This document shows, in pieces, positions 1 to 64,000 of a stretch of DNA of 64,000 nucleotides. Each line of letters opens with the position of its first letter. The stretch's first letter is position 1. The position numbers were made by a program, and so were the translations under genes. Source of the stretch: Candidatus Woesebacteria bacterium (GTDB lineage Bacteria > Patescibacteriota > Microgenomatia > UBA8517); assembly GCA_963784785.1 (NCBI GenBank), contig CAWASW010000001.1, positions 9,312 through 73,311 of the forward strand, written 5' to 3'. The notes below the pieces were generated by a model. It made no database searches. It was given only the letters and a program-made list of their open reading frames with translations, and was not told where the DNA came from.

Positions 1-322
1 ATAGTGGATTAGAATGGCGAGGAGAAGACCAATAGGCCAGAGGTTTTTCTTCTTTGTTGAATATTGCATGATTAGGATTGTAGTTATGTGCATTGGAGTC
101 ACTATCAATATTCTAAAAATTGAAGAATCCGGATTCATTGAATAGAAAATAGCTTCTGAGATAGAGAATAATAGCCCTAAGATGATGGCAGTCTTTGTTG
201 TACTTGAATATTTTGCCAAAAAAAACTTGAAAACTTCCTCCACTACATATGGGTAAGGGAGAAAGCTTTCGATTAACAGCAAAAAAAATGGTGAAACTAG
301 GGCAGCAATATATTCCATGTAA

Positions 323-475
323 TTACTCCTCTGATTTATTATTCATCGCTTTTTTAAATTCTTTAATAGAATCTGCAATTCCTTTTGATAATTCTGGAAG
401 TTTTTTACCTCCAAAAAGTACTAAAAGTACTACGGCAATTACAATAATTTCAGTGGTTCCTATATTTTGTAACAA
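323..475 (-). CDS. tatA: Short TatA/E-family protein, third paralogue (about 50 aa, TTG start; below the ORF-track length cutoff)
   Basis: Manual minus-strand translation: LLQNIGTTEIIVIAVVLLVLFGGKKLPELSKGIADSIKEFKKAMNNKSEE*. N-terminal TM helix, FGxKKLPE hinge and amphipathic KEFKKA helix match the TatA layout. It starts 2 nt after the tatC stop. The frame has no ATG, so TTG is assumed. Confidence 0.45.
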   Translation of the reverse strand: MLQNIGTTEIIVIAVVLLVLFGGKKLPELSKGIADSIKEFKKAMNNKSEE

Positions 476-476
476 A

Positions 477-1214
477 TTAAATCACCCCTTTTCTAAAAAA
501 TTTATTCAACAACAATGTAAGTTCAAATAATATCACAAGTGGCAGTGTTAAAAGGGTCAATGACAATATGTCAGTTGGCGGCATCAAAGCGGCAAAAATT
601 ATAGCTATCATATAAGCAACAGGCCTTCCGGCTGAGAATAGTTTATGAGAAACAACATTAAAATCCATCAACAAACTCATTACTATTGGGAATTGGAAGG
701 CTAGTCCCATCAAGGCAGAAGTTACTAAGACTTGATTCAAAAGCTTACTAATATCTAGCATGTTTCCTATATTTAATTGAGTAGAAGTTGTATAAAAAAT
801 TACAATAACCCATTTCATCATCATGAATCCGAATGCAAAACCGCCTATAAATAACAGGATACTAAGAGGTAAGAAAGTAACTAATGATCTGTACTCTTTT
901 GATTTCAAAGCTGGTCTTAAAAATGTCATTAACTGATATATTACGAGGGGTATAGATATAATAAGACCTACTGATAAAAAACAACTAATGGCAAGGTTGA
1001 TATATTGAAATTGATCAGTAAAAACAATATTAACCCCCTTTAAGTCAATTAAACTTATAATGAAAGATATAATCTGTTGATAATACCAGAATCCTAATAT
1101 ACCAAATAGTAAAAATATCGAAAGTATAAATAATAACCTCCTTCTTACCTCAGCAAGAATAGGGTAATACTTGTTGATATTTTCTTGAACCGATGTAGAA
1201 ATATCTTTATCCAC
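477..1214 (-). CDS. tatC: TatC-like polytopic membrane protein (245 aa, about six TM segments)
   Basis: Size, hydrophobicity pattern and N-terminal amphipathic stretch followed by multiple TM helices fit TatC; flanked on both sides by TatA-like genes in one operon. Confidence 0.6.
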   Translation of the reverse strand: MDKDISTSVQENINKYYPILAEVRRRLLFILSIFLLFGILGFWYYQQIISFIISLIDLKGVNIVFTDQFQYINLAISCFLSVGLIISIPLVIYQLMTFLRPALKSKEYRSLVTFLPLSILLFIGGFAFGFMMMKWVIVIFYTTSTQLNIGNMLDISKLLNQVLVTSALMGLAFQFPIVMSLLMDFNVVSHKLFSAGRPVAYMIAIIFAALMPPTDILSLTLLTLPLVILFELTLLLNKFFRKGVI

Positions 1215-1216
1215 GC

Positions 1217-1357
1217 TTATTTTTCTTCCAAAGCTTTTTTAAATTCCTTAACAGATAATCCAATAGATTTGATAAATTCTGGTAATTTTTTGCTTCCAAA
1301 AAAAACTATGACAAGTAATGAAATAACTAATATTTCAGGTGTTCCAAGTTGTGACAT
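1217..1357 (-). CDS. tatA: Short TatA/E-family protein, second paralogue (46 aa; missed by the ORF track)
   Basis: Manual translation: MSQLGTPEILVISLLVIVFFGSKKLPEFIKSIGLSVKEFKKALEEK*. Its ATG overlaps the stop of the upstream tatA (ATGA-type overlap at 1355-1359). Confidence 0.55.
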   Translation of the reverse strand: MSQLGTPEILVISLLVIVFFGSKKLPEFIKSIGLSVKEFKKALEEK

Positions 1358-1542
1358 TAAATAACACCCCCAGTCTTTATTTTTTCAACCTCTTTTTTGG
1401 CAGAGCCAAATTCTTTTTTAATCTTTTTGAGTTCTTTTCCGGCCTCTCCTGCACTTTTTGCCATATCTGTCATTCTTTTTCCTCCAAACAAAATAATTAG
1501 GACCAAAAGAATTAAAATTATTTCAGGTAATCCAATATTCAT
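1357..1542 (-). CDS. tatA: TatA/E-family protein (61 aa)
   Basis: MNIGLPEIILILLVLIILFGGKRM...KELKKIKKEF: TM helix, FGGK hinge and a lysine-rich amphipathic helix. Confidence 0.65.
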   Translation of the reverse strand: MNIGLPEIILILLVLIILFGGKRMTDMAKSAGEAGKELKKIKKEFGSAKKEVEKIKTGGVI

Positions 1543-1560
1543 ATGACTATAATAATCTAA

Positions 1561-2859
1561 CTACTTTAACGAAGCAAGAGTAGCTTTTAATTTTGTAGCC
1601 TTTAATATTTGTCCTGCAGTTCCAGGAGTTGTATGACTTGAAATTATTTCGTCCCAAACGGCGTCGGCTATGTCTGTCGCGCTGGCTCCTCCTGCAGGTG
1701 TTTCGATAAACGTTCCGGTACCAGTGTCCCTTGTGGCACCTAAAGTATTTCCAGAGAAGGTGTGGTTAAGTCTGACGCCTGTTCTTGTGACTCCTGTTGC
1801 TATATCAACTCCGTAGCCAATATTATTAAATATTAAATTGTTTTCAAATATTGTATCGGTTATTGAAGTCCCGCTTACTATTGCACCATTTGCACCATTT
1901 CCTGAGAGAATTGATTGTTGGACTTTAGTTCGTGAGGAACTATCTCCAATACTAATTCCTGCAAGTGTTGAATTTTCAATTGCAGAATTCTCAACTTGTG
2001 TTCTAGCAGAACTTGTAATCCGTAATCCGTTTCCTGTTACTCCATTTACCCAAACATTTTTAACTAAGGCGTTGTCTCCTGTAATTGTAATTCCATTGTC
2101 AGTTCCTCCAGCAGCCGTCGAGACGTAAAAGCCTTCAAATTCCACTGAGTCTCCGGAAATATTAACTGTTGGAGAACCAGAAGTTGATGGAATGATTTGG
2201 AGTTGATACCCAGCACCACGAACTTTAAGTGACGATTTAGTAATAGATAATTTTTCAGTTGTTGTAGTAACTCCACCACTTGCGGTTGCTAGGGCAAAGA
2301 TAATATCGCCTGCACCAGCAGTTGCTAAGGTTTGAGCCTTGGAAAAAGTTGCAACTGCGTTTGACGGCGTCAATCCATCATTTGCGTCACTGCCTGAAGT
2401 TGGATTCCAATACCAAATAACGCCAACAGATCTATTTCTACCCCGCATGCTTTCAAGCATATAAAGCATCCCGTAATTTGCATCTGATTGGATAATAGTA
2501 GGGGATGAACTTTGTGCAATATTTATCTGAGTAAATGCTGTAGCTTTAAGAGGGTTGTTCCCGTATTGATTAATGGCGACTAGATTTCCTCCTGTGACCA
2601 TACAGGAGGTTGTATCAGGTCCACTTCTAGCTTCAAAAGCAATTCTCCAATCGTTTACTAATTCAAGTGTTATTCCTATGTAACTTCCACCCCCTAATGC
2701 TTGTTTACCATACGCATTAGCAATTAGAGGATAATCCATGTTTGTTAATCTTTCTTCATAGAGCCTAATTTGATTTATGAGATCTTGACAAGTTACAGAA
2801 GTTTGAGGCGAATCAACTTGAATTACTTTTTCGGATTTAAAGAAAGTAAGTGTTGCCAT
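1561..2859 (-). CDS. Right-handed parallel beta-helix (pectate-lyase/tailspike-like PbH1) repeat protein, 432 aa, no signal peptide
   Basis: Repeated about 22-residue units such as NGITITGDNALVKNVWVNGVTGNGLRITSSARTQVENSAIENSTLAGISIGDSS typical of PbH1 beta-helices. N-terminus MATLTF resembles the other two large proteins in this block. Confidence 0.55.
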   Translation of the reverse strand: MATLTFFKSEKVIQVDSPQTSVTCQDLINQIRLYEERLTNMDYPLIANAYGKQALGGGSYIGITLELVNDWRIAFEARSGPDTTSCMVTGGNLVAINQYGNNPLKATAFTQINIAQSSSPTIIQSDANYGMLYMLESMRGRNRSVGVIWYWNPTSGSDANDGLTPSNAVATFSKAQTLATAGAGDIIFALATASGGVTTTTEKLSITKSSLKVRGAGYQLQIIPSTSGSPTVNISGDSVEFEGFYVSTAAGGTDNGITITGDNALVKNVWVNGVTGNGLRITSSARTQVENSAIENSTLAGISIGDSSSRTKVQQSILSGNGANGAIVSGTSITDTIFENNLIFNNIGYGVDIATGVTRTGVRLNHTFSGNTLGATRDTGTGTFIETPAGGASATDIADAVWDEIISSHTTPGTAGQILKATKLKATLASLK

Positions 2860-2861
2860 TA

Positions 2862-3689
2862 TTAATTAAAAACCGAGATATTAAGTGTTTTGGTAAGTTT
2901 TCCATCAATCATAGAATAAGTATAGTCTTGACCGATTTTTAAAGCGAGATACTTTTCAGGGATTTCGTCAACTGTTTCCTGTTGAATAAAACTTTGGTTT
3001 TCTGTATCAAAGATAAAATTGATAATATTTAGTTTTGTGTTTTTTGGTAATTTTCTCAAATTAAAACTACTTAAATTGATAATTTTGGAATCTATCTTTG
3101 TAAGTGATATCAAACCTCTATCAAATAACGCAATGAATTGACTAATATTTTCTGCAACTTTAGTTGAAAATTCTGTTACAAACTTTTCATTAGTTTGGTT
3201 ATTGATTAAATATTCTAATAAATGGCGATTTACTAAAACTACTTCACTTTTCTTGTTAGTGCAAAAAAATATTAAAGTATCTCGGTATTGAAAAAGGGGA
3301 TTCAGATGATATAGATTTATTACATTCTTAATATTAGGATCTATTTTGATAGTAGTCAAATCATAAATATTTACGTTATTGGGTAAATAACAATTCAATT
3401 GAGAATTGTAAATTCTACAGCCGATTTCACCGGCTATATTTTTTATTAAATTAATTGTTATGTTGTCATCAGGGGAAACAATAATGGTTAATTGCCCAGA
3501 AGTTTCTACTTTAATATGTGCGGTTGTTGGGGTGCCTATGTAATAAACAGTTGCAGAAGTTTCGTTTTCTTTTTCTATTTCTATGTCACCAGTAAAAGAT
3601 ATAAAATATTCTAAAATTTTACAAAAAGCATTTTTGGAGTCGTAAGGCTCATTGTTTGGCCTTAGATAATAATTTATTTGCGTCATCAA
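2862..3689 (-). CDS. Hypothetical protein (275 aa)
   Basis: Long ORF packed tightly between neighbouring genes; no recognisable motif. Confidence 0.45.
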   Translation of the reverse strand: MMTQINYYLRPNNEPYDSKNAFCKILEYFISFTGDIEIEKENETSATVYYIGTPTTAHIKVETSGQLTIIVSPDDNITINLIKNIAGEIGCRIYNSQLNCYLPNNVNIYDLTTIKIDPNIKNVINLYHLNPLFQYRDTLIFFCTNKKSEVVLVNRHLLEYLINNQTNEKFVTEFSTKVAENISQFIALFDRGLISLTKIDSKIINLSSFNLRKLPKNTKLNIINFIFDTENQSFIQQETVDEIPEKYLALKIGQDYTYSMIDGKLTKTLNISVFN

Positions 3690-3885
3690 TATCGTTAACT
3701 AATGAATCTATCATTCCTTGGACTCTTTCTAATTCAATATTTTCTTTTTCAATTGCTTCTTCAAAAACCATTATATTTTTGTGTATCTTTTCTTTGTATT
3801 TAATTAAATCATTGATTCCAAATTGACGGACTGTCTTTAAATTTTCTAGTTCCTCTCTGGTTTTTGTAATTTTTATCTTTGTCAT
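3649..3885 (-). CDS. Small coiled-coil protein (78 aa)
   Basis: Charged heptad-like sequence (ELENLKTVRQ...IELERVQGMIDSL); start overlaps the stop of the next small ORF. Confidence 0.4.
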   Translation of the reverse strand: MTKIKITKTREELENLKTVRQFGINDLIKYKEKIHKNIMVFEEAIEKENIELERVQGMIDSLVNDIDDANKLLSKAKQ

Positions 3886-4061
3886 CTTGATGTCTCGATA
3901 ATCGCAATCATCTGGAATATCCTATTAATTTGAGCCTCAGATTTAGTGATTTCATCTTGGAAAAGTTTGATACTTTGTCTATGCTTGGCGACTTCTCTTT
4001 CGAGATCTTCCTTTTTGTATCTAAGCGCTTCCTCTTTTGTTACGGGGAGATTAGGATTCAT
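3882..4061 (-). CDS. Small coiled-coil protein (about 59 aa; not in ORF track)
   Basis: Manual translation MNPNLPVTKEEALRYKKEDLEREVAKHRQSIKLFQDEITKSEAQINRIFQMIAIIETSR*; stop overlaps the ATG of 3649..3885 (ATGA). Confidence 0.35.
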   Translation of the reverse strand: MNPNLPVTKEEALRYKKEDLEREVAKHRQSIKLFQDEITKSEAQINRIFQMIAIIETSR

Positions 4062-4076
4062 ATGGTTATGATAGCA

Positions 4077-4469
4077 CTAACTTGTTAGTTTGTCCCAAAA
4101 ACTTTTCCTTTTGAGGTCTTCATCTGTATCTAATTGACTTTTACTAATAAACTTTCCGTCAGGACCTCTTGTAACTCTTTTTTGGGGGACTAACACTTCT
4201 TCAGTGGTGGCAATTGCAACTGGCTCGGTTACAGGTTCTTCAGTAACTATTTCCTCAACCTTAGCTTTCTTTTTATTTTCTTTTTCAAGTTTTTTTTGTT
4301 CTTCTAACTGATTCAAATAATCTTGCTCTTTGATATAATCATCAATTTCTTTTTTCAATTCTTTTTCTGAATTTTCTCGAAATACTACATTTCCTGATGC
4401 GTTTCTTGCAATATGCATATATCGATCTCCATTTAGTGATATTGATAATTCGTGTTTTTTGTAAATCAT
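4077..4469 (-). CDS. Hypothetical protein with Glu/Lys-rich central region (130 aa)
   Basis: ORF between two large genes; low-complexity charged linker. Confidence 0.4.
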   Translation of the reverse strand: MIYKKHELSISLNGDRYMHIARNASGNVVFRENSEKELKKEIDDYIKEQDYLNQLEEQKKLEKENKKKAKVEEIVTEEPVTEPVAIATTEEVLVPQKRVTRGPDGKFISKSQLDTDEDLKRKSFWDKLTS

Positions 4470-4483
4470 ATTAATTTAGATAA

Positions 4484-6907
4484 TTATACAAATATTGTAT
4501 CAGATGTTCTAACGACAGAGACGTTTGTAGGGTTTGCACCAACCACAGACGAGTCCTGTTCAAATGGCAATATATTACCTGCTTGTCTTGCACGAACTCT
4601 GATATATATATCAGAGTCAGTAGATGAGTGGGTGATAGTGATTGCTTCAGATCCTGGGGTTCCTGTTGAACCAGTAGTTTCATACGAATCTATAAATGGT
4701 ATATACCATGTGTCTTGAGGAGAAACTGTTGTAGCAACTGGTAAACAATTAAATTTGATATTATCTGCTGTTGTTTGTCCTGTAATTGCTGGAAAAATTG
4801 TCACGTTATCTGCATCCACAATAGCCGTAATATATGAAACAGCATTAGATTGAGTAATATTCATTACTAAATCTCCAACCACACTTGCAGTTCCTAGCCC
4901 AGTACTCTTGATATTTGTTGTCGTTGTTCCGGCAGCAGCAGATGCTACGTTAGTATATGCAAGCGTAAATGTTGATGAGGTCCAGCTAGAAAATCTAATT
5001 CTATATTCTTTTGTAGCTGATGTGTCAACTAATCTTATGACTCCACCAACAGATTTTCCAGGGGAATCTGTTGTGACAGCTGATCCCATAATCGCAGTTG
5101 TGGCGGCTTGTGCTTGAACTGTTGCATTATATTCAGCCTTGTTTATATCTCCTCCTGAAGCAGTTAATCTAAAGACTGCAACTTTATCTCCTGCACGGGT
5201 ATTTGAAACTGTTATTGTTGCTTTTGTAGGAGCAAGACGTACTGTACCATTGTCATCAACCAGCTGAAAATTGTTTGCATCTCCTGTTTGATAATCAGCA
5301 AGAACTACTCCAGGTGCACAGAAGAATTTTCCACCGGCAAATGTTCCAAATGGGGCAGCTGCAATAGGTGTAACAGCTGATGCTTCAGTATTTGGCGTAA
5401 ATGTTCCTAGAGCTGTATCATCGGTAACAATGTTTGAGGTGTTAAATGTACCTCTTGAATTACGGAGGATAACTATTTTATCTGTAGTATTTACTTCGAC
5501 AATTGTCCCTTTTGCTCCTGACACTGCTTGAGTACATGTATTTCCTTCTGTAAATGACCCAGAAATTGAACCTGAATATCTTAACCTGTAATCTGACCCA
5601 ATATAGAATTGACCTTGTAGTCCATCTGTATCTGTCGTTGCTGTCTCACCACGTCTCGTTACATATTTTGAATATTGATAGACATTGGCCAAAGAATTTT
5701 GATTACAGTCAATTGTGATCGAGTAGTTTTCAGGTGTTCCGTTTTCATCAATGTCGCTTGTTCCTCCATCAGCCATACCACCATGAGTAATAACTGGTGC
5801 TGTACCAAGTGCTGCTGGTCCTGCAGCTGCAGGTGTACCTGCTGTAACTGTTGCCCCTGATGTTGCACCTGTTATTGAAGTGTCTGCATTTGCAAAATTG
5901 GCAATAGGGTCACCAATTAAATAATAAGTTATAACAGGAGTTGTACCAGGAGTTCCTGTTACAGCAGTGATGACCCCTTTTTTGTCAGTTCCAGCTTTGG
6001 CAATAACTTCACCTGCTACAAATGTTCCAGTGCCTGATGATCCTGTAAATGTCCAGAAGCCAGTTTGGTTATCCAAATCGTTACCAGTCTGGAGAGGAAT
6101 AGGGTTACGACCACCATTGGTTAAGTCCACAATGTAATATGAATAAGTTTTGGAATATTGACGGGCTAAAACTGTAATGTATCCTTCATCAGTTTCAACC
6201 CCTAATTCTTTAGTGTTGATCAAAATGTCAATATGTCCATCGCCCCACCAGTCTGTGGTATCTTTGTAGGCTGTTAAGTTAGTACCATTTTGATTAATAT
6301 ATAAATGAGTATTAGATTCGATTGTACCAAGTGTATAGATATTGGCCCAAAGTGATTCACCTGCAGATATACCAACTCCTGATTGTGTATCAGTATGGGC
6401 GTTACAAACGATATTACCAGATGAATAATTAAAATCATGAGTCGAAGCATTGCTTGTAGGCCTAATCCAAAGAGTTGATCCGTTTACATCTAAAAGTGTA
6501 CCAGTAGAAGTTCCATTAGAAGTAATGGTGTTTCCAATATCTCCTGCAACTATGTTTGTACCAGTTCTGGTGACCTTTATTATCCCTGTATTTGTAGTGG
6601 TAACGCGATCCCAAGAAGCTGTTTTTAAAGCACCGCCTGTTAAATGCTCAACTGTTGATCTATCGATGAACCATGGATCCTTATCACCGGCATCAATGAT
6701 ACCTATTGTATATTCAGTAGGGGTTTGGGCAGACATTGGGACACCATCGTCCATCTGATTCAATTCATCAAACAAGTCTTGAAGTGCTGAGTAAAGTTGA
6801 TTTACTGTTCTTGTTCCAGTGGCAGAACCAGTCCACATGATTTGTTTCCTGCGGTTTTCTGCACTGTAATAAACTGTAAAATCTCCACTTAATATTGTGT
6901 CTGCCAT
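4484..6907 (-). CDS. Large Thr/Gly/Ser-rich beta-strand protein (807 aa), paralogue of 8321..12163, no signal peptide
   Basis: C-terminal motif SDIYIRVRARQAGNILPFEQDSS matches [24 protein letters not shown] at the C-terminus of the 1280-aa protein. N-terminus MADTIL resembles the other two (MATLTF, MATITI). Confidence 0.55.
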   Translation of the reverse strand: MADTILSGDFTVYYSAENRRKQIMWTGSATGTRTVNQLYSALQDLFDELNQMDDGVPMSAQTPTEYTIGIIDAGDKDPWFIDRSTVEHLTGGALKTASWDRVTTTNTGIIKVTRTGTNIVAGDIGNTITSNGTSTGTLLDVNGSTLWIRPTSNASTHDFNYSSGNIVCNAHTDTQSGVGISAGESLWANIYTLGTIESNTHLYINQNGTNLTAYKDTTDWWGDGHIDILINTKELGVETDEGYITVLARQYSKTYSYYIVDLTNGGRNPIPLQTGNDLDNQTGFWTFTGSSGTGTFVAGEVIAKAGTDKKGVITAVTGTPGTTPVITYYLIGDPIANFANADTSITGATSGATVTAGTPAAAGPAALGTAPVITHGGMADGGTSDIDENGTPENYSITIDCNQNSLANVYQYSKYVTRRGETATTDTDGLQGQFYIGSDYRLRYSGSISGSFTEGNTCTQAVSGAKGTIVEVNTTDKIVILRNSRGTFNTSNIVTDDTALGTFTPNTEASAVTPIAAAPFGTFAGGKFFCAPGVVLADYQTGDANNFQLVDDNGTVRLAPTKATITVSNTRAGDKVAVFRLTASGGDINKAEYNATVQAQAATTAIMGSAVTTDSPGKSVGGVIRLVDTSATKEYRIRFSSWTSSTFTLAYTNVASAAAGTTTTNIKSTGLGTASVVGDLVMNITQSNAVSYITAIVDADNVTIFPAITGQTTADNIKFNCLPVATTVSPQDTWYIPFIDSYETTGSTGTPGSEAITITHSSTDSDIYIRVRARQAGNILPFEQDSSVVGANPTNVSVVRTSDTIFV

Positions 6908-7037
6908 GCTAAAAAATTATATATACTGCCCTTTAACTAATAATTAGTTTGCACTATTCAATAGAGGCCTGTCAACTGATAATAAGTGTATCAAATGAGT
7001 CGGAATTGATACATTTGCGCCGAGAAAGAAATAGTAG

Positions 7038-7517
7038 TTATGGATTGAGAACCGATGTTTTGGTATTAGGCTCAGATGGTGAAAAGTGAACTTCATTTTT
7101 ATTATTAGGGATTAAAAAGTTAGCTATTCCGGCAAGGACATAGAAAAACATTGGTACTATAAGCATTGCCCCTCCATAGGAAATTGCTAAGGTCCAAAGA
7201 GTTGGGGTAATTTTAACTCCGGTTGCCATCTGTTGAAAGGCATAAATTTCAGCAATAAACGCTAAAAATGCGGATATTCCAAGCTTCGTAAAATATTGTT
7301 TTTCTACCGCCGATAAAATTAAAGTTATAGATAGCATTAGAGCAATTGACCGAGTGATTACAGCAACAAATGTCATTGGGTATGTATTAAAATAAATTTT
7401 ATTTAAGAAAGCTAGAGGAGTTAGAACCCCAAGGTTTAATGATCCTGCAAAATAATCAAGTGCGTAGGCAAGTAAAAACAAACAAATAGTAATAACAAAT
7501 AATATTTCCTTTTTCAT
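7038..7517 (-). CDS. Integral membrane protein (159 aa, 4-5 TM)
   Basis: Hydrophobic segments throughout; function unknown. Confidence 0.45.
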   Translation of the reverse strand: MKKEILFVITICLFLLAYALDYFAGSLNLGVLTPLAFLNKIYFNTYPMTFVAVITRSIALMLSITLILSAVEKQYFTKLGISAFLAFIAEIYAFQQMATGVKITPTLWTLAISYGGAMLIVPMFFYVLAGIANFLIPNNKNEVHFSPSEPNTKTSVLNP

Positions 7518-7588
7518 ATCTAGAATATATACGAGATATCAAAATTAATCAAATTGACATTTTTATGGAGTACGTACTACACTAAAAT

Positions 7589-8296
7589 ATGAGAAAAATT
7601 ACAAAGATTACTGAAGGAGTTTTTTCAACACTTGTTGATATGTCTTTGTTTACTATCTTTTTTGGTATTTCAGGTGATGTCACAGGAAAAGCTGCCTTGA
7701 AGATGAAAGATGAAATTAATTACGATGCTTTGAAAAGATCATACAAAAATTTAGAGAAGAAGGGTTTAGTGCAAGTCATAAAGGAAAAAAATGCACTTCC
7801 CAAGATAACTGAAGAAGGTAAAAAACGTTTAGCTTCAATTTTACCTAAATATAATAAAAACAGAACATGGGATGGTAGGATTTATTTAGTTATATATGAT
7901 GTTCCAAAAGAAAAAAATAAAGTTAGGGACTATTTGCGAAATTATTTAATTAAAATAGGATGCGGAATGCTCCAAGATAGTGTTTGGCTAACTCCGTATA
8001 ATCCAAAAAAGTTAATTGAAGAATTCATAATTAAATATAAATTGGATTTTGATTCAATCATCATTTCTTCAATTGGTAAGGACGGAACTGTTGGGGAGCT
8101 AGAACTGACTGACTTGGTTGTAAAGGTTTATAAATTACAAAGTCTAAATGCTAGATATAATGAATTTTTAAAAACTAAGAGTCCAATGGACTTTTTATCA
8201 GTCCTGAAAGATGATCCTCAACTTCCTTTTGATCTACTACCGGATTGGTGGGTGGGCGATGAAGCTAATATCGTTTTTAACAAATTGACATTTTGA
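7589..8296 (+). CDS. PaaX-family-like transcriptional regulator (N-terminal wHTH, C-terminal PaaX_C/Cas2-like fold)
   Basis: WDGRIYLVIYDVPKEKNKVRDYLRNYLIKIGCGMLQDSVWLTPY matches the conserved PaaX C-terminal core (W-x-W-LVxYDlPe...R..LR..L..GfG.lQ.SVWv). Confidence 0.5.
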   Translation: MRKITKITEGVFSTLVDMSLFTIFFGISGDVTGKAALKMKDEINYDALKRSYKNLEKKGLVQVIKEKNALPKITEEGKKRLASILPKYNKNRTWDGRIYLVIYDVPKEKNKVRDYLRNYLIKIGCGMLQDSVWLTPYNPKKLIEEFIIKYKLDFDSIIISSIGKDGTVGELELTDLVVKVYKLQSLNARYNEFLKTKSPMDFLSVLKDDPQLPFDLLPDWWVGDEANIVFNKLTF

Positions 8297-8320
8297 TGGA
8301 GTACGTACGATAGAGATACG

Positions 8321-11300
8321 TTAGACATTTGGATCAATAAGCTGGCTTACATAGACACTTGAAATAAGTGTGGCATCAATAATTGTATTTGTCTCAAATG
8401 GTATATATCTATTCCCAGTTGAAGACTTTCTTACTCTAATCCTTAAATTGTCAGAAACAGAGGCATTAACTTCCAAGGCAACCGTGCTTGATGAGGCAGT
8501 CCCTGTTGTTAGTTGCGCATCAGTTGTTACATTATAAATTTCATAAGTTGAGCCAGAGATTACATTCGTTAAAGTTAAGGCAACCAAATCAAGCGGATAT
8601 TGGTAACCTTGGGCAGTAGCTGTACTTACAGTTGATATTGCAAGATTAGTTAGTGAATTTGTAGCATTTGAAACAAGTGCCATGAGTCTTACTTTTAATT
8701 TAAATCCAGTTAAGGCTGAAGTTATTGCTTCTCCATTGAGTGCAGAAAAAATCATACTTTGAGAAGTTCCACCTGACACAGAGTTACCTGTAATTGTACA
8801 AGTTGTCATTGCTGCGTTTTTTGCTGTAACCGTTGTACCAAGGGTTAAGTTTCCTGGAGTAGTTAAGTCAAAGACATAATCTCCGACGTTAACACCATAA
8901 AAACTTTGTGTTCCTGTAATTGTAGTTGAAGATTGTGTAACTGTTGTATTAATTGTATATGTTCCAAGACCACCTCTTCCTGTTCCGAATCCGGTAATAA
9001 AATATGTGTTTGCAGTTAGTGAACCACCAGAAAGTAACATATTAAGCATCACAACACCTGATGTAACAGTAGTTACGGTTAAAGTAGTTCCAGAAATATC
9101 TCCAGTAACAACTGCCTTTGTACCGGTTGTAAGTGTTAGAGTTGTAGTATTTGTGACTGCAATATTTGTAACTCCTGGTTCAAGATATAAATTTTTATAA
9201 GTTCCACCAAATCCTGAACCATTATCAATTTGATAGGCAAGCCATTGATTTTGTGGGTTTGTAGAAACCAGTACTGGTGGAGCAGAGGTGGTACTAGAAG
9301 TGAACGCTGTGTGCCCGATTACATAATGCTGATGAGTCCAAGTTAACTGATCACTAGCATTTGGATCTTGAATAACTCCAACGGAATTAAATCCAAAACC
9401 GGTTCCTGCCTGATCAATTGTGTAGGTCGACGCAGACGGTTCGACATTTGTTTTTTCATTACAAGACAATGAAATTTTGCCAGCTGTAGCTGATGAAAAA
9501 TAATCCTGCCAATGGTAACCATAAACAGATGTTTGTCCAGTAGTTGATGCATTTCCCTTTATTCCTTTCATTTGTGCATTAAGTGCACCTAAAATTACGT
9601 TGTCTGCAGTATCTCCCCAAACATTTTCAAATTTTAGTTTATTGATGGAGTTATCAACTGTAGTAAGTGCTGTAAGTCCTGTTGAAAATGCAGACATATA
9701 AACTCTTTTAAATTCAATATTGTTTAACCCTGATCCAGCAGCTGAAACTAAAAGCTGAACGGTAGTATTGGCCGAACCTGCACTAAGAGGAGTTGTAGCC
9801 GTTCCTATATTTCTAACTTTGATATTAATACACCCTGTGATAATTTGAAACATCCCAGTTAGCGGTTGTAAATTAGTAAGCCCAAAGAAATCAACTCCGT
9901 CAATTTTAATTGTGTTACTGTTAGCGCTTAGTGAAAATACATAAGTACCTACTGTTGAACCTGTTGTGCCGCTGATTAAATCTCTATACGATGTCGTCGT
10001 AAATGTAATATCGGTACATGTAACAATAGACATTACTGCACCAGTATTGTCTGTGTTTGTAAATGTAAATCCATTACATCTTGTTAATAATAAATTTGTA
10101 CTGGTTGCAGATCGCCTAATTGGATAGACCCTCATCGTTAGATTTACAAAATCAAAATCAAAACAGTCGGTAAAAGTAGTTCTTGAGACAGCAGTTGTAC
10201 CTGAAGTGGCGACGTGACTATTAAGGGACAAATCAGTAATAGTTCCACCAGCAAAGCAAAGTGAAACAGCAAGGGGAAGAAGTGCTGCGTTTGTGGCTGC
10301 AATACCATTTCCACAACCAACCCGAGTCATTGTAAGAGGTGTGGCAAGCTCTGAAATAAGCATGATGTCCATGTATTGCATGTCGACTAAACTAATTGAA
10401 TAACATTGGGCCATGTTGAAATACCAAGTAGTTGATAGCCTATCTATATTTATGACAGCTGCCTGAGTTGTTGCCAGCTCATATCTATTGGCTGCAGTTG
10501 CTGACGGAGCTGAATTTGCATTTGCTCCAGTAGTTACAGCTTTTGTGCTATTCATCGTTACGACATTTGGAACTCTTATTTTAAGTCCGCTTACAGGTAA
10601 ATAACCGTTATTATTTGTTCCGTCACTTCCAATACGAAGTAACCCTTGTGAAGAAATCCAACAGACCTTGCCGGTCTCAGCATTTGTTGCAACTGTTCCC
10701 ACGGCCGCTGCAAGCCCTGTTGACGGGTAAAATTCATAAGCGTCTGATCCTACAGATGTTTCAATCCAAACTCCTGGGTAGTATGTATTTGCAAGTGTTG
10801 CAGGCAACTGAATTTGTTGATTTGCTACACCTGAAGTACAAATTTGGGTTGAAAAATCTCCTTGGACAGATGCACTTCCCCCGGGGTCAGAAAGCATTGT
10901 GTAGGTTAAAGTATCAGCCGTGGGAACTGATACAACAGTAAATGTGCCATTATATGCAGAAGGTGTAGCGCCTGTAACTGTAATAATACTTCCAACATCT
11001 ACACCGTGAGCAACTAATGTCAAAGTCGCCGTAGTTGTGACATTTGTAATTGTTGTCGATGTTTTTGAAATTAGCCGTGGATAGAACCAATCTCCAGTAA
11101 CCACAAAACTACCAAGTCTTGGAACCGTTAACGTTCCTGCCCCTGCATTATCAGTTCCTCCTGCAATTTCTATCCAACCAGTAAACTCCGGTGTAATTGC
11201 AGTTAATGCCGGAGTTGTACCACCTTCAATAGTTAGTGCACCTCGTGCAAAATTACCACCATTTACATTTTTTACTTTAACCCAGCCGTTTGCTGCCATT

Positions 11301-12163
11301 GCCGCTGCACCATTTGTTCCTGTGGGGTTGGGAAGTGCGTTAAAAGCTGACCAGATACCCAAGAAATTTGAATTAATATTTTTAGTAACTGTTCCAAAGG
11401 CAGAGCCTGATCCTCCAGGGTCAGCTCCTAACCAATAATCAACTGTGTCGGTTGTTGCAGCAACAACAGCAAATGTTCCGTTGTAACCTGCAGGAGTTAC
11501 TCCAGCAACAGCTATCAAATCTCCAACAACGAGGCCATGACCAGCGGACGTTATTTGTGCCACCCATGGTATTGCAGCTCCTGATACAGTCGCGACTGTA
11601 ATAGTTAATGCGTTTCCTGTTGGTTGATAACATCTGAAATATCTTACAAATTTACCGTTCGTTATAGTTGAAGTCCCTGGATCCGTTGAAACTGGATATT
11701 TCATTGTAGTTGATGTTGCTGCAATTGCATTGAATCTTCCGTTGTAACCATTAGGAACAACTGCCCCCATAACTCCACCAACTCTAATCGAGTAAATTGT
11801 TCCAAGAGTTAAGCCGTGGGCCGCCGTTGTGATAGTTACAATTCCAGATGCATATGATGCCGCCGAAATTGCGATGCCTAAAAATAATGCAGGAGGCGTA
11901 CCCGAACCAGATTTATATGGAATAAGCTCGACCGCAGTTCCATCAAAAATTACATCCCCTCCTGTAGTAGGGGAAATTGTAGTGTTATCAAACGATCCAT
12001 TGTTTCCCGTAGCAGCCCCAACATGGCTTGAGCAGTATCTGGTATCAGTATCAACAACTAACTGTGCATTATTGTTAATTGAGAATAAGTTAATTGTGGT
12101 GCTTGCTGTCTGTCCAAATAAGCAATCGTAATTTATATCTGCGTTTATTGTAATTGTTGCCAT
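8321..12163 (-). CDS. Very large Thr/Gly/Ala-rich beta-strand protein (1280 aa), no signal peptide, with three about 50-aa YNGxF repeats
   Basis: Three tandem repeats ([33 protein letters not shown]...DPGTS / [27 protein letters not shown]...DPGGSGS / [28 protein letters not shown]...DPGGSAS). C-terminal IRVR..PFE motif shared with the 807-aa protein. Confidence 0.55.
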
Positions 12164-12165
12164 AG

Positions 12166-13245
12166 TTAATTAGATTTAATCTTTTTTCTGCTTTTCAGTA
12201 ATCTTTTAATTTCTAGATCAAAATCAGATACATAATTTTTATCTTGAACTTTTCTATATTTCTCAAATTCTTGTTCTGCAAGCGCCGTTGCAACTTCATG
12301 GCTAACTTTACCTGCATTTTTTAAAATTCCTTTTCCCAATAATAACAAATATTCGTCAAGTTTAAGTATCCAATCTTTCATAGTCATTGTGAGTTCATCT
12401 CTTGCTTGTATTTCGGCAAATGATAAATAAGCATCGACTATTCGATTTAGTTTTTCAAGTTCGTTTTGATTAAGATAATTTTTGGCGATAGAAATATCTT
12501 TCTGAATAGGGTGGAGCCCTGAAAAATTTGTAAGTCCCATAATGGGTTTATTACTATCCGCACGTTCTGCAATTATTTCTGCAGCAGTCTTACCAGTTAC
12601 AGCAAAATGCATTTTATTTTGAACAGTTTTAAAAAACAGATCAGTTTCTTTTGCATCTTTGCGATAATCAATTGCAGTTGCATAGATATCAGTTACCTTT
12701 TGATACAACACCCGCTCACTTGAACGAATGTCTCTGATTCTTTCCAAAAGCTCTTCAAAATAACGAGATTTATATCCACCTTGTTTTAAACGAGTGTCAT
12801 CCATAGTAAAACCCTTGACCATATATTCCTTTATTTTTTCAGTGGCCCATTGACGGAACAAGGTTCCACGAGTTGAATTAACTCGATAACCAAGTGCGAC
12901 AACGGCCTCCAAACTATACATTTTAGTTACATATTTTTTCTTGTCACGAGCAGTTGTCAAGAAATCCTTGACAACTGAAATTTGATCTAATTCATTTTCC
13001 TTAAATATATTTTTGAGGTGAAGACTAACGTTTTGCTTTGTTGTGTCAAAAAGTTCAGCCATGAGTTTTTGTGATAACCAAACATTTTCGTGTTCAAAAC
13101 GAACTTCAACTCTAGTTTTGCCATTATCTGTTTGGTAGATAATAATTTGTGATGATCTGTTTTCCATGGTATTGGTAGATATTTGAACTTGTAAGAATTC
13201 CTTACAAGTTGAACTGTCGAGAAATCCTCGGTAGTTAATTATCAT
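12166..13245 (-). CDS. RhuM-family protein (Virulence_RhuM / Fic-associated DNA-binding family)
   Basis: N-terminal [48 protein letters not shown] and overall 359-aa length are characteristic of RhuM family proteins. Confidence 0.65.
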
Positions 13246-13284
13246 TGTATACTGAATTAATTTTCAAAAAAAGTATGTTAATTA

Positions 13285-15036
13285 ATGTTAAACTTACAAA
13301 AAATGAAAGTTACGGATTTGATTCAAAAAGGGAACGAAAATGCAGTAACAGGTAACTATAAACTTGCGATAAATTTTTACAAAAAGGTCATAAAAATAGA
13401 TCCAAAAAATGTTATTGCCTGGGGTAATTTAGGCTCAATGCAGGAAAAAATAGGACAAGATGAAGAAGCCTTGTACTCAATAAAAAAGGCAATTGAATAT
13501 GGTCCAGATTATGAAATTGGACTTTACAACTTAGCTCTTCTTTTAATTAAACTAAAAAGGTCAGAAGAAGCTCTAGTTTACCTTGATCGGGCAATTTCAT
13601 TAAATCCTAATAAAATTGATGCGCATTTTAATAAAGGTATCGCAATGCAACGTTTGGGAAATACCGAGGAACAGCTAAAGTCTTTTGAGAAAGTTCTTCA
13701 AATTAAACCAGATTATCCAGATATCATGAATAGATTATGGTTTCTGTACCGTCAAGTGGGAGACTTTGGGAAAGCAGAAAAATTAGAGTTTAAATTGGGT
13801 CAAGGGCATGATCCATTCATAAGTTTAGTTAAATCAGAAGATCCAAAGGAAAACTTGGAGGTAGCCAAAAAAGTTTCTGGTAAGTTATCTGGTTTTGCTC
13901 TAAATTCTAAAATTAAATTTAAATATTCCAAGAGTTCTAAAATTAGACTTGGCTATTTTTCTAATGACTTGAAAGAACACCCAGTTGGCCAAATGGTCTC
14001 TTCAATGTTTAAACATCATGATAGAAATAAGTTTGAAGTTGTGGCCCTATCATACGGTAAAGATGATGGCGGTGAAATAAGAAAAACAATTAAAAAAAAC
14101 GTAGATGAATTTGTAGATTTATCCGGCAGAATGACGGATTTTGAAATGGCCAAGATTATAAATAGTAAAAAAATAGATATCCTGATTGAAATGACAGGGT
14201 ATACAAAAGACACAAGGCTTGGTGTTGCAAGTTTTAGGCCTGCTCCAATTCAACTTCACTTTCTTGGTTTTCCAGGAACACTTGGGGCTGATTTTATAGA
14301 TTATGCAATAGTTGACGAAATAGTTGTTCCCAAAAACGAACAGATTTATTTTACTGAAAAACTTTTGTATTTACCAAGATGTTATCAAGTAAACAGCGAA
14401 GTTAAAATACTAGACAAAATTTACAAAAGAGAGGACTTTGGATTACCCAAAACAGGTTTTGTCTTTGGGTCATTTAATCAGATTTATAAGATAGACAAAA
14501 CAATTTTTACTGTTTGGATGAATATTTTAAAAAGAGTTCCTGAAAGCGTTTTGTGGCTTTTGAACCAATTTCCAGAGTGTGAGATAAATTTAAAAAAAGA
14601 AGCAAAAAGGCAGGGAGTTGATCCTAAACGAATAATATTTGGAAAACATATGCCAAAGTCAGAACATTTAGGACGGCTAAAGTTAACAGATTTGGGGCTA
14701 GATACAATTAATTATGGAGGCCATACAACGACAACTGATTATTTATGGAGCGGAGTACCTGTTATTACAAAATTTGGAAGCCATTTTGCCTCCCGAGTTT
14801 GTTCATCAATTTTATCTGAAGTTGGGTTAAATGAATTAATCGTCAAGGATTTAGAAGCATATGAAGATTTAGCTGTAGAGCTTTCAAATAATCCCAAGAA
14901 ATTAAATAAATATAAAGCTATAATAACTCAAAGTAATTTAAAAACAAACCTATTTGATACAAGTGGGTTTGTCAAAGATTTAGAAAAGATATACACAAAA
15001 ATATATGCTAGATATCACAGAAAAAAGACTAATTAA
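13285..15036 (+). CDS. TPR-repeat protein fused to GT41 (O-GlcNAc-transferase-like) glycosyltransferase domain
   Basis: N-terminal TPR units (AWGNLGSMQEKIGQDEEALYSIKKAIEY...). The C-terminal half has GYFSNDLKEHPVGQMVSS and HTTTTDYLWSGVPVITKFGSHFASRVCSSIL, typical of SPINDLY/OGT-type GT41 catalytic regions. Confidence 0.65.
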   Translation: MLNLQKMKVTDLIQKGNENAVTGNYKLAINFYKKVIKIDPKNVIAWGNLGSMQEKIGQDEEALYSIKKAIEYGPDYEIGLYNLALLLIKLKRSEEALVYLDRAISLNPNKIDAHFNKGIAMQRLGNTEEQLKSFEKVLQIKPDYPDIMNRLWFLYRQVGDFGKAEKLEFKLGQGHDPFISLVKSEDPKENLEVAKKVSGKLSGFALNSKIKFKYSKSSKIRLGYFSNDLKEHPVGQMVSSMFKHHDRNKFEVVALSYGKDDGGEIRKTIKKNVDEFVDLSGRMTDFEMAKIINSKKIDILIEMTGYTKDTRLGVASFRPAPIQLHFLGFPGTLGADFIDYAIVDEIVVPKNEQIYFTEKLLYLPRCYQVNSEVKILDKIYKREDFGLPKTGFVFGSFNQIYKIDKTIFTVWMNILKRVPESVLWLLNQFPECEINLKKEAKRQGVDPKRIIFGKHMPKSEHLGRLKLTDLGLDTINYGGHTTTTDYLWSGVPVITKFGSHFASRVCSSILSEVGLNELIVKDLEAYEDLAVELSNNPKKLNKYKAIITQSNLKTNLFDTSGFVKDLEKIYTKIYARYHRKKTN

Positions 15037-15643
15037 ATTAAAAGATTTAGGTTTTGTGCCGAGAACAGTTTTGGATATTGGTGCATATGTAGGGGACTGG
15101 ACTAAGATGGTTAAAAATATTTGGCCGGCTTCAGAATTTATTATGATTGAAGCAAATGAAGAAGTTGCGCCCAATGGCGCCACTGTTGCACTCTTGGGTA
15201 GAAATGAAGGAAAAGTTACTTATTATAAAACTTCAAATGAATTTAAAACTGGAAACTCAATTTTTTTAGAGCAAACTAGTTATTTCAAAAATAGTGAGAA
15301 AAGAATTTTAGATATGCAGACATTGGATAAATTGGCAATTAAAAACAAATGGAAAAATATAGATTTTATTAAAATTGATACTCAAGGTTCAGAACTAGAA
15401 ATTATTGCAGGTGGATTAAAAACTATTAAAAAGTGCGAGTTCGTACTCTTGGAAACACAAAATTTAACATATAATTTAGGTGCTCCAAAAACGCTAGAGG
15501 TGATGAATAAAATGGATGAACTAGGATTTACTCTCTTTGATATTACAGAACTACACCACATTCCAACAGGGGAAATGCAGGGAGTGGATATGCTTTTTAC
15601 AAGTAAAAAGTCAGAGTTTATTAAGAAGGGATTGTTGTGGTAA
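15005..15643 (+). CDS. FkbM-family SAM-dependent methyltransferase
   Basis: VLDIGAYVGDWT glycine-rich SAM motif; size and layout match Methyltransf_21/FkbM. It overlaps the upstream gene end, so the true start may be further downstream. Confidence 0.55.
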   Translation: MLDITEKRLIKLKDLGFVPRTVLDIGAYVGDWTKMVKNIWPASEFIMIEANEEVAPNGATVALLGRNEGKVTYYKTSNEFKTGNSIFLEQTSYFKNSEKRILDMQTLDKLAIKNKWKNIDFIKIDTQGSELEIIAGGLKTIKKCEFVLLETQNLTYNLGAPKTLEVMNKMDELGFTLFDITELHHIPTGEMQGVDMLFTSKKSEFIKKGLLW

Positions 15644-16698
15644 AAGTGTTAAAAATTGGCTTTGTCAATTTTACACCACTTAAATATGATGTTGATACAC
15701 CACTTCAGGAGCCTTTAGGAGGTTCAGAATCTGCAATGTGCTATCTTGCCGTTCAAATGGCAAGGGATGGACATAGAGTTACACTTTTTAGAAGAAATGA
15801 AGAAGAATTTACTAAAAGTGGGGTACTACATAAATCAGTAAATAAAATAATTACCACCGACCTTGATTTTTTAATTATACAAAACACTCCATTTTTTGGG
15901 TTACAAATAAAAGAAAAAATTAATCCTAAAACAAAGTTAATATATTGGTCACAACATGCCTCAAATCAACCTGCTGTGGAATGTCTTAAAGACTCTAAGT
16001 TCCAAGATATTTACGATGCAATACTACTTTTAAGTGATTACCAAATTGAGGATTATAAAAATGCATTTAAAATTAACCCAACCAAAATAATTAAATTTAA
16101 AAACGCAATTTCACCAGCTTTTGAGAATTTAAATATAGAAAATAAAATCCCATGGTCATATTGCTACACCAGCACGCCATTTAGAGGATTAAAGCTTTTG
16201 CCAGAACTATTTACAAGAGTAAGAGAGGTTAATATTAAGGCAAAACTATTTGTGCATTCAAGCATGGGTACTTATCAAGGAGATAATACAGTGGAGGAAG
16301 AATACCAAGAAATTTATACGGCTATCAAAAACACTGATGGTGCGGTATATAGTGGTTCAATTTCGCAAACTGAACTTTCCGATAAATTATCAAAATATGA
16401 ATATTTGGCCTATCCCAATATTTTTGCTGAAACTTCTTGTATTTCTGTAATGGAAGCTATGGCGGCCGGTTGTCAGGTCGTTACCACCGATCTTGGTGCA
16501 CTACCTGAAACTTCAGCTGGGTTTGCAAGACTTATTAAAATTACAGGTAATGAGGAGGAGTACAAAAGTAGTTTTGTGCGGGAAATGCAAAAACCAATTG
16601 ATAAAAATAGGATAGAAGAACAGGTCAAATTTGTAAGAGAAAATTATACTTGGAAAGTTAGATCTAAAGAGTTGTATACTTTATTACAGAATGTTTGA
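15637..16698 (+). CDS. Glycosyltransferase, GT-B fold (GT4-like)
   Basis: EPLGGSESAMCYLAVQMARDGHRVTLF N-terminal motif and a C-terminal EAMAAGCQVVTTDLGALPE motif typical of GT1/GT4 enzymes. Confidence 0.6.
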   Translation: MVKVLKIGFVNFTPLKYDVDTPLQEPLGGSESAMCYLAVQMARDGHRVTLFRRNEEEFTKSGVLHKSVNKIITTDLDFLIIQNTPFFGLQIKEKINPKTKLIYWSQHASNQPAVECLKDSKFQDIYDAILLLSDYQIEDYKNAFKINPTKIIKFKNAISPAFENLNIENKIPWSYCYTSTPFRGLKLLPELFTRVREVNIKAKLFVHSSMGTYQGDNTVEEEYQEIYTAIKNTDGAVYSGSISQTELSDKLSKYEYLAYPNIFAETSCISVMEAMAAGCQVVTTDLGALPETSAGFARLIKITGNEEEYKSSFVREMQKPIDKNRIEEQVKFVRENYTWKVRSKELYTLLQNV

Positions 16699-17773
16699 TT
16701 TTTTAAATTTCTTTGTAGCTGCTGCCATTTCTTCTTGTACGGTATCCGTTAATCCTGCAAGCTTTGAAAATAATATATCTGATACATTAAATTTTAGTAT
16801 TTCAAATAATGATGAAACAGGTAATCCGATAAGATATATCAGAATTACTTCTCCGTCCTCCAACTTTGTTATAACTTCAGCAAATGGGCCTCAAATTACA
16901 GGCGCTGGAATTAGTGACCAAACAGCAAATATCAAAGTCAATGATATTGATTCTGGTGGGTCTGTTGATATTGGCCTTGGTGTAAATACATTAAATGCAC
17001 AAAATCAGGCTAGCTGGAGTGTTTCTGTTACAGACGATGTTGATGGTAATAATTTAGTTGGGTGCAGTGGAGATACCGGAGTTACCATTACTTCACCTGG
17101 GCAAGCCACGGTAGTAATATCTAATTTATCTGTTGCTGTTTCTGATAGCAGCGCCACAATGTCATGGAGTACAGCGGTTTCTGCCAGTACAATTGTAGAA
17201 TATGGAAAGACCGAGCAATATGGAAGTACCGCAACAGGAACCTCAGAGACTAATCATTCTATAAATTTACCAAGTCTATCTGCAGATACTCAGTATTATT
17301 ACCGTGTAACAAATACTGATGCAGTTGGGAATGTAGCACAAGTCTCAGGAAATTTTAGAACTGCGGTGGCAGGAATAAATACTGAAACAATAGTCACAAC
17401 AACTACGACGGTTACTAATACTGTAAATGTTACAAAAACTTTAGTAGATACTACGCCACCAACAATTCGATTTAAAACTACATTTAAAAAAATATATGAA
17501 GAGGCACCTTTAATTGAAATAGTTTCAACCGATGGGACGGGGATAGCAAGAGTTGAATATTCAATAGATGGGGGAAAGAACTACATACCTATCGGCATTG
17601 AAACTGTTGGAAGTAAACAATTAGTTTCAGAATTTACTCCAGACGCAGTCGAAGATGGAGATTATTCATTACAGGTTAGAGTGACCGATACTACGGGAAA
17701 TAGGACTCTATCTAAAGAAATAAAATTTACGATAGACAGGCTCCCCCGAGACCGTTACATTTCGGTCTCCTAA
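16691..17773 (+). CDS. 5' portion of a surface protein gene (FN3 and Ig-like domains) split by the MITE insertion; its last 9 codons and stop come from the MITE
   Basis: FN3-like segment SATMSWSTAVSASTIVEYGKTEQYGST...DTQYYYRVTNTDAVGN. Removing the MITE and one TSD copy restores an in-frame junction ...FTIDRLP|PRVGPLTVMAGP... with ORF 17930..18700. Confidence 0.55.
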   Translation: MFDFLNFFVAAAISSCTVSVNPASFENNISDTLNFSISNNDETGNPIRYIRITSPSSNFVITSANGPQITGAGISDQTANIKVNDIDSGGSVDIGLGVNTLNAQNQASWSVSVTDDVDGNNLVGCSGDTGVTITSPGQATVVISNLSVAVSDSSATMSWSTAVSASTIVEYGKTEQYGSTATGTSETNHSINLPSLSADTQYYYRVTNTDAVGNVAQVSGNFRTAVAGINTETIVTTTTTVTNTVNVTKTLVDTTPPTIRFKTTFKKIYEEAPLIEIVSTDGTGIARVEYSIDGGKNYIPIGIETVGSKQLVSEFTPDAVEDGDYSLQVRVTDTTGNRTLSKEIKFTIDRLPRDRYISVS

Positions 17774-17942
17774 AACACACTGATTTTACTATACTTTCGG
17801 CCTAAAAAGGTAGTTTCACTAAGTAAACGCTTCTACAACCAATTTCAGCATTGTCCGAGTAATCGGACGAAAGTGTTATTATTTTAACGAAAAACAACAA
17901 ATCATTTAAGGCTAAACAAGTGACCGTTTATGCAACGGTATC
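17748..17942 (-). mobile_element. MITE copy A (about 195 bp), flanked by a 9-bp TSD GGCTCCCCC; inverted relative to copy B
   Basis: 100% identical, reverse-complemented, to 21089..21281. Termini match the TIRs of the IS at 24734..25904. The interior has three hairpins (GAGACCG-N8-CGGTCTC, GTCCGA-ttac-TCGGAC, ACCGTT-N6-AACGGT). The direct repeat GGCTCCCCC abuts both ends. Confidence 0.65.
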
Positions 17943-18700
17943 GGCTCCCCCCGCGTGTTGGGCCTCTTACAGTCATGGCTGGGCCAATTTCTATAAATAG
18001 CGGTATCTCCGAAATAACGGAATTATTGGTAGGTGTTGAGTATAAATTTATACTAACTGCAGCAGGAGGACCTAATAAAATTAATATGAAATGTAAAGAC
18101 AATATTTATAAATTTACAAAAAATAACGACGTAGGAGTTTGGACAACTAAAGTTAAGTTTTCAGAAGAAGGACAATATTTACCTGAAATAGTTGCAGAGG
18201 ACGGAGCAGGAAACATAGAAACAGTGAACAGTGAACAATTGAAAGTTAACGGTTTAGGAAAACTCAAAAATGGAATAATCACTGTTTACTGGTACGATAA
18301 TTTTGAGAAAAAATTTGTGAAGTGGGATGCAGAACCTTATGGACAAGTTAATCCAATTAATACTAATGACTTAGCTGGTTATTCTATATTGTTACCAAGT
18401 GGAAAGTATTATCTTGAGGCAAAAGCTATTGGAAAAAGAACAAGTGTAACTAATATTATAGAGACTCATGAAACAGTTTATATAAATGACGATTGGGAGC
18501 TATCACCGTCATGGAAATTTTGGCAATTTAGAGAACAGAAAATTGTTAATCCTAAAAAGCTTGGTAATGAATCTTGGAAGGATGTTAGTTTTGCTCTTCC
18601 AAAAGTTAACTTAAATAATTTATCGACCTTAGATATTCGAGGAAAAAAACAGTTGTCAGTTTGTTATCTTCATGGCATCCATCTACAAATGATTATCTAA
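17930..18700 (+). CDS. 3' portion of the MITE-split surface protein (Ig-like repeats), reading from an ATG supplied by the MITE terminus
   Basis: Begins atgcaacggtatc|ggctcccc, with the first 13 nt in the MITE. In frame with ORF 16691..17773 once the MITE is removed. AEDGAGN/VTDTTGN Ig-like repeats continue the upstream domain pattern. Confidence 0.5.
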   Translation: MQRYRLPPRVGPLTVMAGPISINSGISEITELLVGVEYKFILTAAGGPNKINMKCKDNIYKFTKNNDVGVWTTKVKFSEEGQYLPEIVAEDGAGNIETVNSEQLKVNGLGKLKNGIITVYWYDNFEKKFVKWDAEPYGQVNPINTNDLAGYSILLPSGKYYLEAKAIGKRTSVTNIIETHETVYINDDWELSPSWKFWQFREQKIVNPKKLGNESWKDVSFALPKVNLNNLSTLDIRGKKQLSVCYLHGIHLQMII

Positions 18701-18966
18701 AAGTAATCGATGAATTAATTAAAAATAAATATAGTGCTTTCCCAATTTTGGTGCAAGAAAAAGAGACATCTGCAACAGCTCTCGAAAGAAGAGGCAAATA
18801 TGGAGCTAATATTTATGCTGATCCAGACGGAGAGATTTTAAATGAAGTTGTCATCTCTGGTTTGCCAACAACTTGGATAGTCAATAGATTTGGACAGGTT
18901 GTAAAAACAAAGGTAGGTGGAATATCCTTTCAGGAAGTGCTTGAAGTACTGAATAGTATAGATTAA
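18661..18966 (+). CDS. TlpA/thioredoxin-like (redoxin) C-terminal segment lacking the CxxC cysteines; joined to 17930..18700 through a frameshift at an A7 run near 18640
   Basis: GLPTTWIVNRFGQVVKTKVGGISFQEVLEVL matches the C-terminal end of TlpA/ResA redoxins. The position of WCPPC reads SSWHPST. One extra A in the ggAAAAAAAcag run fuses the frames (DIRGKKKTVVSLLSSWHPST...). Confidence 0.45.
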   Translation: MLSSWHPSTNDYLKVIDELIKNKYSAFPILVQEKETSATALERRGKYGANIYADPDGEILNEVVISGLPTTWIVNRFGQVVKTKVGGISFQEVLEVLNSID

Positions 18967-19064
18967 CAGATTGCTTCACTTTTGTTCGCAATGACACACA
19001 TAAAAGTATGTACTAAAAGTTATTGGCTTATCAAATTGGGAGTTAGTGCAAGAACAGTCAAACG

Positions 19065-19394
19065 CTATATCAAGTTAATTAATTTCTGGATTTCCTGCAT
19101 GTGTTTTTGAATTGTTTCTTGGTCACGAAAATTTTTTGAAAAATTAGCTAGCCATGGTAATGTTTTCAATATTGATTCTTTTGTTGGATTATCAAAATCT
19201 CCGTTAGTTTCCTCAAAAGCTTGGCTTATAATTTGGGTACAATACAGCCTATTGGAAGTTTCATCAACCTTTTCAGTTAAGTCTGATATCTCTGTTTGAT
19301 TACAATGGGCATCGTAGAAACAACTAACTAAAGCACCTTTTACCATTTCTGGAGTAATTTCTTTTGTTGTATCAATGCTGTAAATCAAACTCAT
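19065..19394 (-). CDS. Hypothetical protein (109 aa)
   Basis: ORF only; no motif recognised. Confidence 0.35.
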   Translation of the reverse strand: MSLIYSIDTTKEITPEMVKGALVSCFYDAHCNQTEISDLTEKVDETSNRLYCTQIISQAFEETNGDFDNPTKESILKTLPWLANFSKNFRDQETIQKHMQEIQKLINLI

Positions 19395-19440
19395 TAGTTT
19401 AATTGTACTACAAATAATGTATTATTAAATAATACTGCCC

Positions 19441-20937
19441 ATGTGGATAATATTTGCCTTAGAAAATTTATATTTTGCTTTAAATATCTTTGCTTCTCTT
19501 ACTTTTTTTTCAGTAGCTTGGCTTTACTTTGATGCGTGGAAGGCCTTGAGATCAAACAGAGAAATTTGGAAGATTGTAGCCTTTATTATTTTAGGAATAT
19601 CTTTTTTGTTTCGAGGAATGGACATGAGAGGTGTTGAAATTTTTCAAAGCTTAGATATTTACTTGAGAGCTTTAGGCTATATGCTGTTAGTTGTAGGTTT
19701 AGTTATAGATCCACTCCAACCTCGTCCTGAGGACGATCGGCCTTTGGCTGATAAAAATATGGCATTTGTTTTGATCGCTTTTCCTCCACTTTTTTTCTTG
19801 TCACCAGTATTAGCTGCAATAGTTGCAGTTCTGTATTTAAGACGGGCTAGTATTGGGCTTGAACGTCATATTTACCCACCTGCAATCTCTTTCTTTTCTC
19901 TATCTATTTATGAATTAACTTTTAGCTTAAATAGTTTTAGAGTTACTGATAATTTAAATTTATTTAATATTTTGGCTCCATTTGGGCCTATGTGGTTGGC
20001 CAATTTAGCATTTTTATTTTTAGCAATTTTATTTTTAGGAAGATGGGTTTTTAGATATTTACTAAAACAATTTCAGTCTCAACTTTTTATGGTTATGATG
20101 AGTTTGGTTTTGTCAGTTTATTTAATAGTTACAGTTAGTTTTACTGGTCTTCTTCTAAACAATTTAAAGACTCAGATACTACAAGAACTTACATCAGAAG
20201 CTAAAGTTTTGGAATTTGCATTTAATGCAAAAAAGAGTGAACTACTGTCACTAGCACAACTTCTTGCAAGGTCGGACCCTGCAGGTTTGGCAGGGTCCGA
20301 CCTTAACACGAGCTCTCACGATTCTTTAGTTGTTTTTGACAAAGATGGCCTTGTCACATATCGTGCTGAAGACACCGAGAGGAAAGGGGATTCGATTTCG
20401 GGGGATAATTTAGTCAAGCAAGTTTTGTCTGGCAAGGAAAATTCAAACATAGTAGTTAAAGAAGGAGTAACGGCTCCAACAGTAATGATAGTTTCAGGTG
20501 CTCCAATAATGGCAAACGGAGTAGTCAGTGGTGGCGTTATCGTCGGTGATTTGATTGATAACTCATATCTTGAGGGTTTTAGTAAGCTAACAGGACTTAA
20601 ATCTGCAGTCTATGGAAATAATATATTAAGTGCAGGTGGAACCGTTGGAATTACTGAAACTGATTCTAAGATAAAAGAGACGGTTTTAACAAAAGGTGAA
20701 ACCGTAGCTCTTGAAAATAGATGGTTAAATTATGCTTTCTTGTCTGTTTATTCGCCACTTAAAGACGTTGACGGAAACCCTGTAGGAATGTACTTTGTAG
20801 GTCGCCCTCAAGTAGAAGTTTTAAATCTTGCTAGTAAAACTTTGGAGTCGGTTTTCTTGGGTACAATCTTCTTGTTGTTATTATCGATGATACCTGCAAA
20901 GCTTATAGCAAATAGTATTACAAAACAAATTAAATGA
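19441..20937 (+). CDS. Polytopic membrane protein with C-terminal extracytoplasmic sensor-like domain and terminal TM, no output domain (truncated-sensor-like)
   Basis: Multiple N-terminal TM helices, a roughly 200-aa soluble region, then TM VFLGTIFLLLLSMIPAKLIA; ends just before a non-coding stretch and MITE-B. Confidence 0.5.
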   Translation: MWIIFALENLYFALNIFASLTFFSVAWLYFDAWKALRSNREIWKIVAFIILGISFLFRGMDMRGVEIFQSLDIYLRALGYMLLVVGLVIDPLQPRPEDDRPLADKNMAFVLIAFPPLFFLSPVLAAIVAVLYLRRASIGLERHIYPPAISFFSLSIYELTFSLNSFRVTDNLNLFNILAPFGPMWLANLAFLFLAILFLGRWVFRYLLKQFQSQLFMVMMSLVLSVYLIVTVSFTGLLLNNLKTQILQELTSEAKVLEFAFNAKKSELLSLAQLLARSDPAGLAGSDLNTSSHDSLVVFDKDGLVTYRAEDTERKGDSISGDNLVKQVLSGKENSNIVVKEGVTAPTVMIVSGAPIMANGVVSGGVIVGDLIDNSYLEGFSKLTGLKSAVYGNNILSAGGTVGITETDSKIKETVLTKGETVALENRWLNYAFLSVYSPLKDVDGNPVGMYFVGRPQVEVLNLASKTLESVFLGTIFLLLLSMIPAKLIANSITKQIK

Positions 20938-21043
20938 CGGACAAAATTATATTTAGTATAGGGATTTTTATTAGTTTGGTAATTGTGTGTACAAGTGGGT
21001 TTTTGTTTTATAAAACCCAAACAGTTAAAATTGCAAGTGACGA

Positions 21044-21064
21044 GTTACGAGTTACGAGTATTCA
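21044..21064. repeat. Heptanucleotide tandem repeat (ACGAGTT x3)
   Basis: acgagttacgagttacgagta read directly from the sequence. Confidence 0.6.
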
Positions 21065-21088
21065 AACCCCTGAACCGACGATGAAAGA

Positions 21089-21281
21089 TACCGTTGCATA
21101 AACGGTCACTTGTTTAGCCTTAAATGATTTGTTGTTTTTCGTTAAAATAATAACACTTTCGTCCGATTACTCGGACAATGCTGAAATTGGTTGTAGAAGC
21201 GTTTACTTAGTGAAACTACCTTTTTAGGCCGAAAGTATAGTAAAATCAGTGTGTTTTAGGAGACCGAAATGTAACGGTCTC
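21089..21281 (+). mobile_element. MITE copy B, flanked by a 9-bp TSD ACGATGAAA
   Basis: Exact reverse complement of 17748..17942; ACGATGAAA is present on both sides. Confidence 0.65.
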
Positions 21282-21284
21282 ACG

Positions 21285-21539
21285 ATGAAACCACAGCCAC
21301 AGATAGATTACAAAAACATTGAAATAGAAGTATTAAATGGGTCGGGAATAAGTGGGCAGGCAAAAATATTTGCTAATAAATTAGAAAAACTTGGCTACAC
21401 AAAAGTTTCAACTGGTAATTATAAAGAAATAGTTGATCGTGGTTTATTGCTTGCTCCAACTGACTTCGGTAAAGAAATTAACATGGTTGATTACATCTAT
21501 CAAAAAGATGAAAAGACAAAAATAATAATTTCAAAATGA
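21285..21539 (+). CDS. LytR_C-like (LCP C-terminal) small domain protein
   Basis: IEIEVLNGSGISGQAKIFANKLEKLGYTKVSTGNY matches the LytR C-terminal domain signature (V.NGtg..GlA..vA..L...Gf.v...gNa). ATG at 21285 lies in the MITE TSD; the ORF-track start at 21249 is inside the MITE. Confidence 0.45.
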   Translation: MKPQPQIDYKNIEIEVLNGSGISGQAKIFANKLEKLGYTKVSTGNYKEIVDRGLLLAPTDFGKEINMVDYIYQKDEKTKIIISK

Positions 21540-21628
21540 AAAACTTTTCTTTATCTAACAAAGTTGTTAGTATGTGCTAAGTTTAGTTTGGTATTTACAT
21601 TTGACGAATCAGTTGCTAAATTATAATT

Positions 21629-21935
21629 ATGTCAACCAAAGTTCTAATTACAGAAGATGATCCTTTGATGAGTAGAATGTATCAAAAGATTTTTACTTTT
21701 GAGGGTTATGAAGTAATTATGGCAGGGAACGGTGAAGAAGGCCTTGAAAAAGCTAAGCTCGAAAAACCTACAATAATTCTTCTTGATGTCATGATGCCAA
21801 AAATGAATGGGTTACAGATGCTTGAGAAACTCAAGCTTGATCCAGATACCAAAAAAATTCCTGTAATTATGCTTACTAATTTGGCTGGCGAAAAAGATGC
21901 AGAAAATGCAATGAGTAAAGGTGCAGTAAAATATA
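21629..21935 (+). pseudogene. CheY-like single-domain response regulator truncated by IS insertion; the displaced 3' end lies at 23067..23169
   Basis: REC domain motifs (ITEDD, ILLDVMMPKMNG, IPVIMLTN, K in AMSKGAVKY) end at the IS boundary. After the IS, the duplicated 8 bp continues the original frame: ...AVKYIVKSEFEPKQIVDMVKEILAGYTRDSIPETK*. Confidence 0.65.
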
Positions 21936-21963
21936 GGCTTAATGGAACTAATGTGTTGTTTTT

Positions 21964-22491
21964 CTAATCCTGTTTTGTTTTATTATCGGCCTTCATTTTT
22001 TCAAAGTTGTAATAATATACAAACCATTTAAGGTAACTTTCCCAACGAGTCTTTTTAAGGCCTTTATGTCTTAACCATCTTTGTCCTATATGCCCAAATG
22101 TAGCTTCAATTTCATTTGTTGTTTTTGGCATAGTTGGGTGGTCTAAAAACTTGAATGAGGTTTTTGGAAGTTTAATTAGGATCCTGACAGCTTTTCTCAC
22201 ACCTTTATGAATATACCAACTGTGGCCAGAATCATCTGTCCTCATCTCTTTCAGAAAGAAGAAATTAGCCTTAACCCAATCTTTTAAGATTGTTTCCCAG
22301 TATTTCAAAGCTTCATGACTTTCTATGAACCAAATGTGGTTTGCAATTTTTATTAATTCTTCAATTCTTCTATCTTTTGAGTGTCTACCAAGTGCATTTA
22401 CAATATCTCTATGCATATGAGCAAGACATATCTGATGTGGAGAGTGGGGGATACACTTCATCAACCGCAGAACAAATGGCAGTTCCTCCAT
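21964..22491 (-). CDS. Transposase C-terminal part (+1 frame relative to 22409..22987; junction at a C5 run)
   Basis: HQICLAHMHRDIVNAL continues the alignment with the 24752 transposase (VWQLCQNHYKHNL). Frames fuse if the C-run in tatCCCCCactc is one shorter. Confidence 0.6.
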   Translation of the reverse strand: MEELPFVLRLMKCIPHSPHQICLAHMHRDIVNALGRHSKDRRIEELIKIANHIWFIESHEALKYWETILKDWVKANFFFLKEMRTDDSGHSWYIHKGVRKAVRILIKLPKTSFKFLDHPTMPKTTNEIEATFGHIGQRWLRHKGLKKTRWESYLKWFVYYYNFEKMKADNKTKQD

Positions 22492-22987
22492 CTGTTACAG
22501 AGCCTGAAAATGTGTATTTTAATTCCTCCTTTATGAACCTCAAATCCTTAACTATTTTTGTTGAAGCCTCTCTACCAGCAATAGATACATGCAAAAGGTA
22601 CAAAGTTCCACTTTGTCTATACAGCATCAAGACAAACCATCTTCCAAACCAAAGCCCATCAATCAAAAGATATGCAGTATCAATTCTTCCAGACAAAGTT
22701 TGATCAAATCTAGGAAGTTTTGGAGGATCAAGAAGCAATAACTTATGAAATTCACCCTCCAAATATCTTACAGACAAACCTGAGACAGAAGACAGCATTT
22801 CATATGTCAAACCCCACAAAATATACTGTCTGAAAAGATCAACTACTTTAAAATCTTTCTTTTTATTGTGGTAAATTCTTGAAGTTTTACAAACTTTACA
22901 AAACCATCTTTTCTTTCCAGTTCCAGTCTTTCCCCACAGAAACATTTTACTATTACAGGATATGCACAAAAGTGTTCTTTGACCCAT
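22409..22987 (-). CDS. Transposase N-terminal part (C4 zinc finger, HTH, start of DDE domain)
   Basis: CISCNSKMFLWGKTGTGKKRWFCKVCKTS zinc finger; LLIDGLWFGRWFVLMLYRQSGTLYLLHVSIAGRE aligns with LLVDGKYVKVKGYDRKIPVIYGIDYLTHDIVHFVFGPSE of the 24752 transposase. Confidence 0.65.
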   Translation of the reverse strand: MGQRTLLCISCNSKMFLWGKTGTGKKRWFCKVCKTSRIYHNKKKDFKVVDLFRQYILWGLTYEMLSSVSGLSVRYLEGEFHKLLLLDPPKLPRFDQTLSGRIDTAYLLIDGLWFGRWFVLMLYRQSGTLYLLHVSIAGREASTKIVKDLRFIKEELKYTFSGSVTDGGTAICSAVDEVYPPLSTSDMSCSYA

Positions 22988-23193
22988 TGAATACTATTCA
23001 AACTCAAAATGAGGCGTATTATCAACTATATCTTTCTGTTATATCAACACACTATGCTATTAAGCCAAAATATATTGTAAAGTCTGAATTTGAGCCAAAA
23101 CAAATTGTAGATATGGTTAAAGAAATCTTAGCAGGTTACACAAGAGACTCAATTCCTGAAACAAAGTAATATTTTAACATCGTACGTACTCCA

Positions 23194-23805
23194 TCAAAAT
23201 ATCACATTAAAATAGTCATAGGTTAGTCCTGTTCTACCAGTCCAGTTGGTAGCAAAATCTGAAGCTCCTTTTGAATACCTATAAGCACCAGTCGATAATT
23301 CTTTTTGTATAAACCAGGCGCCGTCTTTATTCACGAATCCGTAATAAACATCAATACCTGAATCGTCAATTTCAGTAATATTGTAGCCGTCTGTAGGTTT
23401 CTTTTCCGATGGGTCTATGAGGACACCTGTGCTATTTTTAACTGATATAGATCCAGGACCGGGCATGCTACCAAAAAAAGAAGCTTCAGCTTTTCTGGTA
23501 AATACTGTCATCAAGAATAACGAACCTCCAGCAGCACCAATTAGTTTTAAAAATTTACGTCGTTCAGGATCGTAGTCCGTATTTTCAATTTTCTTGATAT
23601 TATCAGGAATTATGTCCAACACTGGCTCAAAACTCAAAGTTTTTGCTTTTCTTGGAATTATTAATGTTGCAAAATAAAAGGCAAGAGGAGTAAATATTAT
23701 CGCAGTGATCAACTCTGGTACGCTGGAAGCAGATAAAATTCCTGTTACCGCCATAAAAGAGGTAACTACAAATGCATAAAAGGTAATTATTTTTCGTATA
23801 ATCAT
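23194..23805 (-). CDS. Protein with an internal canonical twin-arginine signal; likely a Tat substrate whose true start is an internal TTG near 23630
   Basis: DPERRKFLKLIGAAGGSLFLMTVFTRKAEA|SFFG gives SRRxFLK, an h-region and an AxA site. Upstream of it the ORF encodes two TM helices that may be a separate small ORF. Confidence 0.45.
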   Translation of the reverse strand: MIIRKIITFYAFVVTSFMAVTGILSASSVPELITAIIFTPLAFYFATLIIPRKAKTLSFEPVLDIIPDNIKKIENTDYDPERRKFLKLIGAAGGSLFLMTVFTRKAEASFFGSMPGPGSISVKNSTGVLIDPSEKKPTDGYNITEIDDSGIDVYYGFVNKDGAWFIQKELSTGAYRYSKGASDFATNWTGRTGLTYDYFNVIF

Positions 23806-24005
23806 AATATTTTGTTTAACGAAACCAAAGACAATATTAGTATCACACTTGCAAAATAAAATAGTAATTTTTTATTTTTTGCAAGATTGAATTCGTTTGA
23901 ATTTGTTAGAAGAGTTGCAACCAAATACGCTGTTATCGGCAAAAAAAGATATGAATTTATTGAAATAAACGCTGAAACTAATATCAAAAATAATAAATAA
24001 ATCAT
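23802..24005 (-). CDS. Small membrane protein (67 aa)
   Basis: Two hydrophobic helices; weak. Confidence 0.3.
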   Translation of the reverse strand: MIYLLFLILVSAFISINSYLFLPITAYLVATLLTNSNEFNLAKNKKLLFYFASVILILSLVSLNKIL

Positions 24006-24271
24006 GGTAATGGTGTAGCTAATAATAACCCATTTGATTCAATAGATTCTCTTAACGCTCTAATTTCAGCCCGTATAAGTAATAGTTCAGGCTGAGAATT
24101 TGGTAAAGCTGTGGAAGTTGCACCAGGCATTGGTGTTTTGACTAATTGAGTAATAATGGTAGTTGGCTTTTCGGTAGTTTTACTTACTTTAGAAATTATA
24201 ATAATGGAGAATGCCATATTTAAAATACATAAAAAGAAAATAATAACTAAAACTCTAGAGTACTTTTCCAT
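24002..24271 (-). CDS. Small membrane-anchored protein (89 aa)
   Basis: N-terminal TM; weak. Confidence 0.3.
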   Translation of the reverse strand: MEKYSRVLVIIFFLCILNMAFSIIIISKVSKTTEKPTTIITQLVKTPMPGATSTALPNSQPELLLIRAEIRALRESIESNGLLLATPLP

Positions 24272-24323
24272 AATATAAATATTACCACTTTACAAAGAGA
24301 TTAAAATTATGTAAATTACCAAT

Positions 24324-24668
24324 ATGGTCAAAGGAAAGGCAGCTAAAAAAATTAACAAAACAGTAAAGGTGTCTAACATTTTAGAGGCATTTAATGTAGA
24401 GATGATTAATGATCAAATAGTTGAATTAAGAGCAGATATGTCTCGATGTGTAAATGAGTCTATTTCCGTTTCCATATTATCTTTGTTGTTATTTATTGGT
24501 TCGCCTTCAGTTTTTCCTGAAATAATTAACCCTTATCTGCCATCTTCTTTAAAGATAATGCAGGCATTTGTTGCAATTCCTGTAATATTTTGGGTAATAA
24601 CAAGTTTGGGCAATATGGTTCGTTATTTTAAGATACTAAAACTTAAAGATTCCGCTTCCTTACGTTAA
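24324..24668 (+). CDS. Hypothetical membrane protein (114 aa)
   Basis: Two TM segments; weak. Confidence 0.3.
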   Translation: MVKGKAAKKINKTVKVSNILEAFNVEMINDQIVELRADMSRCVNESISVSILSLLLFIGSPSVFPEIINPYLPSSLKIMQAFVAIPVIFWVITSLGNMVRYFKILKLKDSASLR

Positions 24669-24733
24669 TTCAAAGTTGTTTAGTCCTAAAAAGATAGTAT
24701 GATTAATACATGCTCTCTATTAGAACAAAAGTA

Positions 24734-25904
24734 GATACCGTTCATAAACGGTCACTTGATAAGCTTCAGAACGTCTTCAATTTTGTAATTGTCTTTTAAA
24801 GTTTGTTGTAACGATGATTTTCCATTTAGTTTTTTAAATTGTTTGGTGCAGTCTGTAAATGGTTTTAATCGCCTTTTTAAAAAATAAGCATTGAGCCAGA
24901 GTTTCGCTGTTTTGTAGTTTTGAAAACCTTTGATTGTTTTAAGCCTGCCTTGAAGATGTGAGTTGAAACTTTCGATTAAGTTGTTTGTTCTTGGAATGTG
25001 AGGCATCTTTGTATATGCAAAAAGATCAGCTGATCTTTTTGCAATATCAAGCATAACTTTTTTGCATAAATCATCTTTGGTTGCATATTTGTTGTATATT
25101 TTTGAAGCTCTACTTTTAAAATCTTCAGTTGATATTTTGTTTGAAAATAATGTTTCAATTTCATTCATAAAAGGTCTGTAAGTTGGGTCATTGTTTAAAT
25201 TTAAAGTTGTTCTTAAATTGTGTTTGTAGTGGTTTTGGCACAGTTGCCAGACTGCAGTGGGATAAACACTTAAACACGCCTGTGGCGTGTTCTGGTTGTC
25301 ATCTGAAATAATTGCTTGAAGTGGATAATTTGCAAGCTTTAGTGAAGAGAAAAACTTAAGAAGTAAGCTGTAATTTTCTGAAGGTCCAAAGACAAAATGG
25401 ACTATATCATGTGTAAGGTAATCAATGCCATAAATAACAGGGATTTTTCTGTCATAGCCTTTGACTTTGACATATTTGCCATCAACTAAAAGTATCCCAC
25501 AAAACCTGTTGCAATAATTTCTTGTGATATCAATACAAAGTGGCAATCTTTCTAAAACTTCAAAGTAAGCTTCATATGATTTTCCAACTGATATTTTTAA
25601 ATCATCTGCAATTGTTCTAAAAGATAAACCTGACATGTGAGATAACAACAACTTTGAAGAATTTAACTTCTTAGCTCTATTTATTTGAAAATAGCAACCA
25701 CAATCTTTGCAAAAATACTTTAATTTCCCACGTCTAACACCTTTTTTAATTACATCTTTTGAAGAACATCTAGGACAACTATAAACTCTTTTTTCATGCC
25801 TGAATGATACCAGAATTAAGAAAGCTTCACATAGTCAAAACACCAACTTGGATGGAATTATAGGGATTAACTACCAAAATAAGTGACCAAAAATGAACGG
25901 TCTC
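24734..25904 (-). mobile_element. IS element (about 1171 bp) of the same zinc-finger/DDE family; parent of the 195-bp MITE; 24-bp imperfect TIRs; 9-bp TSD ACAAAAGTA
   Basis: Left end GATACCGTTCATAAACGGTCACTTG (24734-24758) against right end AAGTGACCAAAAATGAACGGTCTC (25881-25904). ACAAAAGTA is directly repeated at 24725-24733 and 25905-25913. MITE termini match these ends. Confidence 0.65.
24752..25797 (-). CDS. Transposase (zinc finger + HTH + DDE, about 349 aa), needs a +1 A in an A6 tract directly after the ATG
   Basis: The frame upstream of the track ORF encodes (K)RVYSCPRCSSKDVIKKGVRRGKLKYFCKDCGCYFQINRAKK... The only ATG (25795-25797) sits one frame off: atgAAAAAAgag. Seven A's would give MKKRVYSCPRC... 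Confidence 0.55.
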
Positions 25905-27392
25905 ACAAAAGTAATATTAATTTTAGCTATTGGTACACTTTTTATATTAATTTCTTCAATTGTTTTTACCTCAAAGTTGATTGGTCAGAAATTAGATGAA
26001 CTAGAAGTCCGTAGTGCTGTAATAGACTTACAGAGGATAGATGGAGCTATAGCTTCCGAAAAAAGTAATTTATTGGATAAAATATCTGATTGGGCTTCTT
26101 GGGATGATACATATCAGTTTGTAAAAGATAATAATACTGCTTATATAAAATCAAATTTACAGCAGACTACCTTTGATAGTTTAAGACTTAGCTTTATGAT
26201 CTTCTTGGACGTCAATGGTAATACAGTGCATGAAGTAAAAGCCCCCGTTGGTATTAATAAATATTTAGTAAAAGATGAATTTTTGTTGAAATTTGATAGT
26301 TTAAAGTCAAATAAGTCAGGCATGATAATGCTTCCTGATGGTATGTATTTGGTTGCTTCTAAACAAATACTTAATAGTGCTTCTGAAGGTCCGGCAAGAG
26401 GAACATTAATTTTTGGTAGGTACTTCGGTAAGCAAGAAATAGATAAAATAGCAATTTCAACTAAACATGATGAAATTAGATTGCTTTCGATGGGTTCTCA
26501 AAAAATGAATGACACAGAAATAACTAACACTAATGAAAATATCTTATCTGCTAAAAATGTTGTAAAAGACATTTTTGGTAAAAATATTGCATATTATGTT
26601 GTAGACATAGAACGTGGAATTCATCTACAGGGAATTCAGAGTACTCAATATACGATTGGGTTTTTGATAGGTATTAGCATTATTTTCTTTGTAATGGTTT
26701 TATTTTTCTTAGCATCTCTCGTTTTGTCTCCACTTAAAAAAATATCATCAGATGCAAATAACATAACTCAGTCTAAAAACTTTATGCTTCGAGTGAAACA
26801 TGAATCTAAAGATGAAATTGGGCTACTTTCAAGAAATATAAACGAAATGCTTGACTCACTCCAGTTGGCAAAAGATGCCGTCTATTCAGAGACCGAAAAA
26901 ATTAAGACATTTTTCGATGTCGTTTCGGGAATAGTAGTGGTTATTAACAAAGATGGTGTTGTCGTTTCTGTTAATCAAAAAGGCGCAGAATTTTTAGAAT
27001 ATGAAACAAATGAGATCGTTGGTAGGAATTGGTTTGACGTCTTTATCCCAGAGGAAGATAAAGAAAAAATGAAGCAAACATTTGTCGACATGGTTACTAA
27101 TATCAGCGCAGACAAAAATAAATATTTTGAAAATCTAGTTGTTACAAAGTCCGGTAAAAAATATTTAATGGGATGGCACAATAGTTTGTTGCTAGACAGA
27201 AATAGGAATATCCTAGCATCTGTCAGTCACGGAGAAGATATTACGGACAAAAGGAAGATAGAAGATGATGAAAAATCACAAAAAGAAGAGCTGGAAAAAT
27301 TAAACCAACTAATGATGGGTAGAGAGATTAAAATGATTGAACTTAAAAAGGAAATTGAAAAATTGAAACAGAAAGATGAAAATACGCAATAG
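25893..27392 (+). CDS. Membrane signal-transduction protein (TM - periplasmic sensor - TM - HAMP-like - PAS - coiled coil; no kinase domain) with an IS-derived start codon
   Basis: PAS-like core FFDVVSGIVVVINKDGVVVSVNQKGAEFLEYETNEIVGRNWFDVF. Its ATG lies 12 nt inside the IS right end. The original start MLSIRTKV... is at 24710, on the other side of the IS. Confidence 0.55.
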   Translation: MNGLTKVILILAIGTLFILISSIVFTSKLIGQKLDELEVRSAVIDLQRIDGAIASEKSNLLDKISDWASWDDTYQFVKDNNTAYIKSNLQQTTFDSLRLSFMIFLDVNGNTVHEVKAPVGINKYLVKDEFLLKFDSLKSNKSGMIMLPDGMYLVASKQILNSASEGPARGTLIFGRYFGKQEIDKIAISTKHDEIRLLSMGSQKMNDTEITNTNENILSAKNVVKDIFGKNIAYYVVDIERGIHLQGIQSTQYTIGFLIGISIIFFVMVLFFLASLVLSPLKKISSDANNITQSKNFMLRVKHESKDEIGLLSRNINEMLDSLQLAKDAVYSETEKIKTFFDVVSGIVVVINKDGVVVSVNQKGAEFLEYETNEIVGRNWFDVFIPEEDKEKMKQTFVDMVTNISADKNKYFENLVVTKSGKKYLMGWHNSLLLDRNRNILASVSHGEDITDKRKIEDDEKSQKEELEKLNQLMMGREIKMIELKKEIEKLKQKDENTQ

Positions 27393-28185
27393 AATATTAG
27401 TAACAATACTTTCAGTTGTCATCCTGATTGTTGGACTGGACTCGGTAATAATTTTCTTTTTTGCCCAAAAATATTTAAGTACTGCTTCACAAAATTTGCT
27501 TACAACAACATCTAGATCCAAATCAGAAAACATTTCGACGCTAATTAATGAACAAAAACAGAATGTAATTGATATTGCAACAGCATCAATATTTAGGGAT
27601 TATTATGTTGATACTACAAATATTGTAAATAAAGATAAAGTGCAGCAAAGACTTGAGAGGACAATAAAGGGAAATCCGGCAATTAGGGAGATATATATAC
27701 TCGATGTTTCAGGAGTTGTTCTCTTATCAACTGATGAGGAAGACTTTGGGAAAAATATTATGGCGGATGACAACATTGCAGAGGCCAAAAATGGGCCAAG
27801 TGTTGGAAACGTACGTTTATATGGTGATGACAAAAAAACAATTTATACAATTTCCGCACCGATTTTTAACTCCTCATCGATTCTTGCTGGTATTTTTGTT
27901 GTACGTTTTAATACTAATTTTATAAATACTATAGTTTCTAGTGGATCTGAAACAACAAAAAGTGAAGATGTTTTTTTAGTTGATAAAAATTATTATTTCT
28001 TAACACCAACACGATATTACAATCAGGATGCGGTTTTGTCAAAAAAAGCTGAAACATTAAACGTTCAAAGATGTTTTTCTCAGGACGAAATAATATATGT
28101 TTCGGAGCGATTGACTGGACAAAGATATGTAAATGAACATCGTGGGCATCCTGCAATAACTTTAGCTCATTTTGGCTACACATAA
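27376..28185 (+). CDS. N-terminal part of a sensor histidine kinase (TM + Cache-like extracytoplasmic domain)
   Basis: N-terminal TM then a roughly 230-aa sensor domain; overlaps the next ORF at a T4 run. Confidence 0.5.
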   Translation: MKIRNRILVTILSVVILIVGLDSVIIFFFAQKYLSTASQNLLTTTSRSKSENISTLINEQKQNVIDIATASIFRDYYVDTTNIVNKDKVQQRLERTIKGNPAIREIYILDVSGVVLLSTDEEDFGKNIMADDNIAEAKNGPSVGNVRLYGDDKKTIYTISAPIFNSSSILAGIFVVRFNTNFINTIVSSGSETTKSEDVFLVDKNYYFLTPTRYYNQDAVLSKKAETLNVQRCFSQDEIIYVSERLTGQRYVNEHRGHPAITLAHFGYT

Positions 28186-29737
28186 TTATATTCCTGAAAT
28201 CTCGGCCTGTTTGATTGCAAAAATTGATAAAACTGAAATCAACACTCCTATTTTTAATTCTGCTGTTGCAATTATTGCCACGATGGGTTTGGGTGTGGCC
28301 ATAATCGCTATTATTATTAACTTTTTTTTGAATAAGATTGTTGGTCCGCTTGAGAGTTTGAAAAAGGGAGCTGAAGAGCTTCAGAACGGAAACCTAGAAG
28401 CTGTGATTAAAATCGATTCCAATGATGAAATAGGTGAAGTATCCAAGGCGTTTAACTCCATGGCCGTAAAACTTAATGAGTTATACAAAAATCTTGAGTT
28501 AAAAGTTACGGACAGAACTTTGGAGTTAAATAGCAAATTGTTGCAAATTGAAGATCAAAACAAAAAACTTGACCAAAATAAATCAGCAATGCTTAATTTA
28601 CTAGAAGATTCTAAGACACTTGAAGAGGAATTAAAAGCTGAAAAGCAATCAGTTGAAAAGAAAATTATTGAAAGAACTAGAGAAGTTGATGAAGAAAAGA
28701 CAAAGCTGATGGCCGCTATTGAGGCTTTAACAAAAGCTTTTGTCATGATGGACTTAAATGGAGAAATTATTCTTGTAAATGAAAATCTTAATAAAATTTT
28801 TAATTTAGAGAAACAGAATTGGTTAATATCTGACATACAAGAACAATTAGGCGACAGTTTTGATTTTGTAAAAGCATATAAAAACAATATTCTTGAAAAG
28901 AAAAAGATGGTATATGACGATATAGCATTAGGTTCGAAAATCTTACAAATTCGTTTTAGCCCAGTTTTTGATAAAGATAAAGTGAATGGCGTACTTGCAA
29001 TAATTGGAGACGTAACTGATGAAAAAGTGTTGGCAAGATCCAAAGACGAATTCTTTTCAATAGCCAGTCATGAATTAAGAACTCCTCTTACTGCAATAAG
29101 AGGAAATACCTCAATGATGCTTGATTATTACAAGGAGTCATTTAAAGATCCTGAATTAAATCAGATGCTTTTAGATACTCATGAGGCTAGTGTCAGATTA
29201 ATAGGCATCGTAAATGACTTCTTAGACATGAGTAGGTTAGAGCTTAGTAAGATAGAATTTAAAATGGAAAAAATTATCTTGGGTGATCTCATTGGAGAAG
29301 TTTTGAAAGAATATAAGGTTACAGGTTTACAAAATAAGTTGTATTTGAAATTTGTTGAGTCAAAGACAGAAATACCGGCTGTAAACGCTGATGTTAATAG
29401 AGTTAAACAAGTTGTAATTAATCTTATTGGAAATAGCGTTAAGTTTACTAAAGAAGGTGGTATATCTATTAGCTTGACTTATAACAACGATTTTGTAGAA
29501 GTGCATGTAGCCGATACTGGCTATGGAATACCTCTTGCAAATCAGTCATTGCTGTTTAGAAAATTTCAACAAGCTGGAGATAGTACCTTAACTAGAGATG
29601 GTGCCAAAGGTACTGGCCTTGGACTATACATCTCTAAACTTATGGTTGAGGGTATGGGAGGTAAGATATTTTTGGAAAAATCAGAGGAAAATAAAGGTTC
29701 TACTTTTACATTTAGCCTGCCTGTTTTTAAAAAGTAG
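28172..29737 (+). CDS. Sensor histidine kinase core (TM, HAMP, coiled coil, PAS, HisKA, HATPase_c)
   Basis: HAMP: LESLKKGAEELQNGNLEAVIKIDSNDEIGEVSKAFNSMAVKL. H-box: FFSIASHELRTPLTAIRGN. N/G boxes: INLIGNSVKFT, DTGYGIP, GTGLGLYISK. Confidence 0.75.
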   Translation: MATHNYIPEISACLIAKIDKTEINTPIFNSAVAIIATMGLGVAIIAIIINFFLNKIVGPLESLKKGAEELQNGNLEAVIKIDSNDEIGEVSKAFNSMAVKLNELYKNLELKVTDRTLELNSKLLQIEDQNKKLDQNKSAMLNLLEDSKTLEEELKAEKQSVEKKIIERTREVDEEKTKLMAAIEALTKAFVMMDLNGEIILVNENLNKIFNLEKQNWLISDIQEQLGDSFDFVKAYKNNILEKKKMVYDDIALGSKILQIRFSPVFDKDKVNGVLAIIGDVTDEKVLARSKDEFFSIASHELRTPLTAIRGNTSMMLDYYKESFKDPELNQMLLDTHEASVRLIGIVNDFLDMSRLELSKIEFKMEKIILGDLIGEVLKEYKVTGLQNKLYLKFVESKTEIPAVNADVNRVKQVVINLIGNSVKFTKEGGISISLTYNNDFVEVHVADTGYGIPLANQSLLFRKFQQAGDSTLTRDGAKGTGLGLYISKLMVEGMGGKIFLEKSEENKGSTFTFSLPVFKK

Positions 29738-29763
29738 ATAGGGTATAATATGTTCTATCTATT

Positions 29764-30846
29764 ATGGAAGAGATTTTAGCCTTTGGAGAAGAATTAAAGC
29801 AGTTTTTTATAGACCTTGGTTATTATTTGACCAAGAAGCTTCATTTTTCATTTATTAGGTTCGAGGAAGGAAAAGGTGCTTTTGTAACTTCTCTTTATAA
29901 ACAGCGTGGAAAATATGCTAAAACTCTAGTTCATTCTGGCATGGCAACTTTAGCAGGTGTTGGGATGATGATTGCACCCGTCATTGCCCAAGAATTTCCA
30001 GGTAGGTCAGTCAATCCATGGGATATTGAGAGTAACCCTCAAGTACTTTCAGCAACAACTGAATCAGAAGGAATTGAAACATTAGTTTCTGAGAAGGTCA
30101 GAGATTCAGTTAAGGTTTACAAAGTAGAAGAAGGAGATACAGTTGCCTCAATTGCCAAAAAATTTGGAGTTGATGTAAACACAATTCGTTGGCAAAACAA
30201 CATTTCAAATGACAAAATAAAAGTAGACCAATCTTTAGAGATTTTGCCAGTCACAGGCATTGTACACAAAGTTGCAAAAGGTGACACTGTTTATTCAATT
30301 GCTAAGAAATATGATTCTTCAGCTCAGGCTGTCGTTGATTTTCCATTTAATACATTTAGTAATGACGAAACCTTTGAATTGGCTATCGGTCAAACAGTCA
30401 TAGTCCCAGACGGAGTAAGACCTGCAGAGTCTGTTGCTTCACCTAGAATTAGGCAGATTACACCTGATGCTGGTTCTGTTGTTGCTTCTGGAAACTTTGT
30501 CTGGCCTACAGCAGGAATTATTTCACAAAATTATGCTTGGTATCATACAGGTCTTGATATCGCTAATCGAGCTTCTCCTAACGTAGTTGCTGCTGATTCT
30601 GGTACTGTAATTTATGCTGGCTGCTTATCTTATGGATACGGTTGCCACGTTCAGATAGACCATGGCAATGGTTACAAAACTTTATATGCCCATTTCCAGC
30701 AGATATATGTCAAAGTTGGCCAGAGTGTAGGAAGAGGCTCTCCAATTGGACAAATGGGTTCAACAGGTAGATCAACAGGAACACATCTTCATTTTGAGAT
30801 CTCAAGAAACGGAGTTAAATTAAATCCATTAACTGCCCTTAAATGA
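29764..30846 (+). CDS. LysM-domain (x2) M23-family metallopeptidase
   Basis: Two LysM units (YKVEEGDTVASIAKKFGVDVNTI; HKVAKGDTVYSIAKKYDSSAQAV). M23 motifs HTGLDIA...HVQIDHGNGYKTLYAH...GSTGRSTGTHLHFE. Confidence 0.75.
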   Translation: MEEILAFGEELKQFFIDLGYYLTKKLHFSFIRFEEGKGAFVTSLYKQRGKYAKTLVHSGMATLAGVGMMIAPVIAQEFPGRSVNPWDIESNPQVLSATTESEGIETLVSEKVRDSVKVYKVEEGDTVASIAKKFGVDVNTIRWQNNISNDKIKVDQSLEILPVTGIVHKVAKGDTVYSIAKKYDSSAQAVVDFPFNTFSNDETFELAIGQTVIVPDGVRPAESVASPRIRQITPDAGSVVASGNFVWPTAGIISQNYAWYHTGLDIANRASPNVVAADSGTVIYAGCLSYGYGCHVQIDHGNGYKTLYAHFQQIYVKVGQSVGRGSPIGQMGSTGRSTGTHLHFEISRNGVKLNPLTALK

Positions 30847-30879
30847 AATTAAATAAAAATTTAAAAAAAATATTTTTTT

Positions 30880-32181
30880 TTGTTAATTATAGTTGTTTCA
30901 GTTCCTGTCTCAATCTTCTTATTAAGCCAAAAAACAAGTTTTTTCCAAAAGGCTTCAGGAACACCTGCTAACTTAGTAATCGATGCAGCCAATATGACAG
31001 GAGAAAAAGGTGAATCTTGGAGAAATTTGGCTCAAGGGGGAGAGGACAAGGGAAGGCAACTTCTGCCTGTTATTGATAAAGTTAAGGCCTTAAAACCAAA
31101 GTATATTCGTATTGATCATGTATTTGATTACTATAATGAGCAAGAATTAGATCAAGTGGTTCAAGATATTGTCTCAACTGGAGCAAAACCATTTATTGCA
31201 CTCTCCTATATGCCACCTGCAATTTCCAAAAGTGGCGATGTGACCGATGTTCCAGCTGATTGGTCAGTTTGGGAGAGCTTAGTCCAAAAAACTGTTGAAA
31301 GGATTAGCGGTAGAAATGGATTAAATATAAAAGACGTATATTATGAAGTATGGAATGAACTCGATTTGTTCGGCAAATTCAAGATTTCAGGGAACAAAAG
31401 TTACCTAGATTTATATAGCCATACAGTAAGGGGAGCAACACGAGCAAATAACGTCAATTCCTTTAAAATTGGAGGTCCTGCAACAACTGGATTGTATGAA
31501 AATTGGTTAAATAAATTAGCAATTTTTACTCAGGAAAATAATATAAGGTTAGATTTTATAAGTTGGCATAGATATTCAAAAGATTTAAATCAGTATGAAG
31601 AAGATATGAATAGTGCTACACATTATGGAATAGAAACTGTAATTACGGAACTAGGGCCAAATAGCGAAAACGACAAAGTTTATGATAATAGTTTTGCCGC
31701 GATTCATTTGATCCTAACAACTGCATTAATGGAAGGGAAAATAGATAAAATATTTAATTTTGAAATTAAGGATGGGGCAGGGAGTGAAAAATATTGGGGT
31801 AGATGGGGGATGATTACAAATGAAAAGTGGGGGGTACCAGAAGTAAAACCAAGATACCGTGCTGTTCAATTTTTGAACAATTTAATTGGTGGAAGTAGCC
31901 TTCAACTAGATGGCCAAGGGTCATGGGTTAAGGCAATTGCAAAAAGAACTGATCAAAATATCAAAGTTCTTGTTGTAAATTATGATAATTACGGAAAGCA
32001 TTCTGAGGCTGTTCCCATAAAAATTATAAATTTACCTACTAATACTTTTACTTTAAAAAGAAACGATTTTATAACAGGAAACGTAACAACTATTCCTGTA
32101 ACTGTTACTAATAACACATGGGAAACAATAGTCTATTTTGAGCCTAATTCTGCTACTATTTTCGATCTTTATTTTGAATAA
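30880..32181 (+). CDS. Glycoside hydrolase, clan GH-A-like (GH5/GH39-type)
   Basis: YYEVWNELD acid/base NEP-type motif and a TIM-barrel-like layout; family not assignable by eye. Confidence 0.5.
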   Translation: MLIIVVSVPVSIFLLSQKTSFFQKASGTPANLVIDAANMTGEKGESWRNLAQGGEDKGRQLLPVIDKVKALKPKYIRIDHVFDYYNEQELDQVVQDIVSTGAKPFIALSYMPPAISKSGDVTDVPADWSVWESLVQKTVERISGRNGLNIKDVYYEVWNELDLFGKFKISGNKSYLDLYSHTVRGATRANNVNSFKIGGPATTGLYENWLNKLAIFTQENNIRLDFISWHRYSKDLNQYEEDMNSATHYGIETVITELGPNSENDKVYDNSFAAIHLILTTALMEGKIDKIFNFEIKDGAGSEKYWGRWGMITNEKWGVPEVKPRYRAVQFLNNLIGGSSLQLDGQGSWVKAIAKRTDQNIKVLVVNYDNYGKHSEAVPIKIINLPTNTFTLKRNDFITGNVTTIPVTVTNNTWETIVYFEPNSATIFDLYFE

Positions 32182-32226
32182 TTCGGGGTTGACATTAAAT
32201 AAAATTAATTACATACTTAAATAGAT

Positions 32227-32937
32227 ATGGAACCTGCCACCAATATAATTACTTCTAGTTGGAAGAAATATTCAGTTTATGTTGTAGGGTTTTTGGTGGC
32301 AGTTGCAGTTTATATCTGGATTAGCGCACCACTTGTTGTAACTGTGTCAGGAGTCGGCGAAGTTTCAGCAAAGGCAGAATCAGCAACTTTAACTTTGACC
32401 ATATCTTCGAATAAAGAAAATCCACAGTTAGCTATTTCTGCTGTTAAGGCAACATCACAGAAGATTAAAGAGACATTAGCAACAGCTGGAATATCAAAAG
32501 GTGACATCTCAGAGTCACAAATAGAGGCAGTACCAGCATCAGCAGTAGTTGCAGGGGCAACAGGTTATCAGGCAACGCTTTCAATGGGTGTCAAAACAAG
32601 TATGGTCAACAATCTAGATGGCTTAACCAATAATTTATATTCATTAGGTGCGGTAGTTGTTACACAGCCTGTTTTGTCAGTAGGTGATATCTCTACATTG
32701 GAAAAGGATGCTTATAATTTAGCTATAAAAGATGCTAAGAAAAAGGCTTCAAGTATGGCTCTTTCAAACCTAAAGTTTATCAAAAAGATAATTTTAATTG
32801 AGCAATCTCAAACTCAACCAACATCAACAGTTACAACTAAAGCTGATGTGGCAGCACAGGTGGAGAAGAACCTCTCACCAGATGATGGTTTAATAAAGAT
32901 CGCCAAAGCCGTCTCCATAAGCTACAAGATGTGGTGA
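32227..32937 (+). CDS. SIMPL-domain (DUF541) protein
   Basis: N-terminal TM anchor then LVVTVSGVGEVSAKAESATLTLTIS...AISAVKATSQKIKETLATAGISKGDI, matching the SIMPL family pattern (V.G.G.v...PD.a...l.v...a.ta.eA...n......v...L...Gi...dI.T). Confidence 0.55.
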   Translation: MEPATNIITSSWKKYSVYVVGFLVAVAVYIWISAPLVVTVSGVGEVSAKAESATLTLTISSNKENPQLAISAVKATSQKIKETLATAGISKGDISESQIEAVPASAVVAGATGYQATLSMGVKTSMVNNLDGLTNNLYSLGAVVVTQPVLSVGDISTLEKDAYNLAIKDAKKKASSMALSNLKFIKKIILIEQSQTQPTSTVTTKADVAAQVEKNLSPDDGLIKIAKAVSISYKMW

Positions 32938-33894
32938 TTATCTATTTTTGTTTTCTAAATAACTGTTTATTGCGTTAACTGTCGTTAACCAATTTCTGCC
33001 TTCTTTGTGTGCATCAATCCGACTCTTTCTTGCTAGTAGGTTTAGATGCTTTGTCGATAGATTAGTTATATTGCTAATTTTAGATAGCAACAAATACTTA
33101 TCGTCAATTGATTTTGATTCAGTTATTGTTTCTAAATATATATTCAATGATCTTTCAACTGATTGCGCAATAAACGTAATAAAAGGAATAATGTCTCCAT
33201 TATCAGCTTTTGAAAGCGATTGATAATATTTTTTTCGATCGTTTTTTAAAATTGTAATCAATGGGTATCCTTGTTGTAATAATATAACGTTGATTATCAG
33301 GCGTGATGTGCGGCCATTGCCGTCATCAAAAGGATGAATCGATACTAATTTGTGATGCATTATGCTTGCAAGTTCAATGGGATGCATTTTATTTTGGTTT
33401 TTTTTAAACCAAGAAATAATTTCTGACATGAAATATGGTATTTTTGTTGCGATTGGAGGTTTCAACTTAGATCCTGCTATTGCAACTGATCCAATCCTGT
33501 ATTTACCAGCAATACTTTTATCAATTGGTAAAATAACTAAATTTTGAATTTGTCGAATTAAATTTTGAGACATTATCAGACTGGAATCAAAATCAATTAA
33601 ATCATAGATAAATTCCAATGCATCTTGGTGACTTTTGGCCTCAAGATGATTCTTGAATGATTTACTTTTAACTGTGATTCCTTCACTAATTATTAAATAT
33701 GTTTCTTGATAAGTTAAATTGTTACCTTCAATAGCATTGCTGTTGTATGTCATCTCAATCATGAACCTCTCTCTTAATTTGCTAACAATGGTAGGGGATA
33801 ATGGCCGATAAGTTTTTAACTTATGCCATTTTTCATCAATTCTATTAACCAAATCCTGAGATAAATAGGCTGGTTTATTATGGTATAGCTTCAT
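32938..33894 (-). CDS. Fic/Doc (Fido) family protein
   Basis: Canonical Fic motif HPFDDGNGRTSRLI (HPFx[DE]GNGR). Confidence 0.8.
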   Translation of the reverse strand: MKLYHNKPAYLSQDLVNRIDEKWHKLKTYRPLSPTIVSKLRERFMIEMTYNSNAIEGNNLTYQETYLIISEGITVKSKSFKNHLEAKSHQDALEFIYDLIDFDSSLIMSQNLIRQIQNLVILPIDKSIAGKYRIGSVAIAGSKLKPPIATKIPYFMSEIISWFKKNQNKMHPIELASIMHHKLVSIHPFDDGNGRTSRLIINVILLQQGYPLITILKNDRKKYYQSLSKADNGDIIPFITFIAQSVERSLNIYLETITESKSIDDKYLLLSKISNITNLSTKHLNLLARKSRIDAHKEGRNWLTTVNAINSYLENKNR

Positions 33895-33929
33895 ATTTAG
33901 TATTATACCATAATAGTACTAAAACGTGT

Positions 33930-34322
33930 CTACGGAATGAATTGAATGCTTTCTGTACTTATTTTTTCATAACCGTTTGTCTTCATCCAACTAATTGCTT
34001 CTATCTTAGCCTCCTCATAATTGGTATCGATTATCCTTATTCTGACTATGCCATCATTAGACGTCGTAATTTCAAACTTTGGGTTGTTTATCTTACCGAT
34101 GCTAGCAAGTTTAATTATCTGTTGAAATGACTCGCGTGAATTGATATCTATCGATGGAATATTTCCTGTAGTTTTATATTCGTTACCATCGAATGTAACT
34201 GACTTAATTTTAGTAATGTCAACAGTTTTGTTGGCCTTTTTTGTAAAAAAACTAATATATAGAAGGACCGACAGCGAGATGATTGATATCGTTATAATTA
34301 TGTAGATAATATATTTTTTCAT
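33930..34322 (-). CDS. Small N-terminally membrane-anchored protein (about 131 aa from ATG MKKYIIY), start overlapping the stop of the giant gene
   Basis: ATG at 34320-34322 overlaps the TGA of 34319..38965 (ATGA); TM ITISIISLSVLLYISFF. The track ORF extends to 34397 via an alternative start. Confidence 0.45.
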   Translation of the reverse strand: MKKYIIYIIITISIISLSVLLYISFFTKKANKTVDITKIKSVTFDGNEYKTTGNIPSIDINSRESFQQIIKLASIGKINNPKFEITTSNDGIVRIRIIDTNYEEAKIEAISWMKTNGYEKISTESIQFIP

Positions 34323-37300
34323 GGATTGGATTGTATTGGGAACAAAGCGTCTGGATATCCTCCGTTGTCTCCAACATGATAATTGATTTCGCCACATTTA
34401 ATTGTGTTTGATCCTGCTAAATCACATTTAATTGGTTTTCCATCGCTAAAGTATGAATCTATGGAATAGCAGACACCGTTTTTGCAATCAAATCCTGCAA
34501 CATGGGCTATTTTTTCTGATGAATAATCAGTAGTTACAGTACCGCCATAGATTAGTAGCCCTGAATAATTAGTTAAGTCGTTTGTGCTAACCATTCTATT
34601 TCGTAGTCCATAATCTACAGCATGATCAAATCCATTTTGTTGAAGACTAAGCAGAGTTGCATCAGCAGATGTTTTGGATCCACCGCTCCAATAAAAGGTA
34701 TCGATTATATTTTGTGGGTTTGGGTTATGCTCAGTAATTTTTAATATGTTGATTGATGTCGATGGTGCACACCCTAATTCAGTCAAAGTTGATCCATATC
34801 TGTTAATTGGTTTGCCGTTATCATTTGTTGTTTGCATGAATATCTCAAAATTATTGATGCCTGAATTTGATATCTTTTCACTTGCTTTTTCTTTTTCAAC
34901 GGCAAGATTTTGTTGAGTTGAATTTGCTGAACTATTATTTACATCGATTTCTCCTTTATTGTATTTTGCTGGTTCTACTGTAATTGTTGCTGCTATTGGT
35001 GTAGTGAATTTGTCTTTTAGATAAGCTATAAATTTGTTAATTTGCGGCAAAACCTGTGATTTGTTTGGATTGTTGTACTCGTAATTTATAAAAGCAGCAG
35101 GTAATGCAATAAATGGACTAATTTTTAACCCCGTGCTTATTTTTGCCACATCAAGTCCTGCAGCCGCAACATTTTCAAATCCTTTTGCCAAATTTCCTGC
35201 CAAGGTCGTGACACTAGTTGGCTGGGTGGGGGAATTATTACTTACAACTTGATAGTTATTAACACTGTTTTCAACCAAAAATTCTGGGTATTTGTCAAGC
35301 CTTCTCGAAGCCACATCAATTGTATTGTCGATATCACGCATCAGTTTGCTTAAACCTTTTTTATCAGCAGGATATTTCTGACTATATGCATAGGATAACT
35401 CTGCTTTGATATTGCCTATTGCTTTTTGATATTTTTCGTTTTGAATCATCCGAAGAAGATAATCTTTTTGTAAATCAGTGTTTACGTCCAATAATCTTGG
35501 GTCGTTTTTACGAATTCTTATTTCTACTACCTCACCATCTGTCCCGATATAAGATTTTGCATTTTCAATATCAGTGGTCCAACTACTATAATTACTTTTA
35601 GAACTATCTCCAAGAAGTACATGTCTTATTACTTCCTCTGGAGTTGAAAATGCTTGACCTGATCCTTGAGGAAATTCTGCAGTTAAAATTCTATTCCCCA
35701 AGTCGTCTATTCCAGCTCTTGGATTTGTCGTTGTTGTTAATCCTCCTGGTAAAATTGGAATATTTTGATCTAAGTTTGTGACCCCCTTATATAATGTTAT
35801 GTATTGATTTGCCTCGCTTTCAACAATTCTTTGTCCGTTTATATCTACGACAGGTACATTTTCAATTCTTGGTGCATCGGCTACTCTTGGTCCATCTATA
35901 TTGCCTGGTGCAATTGCCACAATATCATCAAACAATCTGTTTACAGGTCCTGCAACCCAATCATTCCAAACTCTTGTTCCAACATCTGCAACTGCATTTG
36001 CCGGGCGGACTACATAAGCATTCCAACCCAAAGCAAGGGTATTTTGATTTGGTTCTGCTGCCGTTCTGACTGTCTCATGTGCTACAGGTTCAACTCTTGC
36101 AGGTGAATCTGGTAGACGGTAAAGAGAATCTTCAGCATTAGAAACTGAAGATGCAGCATCATCTCCTTGAGATGGCCCAACAGGTGCTTGCGGTCTACTT
36201 TTTGCCAATTTATCGTCGTAAATCTTATTCCTAATATCGTCTATCGTTGATAAATTAATATCTTTTGGTTTGTATCCTTCTTCCAAAAGACTTATTGCTA
36301 TTTCCTCGCTACTTAATACTCCTTTTCCTTCTAAAGAAATCAATGACTTTTCTAAAGCTAATTGATTTGTTTTGTCGAGCCCTAGCAATTCAAGTATAGA
36401 TTTTGATTGTTGCCCTTCTGTTAATGGTACTATTCTAAATCCAGATTCGTCCAATTTGATACTATTTGAATCAAAACCCAAACTTCCAGTGCCAAAAAAA
36501 GCATAATATTTGCCATCTACCACGATGATTCTACCATCCCCGAATACTCTGTCTCCATTTTTTATTGGTTTGAATTGATTATCATTTAATGAGCTATGAT
36601 TTTGTTGTATCTCAACTGTTCCGTCTGTTTTTACTCTTACTACTGATCCTTCAACGTCAATATCTCCAACTGGGCGGTAAGTAGCTGCAATATCCGTGTC
36701 TCCTATACTAACTCTTCCAAAAAGTGTGTCGGCGAATGATCCATTGGCAATATTTTCAACTGTTCTATTTATACCTACTCTTGCATTTTCTACTGCATTA
36801 CTTAAATCTCTGCCAGTATTAGCAAACGCATCTGGATTTATCTTTGCTCTTTCTGTACTCAGCCAATCAGTTACATTGTTTCTTACTTCTGTTAATCTGT
36901 TTACAACAGGAGCAGGGGCATCTAGATTACCCAAATTAGGAGTTATATTAACTCTATTTGCTAGATTATCAAGTACTGCTGCAACTGGTGCATTTGCAAC
37001 TGGTGTATCAATTCGTCCTTCTAGACCACTAACATCAACATTGTTTGCTAATTTAGTTGTCAATGCATTTGTTAAGCTTTCAGACGTTGTAGAAGAAATT
37101 GGCCTTGAAAAACCTAATTCACCTCTATTGAAATCTGCAATTCCACCCCCAACATCTCCAGCAAGTGCTGCAATTGCCATAGCTTTTGAAAGTCCACTTG
37201 AATTTTTATCTTGAAAAATTTGGACAGCATCAACAGAGTCAATTCCAAGGTTTGTTGCTGAAACCCCAGTGTTTAACAACTTGGTTCCAAGGCTTAGTGA

Positions 37301-38965
37301 TTTGCTTGCAAATTGGCTAGTTCCAAGAGTTGCAAAGTTTAGCATTGTTCGGCCAGTTGCTTTTTGGCAACTTAAATCCCAGCCATTTGCTGCACAGTAG
37401 GAAGCAGCATCTCCTGCTTGATAAACTGTCGAAACTACCTGTACTTGGCCTAATGTCGTGACTACAGCAGCGCCTGCACCTCCTTGAACCGCTGCGGTTG
37501 TAACCAATTGTGGAGCAACTGCAATTGCATATGCTTCAAGTGTTAACACTGTTCCAAGTTTTGTAGTGGCTGATAAAGTTTCTCTGTCTGTAGCTCCTTT
37601 GCCTATCAACTTCGTATATTGAGTTGCCGCGTTTGTAAGTCCTAGTGAATCAGTAAGCGTTCCTGATCTATCAATTAAGTTAGTCGTAAAACCTGCAAGT
37701 CCCGCTAAATTGGCGCCGCCTCCATTTTGTTGATTTATCTTTTGGTAACTAGCAACATATGGTTTAAAAGTTTTTAAGGTTACTGTATCAATGGTGTCAA
37801 GTGTAGTACCGCTATTAAATGCAATTTTTTTATAATCCTCTGCAGCTTTACTTTTATAACCGAGTAGCCCAGCTGTATAGCCAATTGGGGTGTAGCTAAA
37901 CATTGTAGCTGCTAGTCCATTTAAATTCGCCCCGCCTTCACTTTTTGCATTCTGTCCCTGCCAGTAATTTTTATAAGTGTCAGATACCACAGTATTATCG
38001 ACTACTGTCATTGCTTTGTTGCATGTAGCGCTACCATTACAGGCTGCATAGTTATTCACTATTGGTTTTGCTTTTGCGGCCGCAGCATCTGCAATTTGTT
38101 TTTCTGCAGCTTTTGCTTGTGTCTCTGAAAGTGAACATGTACTTCCATCCCATGTCCAACCGGCACCTCCACAAGGGTTTGTCTCTGTTTTACTAGGTAA
38201 CTGGATAGGTTTTGTCGTGTAATTTTGAACTGCTTCTTTTCTTTCATCTATAATAGTTGCTGGGGCTTGTGGCTTTTGCGCTAATTCATTTGCAGCCTTT
38301 TGTTCATCTGCAATTTCTTTAAGTCTCAATTCTCTCGCTGCTTCCTGTTTAGCAGCTGCTTGTGCTGCATCAATTCTTTTATCCTTCAAATCTTGTAATT
38401 TTCTAGCTGCAATTTGTCTATTTTTTTCAATTAGTGCTATTTGTGCAGCTTTTGCAGCAGCAGCTTTTGCGGTAGCAGCTTTCTTTTCAGCAATTTTTTG
38501 TGTAAATTCAGCAATTGTGTCTTTGTCTTTGGTGAATGTTTTAATTTTTGTCAATACGAATTTGTCGAGGTCCCCACAGTTTGAATTAAGTGATTTGCAT
38601 ACACTTGCTATATCCTTTGCTACTTTTGGATTTGCGTCACCATTAGCAAATTTTGACATAAGATCAATTTGTTGGCTATTACTCAGGCGATTTCCCGTAC
38701 TGTCTTGTGCAGGATATTCTTTTGGGTGTGCATTTCTATATGCTTGGTTAACTTCAGTATCTGCTGACGCTTCATTTGCTGCTTCACATTCTTTTCTAGC
38801 AGTTGGACTACCAAGACCAGCACAGGCTGCAGTAGTTTTTGCAAAAGATTCTATGACTTGTTTCTGTACTGTATCGTTAGTAATTACAACTGTCACAGCA
38901 ATTGAAGACAATATGAATAGAGTAGAGAATAAGCTTAATACAATTTTTCTAAATGACGGCAGCAT
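34319..38965 (-). CDS. Giant secreted/surface protein (1548 aa): signal-anchor, Ala/Lys-rich coiled coil, long Gly/Thr/Ala-rich region, uncharacterised Cys-containing C-terminal domain
   Basis: N-terminal hydrophobic LSLFSTLFILSSIAVTVVI; KAATAKAAAAKAAQIALIEKNRQIAARKLQDLK coiled coil; unique C-terminal 200 aa with several Cys. Confidence 0.6.
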   Translation of the reverse strand: MLPSFRKIVLSLFSTLFILSSIAVTVVITNDTVQKQVIESFAKTTAACAGLGSPTARKECEAANEASADTEVNQAYRNAHPKEYPAQDSTGNRLSNSQQIDLMSKFANGDANPKVAKDIASVCKSLNSNCGDLDKFVLTKIKTFTKDKDTIAEFTQKIAEKKAATAKAAAAKAAQIALIEKNRQIAARKLQDLKDKRIDAAQAAAKQEAARELRLKEIADEQKAANELAQKPQAPATIIDERKEAVQNYTTKPIQLPSKTETNPCGGAGWTWDGSTCSLSETQAKAAEKQIADAAAAKAKPIVNNYAACNGSATCNKAMTVVDNTVVSDTYKNYWQGQNAKSEGGANLNGLAATMFSYTPIGYTAGLLGYKSKAAEDYKKIAFNSGTTLDTIDTVTLKTFKPYVASYQKINQQNGGGANLAGLAGFTTNLIDRSGTLTDSLGLTNAATQYTKLIGKGATDRETLSATTKLGTVLTLEAYAIAVAPQLVTTAAVQGGAGAAVVTTLGQVQVVSTVYQAGDAASYCAANGWDLSCQKATGRTMLNFATLGTSQFASKSLSLGTKLLNTGVSATNLGIDSVDAVQIFQDKNSSGLSKAMAIAALAGDVGGGIADFNRGELGFSRPISSTTSESLTNALTTKLANNVDVSGLEGRIDTPVANAPVAAVLDNLANRVNITPNLGNLDAPAPVVNRLTEVRNNVTDWLSTERAKINPDAFANTGRDLSNAVENARVGINRTVENIANGSFADTLFGRVSIGDTDIAATYRPVGDIDVEGSVVRVKTDGTVEIQQNHSSLNDNQFKPIKNGDRVFGDGRIIVVDGKYYAFFGTGSLGFDSNSIKLDESGFRIVPLTEGQQSKSILELLGLDKTNQLALEKSLISLEGKGVLSSEEIAISLLEEGYKPKDINLSTIDDIRNKIYDDKLAKSRPQAPVGPSQGDDAASSVSNAEDSLYRLPDSPARVEPVAHETVRTAAEPNQNTLALGWNAYVVRPANAVADVGTRVWNDWVAGPVNRLFDDIVAIAPGNIDGPRVADAPRIENVPVVDINGQRIVESEANQYITLYKGVTNLDQNIPILPGGLTTTTNPRAGIDDLGNRILTAEFPQGSGQAFSTPEEVIRHVLLGDSSKSNYSSWTTDIENAKSYIGTDGEVVEIRIRKNDPRLLDVNTDLQKDYLLRMIQNEKYQKAIGNIKAELSYAYSQKYPADKKGLSKLMRDIDNTIDVASRRLDKYPEFLVENSVNNYQVVSNNSPTQPTSVTTLAGNLAKGFENVAAAGLDVAKISTGLKISPFIALPAAFINYEYNNPNKSQVLPQINKFIAYLKDKFTTPIAATITVEPAKYNKGEIDVNNSSANSTQQNLAVEKEKASEKISNSGINNFEIFMQTTNDNGKPINRYGSTLTELGCAPSTSINILKITEHNPNPQNIIDTFYWSGGSKTSADATLLSLQQNGFDHAVDYGLRNRMVSTNDLTNYSGLLIYGGTVTTDYSSEKIAHVAGFDCKNGVCYSIDSYFSDGKPIKCDLAGSNTIKCGEINYHVGDNGGYPDALFPIQSNP

Positions 38966-39003
38966 TTGATATAATTATATGTAGTTTATATTTTTAAGTA
39001 AAT

Positions 39004-39074
39004 GGGCTGTTAGTATAGTGGTAATACACATCATTCGCATTGATGAAACGCCGGTCCAATTCCGGCACAGTCCA
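39004..39074 (+). tRNA. tRNA-Ala (anticodon CGC)
   Basis: Hand-folded cloverleaf: acceptor GGGCTGT/ACAGTCC with G3:U70 (Ala identity); D-stem GTAT/ATAC; anticodon stem CATCA/TGATG with loop TTCGCAT giving anticodon CGC; T-stem GCCGG/CCGGC; discriminator A; no encoded CCA. Confidence 0.75.
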
Positions 39075-39129
39075 CAATTTATATTGGTTTATATTTTGTC
39101 ATAATATAAATTAACAGTAATTTATATTG

Positions 39130-40896
39130 TCATTCTGCTGTTTTTGGCATGTCTTCCAACTTTTTGAGCTCAGATATGGCTGTTTGGTAGTCGTTGGTAT
39201 TTGCGTCGACAAGTTTTAAGACAAGATTCATTTGTTCTTTGGCTTTATCTATCTGGTTATCTCCTTTATAAGCCATAGCAAGGTTAAAATGGCTATTTGC
39301 AAAGTCAGGTTTGGCAAGAACTGCAAGCTCAAATATTTTAATGGCATCTTTATAATTTCCTTGAGCTAAATAAATACCCCCAAGTTTTATTCTTAAAATT
39401 GGATTAATCGGATTTAAAAATATAGCTTGACCATAGCTTTGAATTGCAAATTTATCAACGTCTTTTATGAAAGGGGAGATGTTAACATAAATGTCTCCCA
39501 TATTTTCCCAAGATGTAGATTTATTTGGATTAATCGATATTGCAGCTTTTGCTTCCTGAATTGACTGCTGTATTAATTGAGTTAATGTTTTTTTATCTTC
39601 TTCCGTAATATCTTTTTTTGTTGAGAGGCTTTGCGCAAGCCTAATATTTATTTCTGCTGATTGCAAATGATATCTATCAACAAATGGATTGGCGTTAACA
39701 GTCTTATTGATTGAATCATAGGTTTTAATAGCCTCATTTTGGGAAATATATCGAGCCGTTTGTTCGAACAAATACTCTGCGTAAAATGCTTTGTAAACAT
39801 AATACATAGATGCAAAAATTAACAAAAATAACGGTATTGTCATCACAACCAGTGGAATATTAGAGTTAAATGTCCCTCCAACCTCTTTTGTTTTGTTATT
39901 TAGTGCAAATAATAAAAATATAATTGGGAAAAAGGCAGGAGAATAGGGATATAGAAAAGAAATTATGAATGCAATTAGGATAGCAGCGTTATATGGATTT
40001 AATTCTAATATATTTTTGAGGCTAAATATAAAGATTGATAAAAACAACAATATTCCAATTATTCCAACTTCAGCCGTTACGGTTAAGAAAGTGTTTGAAC
40101 CTACCAAAAATCTTGAATTCCAATTAGCATACGAATTTGAGATAACTGGTCTGAATCTATCGTAACTTGAGACAAAGTTTGTTGGCCCAACCCCAATTAA
40201 AGGTCTTTCTTTTAATGAATCTACAGCGACAGACCAACTAACTTTGATGTTAGGTAGGAGCGGCGAGGTAACTTTACCAGGGAGAATTGCGTACAGATTA
40301 GTAAATGCGCTTATAAAAATTATTAAACTTGTGATATTAAAAAATATTTTATAGATTACATTTTTATTTTTAATGATTTCAAATACTGATATAGATAGTG
40401 TAACTATTGTGTAAGAAAATGAATTAATAAGGTTGCCAAAATTTGCGTAGTTATTTTTAATTAAGCCAGTAAAGGCCAATATCTGCAAAATTGAAAAAAT
40501 AGTAGAAGATAATACGATCACTTTACTTACATCATCTTTATCTTTGTTATCTAATTGATTTGCAAAAAAATAAATGATTGCTCCAAGAAAAATAAAGCTT
40601 GAAGTTCCGGGTAGGAAGAAAGCATCCATCTTGCTTGGTGATGCAAAGATACCTAGTAAGATGTATATTGATGCTATTCCTAGGATAAATAGGTCAAGAG
40701 CTGATAAATTCATTTTTATCCCTTTTTGAAAAAAAGTCTTTATCAATTTGACTATTAAAATAGTGGCTGTAAACAAAGAAAGCAATAATAGTCTGGATGT
40801 TTCTGGACTATTTGAATAAAATGACAGGAAAAAAAGAGGATAAACAAAAAATAAAATAAGTAGCAAATATTTATCAATTAGTTTTACTATCTTCAT
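39130..40896 (-). CDS. Polytopic membrane protein with O-antigen-ligase-like (Wzy_C-type) core and C-terminal TPR repeats
   Basis: At least 10 TM segments plus a C-terminal soluble TPR region (NMGDIYVNISPFIKDVDKFAIQSYGQAI...GNYKDAIKIFELAVLAKPDFANSHFNLAMAY). Confidence 0.5.
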   Translation of the reverse strand: MKIVKLIDKYLLLILFFVYPLFFLSFYSNSPETSRLLLLSLFTATILIVKLIKTFFQKGIKMNLSALDLFILGIASIYILLGIFASPSKMDAFFLPGTSSFIFLGAIIYFFANQLDNKDKDDVSKVIVLSSTIFSILQILAFTGLIKNNYANFGNLINSFSYTIVTLSISVFEIIKNKNVIYKIFFNITSLIIFISAFTNLYAILPGKVTSPLLPNIKVSWSVAVDSLKERPLIGVGPTNFVSSYDRFRPVISNSYANWNSRFLVGSNTFLTVTAEVGIIGILLFLSIFIFSLKNILELNPYNAAILIAFIISFLYPYSPAFFPIIFLLFALNNKTKEVGGTFNSNIPLVVMTIPLFLLIFASMYYVYKAFYAEYLFEQTARYISQNEAIKTYDSINKTVNANPFVDRYHLQSAEINIRLAQSLSTKKDITEEDKKTLTQLIQQSIQEAKAAISINPNKSTSWENMGDIYVNISPFIKDVDKFAIQSYGQAIFLNPINPILRIKLGGIYLAQGNYKDAIKIFELAVLAKPDFANSHFNLAMAYKGDNQIDKAKEQMNLVLKLVDANTNDYQTAISELKKLEDMPKTAE

Positions 40897-40903
40897 AACT
40901 TTA

Positions 40904-43900
40904 TTATATAGATCCTAGGTCAATTATCCACCAATTAAATTCAACATCTGTATCTATGCTTTCTGAAAAGCCTACAGTAAACATGCCTGCGTCTTTTGAT
41001 TTCACAAATAATACCTTGTTTTGAGTTGAGGAGATAGGTGTTACATAGATTAAGCTGTTTTCCTTAATTTTTGAATTTTTGATTTTAAGTTCTGACAGTC
41101 CAGCTGCAAGTTTTGCAGTTCCTGCTGTTGAGTTTGAGTTAGTCTCGCCAATTATAATCTCCCCAGAAGGCGAGGCGTTTAAAGCATCAGCTGCAACTAT
41201 AAAGTTGCCATCTAATTTAAGATTTCCTGCAACTTCTACGTTTCCTTGGAAGGTTACGTCTCCACTAGTCTCAATTTTAATTTTGCCTGCCATCATCTCG
41301 ATTGGAGCTTGGGCTAATGGTTGAATTGAAAGGGCAGTATCAAGTGACCCAAAGGCTTTAACTGCAATACTATCTGATACAAATAGATTGGTAAATGCTA
41401 CTTGGCCTGTTGCAAACAGGTCTGTGAATTGTCCAGACTCTGTGGCAGTGTTGATATTCCACGATGTACTTTGAGATAGTAAGTTCTGGTTACTTTCGAC
41501 TTCTGTCAACATCTTTTCAATGTTTTTGAGTTTCTCAGATTCTATGTTATCTGCATACAGAGTTCCGGAGATGGTGGCATCATTTGTTTCAATGCTATTA
41601 GATTCTATTTTTCCAGTTGTATCAATTGAAGCTACTATTTCATCATTTTCTCCTTTGATTGCAAGTTTAGATGCATTTTGACTATTGTCAGGTTGTAGAT
41701 CGATTATTAAATCAGCATTTGCTACAGGAGAAATTAAGTTTGTTTCAACTTTTCCAAAAGAGCCAACACCTGCTATAAGTTTAGCTACTGTGGCTGAAGC
41801 AAAGGATCCTATTTTGTCTGTAATGCCATTTGATGTGGCGACTGAGTAGCCGGTGACAGCACTACCGTTTAGTGTGACATCGCCAGTTGAGTTGATGGCT
41901 AGGTCGGGATCAAAATGTGTTGGGTTTGTGAATACTAATATTTTTCCGATTCCAGATGGAGGGTCGATTGGATCTTTATTTACCGTAATATTTGCATCTT
42001 TTCGTACCTTCTCTTGTTCTCTTGTACCCACAGACACTTGTGTAGATCCATCATATTTCTCAAGAGCTTTACCAATTACTCTACTATATTTTGTGGCTTT
42101 CATTGCTACTCCAGGAGTGGAGGAAGATGTAAGCCAATCATTGATTAAAATTGGCCCATTTTCTAATGAGACTTTTATTGGTACTCTACCAGAGAGCCCT
42201 ATGGCTTGAGGATTTTGATCATAACTTATTGTATTTTCTCCAAGCGGGCTACCATTTGGACCACTTGGAGTTGTTGATATTGCTCCAATAATATTTTGGT
42301 CATATACATTAGTTGTTTTAATAGCTCTATAACCGACTTTTGAATTAGAATCTGGTATTAAAGTAAGTAAATCTCCTGGATCAGTATCAGAAATACTTGG
42401 ATAAAATTCAGCTATGTCTGTTGGAGTTGTTGAGCAATCGCGTAGTATTACATCATTTGTTGCACTAGTTATGCCGGAATGACAAACACCAAAAGTGGAT
42501 GTAGTTGTGTCAAGGTCCAGTGTAACGGTACTACTTGTAGTATTTTGATTGAGAGAGACAGCACCGCTTCCAGCTATTGTCATTTTGGTAGAGACTGTTT
42601 GAAGAGTTGTCCCTGTTGTAAGGGTAGTTCCTGTTTGAAAAAAAATATTACTTGATCCGGTGCCTGTACCAACTCCAGATTTCAGAAGAAGATTGCCGCC
42701 AGTAACGTCTGCTGATCCAGCTGTAGTGCTACCTGACTCGATAAGTAAGTTTCTGCCTGTCGTACCAGCAGCACTACTTTCTATCCAAATTTTTTGAGCA
42801 ATATCATTGTTAAAACTAAGAGCGTTTGTGGGTGCTGCTGTTCCAATACCTACAAACCCTGTACTTGTATCTACATAAAATTGGCTTGTATTTACTGTAA
42901 AATCGCCAGTAGTTGATAATGCTATATTCAAATTTGCTCCTGCATTTGGGGTTATTGTTAAAGCTCCTGTTGAAGTAATATCATTGCCATTTATTGCTAT
43001 GTCTCCTGCAGTTGTTATACTTCCTGTTGATCCTACAACATCAAAATTGGTTAAATCTATATTTGCAGTTGTACCTATTATATTGTTATCTCCAATAGAT
43101 AGTGAATTTGTATAGTCAACGTCAGTTAAAATTACTGCAGTTGTTCTAGGGGAGTTTGCAGATAATGTTAATATACCTGTCTCTGCCATATTCCAGTTTT
43201 CTCCTCCAGTAAGAGTAAGTTGGGTTGCTGCGTTAACGTTTCCAATAGTAATAAAGTCAGCGGCTGTTTCGTTTGTTGCAATGTTAATTGTATCTGCTGC
43301 AGATAATGTTACCCCTCCAATATCAATTGTTTTTGTAGTGGTATTGTCCAAGAAATTAAAGGCTGCTGCAGTTGATGTTATGTCTCCGCCGTTAATTGCA
43401 ATGTCGCTTGCAAGAGTTAATAACCCTGCAGTATCAATTGAGGCAACATTTGTTGTGTTGTGATTGTAAATCATCAATGGATTAGTTGTTGCTGGTACAG
43501 AGGTTCCGCTATATCCAAGATTTATGTCTCCAGTAGGATTAATCGACATTTTTGTGACACCTGAAACAGAAGCAGTAAACAAATCTCCAAGTTTTGTTTG
43601 GTCAACTATTAAGGCGGCTTCACCAACATTGGCATTGTTATAAACTGTCCAGTTACTACCAGATAGTGTATTTGAAGATGCTGCAGGTGTTGCAGAAAGA
43701 TTCATTACTGCGGTTCCTGCGGAGTTTGCAATTTGACCTCCCACAAGTTTTAGATTTCCAGATAGGGAAGTGATGGCTGCAGTTAATGCAATTGTTCCAT
43801 CTGTCGTGTTATCAATAGTCTCAGCATTACTAAGTGAAATTTCCTTTGTAAAAGTTCCTGAAAAGTTAAGTCCTGTTGTAAGTGTTCCACCTGCAGTATC

Positions 43901-46900
43901 TACTATATTTAGCCCTGTTGCTAAATCCCCAGCACTATTTGTAATAGTTATTCCATTTGTCATGGCAGAACTTGCAGCTGAGTCTACTTTAATACCATTT
44001 GTAACAATTGTAGTTCCTGCCGTTGTCGTATCTAATTGCTGCACTAATAACAAATTTTCAGTTGTAGTGTCAGTAAAAGATCCTGCAACTGCATTATTAA
44101 TAACTAACCCGTTTTGTGTGGTTGCTGAACCTCCATTGTTTACGATGTTGTATGTCATTGCGTCAAGGCCAGCAGTTGGAGTCCATCCAAATGTTGTTGC
44201 GTTAGTTCCCATTGCTAAAGTGAGAGCTGCATCAGGAGCAGTAAGTTGACTCCACTTAAGTGCAGAGGCAGTTATTGAATTGCTCCAGCTCATGACTCCT
44301 GAAGTATCAGAAGTTAAAAAGTACCCTGTTGCTGCTGCTGACATGGCAGTAGGTAGGGTATATGTAGCATCAGCAGTTTGTGTACCTCCTGTGAATGTTG
44401 TTGAGAATGCATTGTCTCCAGCCCCAATTATTTTTAATGTTCCTGTTGTGTTTGTAGTTCCTGCAGTTTTGTCTTCTCCAATAGTGACTCCTGTTGAGCC
44501 AACTATGTGAAGCGCTGATGCCGGTGCTGTTGTTCCCATTCCTACCTTACCTGCGCTTAAAACCAAAGTGTTTGCAGTTGCTGATGCCTTAATAGCGGTA
44601 AAGACATCAACTGCATTTACATTAATACGAATATCTTGTGCATTTCCTGCTGAATATACTGATGCGTTTCCTCCAGTGTTGAATGTAATTCCAGCCCCAT
44701 AATTTGCAGGAGAGGTTACAGTTATATAGCTTGAAGTTGCTGCCACCGGTCCGAGTGCTAATAACGTCGCCGGAGCAGTTGTACCAATTCCGACTTTCCC
44801 TTTTAATGCAGTTGTTGTGATAGTATCTGCACCAAGTGTGACAGTATTACTTCCAATACCCGTTGCATCATAACCTATTACAATTTCATTCTGATCATTA
44901 TCAGCAAGTCCTTTGGTATTTGTTCCTAGATATAAGGAGAAATCAGATGTTAAATTTGCTGTTGCTCCACCAGTTATGTAAGTTCCTGCGTTTTGTCCGA
45001 TTCCAATGTTGTTATTTCCTGATTGGTTGTATCTTAATGCAAGTTGTCCTATTGCAGCATTTCCAGCTCCTGTGTTTGTTGAGTTTAGCGATTGAGATCC
45101 AACTGCTGTGTTACCGTATCCAGTAGTATCTGATAATAGTGCTTGATAGCCCAAGGCTGTATTGTGGTATCCAGTAGTTACTGCTGGTAAAGTGCTTACA
45201 CCTGAACCTGTGTTATAACTACCTTGGTAGGTTGCAATTGCTGTTGAACCCATTGTAAAGTTTCCTGAATTAACTCCAGTAAATGTGTTATTTCCAAGTG
45301 TTGTGATGCCTCCTCCATTAAGACCATAATTAAAATTATGAATAAACCTGTCTGCTCCTTTGTAAACTATTCCGGATTGGTCCGCAAATGTTGTGGTTGG
45401 AACCTCAATATTTCCTACAACATCTAATTTTTGAGTTGGGGCGGTTGTTCCTATACCAACAAATCCAGTACTTGTTATCCTCATTCTTTCAGAAAGTGCA
45501 GGTCCATCGTCAGGAGTGGTAAAAAATGATAGGAAGGATGGGTAGTCTCCAGTTGTACCTTGCCAATATTGGTCTGCATAAGCTCCGATTTTTGCACCAA
45601 CACCATCTTCACCAGTAAATCTATCGTTGCCTGCAAATTTTATTTCTCCTAGAATATAATCTGTCGTTAAATTTATTCCAGTTGAAGATTGTCGAAAAGA
45701 TAACATTGGGCCTTCTGCTTCAGTACCAGTTTTTAAAATTTCTAATTGACTTTCTGGGGCGGTTGTTCCTATACCAACTCTGTGATTTGTGGCATCGACT
45801 ATTAAAGTATCTGTATCCCAAACAAGTGAATTACCTGTTGCTAGAGTATTTGTTAATGCTCCTGTCATAGTGTCTCCAGCTTTTTCTACCCAAACATCTC
45901 CGGTTCCTCCTGCATCAAGCCCAAGACCTGTTCTTGCTGCTGCTGGTGTTGTTGGGTTGTAATTTGTGCCATCTGCCATTAAAAAGTAATTGGCAGTATT
46001 TGTTCCCATAAATAAATCATCTCCTGTAACTGTTAAGTCTCCTGCCATTGTTGTGTTACCAATTGCACTGACTGAAAATTTGGAAGTAGGGGTCGTGGCG
46101 TCACCACCTAGAAAATTTATAAAGTTATATCCTGTCGCCGTTGACTTTACTGTTCCACCATACAAAGCGCCTGATGTGATGTTTGCATTTGTTGCATTTA
46201 GAAATCCATTTGCAGATAATCCTGCTGCAGCCCCTTCAAAAACTAAATCAAGCGTACCAACACCATCAGGGTTGACTGTTATGACACCGTCTGATGCATT
46301 TGGAGTGGTTATGGTCATTGCAAGTCCTTCTACAGCAAATGTGCCTGATGTTGACTGAATTTTTGGAGATGCGTTTGCAAGAACTACACTACCTGCCGAA
46401 TTGATGTAGGGAATTGTCGATGTACCAGTTCCTGCTGGATAACCTTGTAATGTTTCAGAATTTAAAGAATAGGCGACAGTTGCAATTTGAACTCTTGGTG
46501 TTGCTTCAGCATCTGCTCCCATTGTTGCACCTAACCAAATTGCAGCATTCTCTGAAAAAACTGTCGCTGCGATTTCTGCACCACAAGACGAACCAAGTAA
46601 AGTAGAGAAGACTCCATCTTGGTCAGGAGTAATAGAACATGTTCCAGAATCCCAAAGTGCAGCACCACCCGTTGAAACAGAATAAAGTTTAAAGACCATA
46701 TCGGTCGCTACAGTTTTTGGATTTCCTAGATTATCAGTAAGACGTCCTTGAAAGGACATATATCTGTTAGGTCTTGTGAGTGCTGCAGGAAATGCAAGAG
46801 AGTTATCAGCAGTTTTAAATACTTGGTCGTATAATGCATATCCAGAAACTGAAGTAAATAAAACTAATATAGCGACATGAATATAATTTGCTAGAGGATA

Positions 46901-47272
46901 TGAGTGATATTTTTTGTACCAATTTGGTCGATAAAAAAATATATTGTTTAATAATTTAATTGCCTTTGGCTTGTTACTAAATTTGTTAAGAATATGCTCC
47001 TGCCATGTTGCAGCTACTTTCTTAAAACCCATAAAGGAGCTGAAGCTTTTTAGCGTTGAGATTTTTCTGTTTAACGTTGCAGTGTTAGTAAATACTCTGA
47101 TTGAATTTATATATTCCTGAATTAATTCCTGAGTTATTTTTTTATCGGTTGCCCAAGTTAAAAATCCAACTAAATCAGATTTGTAATATTTCAAAGACTT
47201 GTCAGAAACTCCGTGTAAAGTTAAATATTTTAAGAAGTTGTTTGTTTGTGTCTCTTTATTCATTTTCCGCAT
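40904..47272 (-). CDS. Giant surface protein (2122 aa): N-terminal cytoplasmic phage-integrase-N/SAM-like domain, one TM, then a huge extracellular region with repeated xGIGTTAPxxxL tail-fibre-like motifs
   Basis: N-terminus LKYLTLHGVSDKSLKYYKSDLVGFLTWA... then TM IHVAILVLFTSVSGYALY. Recurring HRVGIGTTAPESQLEI, FVGIGTTAPTQKLDV, GKVGIGTTAPATLLAL, GKVGMGTTAPASALHI, FVGIGTAAPTNALSF. Confidence 0.65.
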   Translation of the reverse strand: MRKMNKETQTNNFLKYLTLHGVSDKSLKYYKSDLVGFLTWATDKKITQELIQEYINSIRVFTNTATLNRKISTLKSFSSFMGFKKVAATWQEHILNKFSNKPKAIKLLNNIFFYRPNWYKKYHSYPLANYIHVAILVLFTSVSGYALYDQVFKTADNSLAFPAALTRPNRYMSFQGRLTDNLGNPKTVATDMVFKLYSVSTGGAALWDSGTCSITPDQDGVFSTLLGSSCGAEIAATVFSENAAIWLGATMGADAEATPRVQIATVAYSLNSETLQGYPAGTGTSTIPYINSAGSVVLANASPKIQSTSGTFAVEGLAMTITTPNASDGVITVNPDGVGTLDLVFEGAAAGLSANGFLNATNANITSGALYGGTVKSTATGYNFINFLGGDATTPTSKFSVSAIGNTTMAGDLTVTGDDLFMGTNTANYFLMADGTNYNPTTPAAARTGLGLDAGGTGDVWVEKAGDTMTGALTNTLATGNSLVWDTDTLIVDATNHRVGIGTTAPESQLEILKTGTEAEGPMLSFRQSSTGINLTTDYILGEIKFAGNDRFTGEDGVGAKIGAYADQYWQGTTGDYPSFLSFFTTPDDGPALSERMRITSTGFVGIGTTAPTQKLDVVGNIEVPTTTFADQSGIVYKGADRFIHNFNYGLNGGGITTLGNNTFTGVNSGNFTMGSTAIATYQGSYNTGSGVSTLPAVTTGYHNTALGYQALLSDTTGYGNTAVGSQSLNSTNTGAGNAAIGQLALRYNQSGNNNIGIGQNAGTYITGGATANLTSDFSLYLGTNTKGLADNDQNEIVIGYDATGIGSNTVTLGADTITTTALKGKVGIGTTAPATLLALGPVAATSSYITVTSPANYGAGITFNTGGNASVYSAGNAQDIRINVNAVDVFTAIKASATANTLVLSAGKVGMGTTAPASALHIVGSTGVTIGEDKTAGTTNTTGTLKIIGAGDNAFSTTFTGGTQTADATYTLPTAMSAAATGYFLTSDTSGVMSWSNSITASALKWSQLTAPDAALTLAMGTNATTFGWTPTAGLDAMTYNIVNNGGSATTQNGLVINNAVAGSFTDTTTENLLLVQQLDTTTAGTTIVTNGIKVDSAASSAMTNGITITNSAGDLATGLNIVDTAGGTLTTGLNFSGTFTKEISLSNAETIDNTTDGTIALTAAITSLSGNLKLVGGQIANSAGTAVMNLSATPAASSNTLSGSNWTVYNNANVGEAALIVDQTKLGDLFTASVSGVTKMSINPTGDINLGYSGTSVPATTNPLMIYNHNTTNVASIDTAGLLTLASDIAINGGDITSTAAAFNFLDNTTTKTIDIGGVTLSAADTINIATNETAADFITIGNVNAATQLTLTGGENWNMAETGILTLSANSPRTTAVILTDVDYTNSLSIGDNNIIGTTANIDLTNFDVVGSTGSITTAGDIAINGNDITSTGALTITPNAGANLNIALSTTGDFTVNTSQFYVDTSTGFVGIGTAAPTNALSFNNDIAQKIWIESSAAGTTGRNLLIESGSTTAGSADVTGGNLLLKSGVGTGTGSSNIFFQTGTTLTTGTTLQTVSTKMTIAGSGAVSLNQNTTSSTVTLDLDTTTSTFGVCHSGITSATNDVILRDCSTTPTDIAEFYPSISDTDPGDLLTLIPDSNSKVGYRAIKTTNVYDQNIIGAISTTPSGPNGSPLGENTISYDQNPQAIGLSGRVPIKVSLENGPILINDWLTSSSTPGVAMKATKYSRVIGKALEKYDGSTQVSVGTREQEKVRKDANITVNKDPIDPPSGIGKILVFTNPTHFDPDLAINSTGDVTLNGSAVTGYSVATSNGITDKIGSFASATVAKLIAGVGSFGKVETNLISPVANADLIIDLQPDNSQNASKLAIKGENDEIVASIDTTGKIESNSIETNDATISGTLYADNIESEKLKNIEKMLTEVESNQNLLSQSTSWNINTATESGQFTDLFATGQVAFTNLFVSDSIAVKAFGSLDTALSIQPLAQAPIEMMAGKIKIETSGDVTFQGNVEVAGNLKLDGNFIVAADALNASPSGEIIIGETNSNSTAGTAKLAAGLSELKIKNSKIKENSLIYVTPISSTQNKVLFVKSKDAGMFTVGFSESIDTDVEFNWWIIDLGSI

Positions 47273-47810
47273 CTAATTAGTTTAGCCTCAAATTATATAC
47301 ATTATACCGATCTGTACTAATGATAATATATCCGCAGGGGTAGTCAAGAGGCTAAAACAAGAGTAAATCAGTAATTCATTAACACAGTAAATCAACAAGT
47401 TTCACACAACTCATAATTTAATTACCGCATGAAGATTTAATGACCTAACTATATCAGACGATACAAAAAGCAAGTATATAGTACGTTTTATAGTAATTAT
47501 CGGATACAAAATATTGTGCCTAGAAACTCCGAAAACTTAAAATGCGGTTAATTGCGGATATTAAATTAACCGTATTTATATTCTGCAATACTTACGGAAA
47601 TCGGATAATTACTGCATTTTTTTAAAAATTTTTAATTTTAAATTTTTAGTTTTTAATCAATTTTTGATTTTTAATTTATGGCTAAATATTGTTTTAGAAT
47701 ACTTAATTCGACGTTTAGGTTTTAGCATTTAGCATTTTTAAGTAGTGAGTGCTAAGCATATTTCTGTGTTGTTTTGTCCCAAATTTATGAGTATATTTAT
47801 AAGATAGATT

Positions 47811-48239
47811 ATGGAAGTTGAGAAGAAAAATTATTTTTGGTTAATTGTTATTTTGGTAGTATTTTTACTGACTTTTGGTGTCTTAGTTTATTACATTAGA
47901 ATAAACGGGTCAACAACTGTAGTTAATACTGTTTCAGAAGGCAAGCTTTCACTGTCAAACTCCTATATTTTTTCATCACCTGTAAAGGCAAAAGCCAATG
48001 GAGACTCTATAAGATTAACAATTTTTATTTTAGACGAATCAGGTAATGGCGTCACTAATAGGATTACAAGTTTAAAGTCTACAGGTGAGTTAGTTAAGAT
48101 TAATGATATTCAACCCTTAACTGATGAGACAGGGAAAGCTATTTTTGATGTATTATCTGAGACTGCTGGAAATTACGAGCTACAAGCCTTTTCGGAAAAA
48201 ACTGCATTAGACCAGAAAATAAGAGTAACTTTTGAATAA
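47811..48239 (+). CDS. Small secreted Ig-like (Big_1-like) domain protein
   Basis: N-terminal TM/signal, then a beta-sandwich-like DSIRLTIFILDESGNGVTNRITSLKSTGELV...GNYELQAF. Confidence 0.45.
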   Translation: MEVEKKNYFWLIVILVVFLLTFGVLVYYIRINGSTTVVNTVSEGKLSLSNSYIFSSPVKAKANGDSIRLTIFILDESGNGVTNRITSLKSTGELVKINDIQPLTDETGKAIFDVLSETAGNYELQAFSEKTALDQKIRVTFE

Positions 48240-48396
48240 TTTATGTTAACTGCTCCTGATATAACAATTGACGCAACTGTCGGCCAAGTAGTTGTCGCAG
48301 AGACCGCCACGCCAACGCCTACAGCTTTACCTACGTCAACACCTATAACCTCGTATCACGTCATCTCCTACAGCGTCTAGTTTAGCTCAAACACCG

Positions 48397-49074
48397 ATGC
48401 CAAGTTTCAAGCCAACATTACTTTCTATTTATGGCTATGGACCTGTTGATTCCGAGGTTACCTTGAGGGGATTTGGAGTGTCTGAGAGAACTAGATCAGA
48501 TAGCATCGGACTATTTCGATTTACATCAATATACAGTTTTGGCTTTAATCAAGGGTTCAATTTTTTATTTCCAGAGTTGTGTATTCAGTCATTTGATAAT
48601 TTAAAAAGAGTTACTGGACCAAGTTGTATTCCAAGTTTAGCGATCGGTAGAAGTGTGCCTTTAGAAATTGGTCCAATCTATTTATCACCAACAATATCAA
48701 TTACTTCTTCTCGTTTTTTAACAGGGTTAACTACTCCTAACACAAATGTCTATTTGCATATTTTTAAAAATAAAAAATATAAATTACCTGTAATAAATTT
48801 AAAGTCTAATGATAGGGGAGAGTTTGAAATAAGTTTACCGACAACAGACCCTGCTAACTATAAATTGTTTGTAACAACAAATGTTGATGGTAACAACTCT
48901 GCTAAAAGTAACACCTTAAAATTCACTGTTATTTCTCCTTCTGAATCGATGTTGCAGTTTATAATTAATTTCTTATTAAGAAACAAAATAATGGCATTCA
49001 TTTTTGTTGAGGTGATAGTCTTCATATTTCTATTTATCAGTGCTTTAAAATCGATTACAAGAAAGTACAATTGA
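48397..49074 (+). CDS. Hypothetical secreted/membrane protein (225 aa). A 48-aa Pro/Thr-rich ORF at about 48243..48386 may belong to the same gene in another frame.
   Basis: ORF with C-terminal TM. The upstream short ORF MLTAPDITIDATVGQVVVAETATPTPTALPTSTPITS... ends 10 nt before this ATG. Confidence 0.35.
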   Translation: MPSFKPTLLSIYGYGPVDSEVTLRGFGVSERTRSDSIGLFRFTSIYSFGFNQGFNFLFPELCIQSFDNLKRVTGPSCIPSLAIGRSVPLEIGPIYLSPTISITSSRFLTGLTTPNTNVYLHIFKNKKYKLPVINLKSNDRGEFEISLPTTDPANYKLFVTTNVDGNNSAKSNTLKFTVISPSESMLQFIINFLLRNKIMAFIFVEVIVFIFLFISALKSITRKYN

Positions 49075-49077
49075 AAC

Positions 49078-49106
49078 TGTGTCATTGCGAGCGAAGCGTG
49101 GCAATC
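49078..49106 (+). repeat. 29-nt repeat TGTGTCATTGCGAGCGAAGCGTGGCAATC (copy 1), abutting the copy B IS insertion
   Basis: Reverse-complement copy at 63916..63944. Contains an imperfect hairpin ATTGC-GAG-CG-AAG-CG-TGG-GCAAT. Confidence 0.55.
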
Positions 49107-49137
49107 CTAGGCTTAATGGAACTAATGTGTTGTTTTT

Positions 49138-49665
49138 CTAATCCTGTTTTGTTTTATTATCGGCCTTCATTTTTTCAAAGTTGTAATAATATACAAACCA
49201 TTTAAGGTAACTTTCCCAACGAGTCTTTTTAAGGCCTTTATGTCTTAACCATCTTTGTCCTATATGCCCAAATGTAGCTTCAATTTCATTTGTTGTTTTT
49301 GGCATAGTTGGGTGGTCTAAAAACTTGAATGAGGTTTTTGGAAGTTTAATTAGGATCCTGACAGCTTTTCTCACACCTTTATGAATATACCAACTGTGGC
49401 CAGAATCATCTGTCCTCATCTCTTTCAGAAAGAAGAAATTAGCCTTAACCCAATCTTTTAAGATTGTTTCCCAGTATTTCAAAGCTTCATGACTTTCTAT
49501 GAACCAAATGTGGTTTGCAATTTTTATTAATTCTTCAATTCTTCTATCTTTTGAGTGTCTACCAAGTGCATTTACAATATCTCTATGCATATGAGCAAGA
49601 CATATCTGATGTGGAGAGTGGGGGATACACTTCATCAACCGCAGAACAAATGGCAGTTCCTCCAT
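49138..49665 (-). CDS. Transposase C-terminal part (copy B)
   Basis: Identical to 21964..22491. Confidence 0.6.
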   Translation of the reverse strand: MEELPFVLRLMKCIPHSPHQICLAHMHRDIVNALGRHSKDRRIEELIKIANHIWFIESHEALKYWETILKDWVKANFFFLKEMRTDDSGHSWYIHKGVRKAVRILIKLPKTSFKFLDHPTMPKTTNEIEATFGHIGQRWLRHKGLKKTRWESYLKWFVYYYNFEKMKADNKTKQD

Positions 49666-50161
49666 CTGTTACAGAGCCTGAAAATGTGTATTTTAATTCC
49701 TCCTTTATGAACCTCAAATCCTTAACTATTTTTGTTGAAGCCTCTCTACCAGCAATAGATACATGCAAAAGGTACAAAGTTCCACTTTGTCTATACAGCA
49801 TCAAGACAAACCATCTTCCAAACCAAAGCCCATCAATCAAAAGATATGCAGTATCAATTCTTCCAGACAAAGTTTGATCAAATCTAGGAAGTTTTGGAGG
49901 ATCAAGAAGCAATAACTTATGAAATTCACCCTCCAAATATCTTACAGACAAACCTGAGACAGAAGACAGCATTTCATATGTCAAACCCCACAAAATATAC
50001 TGTCTGAAAAGATCAACTACTTTAAAATCTTTCTTTTTATTGTGGTAAATTCTTGAAGTTTTACAAACTTTACAAAACCATCTTTTCTTTCCAGTTCCAG
50101 TCTTTCCCCACAGAAACATTTTACTATTACAGGATATGCACAAAAGTGTTCTTTGACCCAT
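49583..50161 (-). CDS. Transposase N-terminal part (copy B)
   Basis: Identical to 22409..22987. Confidence 0.65.
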   Translation of the reverse strand: MGQRTLLCISCNSKMFLWGKTGTGKKRWFCKVCKTSRIYHNKKKDFKVVDLFRQYILWGLTYEMLSSVSGLSVRYLEGEFHKLLLLDPPKLPRFDQTLSGRIDTAYLLIDGLWFGRWFVLMLYRQSGTLYLLHVSIAGREASTKIVKDLRFIKEELKYTFSGSVTDGGTAICSAVDEVYPPLSTSDMSCSYA

Positions 50162-50245
50162 TGAATACTATTCAAACTCAAAATGAGGCGTATTATCAAC
50201 TATATCTTTCTGTTATATCAACACACTATGCTATTAAGCCCAATC

Positions 50246-51262
50246 CTATTTAGGTAACTTATCTTTGAATTTGTTCTTAAGGGATTCAAGCTCTGTAATC
50301 TCTTCTTCAAGTTTTTCTTCCAACACCTCTTGTTTTGCTGTTAGTTTTTTGCTTATTAAATAACCTGCCAAAATTATTATTAATATCGAGAATATGATAA
50401 TTGCAATTAGAGTTACAGGAATTACCCATACGAAATTTTCTGCAAGCAATGTTTTGCCCGTTTCACCATAGTTTGCTACTAAATCAACTTTGTATTTACC
50501 AAACATCCATGTTTGACCTAATTTGGCTTCATAAACTCTTTTAGCATTTGGGAAAATATTTTTATCTTCAAGCGTTACACGCTCAACTTCTTTTCCAAAC
50601 CAATCGGTTAATATTATCTGTCCCTTTGGATTGATATGGTACCCACCTTTATTTACAATCTCAAAATTGACTGGAATCTTACCAAATTCTAAGAATTTTG
50701 GAGTCTTAAATAAATTTACAAATGAAGATTCTTCTACTAATCCATTAACTTTGATACTTAATAGACCAACTATTCGAGGTGACACAAAAGATACGCTTTC
50801 GTTATCTCCTGTCTCATTAATTTGCCCTGTTTGCTCAAAGATTATTGCAGCATATCGACCTCCAGCAGTAGCCTCAGTTGGTACAGTTACCTTGAAATTA
50901 ACCTTTAGAACATCTCCTGATGGAATTACTGCCTTATCAAATGGTAACTTTACCCAATCGTTGATTTGATCTTCCAATAAAACTGGTGCACCATCATCTT
51001 CTGTAACGACGAAATCGACAACCTTTAAATTTCCAGAAATCGGAACAATGCTTTCATTGAAAAATTTAATTTGCAGATTTTCTGATTTTCCGGCATCAAG
51101 CGCCACAGTCTGTCTTGCAGGAGCAACAACCAAAGGAATTTTGGCCTGAGCCAAAACTCCTTGAGGAAATAGGGTATAGGTGATAGCGAATAGGGAAAAC
51201 AGACCAGCAAAAATTAGTTTTATTTGTCTTTTATCTATAACCTGTAATCTATTCGCTATCAT
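50246..51262 (-). CDS. DUF916/DUF3324-like cell-surface protein: signal peptide, beta-rich ectodomain, C-terminal TM anchor and charged coiled-coil tail
   Basis: AQAKIPLVVAPARQTVALDAGKSENLQIKFFNES...; C-terminal TM VIPVTLIAIIIFSILIIILAGYLISKK then EEKLEEEITELESLK. Confidence 0.45.
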   Translation of the reverse strand: MIANRLQVIDKRQIKLIFAGLFSLFAITYTLFPQGVLAQAKIPLVVAPARQTVALDAGKSENLQIKFFNESIVPISGNLKVVDFVVTEDDGAPVLLEDQINDWVKLPFDKAVIPSGDVLKVNFKVTVPTEATAGGRYAAIIFEQTGQINETGDNESVSFVSPRIVGLLSIKVNGLVEESSFVNLFKTPKFLEFGKIPVNFEIVNKGGYHINPKGQIILTDWFGKEVERVTLEDKNIFPNAKRVYEAKLGQTWMFGKYKVDLVANYGETGKTLLAENFVWVIPVTLIAIIIFSILIIILAGYLISKKLTAKQEVLEEKLEEEITELESLKNKFKDKLPK

Positions 51263-52762
51263 CTAAAATGTTGGTACCGCTGTGTACTTAACTTTATTAA
51301 AGTAATATCCTGCTGGTTGTGTTGCTGTTATATCAATTCTATAACAAACATATGCGCTTGACGAGTCGACTGGTCCAACATTTGACATTAACTCTGCAGT
51401 TGATGCACTCCTTGATTCTGATGCTTCTTGATCTGCAAATTGTTTTGCATTGAATACATCTACATTTCCTGCACCGTTGTAGTCAAATATTGCATCTGTT
51501 CCTGTTACATTTTGCAAAGAATAACCTAATCCTGGATATGCTGTTGGGTCTGAACCCCAGTCATAAAAAGTTTGATGGGTACATCCTGTACCATTACAAA
51601 CTGTATCTTTAATACAATTATTTGCTTCACCTGCTGTGGCACCAGTACAGGCAACTCCATCTTTACCCATCTGATCGTTTTCCTCAGCATATAATTTATA
51701 TCCTGCAGATGAATTAGTCGAAACAGTTAATTGATGATTAGTGTTATGAGTTGCTGCTAAATAAGTAGGAGATAATGTTCCCCAAGGTACAGAAGTCGCT
51801 GTAGTATCAGGAGAGCTTGCAGTTCTAGTGACACCACAGTATGATCCTGAATCTGTAGTTATTCCAGCAACTGTTAATGATAATGTTTCATCAATTGTGG
51901 CAGAGATTAAAACTCCTTCAACAGGGGAGACAGATACATCTGAATTATCTAATACGTTGGCCCCTGCATCTCTTGATTTTATGTTTATTTGATATGTATC
52001 TGCTTGACCTTGTGTGTGTGTTGTAAGTGGTGCTGGGTTAATAAGTCCGGGAGTAGAATCAATAGTTACAGTCATTGCAGTGCTTGCCGCACAGACTGTA
52101 GTATTTCTTGTAATTAAAACAGTGTGATCGGTTGTTCCATTTCCTGCTGTAATTGAGGTAACTGTCCAGTTACTGTCGGTACATCCTGTGACAGTAATGT
52201 CAGTTGTTGTTATACCTTTTATGTCGAAACCGTTATTTGCTTTGGTTGCTGCTGTATCTGGAAATCCATCATTTGTTTTACCGGCAGATTTTACGGCTGG
52301 AATTGTGACTAAGATTGTTCCTGAGACTGGAATTTGGTTTACAGTTGTAAATCCTAAGGTCAAACTTCCTGATTGAGTAGCTACAACATAGGCCGTGCTC
52401 TCTAGAGTGGTAGAAAGTGCAGTGGAAGTATTAAATACAGTACCACTAATAATGTTTGCTACATTGTAATTAACACTCCCAAGACACCCTGTTTCAAGAG
52501 ATCCTTCAAAACAGATATTGTCTTTGGGAAATAAATGATTAGTGTCATTATCAGCATTTCCTGAAGCATCAATTGTCACCGTAGATGTTCCTGTTGTTCC
52601 AGAAGTTACACCCGCTTTATATGAAAATCTAGAATTAGATAATGTGGCTGATGCAGCAGTAAAATTAGCACTATGTGTTTTTTTGGCTGGTTTTATAAAA
52701 TTATAGGTCAGTGAAATCACCACTAAAATTAAAGCCCAAAAAACTATTTTCTTTTTTTCCAT
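51263..52762 (-). CDS. Secreted Thr-rich surface protein (499 aa) with conserved C-terminal motif ...KYTAVPTF (WxL-like?)
   Basis: Signal-like N-terminus; C-terminus YYFNKVKYTAVPTF is paralogous to VYKNIIMFTAIPSY of 53688..54473; internal SNWTVTS. Confidence 0.45.
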   Translation of the reverse strand: MEKKKIVFWALILVVISLTYNFIKPAKKTHSANFTAASATLSNSRFSYKAGVTSGTTGTSTVTIDASGNADNDTNHLFPKDNICFEGSLETGCLGSVNYNVANIISGTVFNTSTALSTTLESTAYVVATQSGSLTLGFTTVNQIPVSGTILVTIPAVKSAGKTNDGFPDTAATKANNGFDIKGITTTDITVTGCTDSNWTVTSITAGNGTTDHTVLITRNTTVCAASTAMTVTIDSTPGLINPAPLTTHTQGQADTYQINIKSRDAGANVLDNSDVSVSPVEGVLISATIDETLSLTVAGITTDSGSYCGVTRTASSPDTTATSVPWGTLSPTYLAATHNTNHQLTVSTNSSAGYKLYAEENDQMGKDGVACTGATAGEANNCIKDTVCNGTGCTHQTFYDWGSDPTAYPGLGYSLQNVTGTDAIFDYNGAGNVDVFNAKQFADQEASESRSASTAELMSNVGPVDSSSAYVCYRIDITATQPAGYYFNKVKYTAVPTF

Positions 52763-53676
52763 AATATCAGTATTCCTTTAGACTTAAACAATGTCAATAG
52801 CATAATTATTAAACCTAATAATGAATAGGGGAAGGCAAATGTAGTTATATCTTTTTTATAAACTAATGCCTCATCATCTAATCTAAATTCAATTGATGAC
52901 GTAATCTTTCCGATCCTAAACTTATTTTGAAGTCCACATTCTTTTAAATCTTCATAATTAACACATTTTATAGTTCGCGAAGTTCCTGAAAGTATATTTT
53001 GAGGAGCTAACTTTAATGTTTCGTCTGTAGTTTTAATTTTTCCAATAGGTTTCCAAAAAGAATTTCCGTTATTTTTAATCAATATTTTGTAATTAATTTT
53101 TCCGAATACTGAATCAATTATTTTTGGAGCGCTAAAATCAATAATCTCTGCAGATTTTTTTGGATTTCCGTCTTTTGATATGGTAACTAATATGTTTGTA
53201 CCAATTTGAGTTTGATATAAGGTTGCATTTTGCTCCAAGATATCAGCTGGAGCATCACTTTCAAAAAACAGTGTTAAGAAATGATCTACTTCTTCTGTGT
53301 TTTCTGGAGGGGATATTAATACATTGAAATCAATTTTGTCTCCACCTTTTAATTTTATGGGATCTTTACTGTATTTAATCCACTCTGGAGCTTTATCCTT
53401 TGTTAACTCGATATTTCCATTTGTGTCAGTTGGAGAAAAATAAACCAAATCAGGTATAAGTGTCACATCGCCGCCGTTATTTGTCAGTGTATAAATTTGG
53501 TTAATTTCCTTTCCAGGTTTAATTGTTAATTCAAAAAGGGGAGGGCTCACTGAAAGTGAGATGGCCTGAGCATTAACAGCATTGGCAAAATATAAAGTAC
53601 GAAGTATGAAGTATGAAAAAATGATAACAAATACAGAAATATTTTTTTTTGTTAATTTTCGTAATTCATAATTCAT
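52744..53676 (-). CDS. DUF916/DUF3324-like cell-surface protein (signal peptide, ectodomain, C-terminal TM + basic tail)
   Basis: AQAISLSVSPPLFELTIKPGKEINQIYTLTNNGGDVTLIPDLVYFSPTDTNGNIEL resembles the DUF916 N-terminal signature. C-terminal FAFPYSLLGLIIMLLTLFKSKGILILWKKRK. Confidence 0.5.
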   Translation of the reverse strand: MNYELRKLTKKNISVFVIIFSYFILRTLYFANAVNAQAISLSVSPPLFELTIKPGKEINQIYTLTNNGGDVTLIPDLVYFSPTDTNGNIELTKDKAPEWIKYSKDPIKLKGGDKIDFNVLISPPENTEEVDHFLTLFFESDAPADILEQNATLYQTQIGTNILVTISKDGNPKKSAEIIDFSAPKIIDSVFGKINYKILIKNNGNSFWKPIGKIKTTDETLKLAPQNILSGTSRTIKCVNYEDLKECGLQNKFRIGKITSSIEFRLDDEALVYKKDITTFAFPYSLLGLIIMLLTLFKSKGILILWKKRK

Positions 53677-53687
53677 AATTTGTAATT

Positions 53688-54473
53688 TTAATAGCTTGGT
53701 ATTGCTGTAAACATAATTATATTCTTATAAACACCAGATGGTTGAACTGATCCAACATTAACTTTGTAAGTAATTGTTGCAGTTCTTGCGCTCCCAACAT
53801 TGCTAGAAGTCATAATAGTGGCGGCTGCTTCTGCCGAATTCCTGTCTGAAAATTGTCTAAAATAGGTGCTGTTAGTAAAATCAGCCGCGATGTCGTCTCC
53901 TGTCATATTAAATCCAAATCCGTATTTGGTTGTGGATGTCCAAGTGGCTGCTGTTGTTTCACTGCAAGTTGTATTACATAATGTATCTACAATGTCGTTT
54001 GCTCCGTCTGATGTTTGCATTGGATGATTTTCAGAAGCTTTTATGTTGTAGCCTCCTGCACCACCATTTGAAACTACTAATGTAGAGGTTGCTGTTGCTG
54101 GAGTGTCTGGAGAGAGCGTTCCAAAATTTATTTGTATGTCGCTTACAGAGAAGCTAAAAGGAATTATTGAATTAATATATTGAAATCCTGATTTTGTTCT
54201 ATGCCCAGCTGATGAATATAACCCTGGGGCTGTTTGTCCTATTGTTGTATTCAAATTGTAATTTGTTGATGTTGGTATTCCAGCGCCAGAATTAAAATTA
54301 GGGAAAACTATGCGGTAGTTGGGAGACTCAATTCTTTCCTGAGCATGGACAGGAAATGGCAATAACCAAGCACCAATGATCAAGCAAATTATAAAACTTA
54401 AATTCCAATAAAATAAATTTTTAGATTTAATATTTTGGATTTTGATATTGTTTGGACGTTGGTTATTGAACAT
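53688..54473 (-). CDS. Secreted Thr-rich surface protein (261 aa), paralogue of 51263..52762 (WxL-like?)
   Basis: Signal-like N-terminus; ATWTST motif; shared C-terminal ...FTAIPSY. Confidence 0.45.
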   Translation of the reverse strand: MFNNQRPNNIKIQNIKSKNLFYWNLSFIICLIIGAWLLPFPVHAQERIESPNYRIVFPNFNSGAGIPTSTNYNLNTTIGQTAPGLYSSAGHRTKSGFQYINSIIPFSFSVSDIQINFGTLSPDTPATATSTLVVSNGGAGGYNIKASENHPMQTSDGANDIVDTLCNTTCSETTAATWTSTTKYGFGFNMTGDDIAADFTNSTYFRQFSDRNSAEAAATIMTSSNVGSARTATITYKVNVGSVQPSGVYKNIIMFTAIPSY

Positions 54474-54795
54474 TGGTCATTCTTTGAATCTCTGATTCGA
54501 GTACTTTTTCTTCAGTTTTAAGTTCTCTAACCACTTCTTCTGCTTTTACTTTTTTTGCTTCAACTGCTCGTAGGCGAGTAATTAAGTAAATGATTATTCC
54601 TAAAGATAGAAAGAAATAAATTATGATCCAAAAAGATAATTGAAATATTTCGACCCAAGCAATAACTAGAATCGAAGTGACGATTGCTGTAGCTAAATCA
54701 ATCCATTTCCTGACATGTATATAAATTTCGTTTTTACGAAACAAAAAATGTGAGCTAATATAAAGAATAATAATAAAGGCCAAAATCCAAAGCAT
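54463..54795 (-). CDS. Small membrane protein with C-terminal charged coiled coil (110 aa)
   Basis: Two TM helices then EAKKVKAEEVVRELKTEEKVLESEIQRM. Confidence 0.35.
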   Translation of the reverse strand: MLWILAFIIILYISSHFLFRKNEIYIHVRKWIDLATAIVTSILVIAWVEIFQLSFWIIIYFFLSLGIIIYLITRLRAVEAKKVKAEEVVRELKTEEKVLESEIQRMTNVQ

Positions 54796-54809
54796 GTTTT
54801 TATTCTAGA

Positions 54810-55070
54810 CTATTCTTCCAATCCTGTATAGATAAATTGTTTTATTAGTGTTTGATAGGGGATATCTTTCTGATGAGCTTTTACTTTTACCCTATTTAAC
54901 AATGCTTCAGGCATTCTTATCGTAATTGGCGCTGATGTTAGTTTTAGATTTGGAAATATCCATTTTTCAGCCTTCGACCAGTCTACATATTCAGTAGAAT
55001 CAGCTTTTTGCCAGAAAAGTCTTTCTTCTTTTTCTGTTTTAAATTTTGGTATCTTTTTTAAATTTGACAT
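54810..55070 (-). CDS. brnA: BrnA antitoxin (type II TA, CopG-like)
   Basis: KIPKFKTEKEERLFWQKADSTEYVDWSKAE...PNLK...ITIRMPEALLNRVKVKAHQKDIPYQTLIKQFI follows the BrnA consensus. Confidence 0.75.
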   Translation of the reverse strand: MSNLKKIPKFKTEKEERLFWQKADSTEYVDWSKAEKWIFPNLKLTSAPITIRMPEALLNRVKVKAHQKDIPYQTLIKQFIYTGLEE

Positions 55071-55356
55071 ATTTTAGCACCTCCTTTTTATGCATTTTCC
55101 TTGCAGATATCACTCGAACCTTTTTATTTCTTAGTGTAAACACTATAAATAGATTTGATTTGTTCAATGTCTGGCCCACAATTATAAATCTCTCTTCAAC
55201 CTGAGCATGTTTTATGTCGGGAATCACAAATGATCCATCGTTTATAAAAACTTCCTCAGTTTCTTTTGGTAAAACTCCATGTTTTAGATAACTTTTGTCT
55301 AAATTTCCACTATCCCAATCAAACCTGGTAAATTTACCCTTAACCTGCATGTACAT
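55039..55356 (-). CDS. brnT: BrnT toxin (DUF497 ribonuclease)
   Basis: FDWDSGNLDKSYLKHGVLPKETEEVF...EERFIIVGQT...RVISARKMHKKE matches BrnT family conserved blocks; overlaps brnA by 32 nt. Confidence 0.75.
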   Translation of the reverse strand: MYMQVKGKFTRFDWDSGNLDKSYLKHGVLPKETEEVFINDGSFVIPDIKHAQVEERFIIVGQTLNKSNLFIVFTLRNKKVRVISARKMHKKEVLKYVKFKKDTKI

Positions 55357-55405
55357 ATATTATATGTACATTTAGTATTTGTCAATATATGTTAAAATGT
55401 GAATT

Positions 55406-57727
55406 ATGATAAATAGCTATGATCACAAGAAGATAGAAGCCAAATGGCAAGAGCAGTGGGAGAAGGATGGAACATACAAAACATCAACAAAAAAAGGTAA
55501 GAAAAGATACGTTTTGGATATGTTTCCTTATCCTTCAGGTGCTTCAATGCATGTTGGTCATTTAGAGGGTTATGTAGGGACTGATATTATAAGTAGATAT
55601 TTAAGGATGAAAGGCTTTGATATTTTGCATCCAATGGGCTGGGATGCTTTTGGACTACCTGCAGAAAACTTTGCAATTAAAACAGGAGTACATCCTAACA
55701 AAGAGACACACAAAAATATAGAAATTTTTAAGAAACAGTTAATAGCTTCTGGTCTTTCTTACGACTGGGACAAAGAGATAGATACTTCAAGCCCTGAATT
55801 CTACAAATGGACACAGTGGTTATTCATAGAGTTATTTAAAAAAGGCTTAGCATATAAAAAGAAATCTCCAGTTAATTGGTGCCCAAAAGACGAAACTGTT
55901 CTTGCTAATGAACAAGTAGAGGATGGAAAGTGTGAGAGATGTGACACACCTGTTGTCAAAAAAGATCTTGATCAATGGTTTTTCAAAATTACTGATTATG
56001 CTGATAGATTAATAGACGGTTTGAGTGGTATTGATTGGTTAGAAGAAGTCAAAACCCAACAGAAAAATTGGATAGGGAAGTCAGAGGGGATGAAAATAAA
56101 GTTTGCAGTCAAGAATTCTGACGAAATTTTAGAAGTTTTTACAACTCGCCCTGATACTCTAGATTCTGTTACATTCCTGGCGATAGCCACCGGTCTAGTT
56201 ACTGCATCTAAAAAGTTTGAAGCCCTAGACAAAGTAAAAGAAAAACTTGGAGAATTTACAGGGAAGTTTGCAATCTCTCCACTTGATGGGCGAGAACTTC
56301 CTATTTGGGAAACAAATTATGTAGTTGAAGGTTATGGAACTGGTGTTGTTATGGGGGTCCCTGCATATGATGAACGTGATGCAGACTTTGCTACTAAGTA
56401 TTGTATTGATATAGTTAAAAAGCCATTAAACAACGATCTTTGGGAAATTCTAGAAAAGAAAAAGTTAGGAGTAAAAGAGACAAATTATCATATACGTGAC
56501 TGGCTGATAAGTAGACAGCGTTATTGGGGTTGTCCAATTCCTATGATTTACTGTGAGAAATGTAAATGGAATCCTGTTCCAGAAGATCAGTTGCCAGTAC
56601 TTTTACCAACTGATGTTGATTTCTTGCCACACGGCGAATCTCCAATCGCAAGATCTACTAGTTTTCAGAAAGATGTAGTGTGTCCTAGTTGTGGTAAGCC
56701 AGCTAAAAGAGAAGTTGACACCATGGACACATATGTTGATTCCTCATGGTACTTTCTAAGATTCTGCGATCCAAAAAATAAGAAAGAATTTGCAAGTAAA
56801 GACAAAATTATTCCTGTTGATGATTATGTTGGTGGAGGTCACGTAGTTCAGCATTTGTTATTTGCCAGATTTTTTTGGAAAGTATTGTTTGATTTAGGTT
56901 ATATAGATAAAAGCGTTGGTGATGAACCATTTCTAAAATTAAGAGCTCCAGGTTGGATACTTGGACCAGACTCTAGAAAGATGAGTAAAAGGTGGGGAAA
57001 TGTGGTTACACCTGATGATATTATTCCAAAATTTGGAGCAGATACCTTAAGAGTTTATGAAATGTTTATGGGGCCATTTGACATTATGAAACCTTGGAGC
57101 GTGGAGGGTGTTGAAGGTGCTCATCGTTTCCTTGGGCGTGTCTGGCGATTATTCCAGAACGAAGGCAAACTCCTCGGGGGTGGCCGAATGGACTCCCCAG
57201 AGGTGGGTGCCGTTGTCAGTAAAATGCACAAGACAATTAAAAAAGTGGGAGAAGATATTGAAAATTATAAGTTCAATACGGCAATTTCTTCCATAATGGA
57301 GTTTGTTAATACAATTTCTTCAGTTGACAGCGGGTCCTCGCTCCTTCGGGTTGCTTCGCAGACCAGTCGCTCAGCTTCCGCCGATCAACACGAAATTTTG
57401 ACCAATTTATGTAAATTGCTTGCTCCATTTGCACCACACATGATGGAGGAAGTTTGGCACGAAGTATTGGGCAATAAGACTTCAATTCATTTGTCGAAGT
57501 GGCCTGAATACGATGAAAAGTATTTACAAGTAGAACAGGTAGTAATGGTATTACAGGTTAACGGCAAGCTGCGAGGCACAGTTACAGTGAATAAAGAACA
57601 GGCTACGGACAAAGAATTTGTCATAAAACTTGCAAAATCTGACGAAAAAGTAGCACAATGGTTGATAAATGGAGGAATTACGAAAGAAATATTCATCCCT
57701 AACAAACTTGTTAACTTCGTCGTCTAA
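55406..57727 (+). CDS. leuS: Leucyl-tRNA synthetase (bacterial type) with a much shortened CP1 editing insertion
   Basis: HMGH (ASMHVGHLEGY), TTRPDT, GTGVVMGVPAYDERD and KMSKS (RKMSKRWGN) motifs. Only about 68 aa separate TTRPDT from GTGVVM. Confidence 0.9.
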   Translation: MINSYDHKKIEAKWQEQWEKDGTYKTSTKKGKKRYVLDMFPYPSGASMHVGHLEGYVGTDIISRYLRMKGFDILHPMGWDAFGLPAENFAIKTGVHPNKETHKNIEIFKKQLIASGLSYDWDKEIDTSSPEFYKWTQWLFIELFKKGLAYKKKSPVNWCPKDETVLANEQVEDGKCERCDTPVVKKDLDQWFFKITDYADRLIDGLSGIDWLEEVKTQQKNWIGKSEGMKIKFAVKNSDEILEVFTTRPDTLDSVTFLAIATGLVTASKKFEALDKVKEKLGEFTGKFAISPLDGRELPIWETNYVVEGYGTGVVMGVPAYDERDADFATKYCIDIVKKPLNNDLWEILEKKKLGVKETNYHIRDWLISRQRYWGCPIPMIYCEKCKWNPVPEDQLPVLLPTDVDFLPHGESPIARSTSFQKDVVCPSCGKPAKREVDTMDTYVDSSWYFLRFCDPKNKKEFASKDKIIPVDDYVGGGHVVQHLLFARFFWKVLFDLGYIDKSVGDEPFLKLRAPGWILGPDSRKMSKRWGNVVTPDDIIPKFGADTLRVYEMFMGPFDIMKPWSVEGVEGAHRFLGRVWRLFQNEGKLLGGGRMDSPEVGAVVSKMHKTIKKVGEDIENYKFNTAISSIMEFVNTISSVDSGSSLLRVASQTSRSASADQHEILTNLCKLLAPFAPHMMEEVWHEVLGNKTSIHLSKWPEYDEKYLQVEQVVMVLQVNGKLRGTVTVNKEQATDKEFVIKLAKSDEKVAQWLINGGITKEIFIPNKLVNFVV

Positions 57728-57880
57728 TTTAGTTATCTTTTTTCTTCTAGGACTTATCTTAATCGGTTTTGGGGTGTTGACGTATAAAACAGATGCATTT
57801 TCCAGTGGAGATAAAGTAGAGATCTTAAATCTTCTGCACATTAATCCCCAGCCTTTAGGCTGGTGGAGCAAGTATAGTTT

Positions 57881-58315
57881 GTGGCATACTTGAGGGAAAT
57901 GTTAAAGTACTGGCATGGTGCACACACAAAGCACAGAATTATGATTCATTTGGTATTTTTACCAAAATACAGAAAAAGGATATTACGTGGCAAAGTAGCT
58001 ACAAGACTTAAAGACTTATTCTTCAAAGCATGTGAGGTTAACAACTGGTGGATTGAAGAAATTACAATATTGCATGATCATGTACATATGCTTATACAAA
58101 TCCAACCAAACTTGTCCATCTCAAAAGTTGTTAACCAACTGAAAGGTGGTTCATCAAGAATCTTAAGGAAAGAATTTCCAGAGTTAGAAGAATTTCTTTG
58201 GGGTGACTCATTCTGGTCTGATGGCTACTTTGCAGAATCAGTGGGTGCAACAAGTTTCATCCAGGTTAAAAAATACATTAAAAATCAAGTGGAAAGTATG
58301 CCACAGAAGGGGTAA
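57881..58315 (+). CDS. tnpA: IS200/IS605-family TnpA (Y1 HUH transposase); no tnpB adjacent
   Basis: HDHVHMLIQ (HuH) and DGYFAESVG (catalytic Tyr) motifs; about 144 aa. Subterminal hairpin CCAGCCtttaGGCTGG at 57848-57863. Confidence 0.8.
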   Translation: MAYLREMLKYWHGAHTKHRIMIHLVFLPKYRKRILRGKVATRLKDLFFKACEVNNWWIEEITILHDHVHMLIQIQPNLSISKVVNQLKGGSSRILRKEFPELEEFLWGDSFWSDGYFAESVGATSFIQVKKYIKNQVESMPQKG

Positions 58316-58335
58316 AACCATGGCATTTATGCCAT

Positions 58336-58821
58336 GTGTTTTTTATTTCAACTAACGCAGGTCCTGAGATTTCTCAGGACTTGGTAGTTGAAATTTCTGG
58401 AGCTGTTCAAAATCCTAATGTCTACAAATTGCCAAGTGGGTCAAGGATTGATGATTTGTTGATTTCCGCAGGAGGTCTTGCGGCAGATGCTGATAGAATT
58501 TGGGTCGAGAAAAATATTAATAAAGCAGCCAAATTAGTTGATGGACAGAAGTTGTACATATATCACTTAGGAGAGGCGAGTGCTAAAAATGATGGGGGTA
58601 TCAAACCATATCAAGAGGTAATAGGGTATAGTGCACAGGGTTTAGTTAATATCAACACATCTAGCCGGTCGGAGCTGGAGGAGCTGACTGGAATTGGCCC
58701 TGTTTACGCCACAAATATCATTGAACACAGACCTTACTCAGATGTTCAAGAATTAGTAACTAAGGGAGCAATTAATCAAAAAGTTTTGGAAAAAATCAAA
58801 AATGCGATTTCTACATATTAG
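58336..58821 (+). CDS. comEA: ComEA-like competence protein (SLBB + tandem helix-hairpin-helix)
   Basis: NINTSSRSELEELTGIGPVYATNIIEHRPYSDVQELVTKGAINQKVLEKIKN is a typical HhH C-terminal region. Confidence 0.75.
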   Translation: MFFISTNAGPEISQDLVVEISGAVQNPNVYKLPSGSRIDDLLISAGGLAADADRIWVEKNINKAAKLVDGQKLYIYHLGEASAKNDGGIKPYQEVIGYSAQGLVNINTSSRSELEELTGIGPVYATNIIEHRPYSDVQELVTKGAINQKVLEKIKNAISTY

Positions 58822-59860
58822 TTGGTTAATTATATTTTTACTAATTTTATTAAGATTTTATTCTACTAAACCAACTTTTAAAAACGGCGATTTAGTAAGG
58901 ATAACGTCAAGGGTTTACAGCGAACCAATTAATTTTGACAGACAACAATATCTAAAACTTCAAGGACTTAAAGTATATCTTCCCAAAATTCCAGAAATAA
59001 CATATGGGGATAACATTGTTATAACCGGTCAAGTTAGTCAAGACAAACTTGTTAGTCCAAAACTTGAATCGATAGATGATTCAAGATTTATGATTTACGA
59101 TTTAAGAGAAAAACTAATATTTTTCTACAAGACTACGCTTCCTGAACCATATTCTAGCCTTGTTGCGGGCATAGTAATTGGTTCAAAAAATATGCCCCAA
59201 AACTTCTGGGATAAGTTAAAAGCAACTGGAACTGCCCATGTCGTCGTTGCCTCAGGTACAAATGTGACAATGACTGTTGGATTTTTAATTGCCATCCTCA
59301 CCACCTTTATAAAAAGAAGGACTGCAATTTGGATTACACTCTCGGGAATTTTAGGCTATGTAATTTTATCAGGCATGGAAGCTCCAATTGTTAGAGCCGG
59401 AATAATGGGAAGCATATTACTTTTTAGTCAGGAAGAGGGGAGGATCGCAAATACTTGGAGAATACTTATATATTCTGGAGTAATAATGCTACTTATTAAG
59501 CCCGCATGGCTAACTGATCTTGGTTTTATACTCTCATATGTGGCAACTATTTCCCTCATGCTAATGCAGAAAAAAATAGATTTAAGGCTAAAATTAATTC
59601 CCGCAGTCTTCCGTGAAGGATTATCTACCTCAATTGCAGCTCAGATCGGTGTCGCTCCAATTATTTACATGACCTTTGGACAGTTTAATATTCTGTCACC
59701 AATCATAAATGCCTTAATACTTTGGACAATTCCCTATATCATGGTCTTGGGAGCAGTTGGTGGGGCAGTAGGTCTAATCGTGCCTGTAATTGGCAAAATG
59801 ATACTATATGTTATGTTTCCACTATTATGGTATTTCGAAAAAATATTATCTATTTTCTAA
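58802..59860 (+). CDS. comEC: ComEC/Rec2 competence channel, N-terminal (DUF4131 + competence) part
   Basis: Conserved VAGIVIGSKNMPQNFWDKLKATGTAHVVVASGTNVTMTVGFL competence-domain core; polytopic. Confidence 0.7.
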   Translation: MRFLHISWLIIFLLILLRFYSTKPTFKNGDLVRITSRVYSEPINFDRQQYLKLQGLKVYLPKIPEITYGDNIVITGQVSQDKLVSPKLESIDDSRFMIYDLREKLIFFYKTTLPEPYSSLVAGIVIGSKNMPQNFWDKLKATGTAHVVVASGTNVTMTVGFLIAILTTFIKRRTAIWITLSGILGYVILSGMEAPIVRAGIMGSILLFSQEEGRIANTWRILIYSGVIMLLIKPAWLTDLGFILSYVATISLMLMQKKIDLRLKLIPAVFREGLSTSIAAQIGVAPIIYMTFGQFNILSPIINALILWTIPYIMVLGAVGGAVGLIVPVIGKMILYVMFPLLWYFEKILSIF

Positions 59861-60594
59861 TTTTAATTGCAGCCTCAATTTGGCTTGCTGTTTTTAGCAT
59901 AGATGACCGGCTTCATATTATTGCTTGTGACGTTGGTCAAGGCGATGCAATTTTAATTCAAAAGAATACAACACAGATTTTAATTGATGGTGGGCCTAAT
60001 AAAAGTGTCTTAACCTGCTTGGGTAAGTACATGCCATTCTATGATAGGCAAATAGAGCTTGTAATTTTGACTCATCCTCAAGCAGATCATTATGGTGGGC
60101 TACTAGATGTCTTTAAAACTTATAACGTGGCTAAGTTTGCAGAGTATAATCGTAATTCTAGCAGTCCAGACTATAGAGTGCTACAAAATGCAGGTGTTTT
60201 GCCTATAAATCTAACAAAAGGTACTAAGATGAGGTTAGGTTTGATCTACTTAGATATAGTAGTTGAATCTAAAGAACAGGGGATCGTAACATTGCTTAGG
60301 TATTTGGATCATAAGGCCTTATTCATGGCTGATGTGGAAAATAAAGTGAGTGATGAGCTTTCAGAAAATAGCGAAATACAAAATACCGAATATATCAAAT
60401 TGAATCACCATGGTTCTAAGAATGGAATAACTCAAAAGCTACTTGATGCAGTCAAGCCTAAAACAGCTATCATAAGTGTGGGGAAGAATAGTTATGGACA
60501 TCCGAGTGAAGAAGTAATAAGGATATTGAGTGATATGAATATAAAAATAAAAAGAACTGATCAACTGGGAGATATTGATGTAGTAGTCGATTAA
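59722..60594 (+). CDS. comEC: ComEC C-terminal metallo-beta-lactamase domain (frames fuse with one extra A in an A6 run at about 59846)
   Basis: ACDVGQGDAILIQ...LIDGGP...LTHPQADHYGG...NHHGSKNG...YGHPS: MBL motifs of ComEC. cgAAAAAAtatt with seven A's gives ...LWYFEKNIIYFLILIAASIW... Confidence 0.7.
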   Translation: MDNSLYHGLGSSWWGSRSNRACNWQNDTICYVSTIMVFRKNIIYFLILIAASIWLAVFSIDDRLHIIACDVGQGDAILIQKNTTQILIDGGPNKSVLTCLGKYMPFYDRQIELVILTHPQADHYGGLLDVFKTYNVAKFAEYNRNSSSPDYRVLQNAGVLPINLTKGTKMRLGLIYLDIVVESKEQGIVTLLRYLDHKALFMADVENKVSDELSENSEIQNTEYIKLNHHGSKNGITQKLLDAVKPKTAIISVGKNSYGHPSEEVIRILSDMNIKIKRTDQLGDIDVVVD

Positions 60595-60659
60595 AACAAA
60601 ACAAGACCGCTGGTGTTTGATAAAAATCATCAAAATACCATACGGTCTTGTTACTAAAT

Positions 60660-61286
60660 TTAGGGAAGGGGGACAATTTTGTCAAAAATGGCTGATGTAG
60701 CTTTTGACATAAAGGTTACCCAACCAATTCGGAGTTCATTTTGTTCCGGTATCGGAGAGATTACGCGAAAAACTTCGCCTGCTCCGATCAGAAAAACTAT
60801 CGTCCGCGCTCTATAATTTCTTTCGCAGACGATCATCCACTCTGTCCCATTTATTTTTTCCGAGATGGATGTTTCTCCATCTAGAAAAACGTTTTCGGAA
60901 CTGACTGGGTTCATCCCACTGGCATCTTCTGTCAATGAAACTGTGCCAACTGGGCCAATTTCGATGGTAAAATCTCCAACGCTTATTGCAGTGGAGTTAC
61001 CGTCAATTTTGACTGAGCAGACACTTTCTCCTCCAAAAACTTTTACTTCCCGCAGAGGAGTTATTCCTTTGCGTGGAACTAGATTTTTGGGTATCAATGC
61101 TGTTTCCGTAGCCAAATACTGGTGAGCAGGGCTCATCAGTGTCGGAAACGGCGATGGCGTTGGTGCAGGCGCGGTCGAGTTGACCGGTGCACAAGCGTTC
61201 ACAAACAGAATTACAAATATCGCTAGTAAAAGCAATACTCCTTCATAGGTGAAAAAACTTATGGCTAAAAATTTATTTCTTGACAT
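60660..61286 (-). CDS. Putative lipoprotein (lipobox VNAC, Pro/Thr-rich linker)
   Basis: LLAIFVILFVNAC|APVNSTAPAPTPSPFPT; located in the GC-rich island. Confidence 0.45.
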   Translation of the reverse strand: MSRNKFLAISFFTYEGVLLLLAIFVILFVNACAPVNSTAPAPTPSPFPTLMSPAHQYLATETALIPKNLVPRKGITPLREVKVFGGESVCSVKIDGNSTAISVGDFTIEIGPVGTVSLTEDASGMNPVSSENVFLDGETSISEKINGTEWMIVCERNYRARTIVFLIGAGEVFRVISPIPEQNELRIGWVTFMSKATSAIFDKIVPLP

Positions 61287-61361
61287 GATCTTCTCCTTAT
61301 TTGCAAAACAAGGTCGTACCGATTATAAAAAAATCAATCGGTACAACCCGTGCATAAAAAA

Positions 61362-61844
61362 TTATTTAATATTATCCATATAAGTTGGGGACATCTGTCC
61401 ATCCACTTGAACCCAGGCAACTAGTTGGTTTCCAATAAAAATTTGGAATGAGATTATTGCAGGATTTTGATCCTCCATCAATATTCGCTTTGTAATTGAT
61501 TGGTGATCTGTTACAGTTGGGAACTGTTGGTTCTTGGCGCAGACGGATTGATTTACACATGTGTAGAAAAAGATATTACTTAAATCAATCGAGGTCCATG
61601 ATTCAACTGTCATGTCAAACCCAATTACCCCTTTTTCATTTCGAAATGGCGCAACGACGATACGTCCTGCGCTCTTTGAAATTTCCACCTTTGCAAAAGG
61701 CAGTGGCGTAGCGCTTGGAGTTACATAAAAGTAACTCGTCGGCATCGGTGTCGCGCTCGGAGTGGGCATTGGCGCGGGCATGTTGCAGGCGAGAAGCGCT
61801 AGTATTACAAAAGTAAAAAACAAAATTTTATATTTTTTATTCAT
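61362..61844 (-). CDS. Putative lipoprotein (lipobox LLAC)
   Basis: MNKKYKILFFTFVILALLAC|NMPAPMPTPSATPMPT. Confidence 0.45.
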   Translation of the reverse strand: MNKKYKILFFTFVILALLACNMPAPMPTPSATPMPTSYFYVTPSATPLPFAKVEISKSAGRIVVAPFRNEKGVIGFDMTVESWTSIDLSNIFFYTCVNQSVCAKNQQFPTVTDHQSITKRILMEDQNPAIISFQIFIGNQLVAWVQVDGQMSPTYMDNIK

Positions 61845-62185
61845 GGTGTTATCCTCCTTAAGATAACTTTAGAAAATAATTTGAACTTACACGACATTGG
61901 GCCTACTGGCCTTTATTTTTCAAACTGTACATTTCGTAGCTTACTGACAATACAATTAATGCTACGATGTGTACAATCAAGAATATAACTTCTGTCTTGA
62001 TTCCGAATGCCATCTTTTAATACTCCTTTCCCTAAAATTTTAACGAACAAAACAAAAAAATATCCGCATGTGTGGATATTTCCTATAGTATTATATCAGA
62101 AGACTAGTTTAAAGGCAAAAAAATAACCTGACTAGTGTTTTGTGTTGACACCAGTCAGGTTATATATGTAAAAAACGGAATAAAT

Positions 62186-63001
62186 TTAAGGCGCCGGCCA
62201 GATGAAGGCAACCCCCCCGCATAATCCGTCATTGGCGATAATTTGATACCAGTTTCCTGTATATGGCATCCAATTATAGCTTTCGCCATTTTCAATTTTG
62301 CATTGGAATTCATTCGTTTCGCTATCAATTACATTTATTGACCATAGCATTTTATTTACTGTAAGTGTCCATGGGTTTTCGTGTGGCCCGTTCTTGTCCG
62401 GTAGAGGTGTCGCTAATGCTTGTGTGTATGTAGCCTTTATTTGGTATTTCTCCGTTTCATTGATCGTATCCCTACAATCAATAAAATTGTAATCACCAAG
62501 ACATACGAAATACAGGCTGTCATAGAAACCGTTATTTTTGTAAATAGCGAGTTTGCCTAACCCTTGCCCGATATCCCAAACGAATTCCCCGTCAATTTTG
62601 AGATCGGCAAATTCTCCTGTTGGAAGCAAATAGCAAGTTGCTGCTTCCCGACCAGTTAGGGGGATCCCTATTGTGGTAATGTTCGCACCCCCACATGATT
62701 CCCAAAGAATTTCGTTTCCAACAACTTGCACGGCTCTTACTGGATACGAATTTGAAGATGCAGCTTTTGTTGCTGTCATCTGTGGAATCGCGATTACAGT
62801 AGGAATTTCGTACGGAACGGCTGTCAATATGATTGCCGTTGCAGTCGACTGCACGGTTGGCTGGTCGGTGTTGATGACTGGCAGGACAACATCATTGCTT
62901 GTTGCCGCGGTGCCGCAGGCGGTAATTATTAATGCAAGTAAAAGGATTGACAAATATACAATTTTCAAACTTTTCATTTCTTCCTCCGAAGAAAAAAACA
63001 T
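62186..63001 (-). CDS. Putative lipoprotein (lipobox IITAC)
   Basis: LLLALIITAC|GTAATSN; the RBS context TTTTTCTTCGGAGGAA is shared with the next gene. Confidence 0.45.
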   Translation of the reverse strand: MFFSSEEEMKSLKIVYLSILLLALIITACGTAATSNDVVLPVINTDQPTVQSTATAIILTAVPYEIPTVIAIPQMTATKAASSNSYPVRAVQVVGNEILWESCGGANITTIGIPLTGREAATCYLLPTGEFADLKIDGEFVWDIGQGLGKLAIYKNNGFYDSLYFVCLGDYNFIDCRDTINETEKYQIKATYTQALATPLPDKNGPHENPWTLTVNKMLWSINVIDSETNEFQCKIENGESYNWMPYTGNWYQIIANDGLCGGVAFIWPAP

Positions 63002-63180
63002 AAATATAATAGGACGATCACGGCGACAAAATAGGCAAATCCAATTAAATCAGATTCTGTAAAAATCTGGATCCAATGGGGGATGCCTACGATTAATACG
63101 GCTAGGCCGACTAATCTTAATACAATTTGAATGGCAAGATATGCCAGCCAAGGCAAATCAGAAATCTGTATTCCTTTCAT
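62974..63180 (-). CDS. Small two-TM membrane protein (68 aa)
   Basis: Same upstream GGAGGAA RBS context as 62186..63001. Confidence 0.35.
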   Translation of the reverse strand: MKGIQISDLPWLAYLAIQIVLRLVGLAVLIVGIPHWIQIFTESDLIGFAYFVAVIVLLYLCFFLRRKK

Positions 63181-63319
63181 TTTTCCTCCGAAGAAAAATT
63201 TTTGTTTCTAATTCCGTTTTTTTATCAACGAGCTTTGCGGATTATATAATATTTATTTAAATTTGACAACTATGGGTTAATTTTGATATAATTCAGCCTT
63301 GGTTTAAGATTAATGTTCC

Positions 63320-63814
63320 TTGAAAACTTGCTCAATTAAACGTATTACGGTCTTCAATTTTGTGCATATTTTGTGCTTAAAACTGAAGATCGTCTATACG
63401 AGATCTAAAAAATTTTTATTTTTGCTTAGGAGGCAAAAAATGTTAAAACGTTTGTTCGCTCTGTTATCTGTGTTGGTTTTTGCAAGTTTGTTGATCGCCG
63501 CATGTGGAAGTGCCTCGATGTGTGACAATCAGTACGGAGGTGCAGATTTTTGCACTCCTGAAGCTGAACCAACAACAATGCCTCAGGTTGTTGTACCGAC
63601 TGAAGTCACTCGTGGAAACCCTGTTTTAGTTTCAACTTTGACTGTCGTAAATTCGACGTATGAGCAAATCACCCTAGTAGGATTTACTATAGACGGAGCT
63701 ACAGTAAAAGGTAGTGACGGGATTGAAGTTTCTGTTCCGTTATCGGGGGTTTATGTTGATGGATACCTGCTGTTGGCGCGTCCCGGATGGGTGGAAATTT
63801 GGTCAAACCAGTAA
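63320..63814 (+). CDS. Putative lipoprotein (lipobox LIAAC); probable true start MLKRLFALL at about 63440
   Basis: MLKRLFALLSVLVFASLLIAAC|GSASMCDN preceded by GGAGG; followed by a long imperfect palindrome at 63838-63889. Confidence 0.45.
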   Translation: MKTCSIKRITVFNFVHILCLKLKIVYTRSKKFLFLLRRQKMLKRLFALLSVLVFASLLIAACGSASMCDNQYGGADFCTPEAEPTTMPQVVVPTEVTRGNPVLVSTLTVVNSTYEQITLVGFTIDGATVKGSDGIEVSVPLSGVYVDGYLLLARPGWVEIWSNQ

Positions 63815-63915
63815 TTTTTTTGAGCAAGTAGAATAAAAGTAGCGGATGCTAACAATAAATAACCAACAAATTGTTACGTATCCGCTACTGAAAGACCCCT
63901 AAAACTTCACTTTCA

Positions 63916-63944
63916 GATTGCCACGCTTCGCTCGCAATGACACA
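63916..63944 (-). repeat. 29-nt repeat, copy 2 (inverted)
   Basis: Exact reverse complement of 49078..49106 by eye. Confidence 0.55.
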
Positions 63945-64000
63945 ATATCGCAATTTTGTATCCACTTCTTGACAAATATGTGTAAATCTGTAATAATTTT

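Follow-up and report, generated by a model that had tools for sequence, protein, structure and literature searches.

The stretch of Candidatus Woesebacteria DNA analysed here (64,000 nucleotides, referred to as the window) carries two copies of an insertion sequence (IS) that, with moderate confidence, is best explained overall as a recently active member of the IS256 family, which bears a lineage-specific extra C in its transposase gene and is throttled but autonomous. In its make-up this IS is an ordinary small IS256-family element, and its frameshift is damage peculiar to this clone, or perhaps an error of sequencing, and not a built-in recoding signal. The features on which this account rests are compiled in Table 1.

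Table 1. Positions of the two IS copies, their ends and coding features, and the interrupted host gene in the window
Feature	Position	Strand	Remarks
IS copy 1	21936..23066	- (transposase strand)	1131 bp; 100% identical to copy 2 and L009
IS copy 2	49110..50240	-	1131 bp; same direction as copy 1; starts 27,174 bp apart
TSD of copy 1, left, AAAATATA	21928..21935		exact 8/8; only one AAAATATA at the corresponding site of ortholog L012
TSD of copy 1, right, AAAATATA	23067..23074		exact 8/8
TSD of copy 2, left, CAATCCTA	49102..49109		exact 8/8
TSD of copy 2, right, CAATCCTA	50241..50248		exact 8/8
TIR, transposase-distal end, GGCTTAATGGAACTAATGTGTTG	21936..21958	+	conserved in L001/L002
TIR, transposase-proximal end, GGCTTAATAGCATAGTGTGTTG (reverse complement of right end)	23045..23066	-	conserved in L001/L002
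ORF A, 192 aa	22987..22409	-	CxxC...CxxC Zn ribbon, HTH region, catalytic D110 and D166
ORF B, 175 aa	22491..21964	-	+1 frame relative to ORF A; C187-x2-H190 signature, alpha-helical insertion domain, catalytic E294
C5 run (G5 on + strand), copy 1	22446..22450	-	site of 1-nt insertion, in the overlap of ORFs A and B
C5 run, copy 2	49620..49624	-	same as copy 1
CheY-like response regulator, 5' part, codons 1-102	21629..21935	+	cut by copy 1
Response regulator, 3' part (...IVKSEFEPKQIVDMVKEILAGYTRDSIPETK*)	23067..23169	+	cut by copy 1

A preliminary description of this DNA had reported two identical 1131-bp direct copies with 8-bp target site duplications (TSDs) of their own, arising from independent insertions of a genuine IS. 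Both claims were borne out. Sequence comparison within the window gave 100% identity in direct orientation, and the block of identity (21934..23066 and 49108..50240) spans 1133 nt, of which 1131 nt are the IS proper; the two additional matching flank bases, TA, are a chance match. The ends of the IS coincide with the ends of homology to the related ISs L001, L002 and L010 from other samples. Each copy lies between distinct flanks and separate matched TSDs, and a third identical copy with a third TSD (AGTTTTCG) was found on a 379-kb MAG contig. The third copy, likewise frameshifted, is the sole locus that a scan of the genome contigs returned for the representative MAG, and the copy number is at least three. 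A perfect 8-bp TSD of its own (CAAAATGG) also flanks the diverged relative L002. Since three copies and a diverged relative each possess a different perfect TSD, and since the ends are the ends of homology, the duplications are not due to chance. A composite transposon made up of both copies was considered and rejected, as the outer flank is AAAATATA at the left end but CAATCCTA at the right, and each copy has a matched TSD. The right TSD of copy 2 contains the stop codon (50246-50248, - strand) of a convergent gene at 50246..51262.

The terminal inverted repeats (TIRs) are imperfect (22/23 nt) and follow the pattern GGCTTAAT-n8/n7-TGTGTTG; the spacer of seven nucleotides given in the preliminary description holds for one end and not for the other. 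A promoter-like site overlaps the proximal TIR (-35 TTGATA at 23047-23042, -10 GATAAT at 23023-23018). Promoter-like matches are not more numerous than expected by chance, and it is the position of this one that is suggestive. Neither solo ends nor MITE derivatives of the IS occur in the window, where the TIR pattern matches the two full copies only, and Rfam and tRNA scans gave no feature associated with the IS.

Copy 1 has inserted into the gene of a CheY-like response regulator. The restored protein of 133 aa matches PF00072 at 4e-25, and orthologs that are 88-95% identical continue across the insertion junction. One of them, L012, represents the empty site: it carries one AAAATATA and is collinear with the window minus copy 1 and one TSD. 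The insertion disables the C-terminal 31 residues of the response regulator.

The transposase gene is split into ORF A, which ends in the out-of-frame tail PLSTSDMSCSYA, and ORF B. Deletion of one C from the C5 run yields a 340-aa Zn-ribbon/HTH/DDE transposase that is aligned across the junction by two NCBIfam profiles, NF033544 (IS1249; residues 7-326, E = 4e-35, 121.6 bits against a cut-off of 300) and NF048019 (IS256 variant Zn-binding type; residues 11-323, E = 6e-26, 91.4 bits against 150). Further matches were obtained with PF00872 (18.9 bits, cut-off 21) and NF033543 (30.4 bits, cut-off 150). All four scores lie under the curated cut-offs, but their E-values are significant, and full-length alignments were obtained with two of the profiles. 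For homologs that are 55-64% identical, precomputed matches to PF00872 exist. The residues D110, D166, C187, H190 and E294 are invariant in 27/27 homologs, and the D2-E spacing of 128 residues is inside the range of 99-138 described for such enzymes (PMC3942029). A C/D(2)H motif after D2 is a signature of Mutator-like transposases (PMC3942029); its counterpart here, C187-L-A-H190, is located 21 residues past D166, compared with 11-19 in that study, and belongs to ORF B, downstream of the break. For the 92%-identical relative P0001, an AF2 model (pLDDT 81, pTM 0.69) had ISCth4 transposase chains as all of its top five PDB matches (E = 1e-6 to 5e-6, TM 0.41-0.52, ~315 columns), the best at E = 1e-6 with TM 0.44-0.52. 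The only named tblastn matches in plasmids were IS1249-family transposases, with 98% query coverage and 22-27% identity. The profiles, the invariant catalytic residues and the structural match to ISCth4 substantiate the earlier reading as a Zn-finger/HTH/DDE transposase, and there is hardly any doubt that the element is an IS of the IS256 (prokaryotic Mutator-like) family.

With ISCth4 TnpA (PDB 6XGX/6XG8/6XGW) and the IS256 family, the element shares the RNase-H-like DDE core, the long alpha-helical D2-E insertion (the 128 residues mentioned above) and the C(2)H signature that follows D2; its TSDs are likewise 8 bp long and A/T-leaning, and its TIRs likewise imperfect (~22 nt). A single ORF, typical of the family, is present in all intact relatives of this IS and split in this clone. 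The element is shorter than ISCth4 (1131 bp and 340 aa versus 1503 bp and ~400 aa), and its N-terminus is a 4-Cys Zn ribbon, unlike that of typical IS256 members. In the IS256 family the imperfect TIRs measure about 20-30 bp and include a subterminal motif, TGTAAA; this motif was absent, by reading, from the first 40 nt of either end, where the conserved block TGTGTTG is present instead. An IS256-type core preceded by a Zn-binding domain at the N-terminus, together with the full-length profile alignments, links the element to the IS1249 group and to the variant Zn-binding type of IS256 family transposases, from which it differs by the low identity to annotated members (22-27%) and by scores under the cut-offs. 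It is best described as a separate, IS1249-like clade with a Zn ribbon that is apparently CPR-associated. The clade has more than 400 members in metagenomes and is abundant in Patescibacteria/CPR-type bins; from short-read assemblies it is usually recovered only in the form of ~1.1-kb contigs. A kinship with the transposase at 24752, the sole other transposase in the window, had been proposed. It stands at the family level only, both being IS256-type enzymes with a Zn ribbon: the two proteins are 20% identical (pairwise E = 5e-4) and their elements have different ends. Cross-mobilisation by the 24752 transposase is unlikely.

The split at the C5 run had been noted in copies 1 and 2, and it recurs in the third copy. 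The frameshift had further been called conserved, which is true among the 100%-identical clonal copies and not among diverged relatives, whose ORFs are uninterrupted and one base shorter at this place. The sequence at the run is ...GTGTATCCCCCACTCTCC...; frame 0 reads CCC CCA CUC, and a +1 shift restores CCC/C AC UCU (P-H-S), the ancestral reading. In the DNA alignment the window has TAT-CCCCC-AC, L002 has TAT-CCCC-AT and L001 has TAT-CCTC-AT, so that two related ISs, with 89% (L001) and 80% nucleotide identity, lack one base precisely there. More than 30 relatives with 54-96% amino acid identity are single ORFs in which ...EVYPHxPHQICLAH... is read straight through and ungapped, and the non-truncated diverged relatives examined all consist of a single ORF of 321-346 aa. 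Frameshifted relatives, for example P0084 and P0024, are broken at other positions. Among the database entries in the 90% clusters, all frameshifted ones are 100% identical to the window and all intact ones are 90-94% identical. An intact identical sibling was found neither among these cluster members nor by exact look-up, and the repaired proteins of 340 aa and 326 aa had no exact match among 15 billion sequences, same-run assemblies included. A search of metagenome contigs with a degenerate C4/C5 pattern retrieved no diverged copy with the extra C; its one matching contig was L010, an intact C4 relative from Hainich groundwater.

As a result of the break, D110 and D166 are encoded in ORF A, whereas E294 and the C(2)H signature lie in the different frame of ORF B. 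In the restored frame, synonymous and nonsynonymous changes on the window branch number 19:7 before the break and 21:6 after it; judged from these substitutions, the half downstream of the break was under purifying selection until very recently. Because the diverged relatives are uninterrupted and have one base fewer, the data give no indication that a recoding signal has evolved. The alignments argue that the extra base, as compared with intact relatives, is very probably a lineage-specific and non-programmed break, C4 to C5.

The extra C is likely to be real in the DNA. If it were instead a basecalling or consensus artefact, the true run would be C4 and the element a plain autonomous IS with an intact 340-aa transposase; a shared error could have arisen from systematic signal bias, or the assembler could have propagated one repeat consensus into each copy. 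The matching MAG, MFD02832.bin.3.209, comes from a Nanopore-only project that used Flye and one round of Medaka, and indel errors in the assembly are plausible because single-base frameshifts at homopolymers occur at three to four further sites in the window (comEC, the other transposase, a redoxin-domain gene and possibly a histidine kinase). The Competence domain of comEC and the Redoxin domain become continuous only once a base is added; repair of the split in the putative dCache histidine kinase gave no profile match across the junction. An artefact would also accord with the perfect match of the repaired run to the invariant family motif and with a downstream half that has no other defect and has been under strong purifying selection, and it needs no intact sibling. 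However, at the other suspect sites A's have been lost from runs of 6-7 bases, whereas here a base is added to 4-5 C's. An extra base in a short C run is a much less typical Nanopore error. Moreover, a frame-break scan tied none of the other C5/G5 runs in the window to a frame break (0/24), all three separately placed copies carry C5, and in the k-mer Logan assembly of run ERR12037365 the unbroken C5 is the dominant read-level state, although this contig may stem from the same reads as the MAG and may not be independent. An artefact at the run is considered unlikely. As to the copies themselves, the preliminary description had named a collapsed or duplicated assembly as what could overturn its account. 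Perfect identity is what a repeat-consensus step would give, yet each copy has unique flanks and its own matched 8-bp TSD, excision of copy 1 with one TSD leaves a conserved response-regulator ORF collinear with its ortholog, the third copy with its third TSD lies on another contig, and a k-mer contig built from raw reads breaks off precisely where the IS ends, the behaviour expected of a true multi-flank repeat. An assembly origin is thereby essentially refuted and retains a negligible probability.

Provided that the frameshift is real, it could be fully inactivating, with non-autonomous copies mobilised in trans by a lost or unassembled intact sibling or by a co-resident IS of the same clade. 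The terminal ~45 nt are nearly identical to those of the 89%-identical L001, whose ORF is intact, many intact relatives live in similar habitats, and the window holds one case of trans-mobilisation in the same genome, a 195-nt MITE related to the other IS. On the other hand, no intact identical or near-identical copy was recovered from the 15 billion proteins, the scan of the representative MAG returned the frameshifted copy only, and the one other transposase of the window is only 20% identical and has different ends; mobilisation in trans is judged improbable. The chances are slimmer still that selection has made the C5 run a programmed +1 recoding site, which would tune the ratio of ORF A to full-length transposase by the logic of the -1 shift of IS1 and IS3. 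All known copies of the clone carry C5 with nothing else damaged, CCC-C permits perfect re-pairing, the shifted product is the ancestral protein, and conserved two-ORF transposases with a -1 shift are known from the Mutator-like ISMich2 group (PMC3942029). As in IS1, IS3 and ISMich2, there are two overlapping ORFs, the upstream one is DNA-binding and the full enzyme arises only after a frame change. Those systems, however, use -1 shifts at A-rich heptamers with stimulatory structures, in a layout conserved across members, whereas the present case would be a +1 shift at C5 without a stimulator in one clonal lineage only. The C5 run is not shared by the single-ORF diverged relatives, frameshifted relatives break elsewhere, and a slow A-site codon, a Shine-Dalgarno-like stimulator and an RNA structure are all lacking; given the zero sequence divergence of the clone, there has been no time for selection on the site. 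Least probable of these readings is gene conversion, by which a frameshift acquired after the insertions, while the gene had still been intact, would have spread among the copies and so would not predate the last transposition. It would be in keeping with 100% identity over 1131 bp in at least three copies, and selection at the level of the host could favour inactivated copies, but every copy must have been converted with none left intact, and complete identity is accounted for more simply by a recent burst from a single frameshifted donor.

The break is common to all copies, the downstream half is undamaged and selected, and no intact sibling was found; a throttled autonomous state is for these reasons the most likely one. 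IS256-family elements generate 8-bp (8-9 bp) A/T-rich TSDs and transpose by a copy-out/paste-in mechanism (PMC7780238). By analogy with IS256 and ISCth4, the present element would retain the donor copy while each new copy gains an 8-bp A/T-leaning TSD, and the accumulation of identical copies is consistent with this mode. The circle junction of the copy-out intermediate would read ...ATTAAGCC-spacer-GGCTTAAT.... The main translation product would be ORF A alone, a DNA-binding domain with an incomplete active site, which may have an inhibitory role. The ancestral protein, ...VYP-HSPHQICLAH..., would be made whenever, in rare spontaneous events, the peptidyl-tRNA-Pro slips by +1 from CCC onto the overlapping CCC of CCC-CCA. 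For the motif CCC-C, +1 slippage is documented at rates of up to ~1% in E. coli reporters that place it beside the start codon (PMC4519876). The same quadruplet, with identical 0/+1 pairing, has been the subject of m1G37 and EF-P studies on tRNA-Pro in E. coli and Salmonella; in contrast to the start-adjacent reporters, the site in this IS is internal and followed by a common codon, the A-site codon CCA being the commonest Pro codon. No Shine-Dalgarno-like sequence was seen by reading upstream of the run in GATGAAGTGTAT, and no RNA structure was detected downstream of it (z = 0.36). As the stimulatory context for a +1 shift is absent, slippage would be inefficient, and leaky +1 slippage is offered only tentatively as the possible source of activity.

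For annotation, the analysis defines, for a so far unnamed IS clade frequent in CPR/Patescibacteria-type bins, the ends, the TSD length and the family, and it explains one disrupted response-regulator gene by the presence of the IS. The 27-kb interval between the copies encodes sensor kinases, an M23 peptidase, Fic, two giant proteins and tRNA-Ala; lying between identical 1.1-kb direct repeats that are potential substrates for recombination, it may be structurally unstable. If the extra C is not real, the case illustrates how 'programmed frameshifts' can be feigned by homopolymer indels in MAGs built from Nanopore data alone, above all in uniformly called repeats. If it is real, the element is a small natural test case of a frameshifted IS that keeps spreading. 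It is a long shot that a natural IS has here been throttled de novo by a non-programmed +1 slippery site and still spreads; were this true, its activity would be set by tRNA-Pro slippage and potentially by the m1G37/EF-P status of its reduced-genome CPR host.

The frameshift shared by the two copies of the insertion sequence (IS) is a clone-specific single-base insertion, which reflects either an error of sequencing or a recent lesion made tolerable by leaky +1 decoding or supply of transposase in trans. The element itself, correctly spotted and delimited in the preliminary description, is an ordinary IS, an unnamed new member of a known family. As claimed there, its two copies are identical over 1131 nt, lie in direct orientation with a start-to-start distance of 27,174 bp and each carry their own perfect target site duplication (TSD). 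The identity runs 2 nt further into the left flanks, a coincidence of the two TSDs. Imperfect inverted repeats are present at the termini (GGCTTAATGGAACTAATGTGTTG versus GGCTTAATAGCATAGTGTGTTG, the reverse complement of the other end), with a spacer of 7 nt on one side, as first proposed, but of 8 nt on the opposite side. Since the outer flanks of the pair differ, the copies represent two independent insertions and a composite transposon is ruled out; the matched TSDs retained at each copy indicate that the two have not recombined so far. A scan covering one genome per species yielded a third copy (1131 nt, 100% identical) with its own TSD AGTTTTCG and likewise a C5 run, on the 379-kb contig CAVZPH010000003.1 (L009; MAG MFD02832.bin.3.209). 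In addition, a 1076-nt contig of the Logan k-mer assembly of run ERR12037365 is identical to IS positions 56-1131, and its end coincides with the IS terminus, the pattern anticipated where an assembly branches into several different flanks. In the protein index, the exact ORF B product maps to six contig blocks (1 + 1 + 4), so that at least 5 copies may really exist.

Window coordinates of the features discussed
Feature	Position	Strand	Remark
IS copy 1	21936..23066
IS copy 2	49110..50240
TSD copy 1	21928-21935 / 23067-23074		AAAATATA, perfect 8-bp direct repeat
TSD copy 2	49102-49109 / 50241-50248		CAATCCTA, perfect 8-bp direct repeat
ORF A	22987..22409	-	192 aa
ORF B	22491..21964	-	175 aa, +1 frame relative to ORF A, overlapping it
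C5 run (G5 on + strand)	22446-22450	-	within ORF A/ORF B overlap
comEC split	58802..59860 + 59722..60594		A6 run 59838-59843
Ig-like/redoxin gene split	17930..18700 + 18661..18966		A7 run 18643-18649
24752 transposase frame problem	24752-25800	-	A6 run 25789-25794
dCache ORF + HAMP-HisKA-HATPase ORF	27376..28185 + 28172..29737		T4 run near 28170; 14-nt overlap, different frames
Other IS256-type transposase	24752..25651		26-kb interval between copies
Three sensor or kinase ORFs			same interval
M23/LysM peptidase, GH39-like hydrolase, SIMPL protein			same interval
Fic protein	32938..33894		same interval
Two giant ORFs			same interval; 1548 and 2122 aa
Wzy_C (O-antigen-ligase-like) + TPR protein			same interval
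tRNA-Ala(CGC)	39004..39075		same interval
195-nt element	17748-17942, 21087-21281		second copy inverted; third on L009, 1201-1395
Segment between 195-nt elements	17943-21086		3.1 kb
Logan contig L011	17915..21113		exact cover
29-nt motif	49079-49107, 63915-63943	+, -	TGTGTCATTGCGAGCGAAGCGTGGCAATC
PamT-like gene	53688..54473		NF058579, 1e-15, below cut-off

Removal of copy 1 together with one TSD restores a 133-aa CheY-like receiver protein (PF00072, 4e-25), whose C-terminal 31 residues align without gaps with orthologs 88-95% identical. The orthologous locus L012, collinear over 1.2 kb at 73% nucleotide identity, reads uninterrupted GGAGCTGTAAAATATATTGTTAAATCA with a single AAAATATA and is an empty site for copy 1. 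Copy 2 sits between convergent genes, and the stop codon of 50246..51262 falls within its TSD. It was inserted directly at the 3' edge of a 29-nt motif that overlaps the TSD and occurs twice in the window (0 expected by chance). RecA-type recombination between 1131-bp direct repeats would delete or duplicate the whole content of the interval. The window has a GC content of 35% and contains a gene resembling PamT of CPR-type pili; for both the IS and the response regulator, named relatives belong to Patescibacteria or Saccharimonadia. On these grounds the host is probably of CPR/Patescibacteria type, and the label 'uncultured Actinomycetota bacterium' on the L009 MAG is probably mistaken.

Three copies of a 195-nt element are 100% identical, and its terminal inverted repeats (GAGACCGTTACA… / …TGCAACGGTATC) and 9-bp TSDs (GGCTCCCCC, ACGATGAAA) identify it as a MITE. 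As one end resembles GTGACCGTTTATGAACGGTATC, the sequence just 3' of the 24752 transposase gene, it probably derives from that IS as a non-autonomous form. Its two inverted copies in the window could permit the segment between them to invert. In the L009 region 1150-1425, the third IS copy lies 25 nt from a MITE that directly follows the apparent 3' end of a tRNA gene (…GGTTCGAATCC…); this adjacency may mark a local insertion hotspot.

Deletion of one C from the run fuses ORFs A and B into a 340-aa protein. Two NCBIfam models align with it end to end and across the junction, each at a score under the curated cut-off: IS1249 family (residues 7-326, E = 4e-35) and 'IS256 family transposase, variant Zn-binding type' (residues 11-323, E = 6e-26). 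Sub-threshold Pfam matches are Transposase_mut, MULE and IS66. The proposed zinc-finger/HTH/DDE transposase is borne out by these matches, by two CxxC pairs (residues 8-11 and 30-33) and by D110 (LLIDG), D166 (VTDGG) and E294 (TTNEIEA); all of these, together with C187-x2-H190, are invariant across the alignment (n=27 homologs). These residues match the DDE + C/D(2)H signature of prokaryotic Mutator-like transposases (PMC3942029). For P0001, a natural relative 92% identical, the top five PDB structures matched by the AlphaFold model (pLDDT 81) are all ISCth4 transposase (E = 1e-6 to 5e-6, TM 0.41-0.52); retroviral integrase cores rank next. ISCth4 and IS256 generate 8-bp A/T-rich TSDs and use copy-out/paste-in transposition (PMC7780238), which fits the TSDs and the build-up of identical copies observed here. 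Named matches in plasmid records are IS1249-family transposases only, at 22% identity. The kinship suggested with the 24752 transposase holds in that both are IS256-type with a Zn ribbon, but it is distant (20% identity, pairwise E = 5e-4) and the ends differ.

Of the 438 relatives recovered by homology, the top 120 are almost all single ORFs of 321-346 aa, with named members from Patescibacteria and Saccharimonadales; many of these 120 lie on contigs of about 1.1 kb, a size typical of collapsed repeats. All full-length homologs read carry an uninterrupted …EVYPHxPHQICLAHMHR…; the repaired window protein reads EVYPHSPHQICLAHMHRD at the junction. Complete related ISs align end to end with the window IS (L001, 89% identity; L002/L010, 80%, with an own 8-bp TSD CAAAATGG), interrupted only in L002, by a gap of 3 nt close to where the gene ends (3' side). 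Their run is exactly one base shorter (TAT-CCTC-AT and TAT-CCCC-AT versus TAT-CCCCC-AC in the window), so the break, as read from this alignment, is a lineage-specific one-base insertion in a C4 tract. In L002 (295-kb ENA contig, region 1518-2966), the gene directly upstream of the intact IS codes for a large serine recombinase (Resolvase/Recombinase/Zn_ribbon_recom domains). Two transposase relatives, P0084 (231 aa) and P0024 (275 aa), end in short out-of-frame tails at other positions, which represent isolated frameshifts, or errors, in other members of the family.

Every database entry with the break (192, 178, 175 and 150 aa) matches the window at 100% identity, whereas the intact cluster members are all 90-94% identical. 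The frameshift earlier called conserved is thus common to clonal copies only, and conservation of the kind that marks programmed frameshifting was not found among the relatives compared. Neither a stimulatory RNA structure 3' of the C5 run (z = 0.36) nor an SD-like element was found at the site, the A-site codon is not slow (no Pro codon is used more often than CCA), and the data gathered hold no evidence of an evolved recoding mechanism.

That the extra C is a sequencing artefact appears unlikely. The matching MAG stems from the Microflora Danica long-read project, a Nanopore-only assembly with one round of Medaka polishing, and the window contains other single-base homopolymer frameshifts. 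With one A added to its run, comEC encodes a normal Competence + metallo-beta-lactamase protein of 597 aa, the Pfam Competence domain spanning the junction; the split marks a pseudogene or else a base lost from the homopolymer in Nanopore sequencing. One added A likewise joins an Ig-like-domain ORF to a thioredoxin/redoxin-like ORF, with a Redoxin match across the junction only after repair; the same A7 run is present in L011. The Zn ribbon of the 24752 transposase (…RVYSCPRCSSKD…) is in frame with the 299-aa ORF but has no in-frame start codon, and the only ATG (ATGAAAAAAGAG) lies in another frame, which would fit if the A6 run were A7; this is a further homopolymer indel. A frameshift is also suspected in the dCache histidine kinase, where removal of one T yields a canonical 786-aa sensor kinase, with no profile match across the repaired junction. 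However, the other suspected cases are missing A's in long runs, unlike the IS, in which a short C run is one base too long; of the 24 other C5/G5 runs in the window, none goes with a frame break. Moreover, three separately assembled IS copies agree on C5, and the raw-read k-mer contig (ERR12037365) has C5 without a bubble break.

If the frameshift is real, the lesion would be very recent on the time scale of the lineage, as the downstream half shows no other damage and, in the restored frame, its window-specific branch carries 21 synonymous versus 6 nonsynonymous substitutions (upstream half, 19:7; downstream half of the intact relative L001, 17:10). In a copy-out/paste-in family, identical copies with different TSDs imply a burst whose donor already carried the frameshift. 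The repaired protein does not occur among 15 billion sequences, including assemblies of ERR12037365, which makes an identical intact helper copy less likely. Behind leaky decoding comes mobilisation in trans, for which the transposase would stem either from a clade relative whose ends are nearly the same or from a master copy since lost; gene conversion ranks third. With its Zn ribbon/HTH region and two catalytic residues out of three, ORF A could, speculatively, compete for the IS ends. Leaky decoding finds a suitable site in the sequence CCC-CCA, since CC[C/U]-[C/U] is a particularly +1-slippery motif and slippage rates up to about 1% have been measured in E. coli (PMC4519876). tRNA-Pro would read CCC-C with equal pairing in both frames, and a slip on the first CCC would restore exactly the ancestral …Y-P-H-S-P-H-Q…. 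Among the scenarios with a real frameshift, an element that may be throttled but autonomous is tentatively favoured, since transposases work in very small amounts.

Follow-up and report, generated by a model that had tools for sequence, protein, structure and literature searches.

Background

Insertion sequences (IS) can activate the genes next to them by way of outward or hybrid promoters, as described for IS256 at llm and mecA and for ISAba1 at ampC (PMC9330008). Other mobile elements lie in frame within genes and make translational fusions with them, including the Rickettsia palindromic elements (RPE) and intragenic ERIC and BOX elements (PMC10969869).

The locus described here was found in a 64 kb window, meaning the whole stretch of DNA that was analysed, from an uncultured Patescibacteria (Microgenomates-like) host, in which an element designated IS-A has entered codons 6-8 of a gene for a CHASE4-HAMP-PAS membrane sensor. 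Like the promoter-activating elements (PMC9330008), IS-A lies directly 5' of a gene body and its terminus supplies part of the expression signals. It differs from them in giving a start codon and not a promoter, the geometry of its -35-like sequence being incompatible with use of the ATG, and in lying inside the coding sequence, so that the gene loses its native promoter and start. The comparison with RPE, ERIC and BOX fusions (PMC10969869) is close in that the termini of IS-A and of a related miniature element in the window, MITE-1, add in-frame codons to a host open reading frame (ORF). RPE-type elements, however, are read through within a continuous protein, whereas IS-A (1.17 kb) and the 195-bp MITE split the gene, and translation would have to restart at the terminal ATG.

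Structure of IS-A and its target-site duplication

The element and its boundaries are as follows.

24734..25904, minus strand: IS-A insertion sequence, 1171 bp, with boundaries from three independent copies
24725..24733, unstranded: left target-site duplication copy ACAAAAGTA, native codons 6-8 (T K V) of the sensor gene
25905..25913, unstranded: right target-site duplication copy ACAAAAGTA, 9 bp, identical to the left copy
24734..24757, unstranded: terminal inverted repeat downstream of the transposase gene (IRR by convention), GATACCGTTCATAAACGGTCACTT
25881..25904, unstranded: terminal inverted repeat upstream of the transposase gene (IRL by convention), AAGTGACCAAAAATGAACGGTCTC, holding the ATG that heads the sensor ORF

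The two ends of IS-A (24734-24757 and 25881-25904) form an imperfect inverted repeat of 24 nt, 79% complementary, which is the best inverted repeat of the region. The 9-mer ACAAAAGTA occurs four times in the 64 kb against about 1.8 expected, and the word by itself is not rare; the non-chance feature is that two of its copies adjoin the tips of this repeat. Three independent copies of IS-A from other metagenomes (L083, L084 and L085; 88-90% identical) have the same terminal bases. Their alignments to the window run over 25904..24734 (L083, L084) and 25904..24733 (L085) with nothing beyond, and one of the copies is a 1171-nt contig consisting of exactly the IS alone. The 24 nt of IRL are identical in all three, though the copies are about 11% diverged overall, and the 24 nt of IRR are identical in L084 and L085.

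The preliminary description of an IS flanked by a 9-bp duplication at 24734..25904 is correct to the base. It had also set the insertion seven codons into the gene, which is inexact, the staggered cut spanning codons 6-8. What it called the right end of the IS was correctly located, and is named more precisely here, by the ISfinder convention, as the end upstream of the transposase gene (IRL).

The right junction is reproduced in an independent assembly, the Logan contig L080 of the same genome, which is 100% identical over 4518 nt and begins at window position 25875, 30 nt inside the IS-A end. A k=31 graph would presumably break at just this point, where a repeat ends.

Transposase and family placement

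25795..24752, minus strand (24752..25795): IS-A transposase reading frame, 347 codons; CxxC...CxxC zinc ribbon, then a DDE Mutator-type core
25857..25862, minus strand: perfect TATAAT, probable -10 box of the transposase gene, directed away from the sensor gene

A Mutator/IS256 DDE domain is present at residues 100-299 of the transposase (Pfam PF00872, Transposase_mut; E = 6.8e-12, 45.4 bits against a cut-off of 21). The best NCBIfam matches, NF033543 (IS256; 72.3 bits) and NF048019 (IS256_Zn_var; 47.9 bits), both score under the 150-bit cut-off for an IS256 equivalog, and the protein is therefore a distant relative and not a certified member of IS256. Among solved structures it had no match at E <= 0.01, hence none to a solved IS256-family transposase. 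The motifs LLVDGKY, ISDDNQ, CQNHYKHN and NLIESFN, read off the transposase sequence, sit at the expected positions of the IS256 signature. Target duplications of the IS256 family are 8-9 bp long (ISfinder), and a duplication of 9 bp is seen three times for the IS-A family in the window, at IS-A and at two MITEs.

Compared with the IS256 family as a whole (ISfinder; zinc-ribbon variants, the IS1249 group and NCBIfam IS256_Zn_var), IS-A is alike in its single Mutator/IS256 DDE transposase, encoded in one long reading frame, in its size of about 1.2 kb (1171 bp), in its 24-nt ends and in the 9-bp duplication. It differs in the NCBIfam scores below cut-off, in a zinc ribbon without a canonical in-frame start and in its Patescibacteria host. 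On these sequence features, IS-A is best described as a new, distant member of the IS256/Mutator superfamily.

Before the zinc ribbon, the transposase reading frame contains no in-frame ATG, GTG or TTG. The homologues start MWLILLSFRHEKR..., and a conserved ATG-A6-G at 25797 is out of frame with the zinc ribbon; a ribosome starting there would reach the zinc-ribbon frame by a -1 shift. In the zinc-ribbon part and in the core alike, there are more synonymous than non-synonymous changes. A programmed -1 frameshift is suggested by the conservation of ATG-A6-G, yet the heptamer lies three codons in and outside the canonical X_XXY_YYZ phase; such a frameshift and initiation at a conserved in-frame ATT or CTG are equally possible. 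Inspection by eye of the junction that would form from abutted IS-A ends revealed no convincing promoter.

The interrupted sensor gene

24710..24799, plus strand: original 5' end of the sensor gene, now stranded; its eight codons, MLSIRTKV (24710..24733), continue into the IS to form a 29-codon ORF with a TAA stop
25893..27392, plus strand: present sensor ORF, 499 aa, with TM1, CHASE4, TM2, HAMP, PAS and coiled coil, and no output domain

Splicing IS-A out of the window yields a single clean ORF of 500 aa with the N-terminus MLSIRTKVILILAIG..., encoded by the reconstructed empty-site DNA ...ATTAGAACAAAAGTAATATTA.... The N-terminus MLSIRTKVILILAIG aligns with MTIR[NKS]K[AT][IVL]..LAIG in five homologues (40-51% identity), a match that bears out the earlier proposal of an original start now stranded at 24710. 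The present ORF does begin, as also proposed, at an ATG 12 nt inside the IS (25893), and its predicted N-terminal peptide is MNGLTKVILILAIGTLF.... The new N-terminus had been said to differ by four residues; four residues are indeed new (MNGL), and the native residues that they replace number five (MLSIR). Residues I4, R5 and K7 are conserved among the homologue N-termini, and the MNGL version is without I4 and R5. The present ORF leaves TM1 untouched and keeps a lysine (K6) ahead of it. Downstream, the Pfam domains CHASE4 (2e-34), HAMP (5.5e-08) and PAS_9 (5.2e-12) were detected in the present ORF, which is co-linear with homologues having a full length of 489-509 aa. An intact ORF of 499 codons is also expected after a very recent insertion.

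The comparison with related genomes that had been proposed as a check was partly informative, in that no uninterrupted allele was found and the homologue N-termini fit the reconstruction. The exact reconstructed protein of 500 aa is absent from a collection of 15 billion proteins, and the present protein of 499 aa is already in public databases as P0001, the single member of its 90% cluster. A codon-degenerate pattern of the empty-site DNA gave 0 matches in metagenome_contigs, and a scan of genome_contigs returned no uninterrupted allele, only relatives of at most 35% identity. The closest homologues of the sensor protein are 46-51% identical. The nearest LeuRS relative is 83% identical, and the empty-site comparison is therefore limited to the homologue N-termini.

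Start codon inside the terminal repeat

25893..25895, plus strand: IS-borne ATG, 12 nt from the tip and leaving the element in phase 0; earliest start codon in the present sensor ORF

The reading at the junction is ATG AAC GGT CTC, followed by ACA AAA GTA and onward for 499 codons, with an in-frame TGA at 25884 directly upstream of the ATG. The start codon derives from the repeat itself: a CAT at repeat positions 10-12 gives each IS-A tip an outward ATG 12 nt (four codons) from the junction, and the complement of IRR accordingly shows an outward-facing ATG 12 nt from its tip as well. The last 20 nt of IRL recur in a second IS clade, with a transposase of about 51% identity. Judged by its constancy in the terminal repeat, including that of the second clade, the ATG at 25893 is a fixed feature of the repeat of this family and not an adaptation to the sensor gene. 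The target was cut here at a codon boundary, which brings the IS-borne ATG into frame, an event with a 1-in-3 chance. With the terminal ATG in frame, gene callers report an intact protein of 499 aa beginning MNGL-TKV....

Within the window, two of the three intragenic insertions of the family (IS-A and MITE-1) are in frame, a proportion with a chance probability of 26%. A survey of 15 metagenome junctions was made to see whether in-frame use of the terminal ATG is a habit of the family, and this was rejected: the class-A junctions are intergenic, and their in-frame ORFs have just 12-18 aa. The single long in-frame case in the survey, L099, has 182 aa and an ATG of its own ten codons in. Three hits (L087, L089 and L091) were discarded as unrelated chance matches without a transposase.

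Lesions in neighbouring genes

27376..29737, plus strand: partner histidine kinase, split into ORFs 27376..28185 and 28172..29737; dCache, HAMP, PAS, HisKA and HATPase; 1-nt frameshift
21087..21281, unstranded: MITE-2, 195 bp, IS-A-type termini, 9-bp duplication ACGATGAAA; interrupts a 133-aa LytR_C gene (20934..21539)
21936..23066, minus strand: IS-B, 1131 bp, 8-bp duplication AAAATATA; interrupts a 133-aa response-regulator gene (21629..23169)
17748..17942, unstranded: MITE-1, identical to MITE-2 but inverted, 9-bp duplication GGCTCCCCC; splits a 601-aa Ig-like surface-protein gene

The sensor gene is surrounded by other damaged genes of the same module. The L081 orthologue of the kinase (776 aa) aligns in two frames, and any single-base deletion in 28164..28185 would restore one kinase ORF of 786 aa. 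The split is present in the independent Logan contig too, although both assemblies use the same reads and may have inherited one sequencing error from them. ORFs of 2122, 1548 and 1280 aa are intact elsewhere in the window, which indicates that the assembly is not generally ridden with indels. When IS-B is spliced out, the response regulator and its L081 counterpart are 88% identical over 133 aa, and the LytR_C protein spliced from around MITE-2 is 59% identical to the LytR_C encoded directly upstream of the sensor in L081.

MITE-1 and MITE-2 have the properties of MITEs derived from IS-A: they are non-coding, 195 bp long, 100% identical to each other and flanked by perfect 9-bp duplications, and their ends (GAGACCGTT... 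and ...AACGGTATC) match the IS-A termini (27-nt match, 96%). The ORF downstream of MITE-1 (17930..18700) has an in-frame start at an ATG inside the MITE terminus. A search against Rfam found no RNA family near the locus, the only one in the window being a tRNA-Ala at 39004.

Expression of the sensor gene

24698..24703, plus strand: TATGAT, a -10-like hexamer and candidate native promoter of leaderless type, 6 nt before the native ATG, matching TATAAT in 5 of 6 positions

The genome is mostly without Shine-Dalgarno motifs. A -10-like box stands 6-8 nt before the ATG in 8 of 31 genes of the window, a pattern that the native sensor start fits, and within 45 nt of the start in 18 of the 31, against 26% of random positions. 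The native start and its TATGAT now lie 1.18 kb upstream of the body of the sensor gene. Against a sigma-70 consensus, from which Patescibacteria promoters may differ, no plus-strand promoter-like sites were detected in 24250..26100 beyond those upstream of a 114-aa ORF. The nearest plus-strand -10-like hexamer upstream of 25893 (at least 5 of 6 matches to TATAAT) is at 25575, 312 nt away. No terminator-like site was found on the plus strand inside IS-A.

These observations suggest how the insertion would act. The gene body is parted from its native start and from a promoter that appears to be of the leaderless type, and the stranded piece could give a peptide of 29 codons at most. Sensor transcripts would have to arise by read-through of the entire IS-A, antisense to the transposase, from the stranded promoter or from further upstream, and translation at 25893 would need internal initiation independent of Shine-Dalgarno motifs, a mode general in this genome. 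Expression of the sensor is probably much reduced. The kinase, the response regulator and LytR_C of the module are broken as well, which makes a nascent pseudogene the most likely state of the sensor; with three further genes damaged, the locus is seemingly no longer maintained. A recent, fortuitously in-frame insertion of IS-A into a decaying two-component locus, leaving a nascent pseudogene that seems intact, is thus considered the probable explanation.

It is conceivable, though rather unlikely, that the sensor is still made and working, and that the insertion survived owing to its in-frame ATG. Transcription would then begin at the stranded native promoter or at a cryptic one in the IS, translation would start at the IS-borne ATG without a Shine-Dalgarno sequence, and the exchange of MNGL for MLSIR in the short cytoplasmic tail would be harmless to membrane insertion. 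The ORF is free of internal lesions, co-linear with its homologues and complete in TM1 and K6, but it has lost the conserved I4 and R5. Its start codon appears ordinary: the start-context score of 25893 is at the median of the real starts of the genome, by a position-weight model that separates weakly (true starts -0.95, other ATGs -4.06, sd about 4), and the local RNA folding energy is -5.9 kcal/mol at this ATG and on average -5.4 at true starts. Read-through would meet no terminator-like site in IS-A, yet there is no plus-strand promoter-like site within 300 nt upstream, the native leaderless layout is lost, and a transcript carrying 1.1 kb of antisense, untranslated IS RNA would be prone to premature termination. 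MITE-1 offers a second intragenic insertion of the family that is likewise in frame with a terminal ATG, but so many in-frame cases are within reach of chance, as noted above. Moreover, with the kinase, response regulator and LytR_C broken, a working sensor would be left without partners to pass on its signal.

A stronger form of this idea takes the outward ATGs, 12-13 nt from the tips of IS and MITEs, as a built-in device for translational restart that makes MNGL-TKV... a functional protein. This appears improbable; if true, it would make intragenic insertion cheaper and would let the family spread inside genes in a host with Shine-Dalgarno-independent translation.

The preliminary description had supposed that the gene may be expressed under IS-derived signals, for which the computations gave no support: the start codon alone is IS-derived, and no outward promoter was found in the IS end. 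IS256-family elements are known to form fusion promoters from an outward -35 in the terminal repeat (PMC9330008), and both repeats of IS-A contain GTGACC (4 of 6 matches to TTGACA) 16 nt from the tip, the right-end copy being at 25883..25888. The spacer following this -35-like hexamer would include the ATG, so a transcript from a hybrid promoter would start downstream of 25893 and miss the one start codon that can be used; in frame, the next canonical start is a TTG beyond TM1. The flank hexamers at proper spacing (ACAAAA, CAAAAG, AAAAGT) match TATAAT in at most 3 of 6 positions, and the plus-strand promoter scan was negative here. No spaced pair of -35 and -10 was thus found at the right end that would yield a transcript with a start codon. 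The sensor also adjoins IRL, divergent from the transposase gene, at the transposase-upstream end, the opposite of the end with the outward -35 in the copy-out/paste-in IS of PMC9330008. That the IS-A end drives the sensor, with a gain or rewiring of expression, is accordingly judged very unlikely. An assembly artefact, with the repeat wrongly threaded into the contig and the real site free of IS, may be dismissed: the contig is metagenome-assembled and a second assembler broke at the IS-A repeat, but a mis-join would not leave perfect 9-bp direct copies exactly abutting both repeat tips, the missing five codons MLSIR (MTIR in relatives) are found precisely across IS-A, and the right junction is present in the independent Logan assembly.

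Implications

The event at the sensor gene is an ordinary, probably damaging insertion, for which no new mechanism is needed. It nevertheless calls for caution in annotation, as the sensor is called intact (499 aa, P0001), yet its first four codons are a transposon end. The window records that mobile elements have recently proliferated in a small Patescibacteria genome, with two IS families and a MITE, the repeated elements having 100% identical copies; together with the kinase frameshift, these elements have affected four genes belonging to a single two-component module. Should restart at the terminal ATG prove to work, IS-A would be an example of IS termini making intragenic insertion less costly to hosts whose translation is Shine-Dalgarno-independent.

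Insertion of IS-A at the start of the sensor gene

The preliminary description had placed an insertion sequence, here IS-A, within the start of a sensor gene (now seen to encode CHASE4, HAMP and PAS domains), stranding its original start at 24710. The 9-bp target duplication on which this rested, ACAAAAGTA, is borne out: its two copies enclose 1171 bp, and no inverted repeat in the region is better than the one formed by the two ends of this segment.

Features of IS-A
24725..24733 and 25905..25913: copies of the target duplication
24734-24757 GATACCGTTCATAAACGGTCACTT and 25881-25904 AAGTGACCAAAAATGAACGGTCTC: terminal inverted repeats, 24 nt, 79% complementary
24752..25795, minus strand: transposase frame, 347 codons

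The window is AT-rich (35% G+C) and the 9-mer by itself is not rare, with four copies against about 1.8 expected; two copies abutting both repeat tips, however, cannot be chance. Homologues of the IS-A transposase number more than 1,200, and many of their contigs measure 1.1-1.3 kb, as collapsed repeats typically do. Three copies of IS-A from separate sequencing runs (L083 and L084, 89.7% identity each; L085, 88.4%) align from window position 25904 to 24734 (L083, L084) or 24733 (L085) and then stop; L084 is a 1171-nt contig corresponding precisely to IS-A from end to end, and L083 and L085 continue into unrelated flanks. L080, a Logan contig of the same genome with 4518 nt at 100% identity to the window, begins at window position 25875, 30 nt within IS-A. 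The k=31 de Bruijn assembly of Logan is expected to break on entry into a repeat, as at the start of L080. The boundaries of IS-A are thus confirmed independently by the three copies and by the L080 break.

Excision of 24734..25904 together with one duplication copy yields a single clean 500-codon ORF with the start MLSIRTKVILILAIGTLF, as had been proposed. The closest homologues of the sensor (P0002-P0007) are 489-509 aa long and 40-51% identical, and the five with a complete N-terminus (P0002-P0006) begin with MTIRNKAIVTLAIG, MTIRKKTVLILAIG, MTIRSKAIITLAVG, MTIRNKTILILAIS and MTIRSKILLSLAIA. Since I4, R5 and K7 of the spliced sensor match these proteins in the alignment, and the present N-terminus, MNGLTKV, lacks that I and R, the native start is the ATG at 24710, which now opens a 29-codon ORF that stops at 24799 within IS-A. 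The insertion does lie near the start, but its placement seven codons in, with four changed residues, is not exact: the cut covers codons 6-8, and MLSIR (five residues) was exchanged for MNGL (four). By its LeuRS the host falls within Patescibacteria (Woesebacteria or Microgenomates-like), with a nearest relative 83% identical, which explains why no uninterrupted allele was found in the protein, metagenome-contig and genome-contig collections.

Identity of IS-A

The transposase matches Pfam Transposase_mut (PF00872; E = 6.8e-12) beyond the curated cut-off; neither of its best NCBIfam matches, 'IS256 family transposase' (3.5e-20) and 'IS256 family, variant Zn-binding type' (1e-12), reaches its own curated cut-off. 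It carries a four-cysteine zinc ribbon at the N-terminus; a search of solved structures by sequence returned no similar one. The 9-bp duplication, 24-nt repeats and length of about 1.2 kb are as expected for the IS256 family, and we class IS-A as new to the IS256/Mutator superfamily and as one of its distant members.

The zinc-ribbon part is without an in-frame ATG, GTG or TTG, yet its synonymous changes exceed the non-synonymous ones, by 9 to 6 against L084 and 8 to 7 against L085. At 25795..25840 on the minus strand, an out-of-frame ATG-AAAAAA-G, from which a -1 shift would lead into the zinc-ribbon frame, is kept in all three copies (window, L084, L085), and an in-frame ATT-CTG is likewise conserved. 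Translation of the zinc ribbon seems to need a non-canonical start or else a -1 shift or slippage. More distant homologues begin with MWLILLSFRHEKR in the zinc-ribbon frame.

Origin of the replacement start codon

The replacement start codon inside the right end of IS-A, at 25893, is real. The terminal 24 nt at this end are identical in L083, L084 and L085, although over their whole length these copies diverge by about 11% from the one in the window. The terminal 20 nt, ATG included, also end members of a second IS clade (L094, L097, L098, L100) with a transposase only about 51% identical to that of IS-A, and the other IS-A repeat bears the same ATG feature on the opposite strand (ATGAACGGTATC). 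The ATG therefore belongs to the conserved transposase-binding terminus. It lies 12 nt from the tip at each end and so leaves IS-A in phase 0, which makes it in frame after every third insertion on average. Among the metagenome junctions surveyed, another five of class A have usable flank; all are intergenic, no frame at the junction stays open beyond 56 codons either way, and the in-frame ORFs are 12-18 aa long; the in-frame fusion at the sensor is therefore an isolated event and no habit of the family. The replacement start codon is a fortuitous product of the conserved CAT in the terminal repeat.

Members of the second clade (L093, L094, L096-L100) have the terminal 20-mer GACCAAAAATGAACGGTCTC in common with IS-A and carry an extended -10-like motif that faces outward, some 28 nt ahead of the terminal ATG: TGATACAAT in L093, L096, L099 and L100, and variants such as TGGTACAAT in the remaining contigs. 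L099 has a 182-aa ORF in frame after the terminal ATG, but the tenth codon or so of this ORF offers an ATG of its own. For IS-driven expression of neighbouring genes, the second clade could be the better candidate.

Expression signals

Most genes lack Shine-Dalgarno motifs. A -10-like hexamer lies within 45 nt of 18 of the 31 confident gene starts, against 26% of random positions, and in eight of the 31 a TATAAT-like hexamer ends 6-8 nt before the ATG, a leaderless-mRNA geometry that suggests widespread leaderless mRNAs in this genome. The native sensor start has the same layout (TATGAT at 24698..24703, six nt, ATG), and this predicted promoter would now be stranded.

Expression under IS-derived signals, as earlier proposed, found no support. 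The scan found no sigma-70-like site on the plus strand of this end and no terminator-like site on the plus strand of IS-A. Going upstream from 25893 on the plus strand, the first -10-like hexamer is met at 25575; the minus strand has a perfect TATAAT (25862..25857) that probably serves the transposase gene. A hybrid promoter using the -35-like GTGACC of the repeat would begin transcripts downstream of the IS-borne ATG, so that the sole start codon ahead of the first transmembrane segment would be lost, the next canonical in-frame one being a TTG after that segment. Moreover, the sensor adjoins the transposase-upstream end of IS-A, divergent from the transposase gene, and copy-out/paste-in elements carry their outward -35 at the transposase-downstream end, not the sensor-side one (PMC9330008). 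Nothing points to IS-derived transcription signals at the sensor.

The only expression route we can see would be read-through from the stranded promoter, with 1.1 kb of IS transcribed as antisense RNA, after which ribosomes would have to initiate internally at the IS-borne ATG without a Shine-Dalgarno sequence. The context of this ATG is ordinary for the genome, with a score equal to the median of real starts on a PWM that discriminates poorly, and a local folding energy of -5.9 kcal/mol, where real starts average -5.4. An Rfam scan found no family near the locus.

Lesions in the two-component module

In L081 (GCA_964429215.1), the closest relative with context, the gene order is LytR_C, CHASE4 sensor, NMT1, dCache histidine kinase, IVP and response regulator. 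All four orthologues of this module in the window are damaged.

Orthologues of the L081 module in the window
20934..21539: LytR_C gene, broken by a 195-bp MITE (ends of IS-A type; 9-bp duplication ACGATGAAA)
21629..23169: response regulator, broken by a second insertion sequence, IS-B (21936..23066), with duplication AAAATATA
25893..27392, plus strand: sensor, broken by IS-A
27376..28185 and 28172..29737: kinase (dCache-HAMP-PAS-HisKA-HATPase), split into ORFs of 269 and 521 aa

When spliced, the LytR_C and response-regulator genes each encode 133 aa, with 59% and 88% identity to the L081 proteins. The L081 kinase, a single 776-aa protein, aligns to the window in two frames, and removing one base at any point of 28164..28185 joins the two ORFs into one of 786 aa; because the independent contig L080 has the same split, this one-nucleotide frameshift probably exists in the genome and did not arise in assembly. 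Since the window has very long, unbroken ORFs at other places, the lesions are not general assembly noise.

Gene order in 16691..29737 differs from that of L081, where the sensor comes immediately after LytR_C, with an overlap, and is separated from the kinase by an NMT1-type binding-protein gene. The window instead has the response regulator after LytR_C; ahead of the sensor it has three small genes on the minus strand and a 114-aa ORF unrelated to the module, and a search of the window for the NMT1 gene found no counterpart.

MITEs and other repeats

The 195-bp MITE is present as two inverted, 100% identical copies, both intragenic (17748..17942, duplication GGCTCCCCC; 21087..21281, the copy in LytR_C), with perfect 9-bp duplications and termini (GAGACCGTT... 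and ...AACGGTATC) matching those of IS-A. The first splits a 601-aa Ig-like surface-protein gene, of which the downstream ORF (17930..18700) opens in frame at the ATG of the MITE terminus. Two of the three insertions of the IS-A/MITE family in the window are thus in frame, an outcome that chance gives 26% of the time and that permits no conclusion. The surface-protein gene has an apparent second lesion at about 18646..18700, homology to a 700-aa L081 protein going on in another frame (18685..18963) beyond the stop at 18700.

IS-B (1131 bp) occurs in two 100% identical copies with 8-bp duplications, one inside the 133-aa response-regulator gene (AAAATATA) and one, at 49110..50240, apparently intergenic (CAATCCTA). 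In both copies the transposase, a zinc-ribbon protein of IS1249/IS256-like type, is encoded by two overlapping ORFs of 192 and 175 aa, a split that points to a programmed or an inactivating frameshift. A 29-nt perfect inverted repeat (…cattgcgagcgaagcgtggcaatcc…) lies at 49078..49106, directly beside the second IS-B copy, and at 63916..63944.

Status of the sensor gene

The anatomy first described, comprising duplication, splice, stranded start and IS-borne ATG, is correct and well supported. Its components have precedents, since IS256-type elements activate genes via fusion promoters (PMC9330008) and in-frame intragenic MITE insertions are already known (PMC10969869). That the sensor remains functional and weakly expressed is rather unlikely. 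With its native leaderless promoter and start lost, and three further lesions in partner genes, it is most likely a recently disrupted gene that still annotates as intact, although the cell probably expresses it poorly and no longer needs it.
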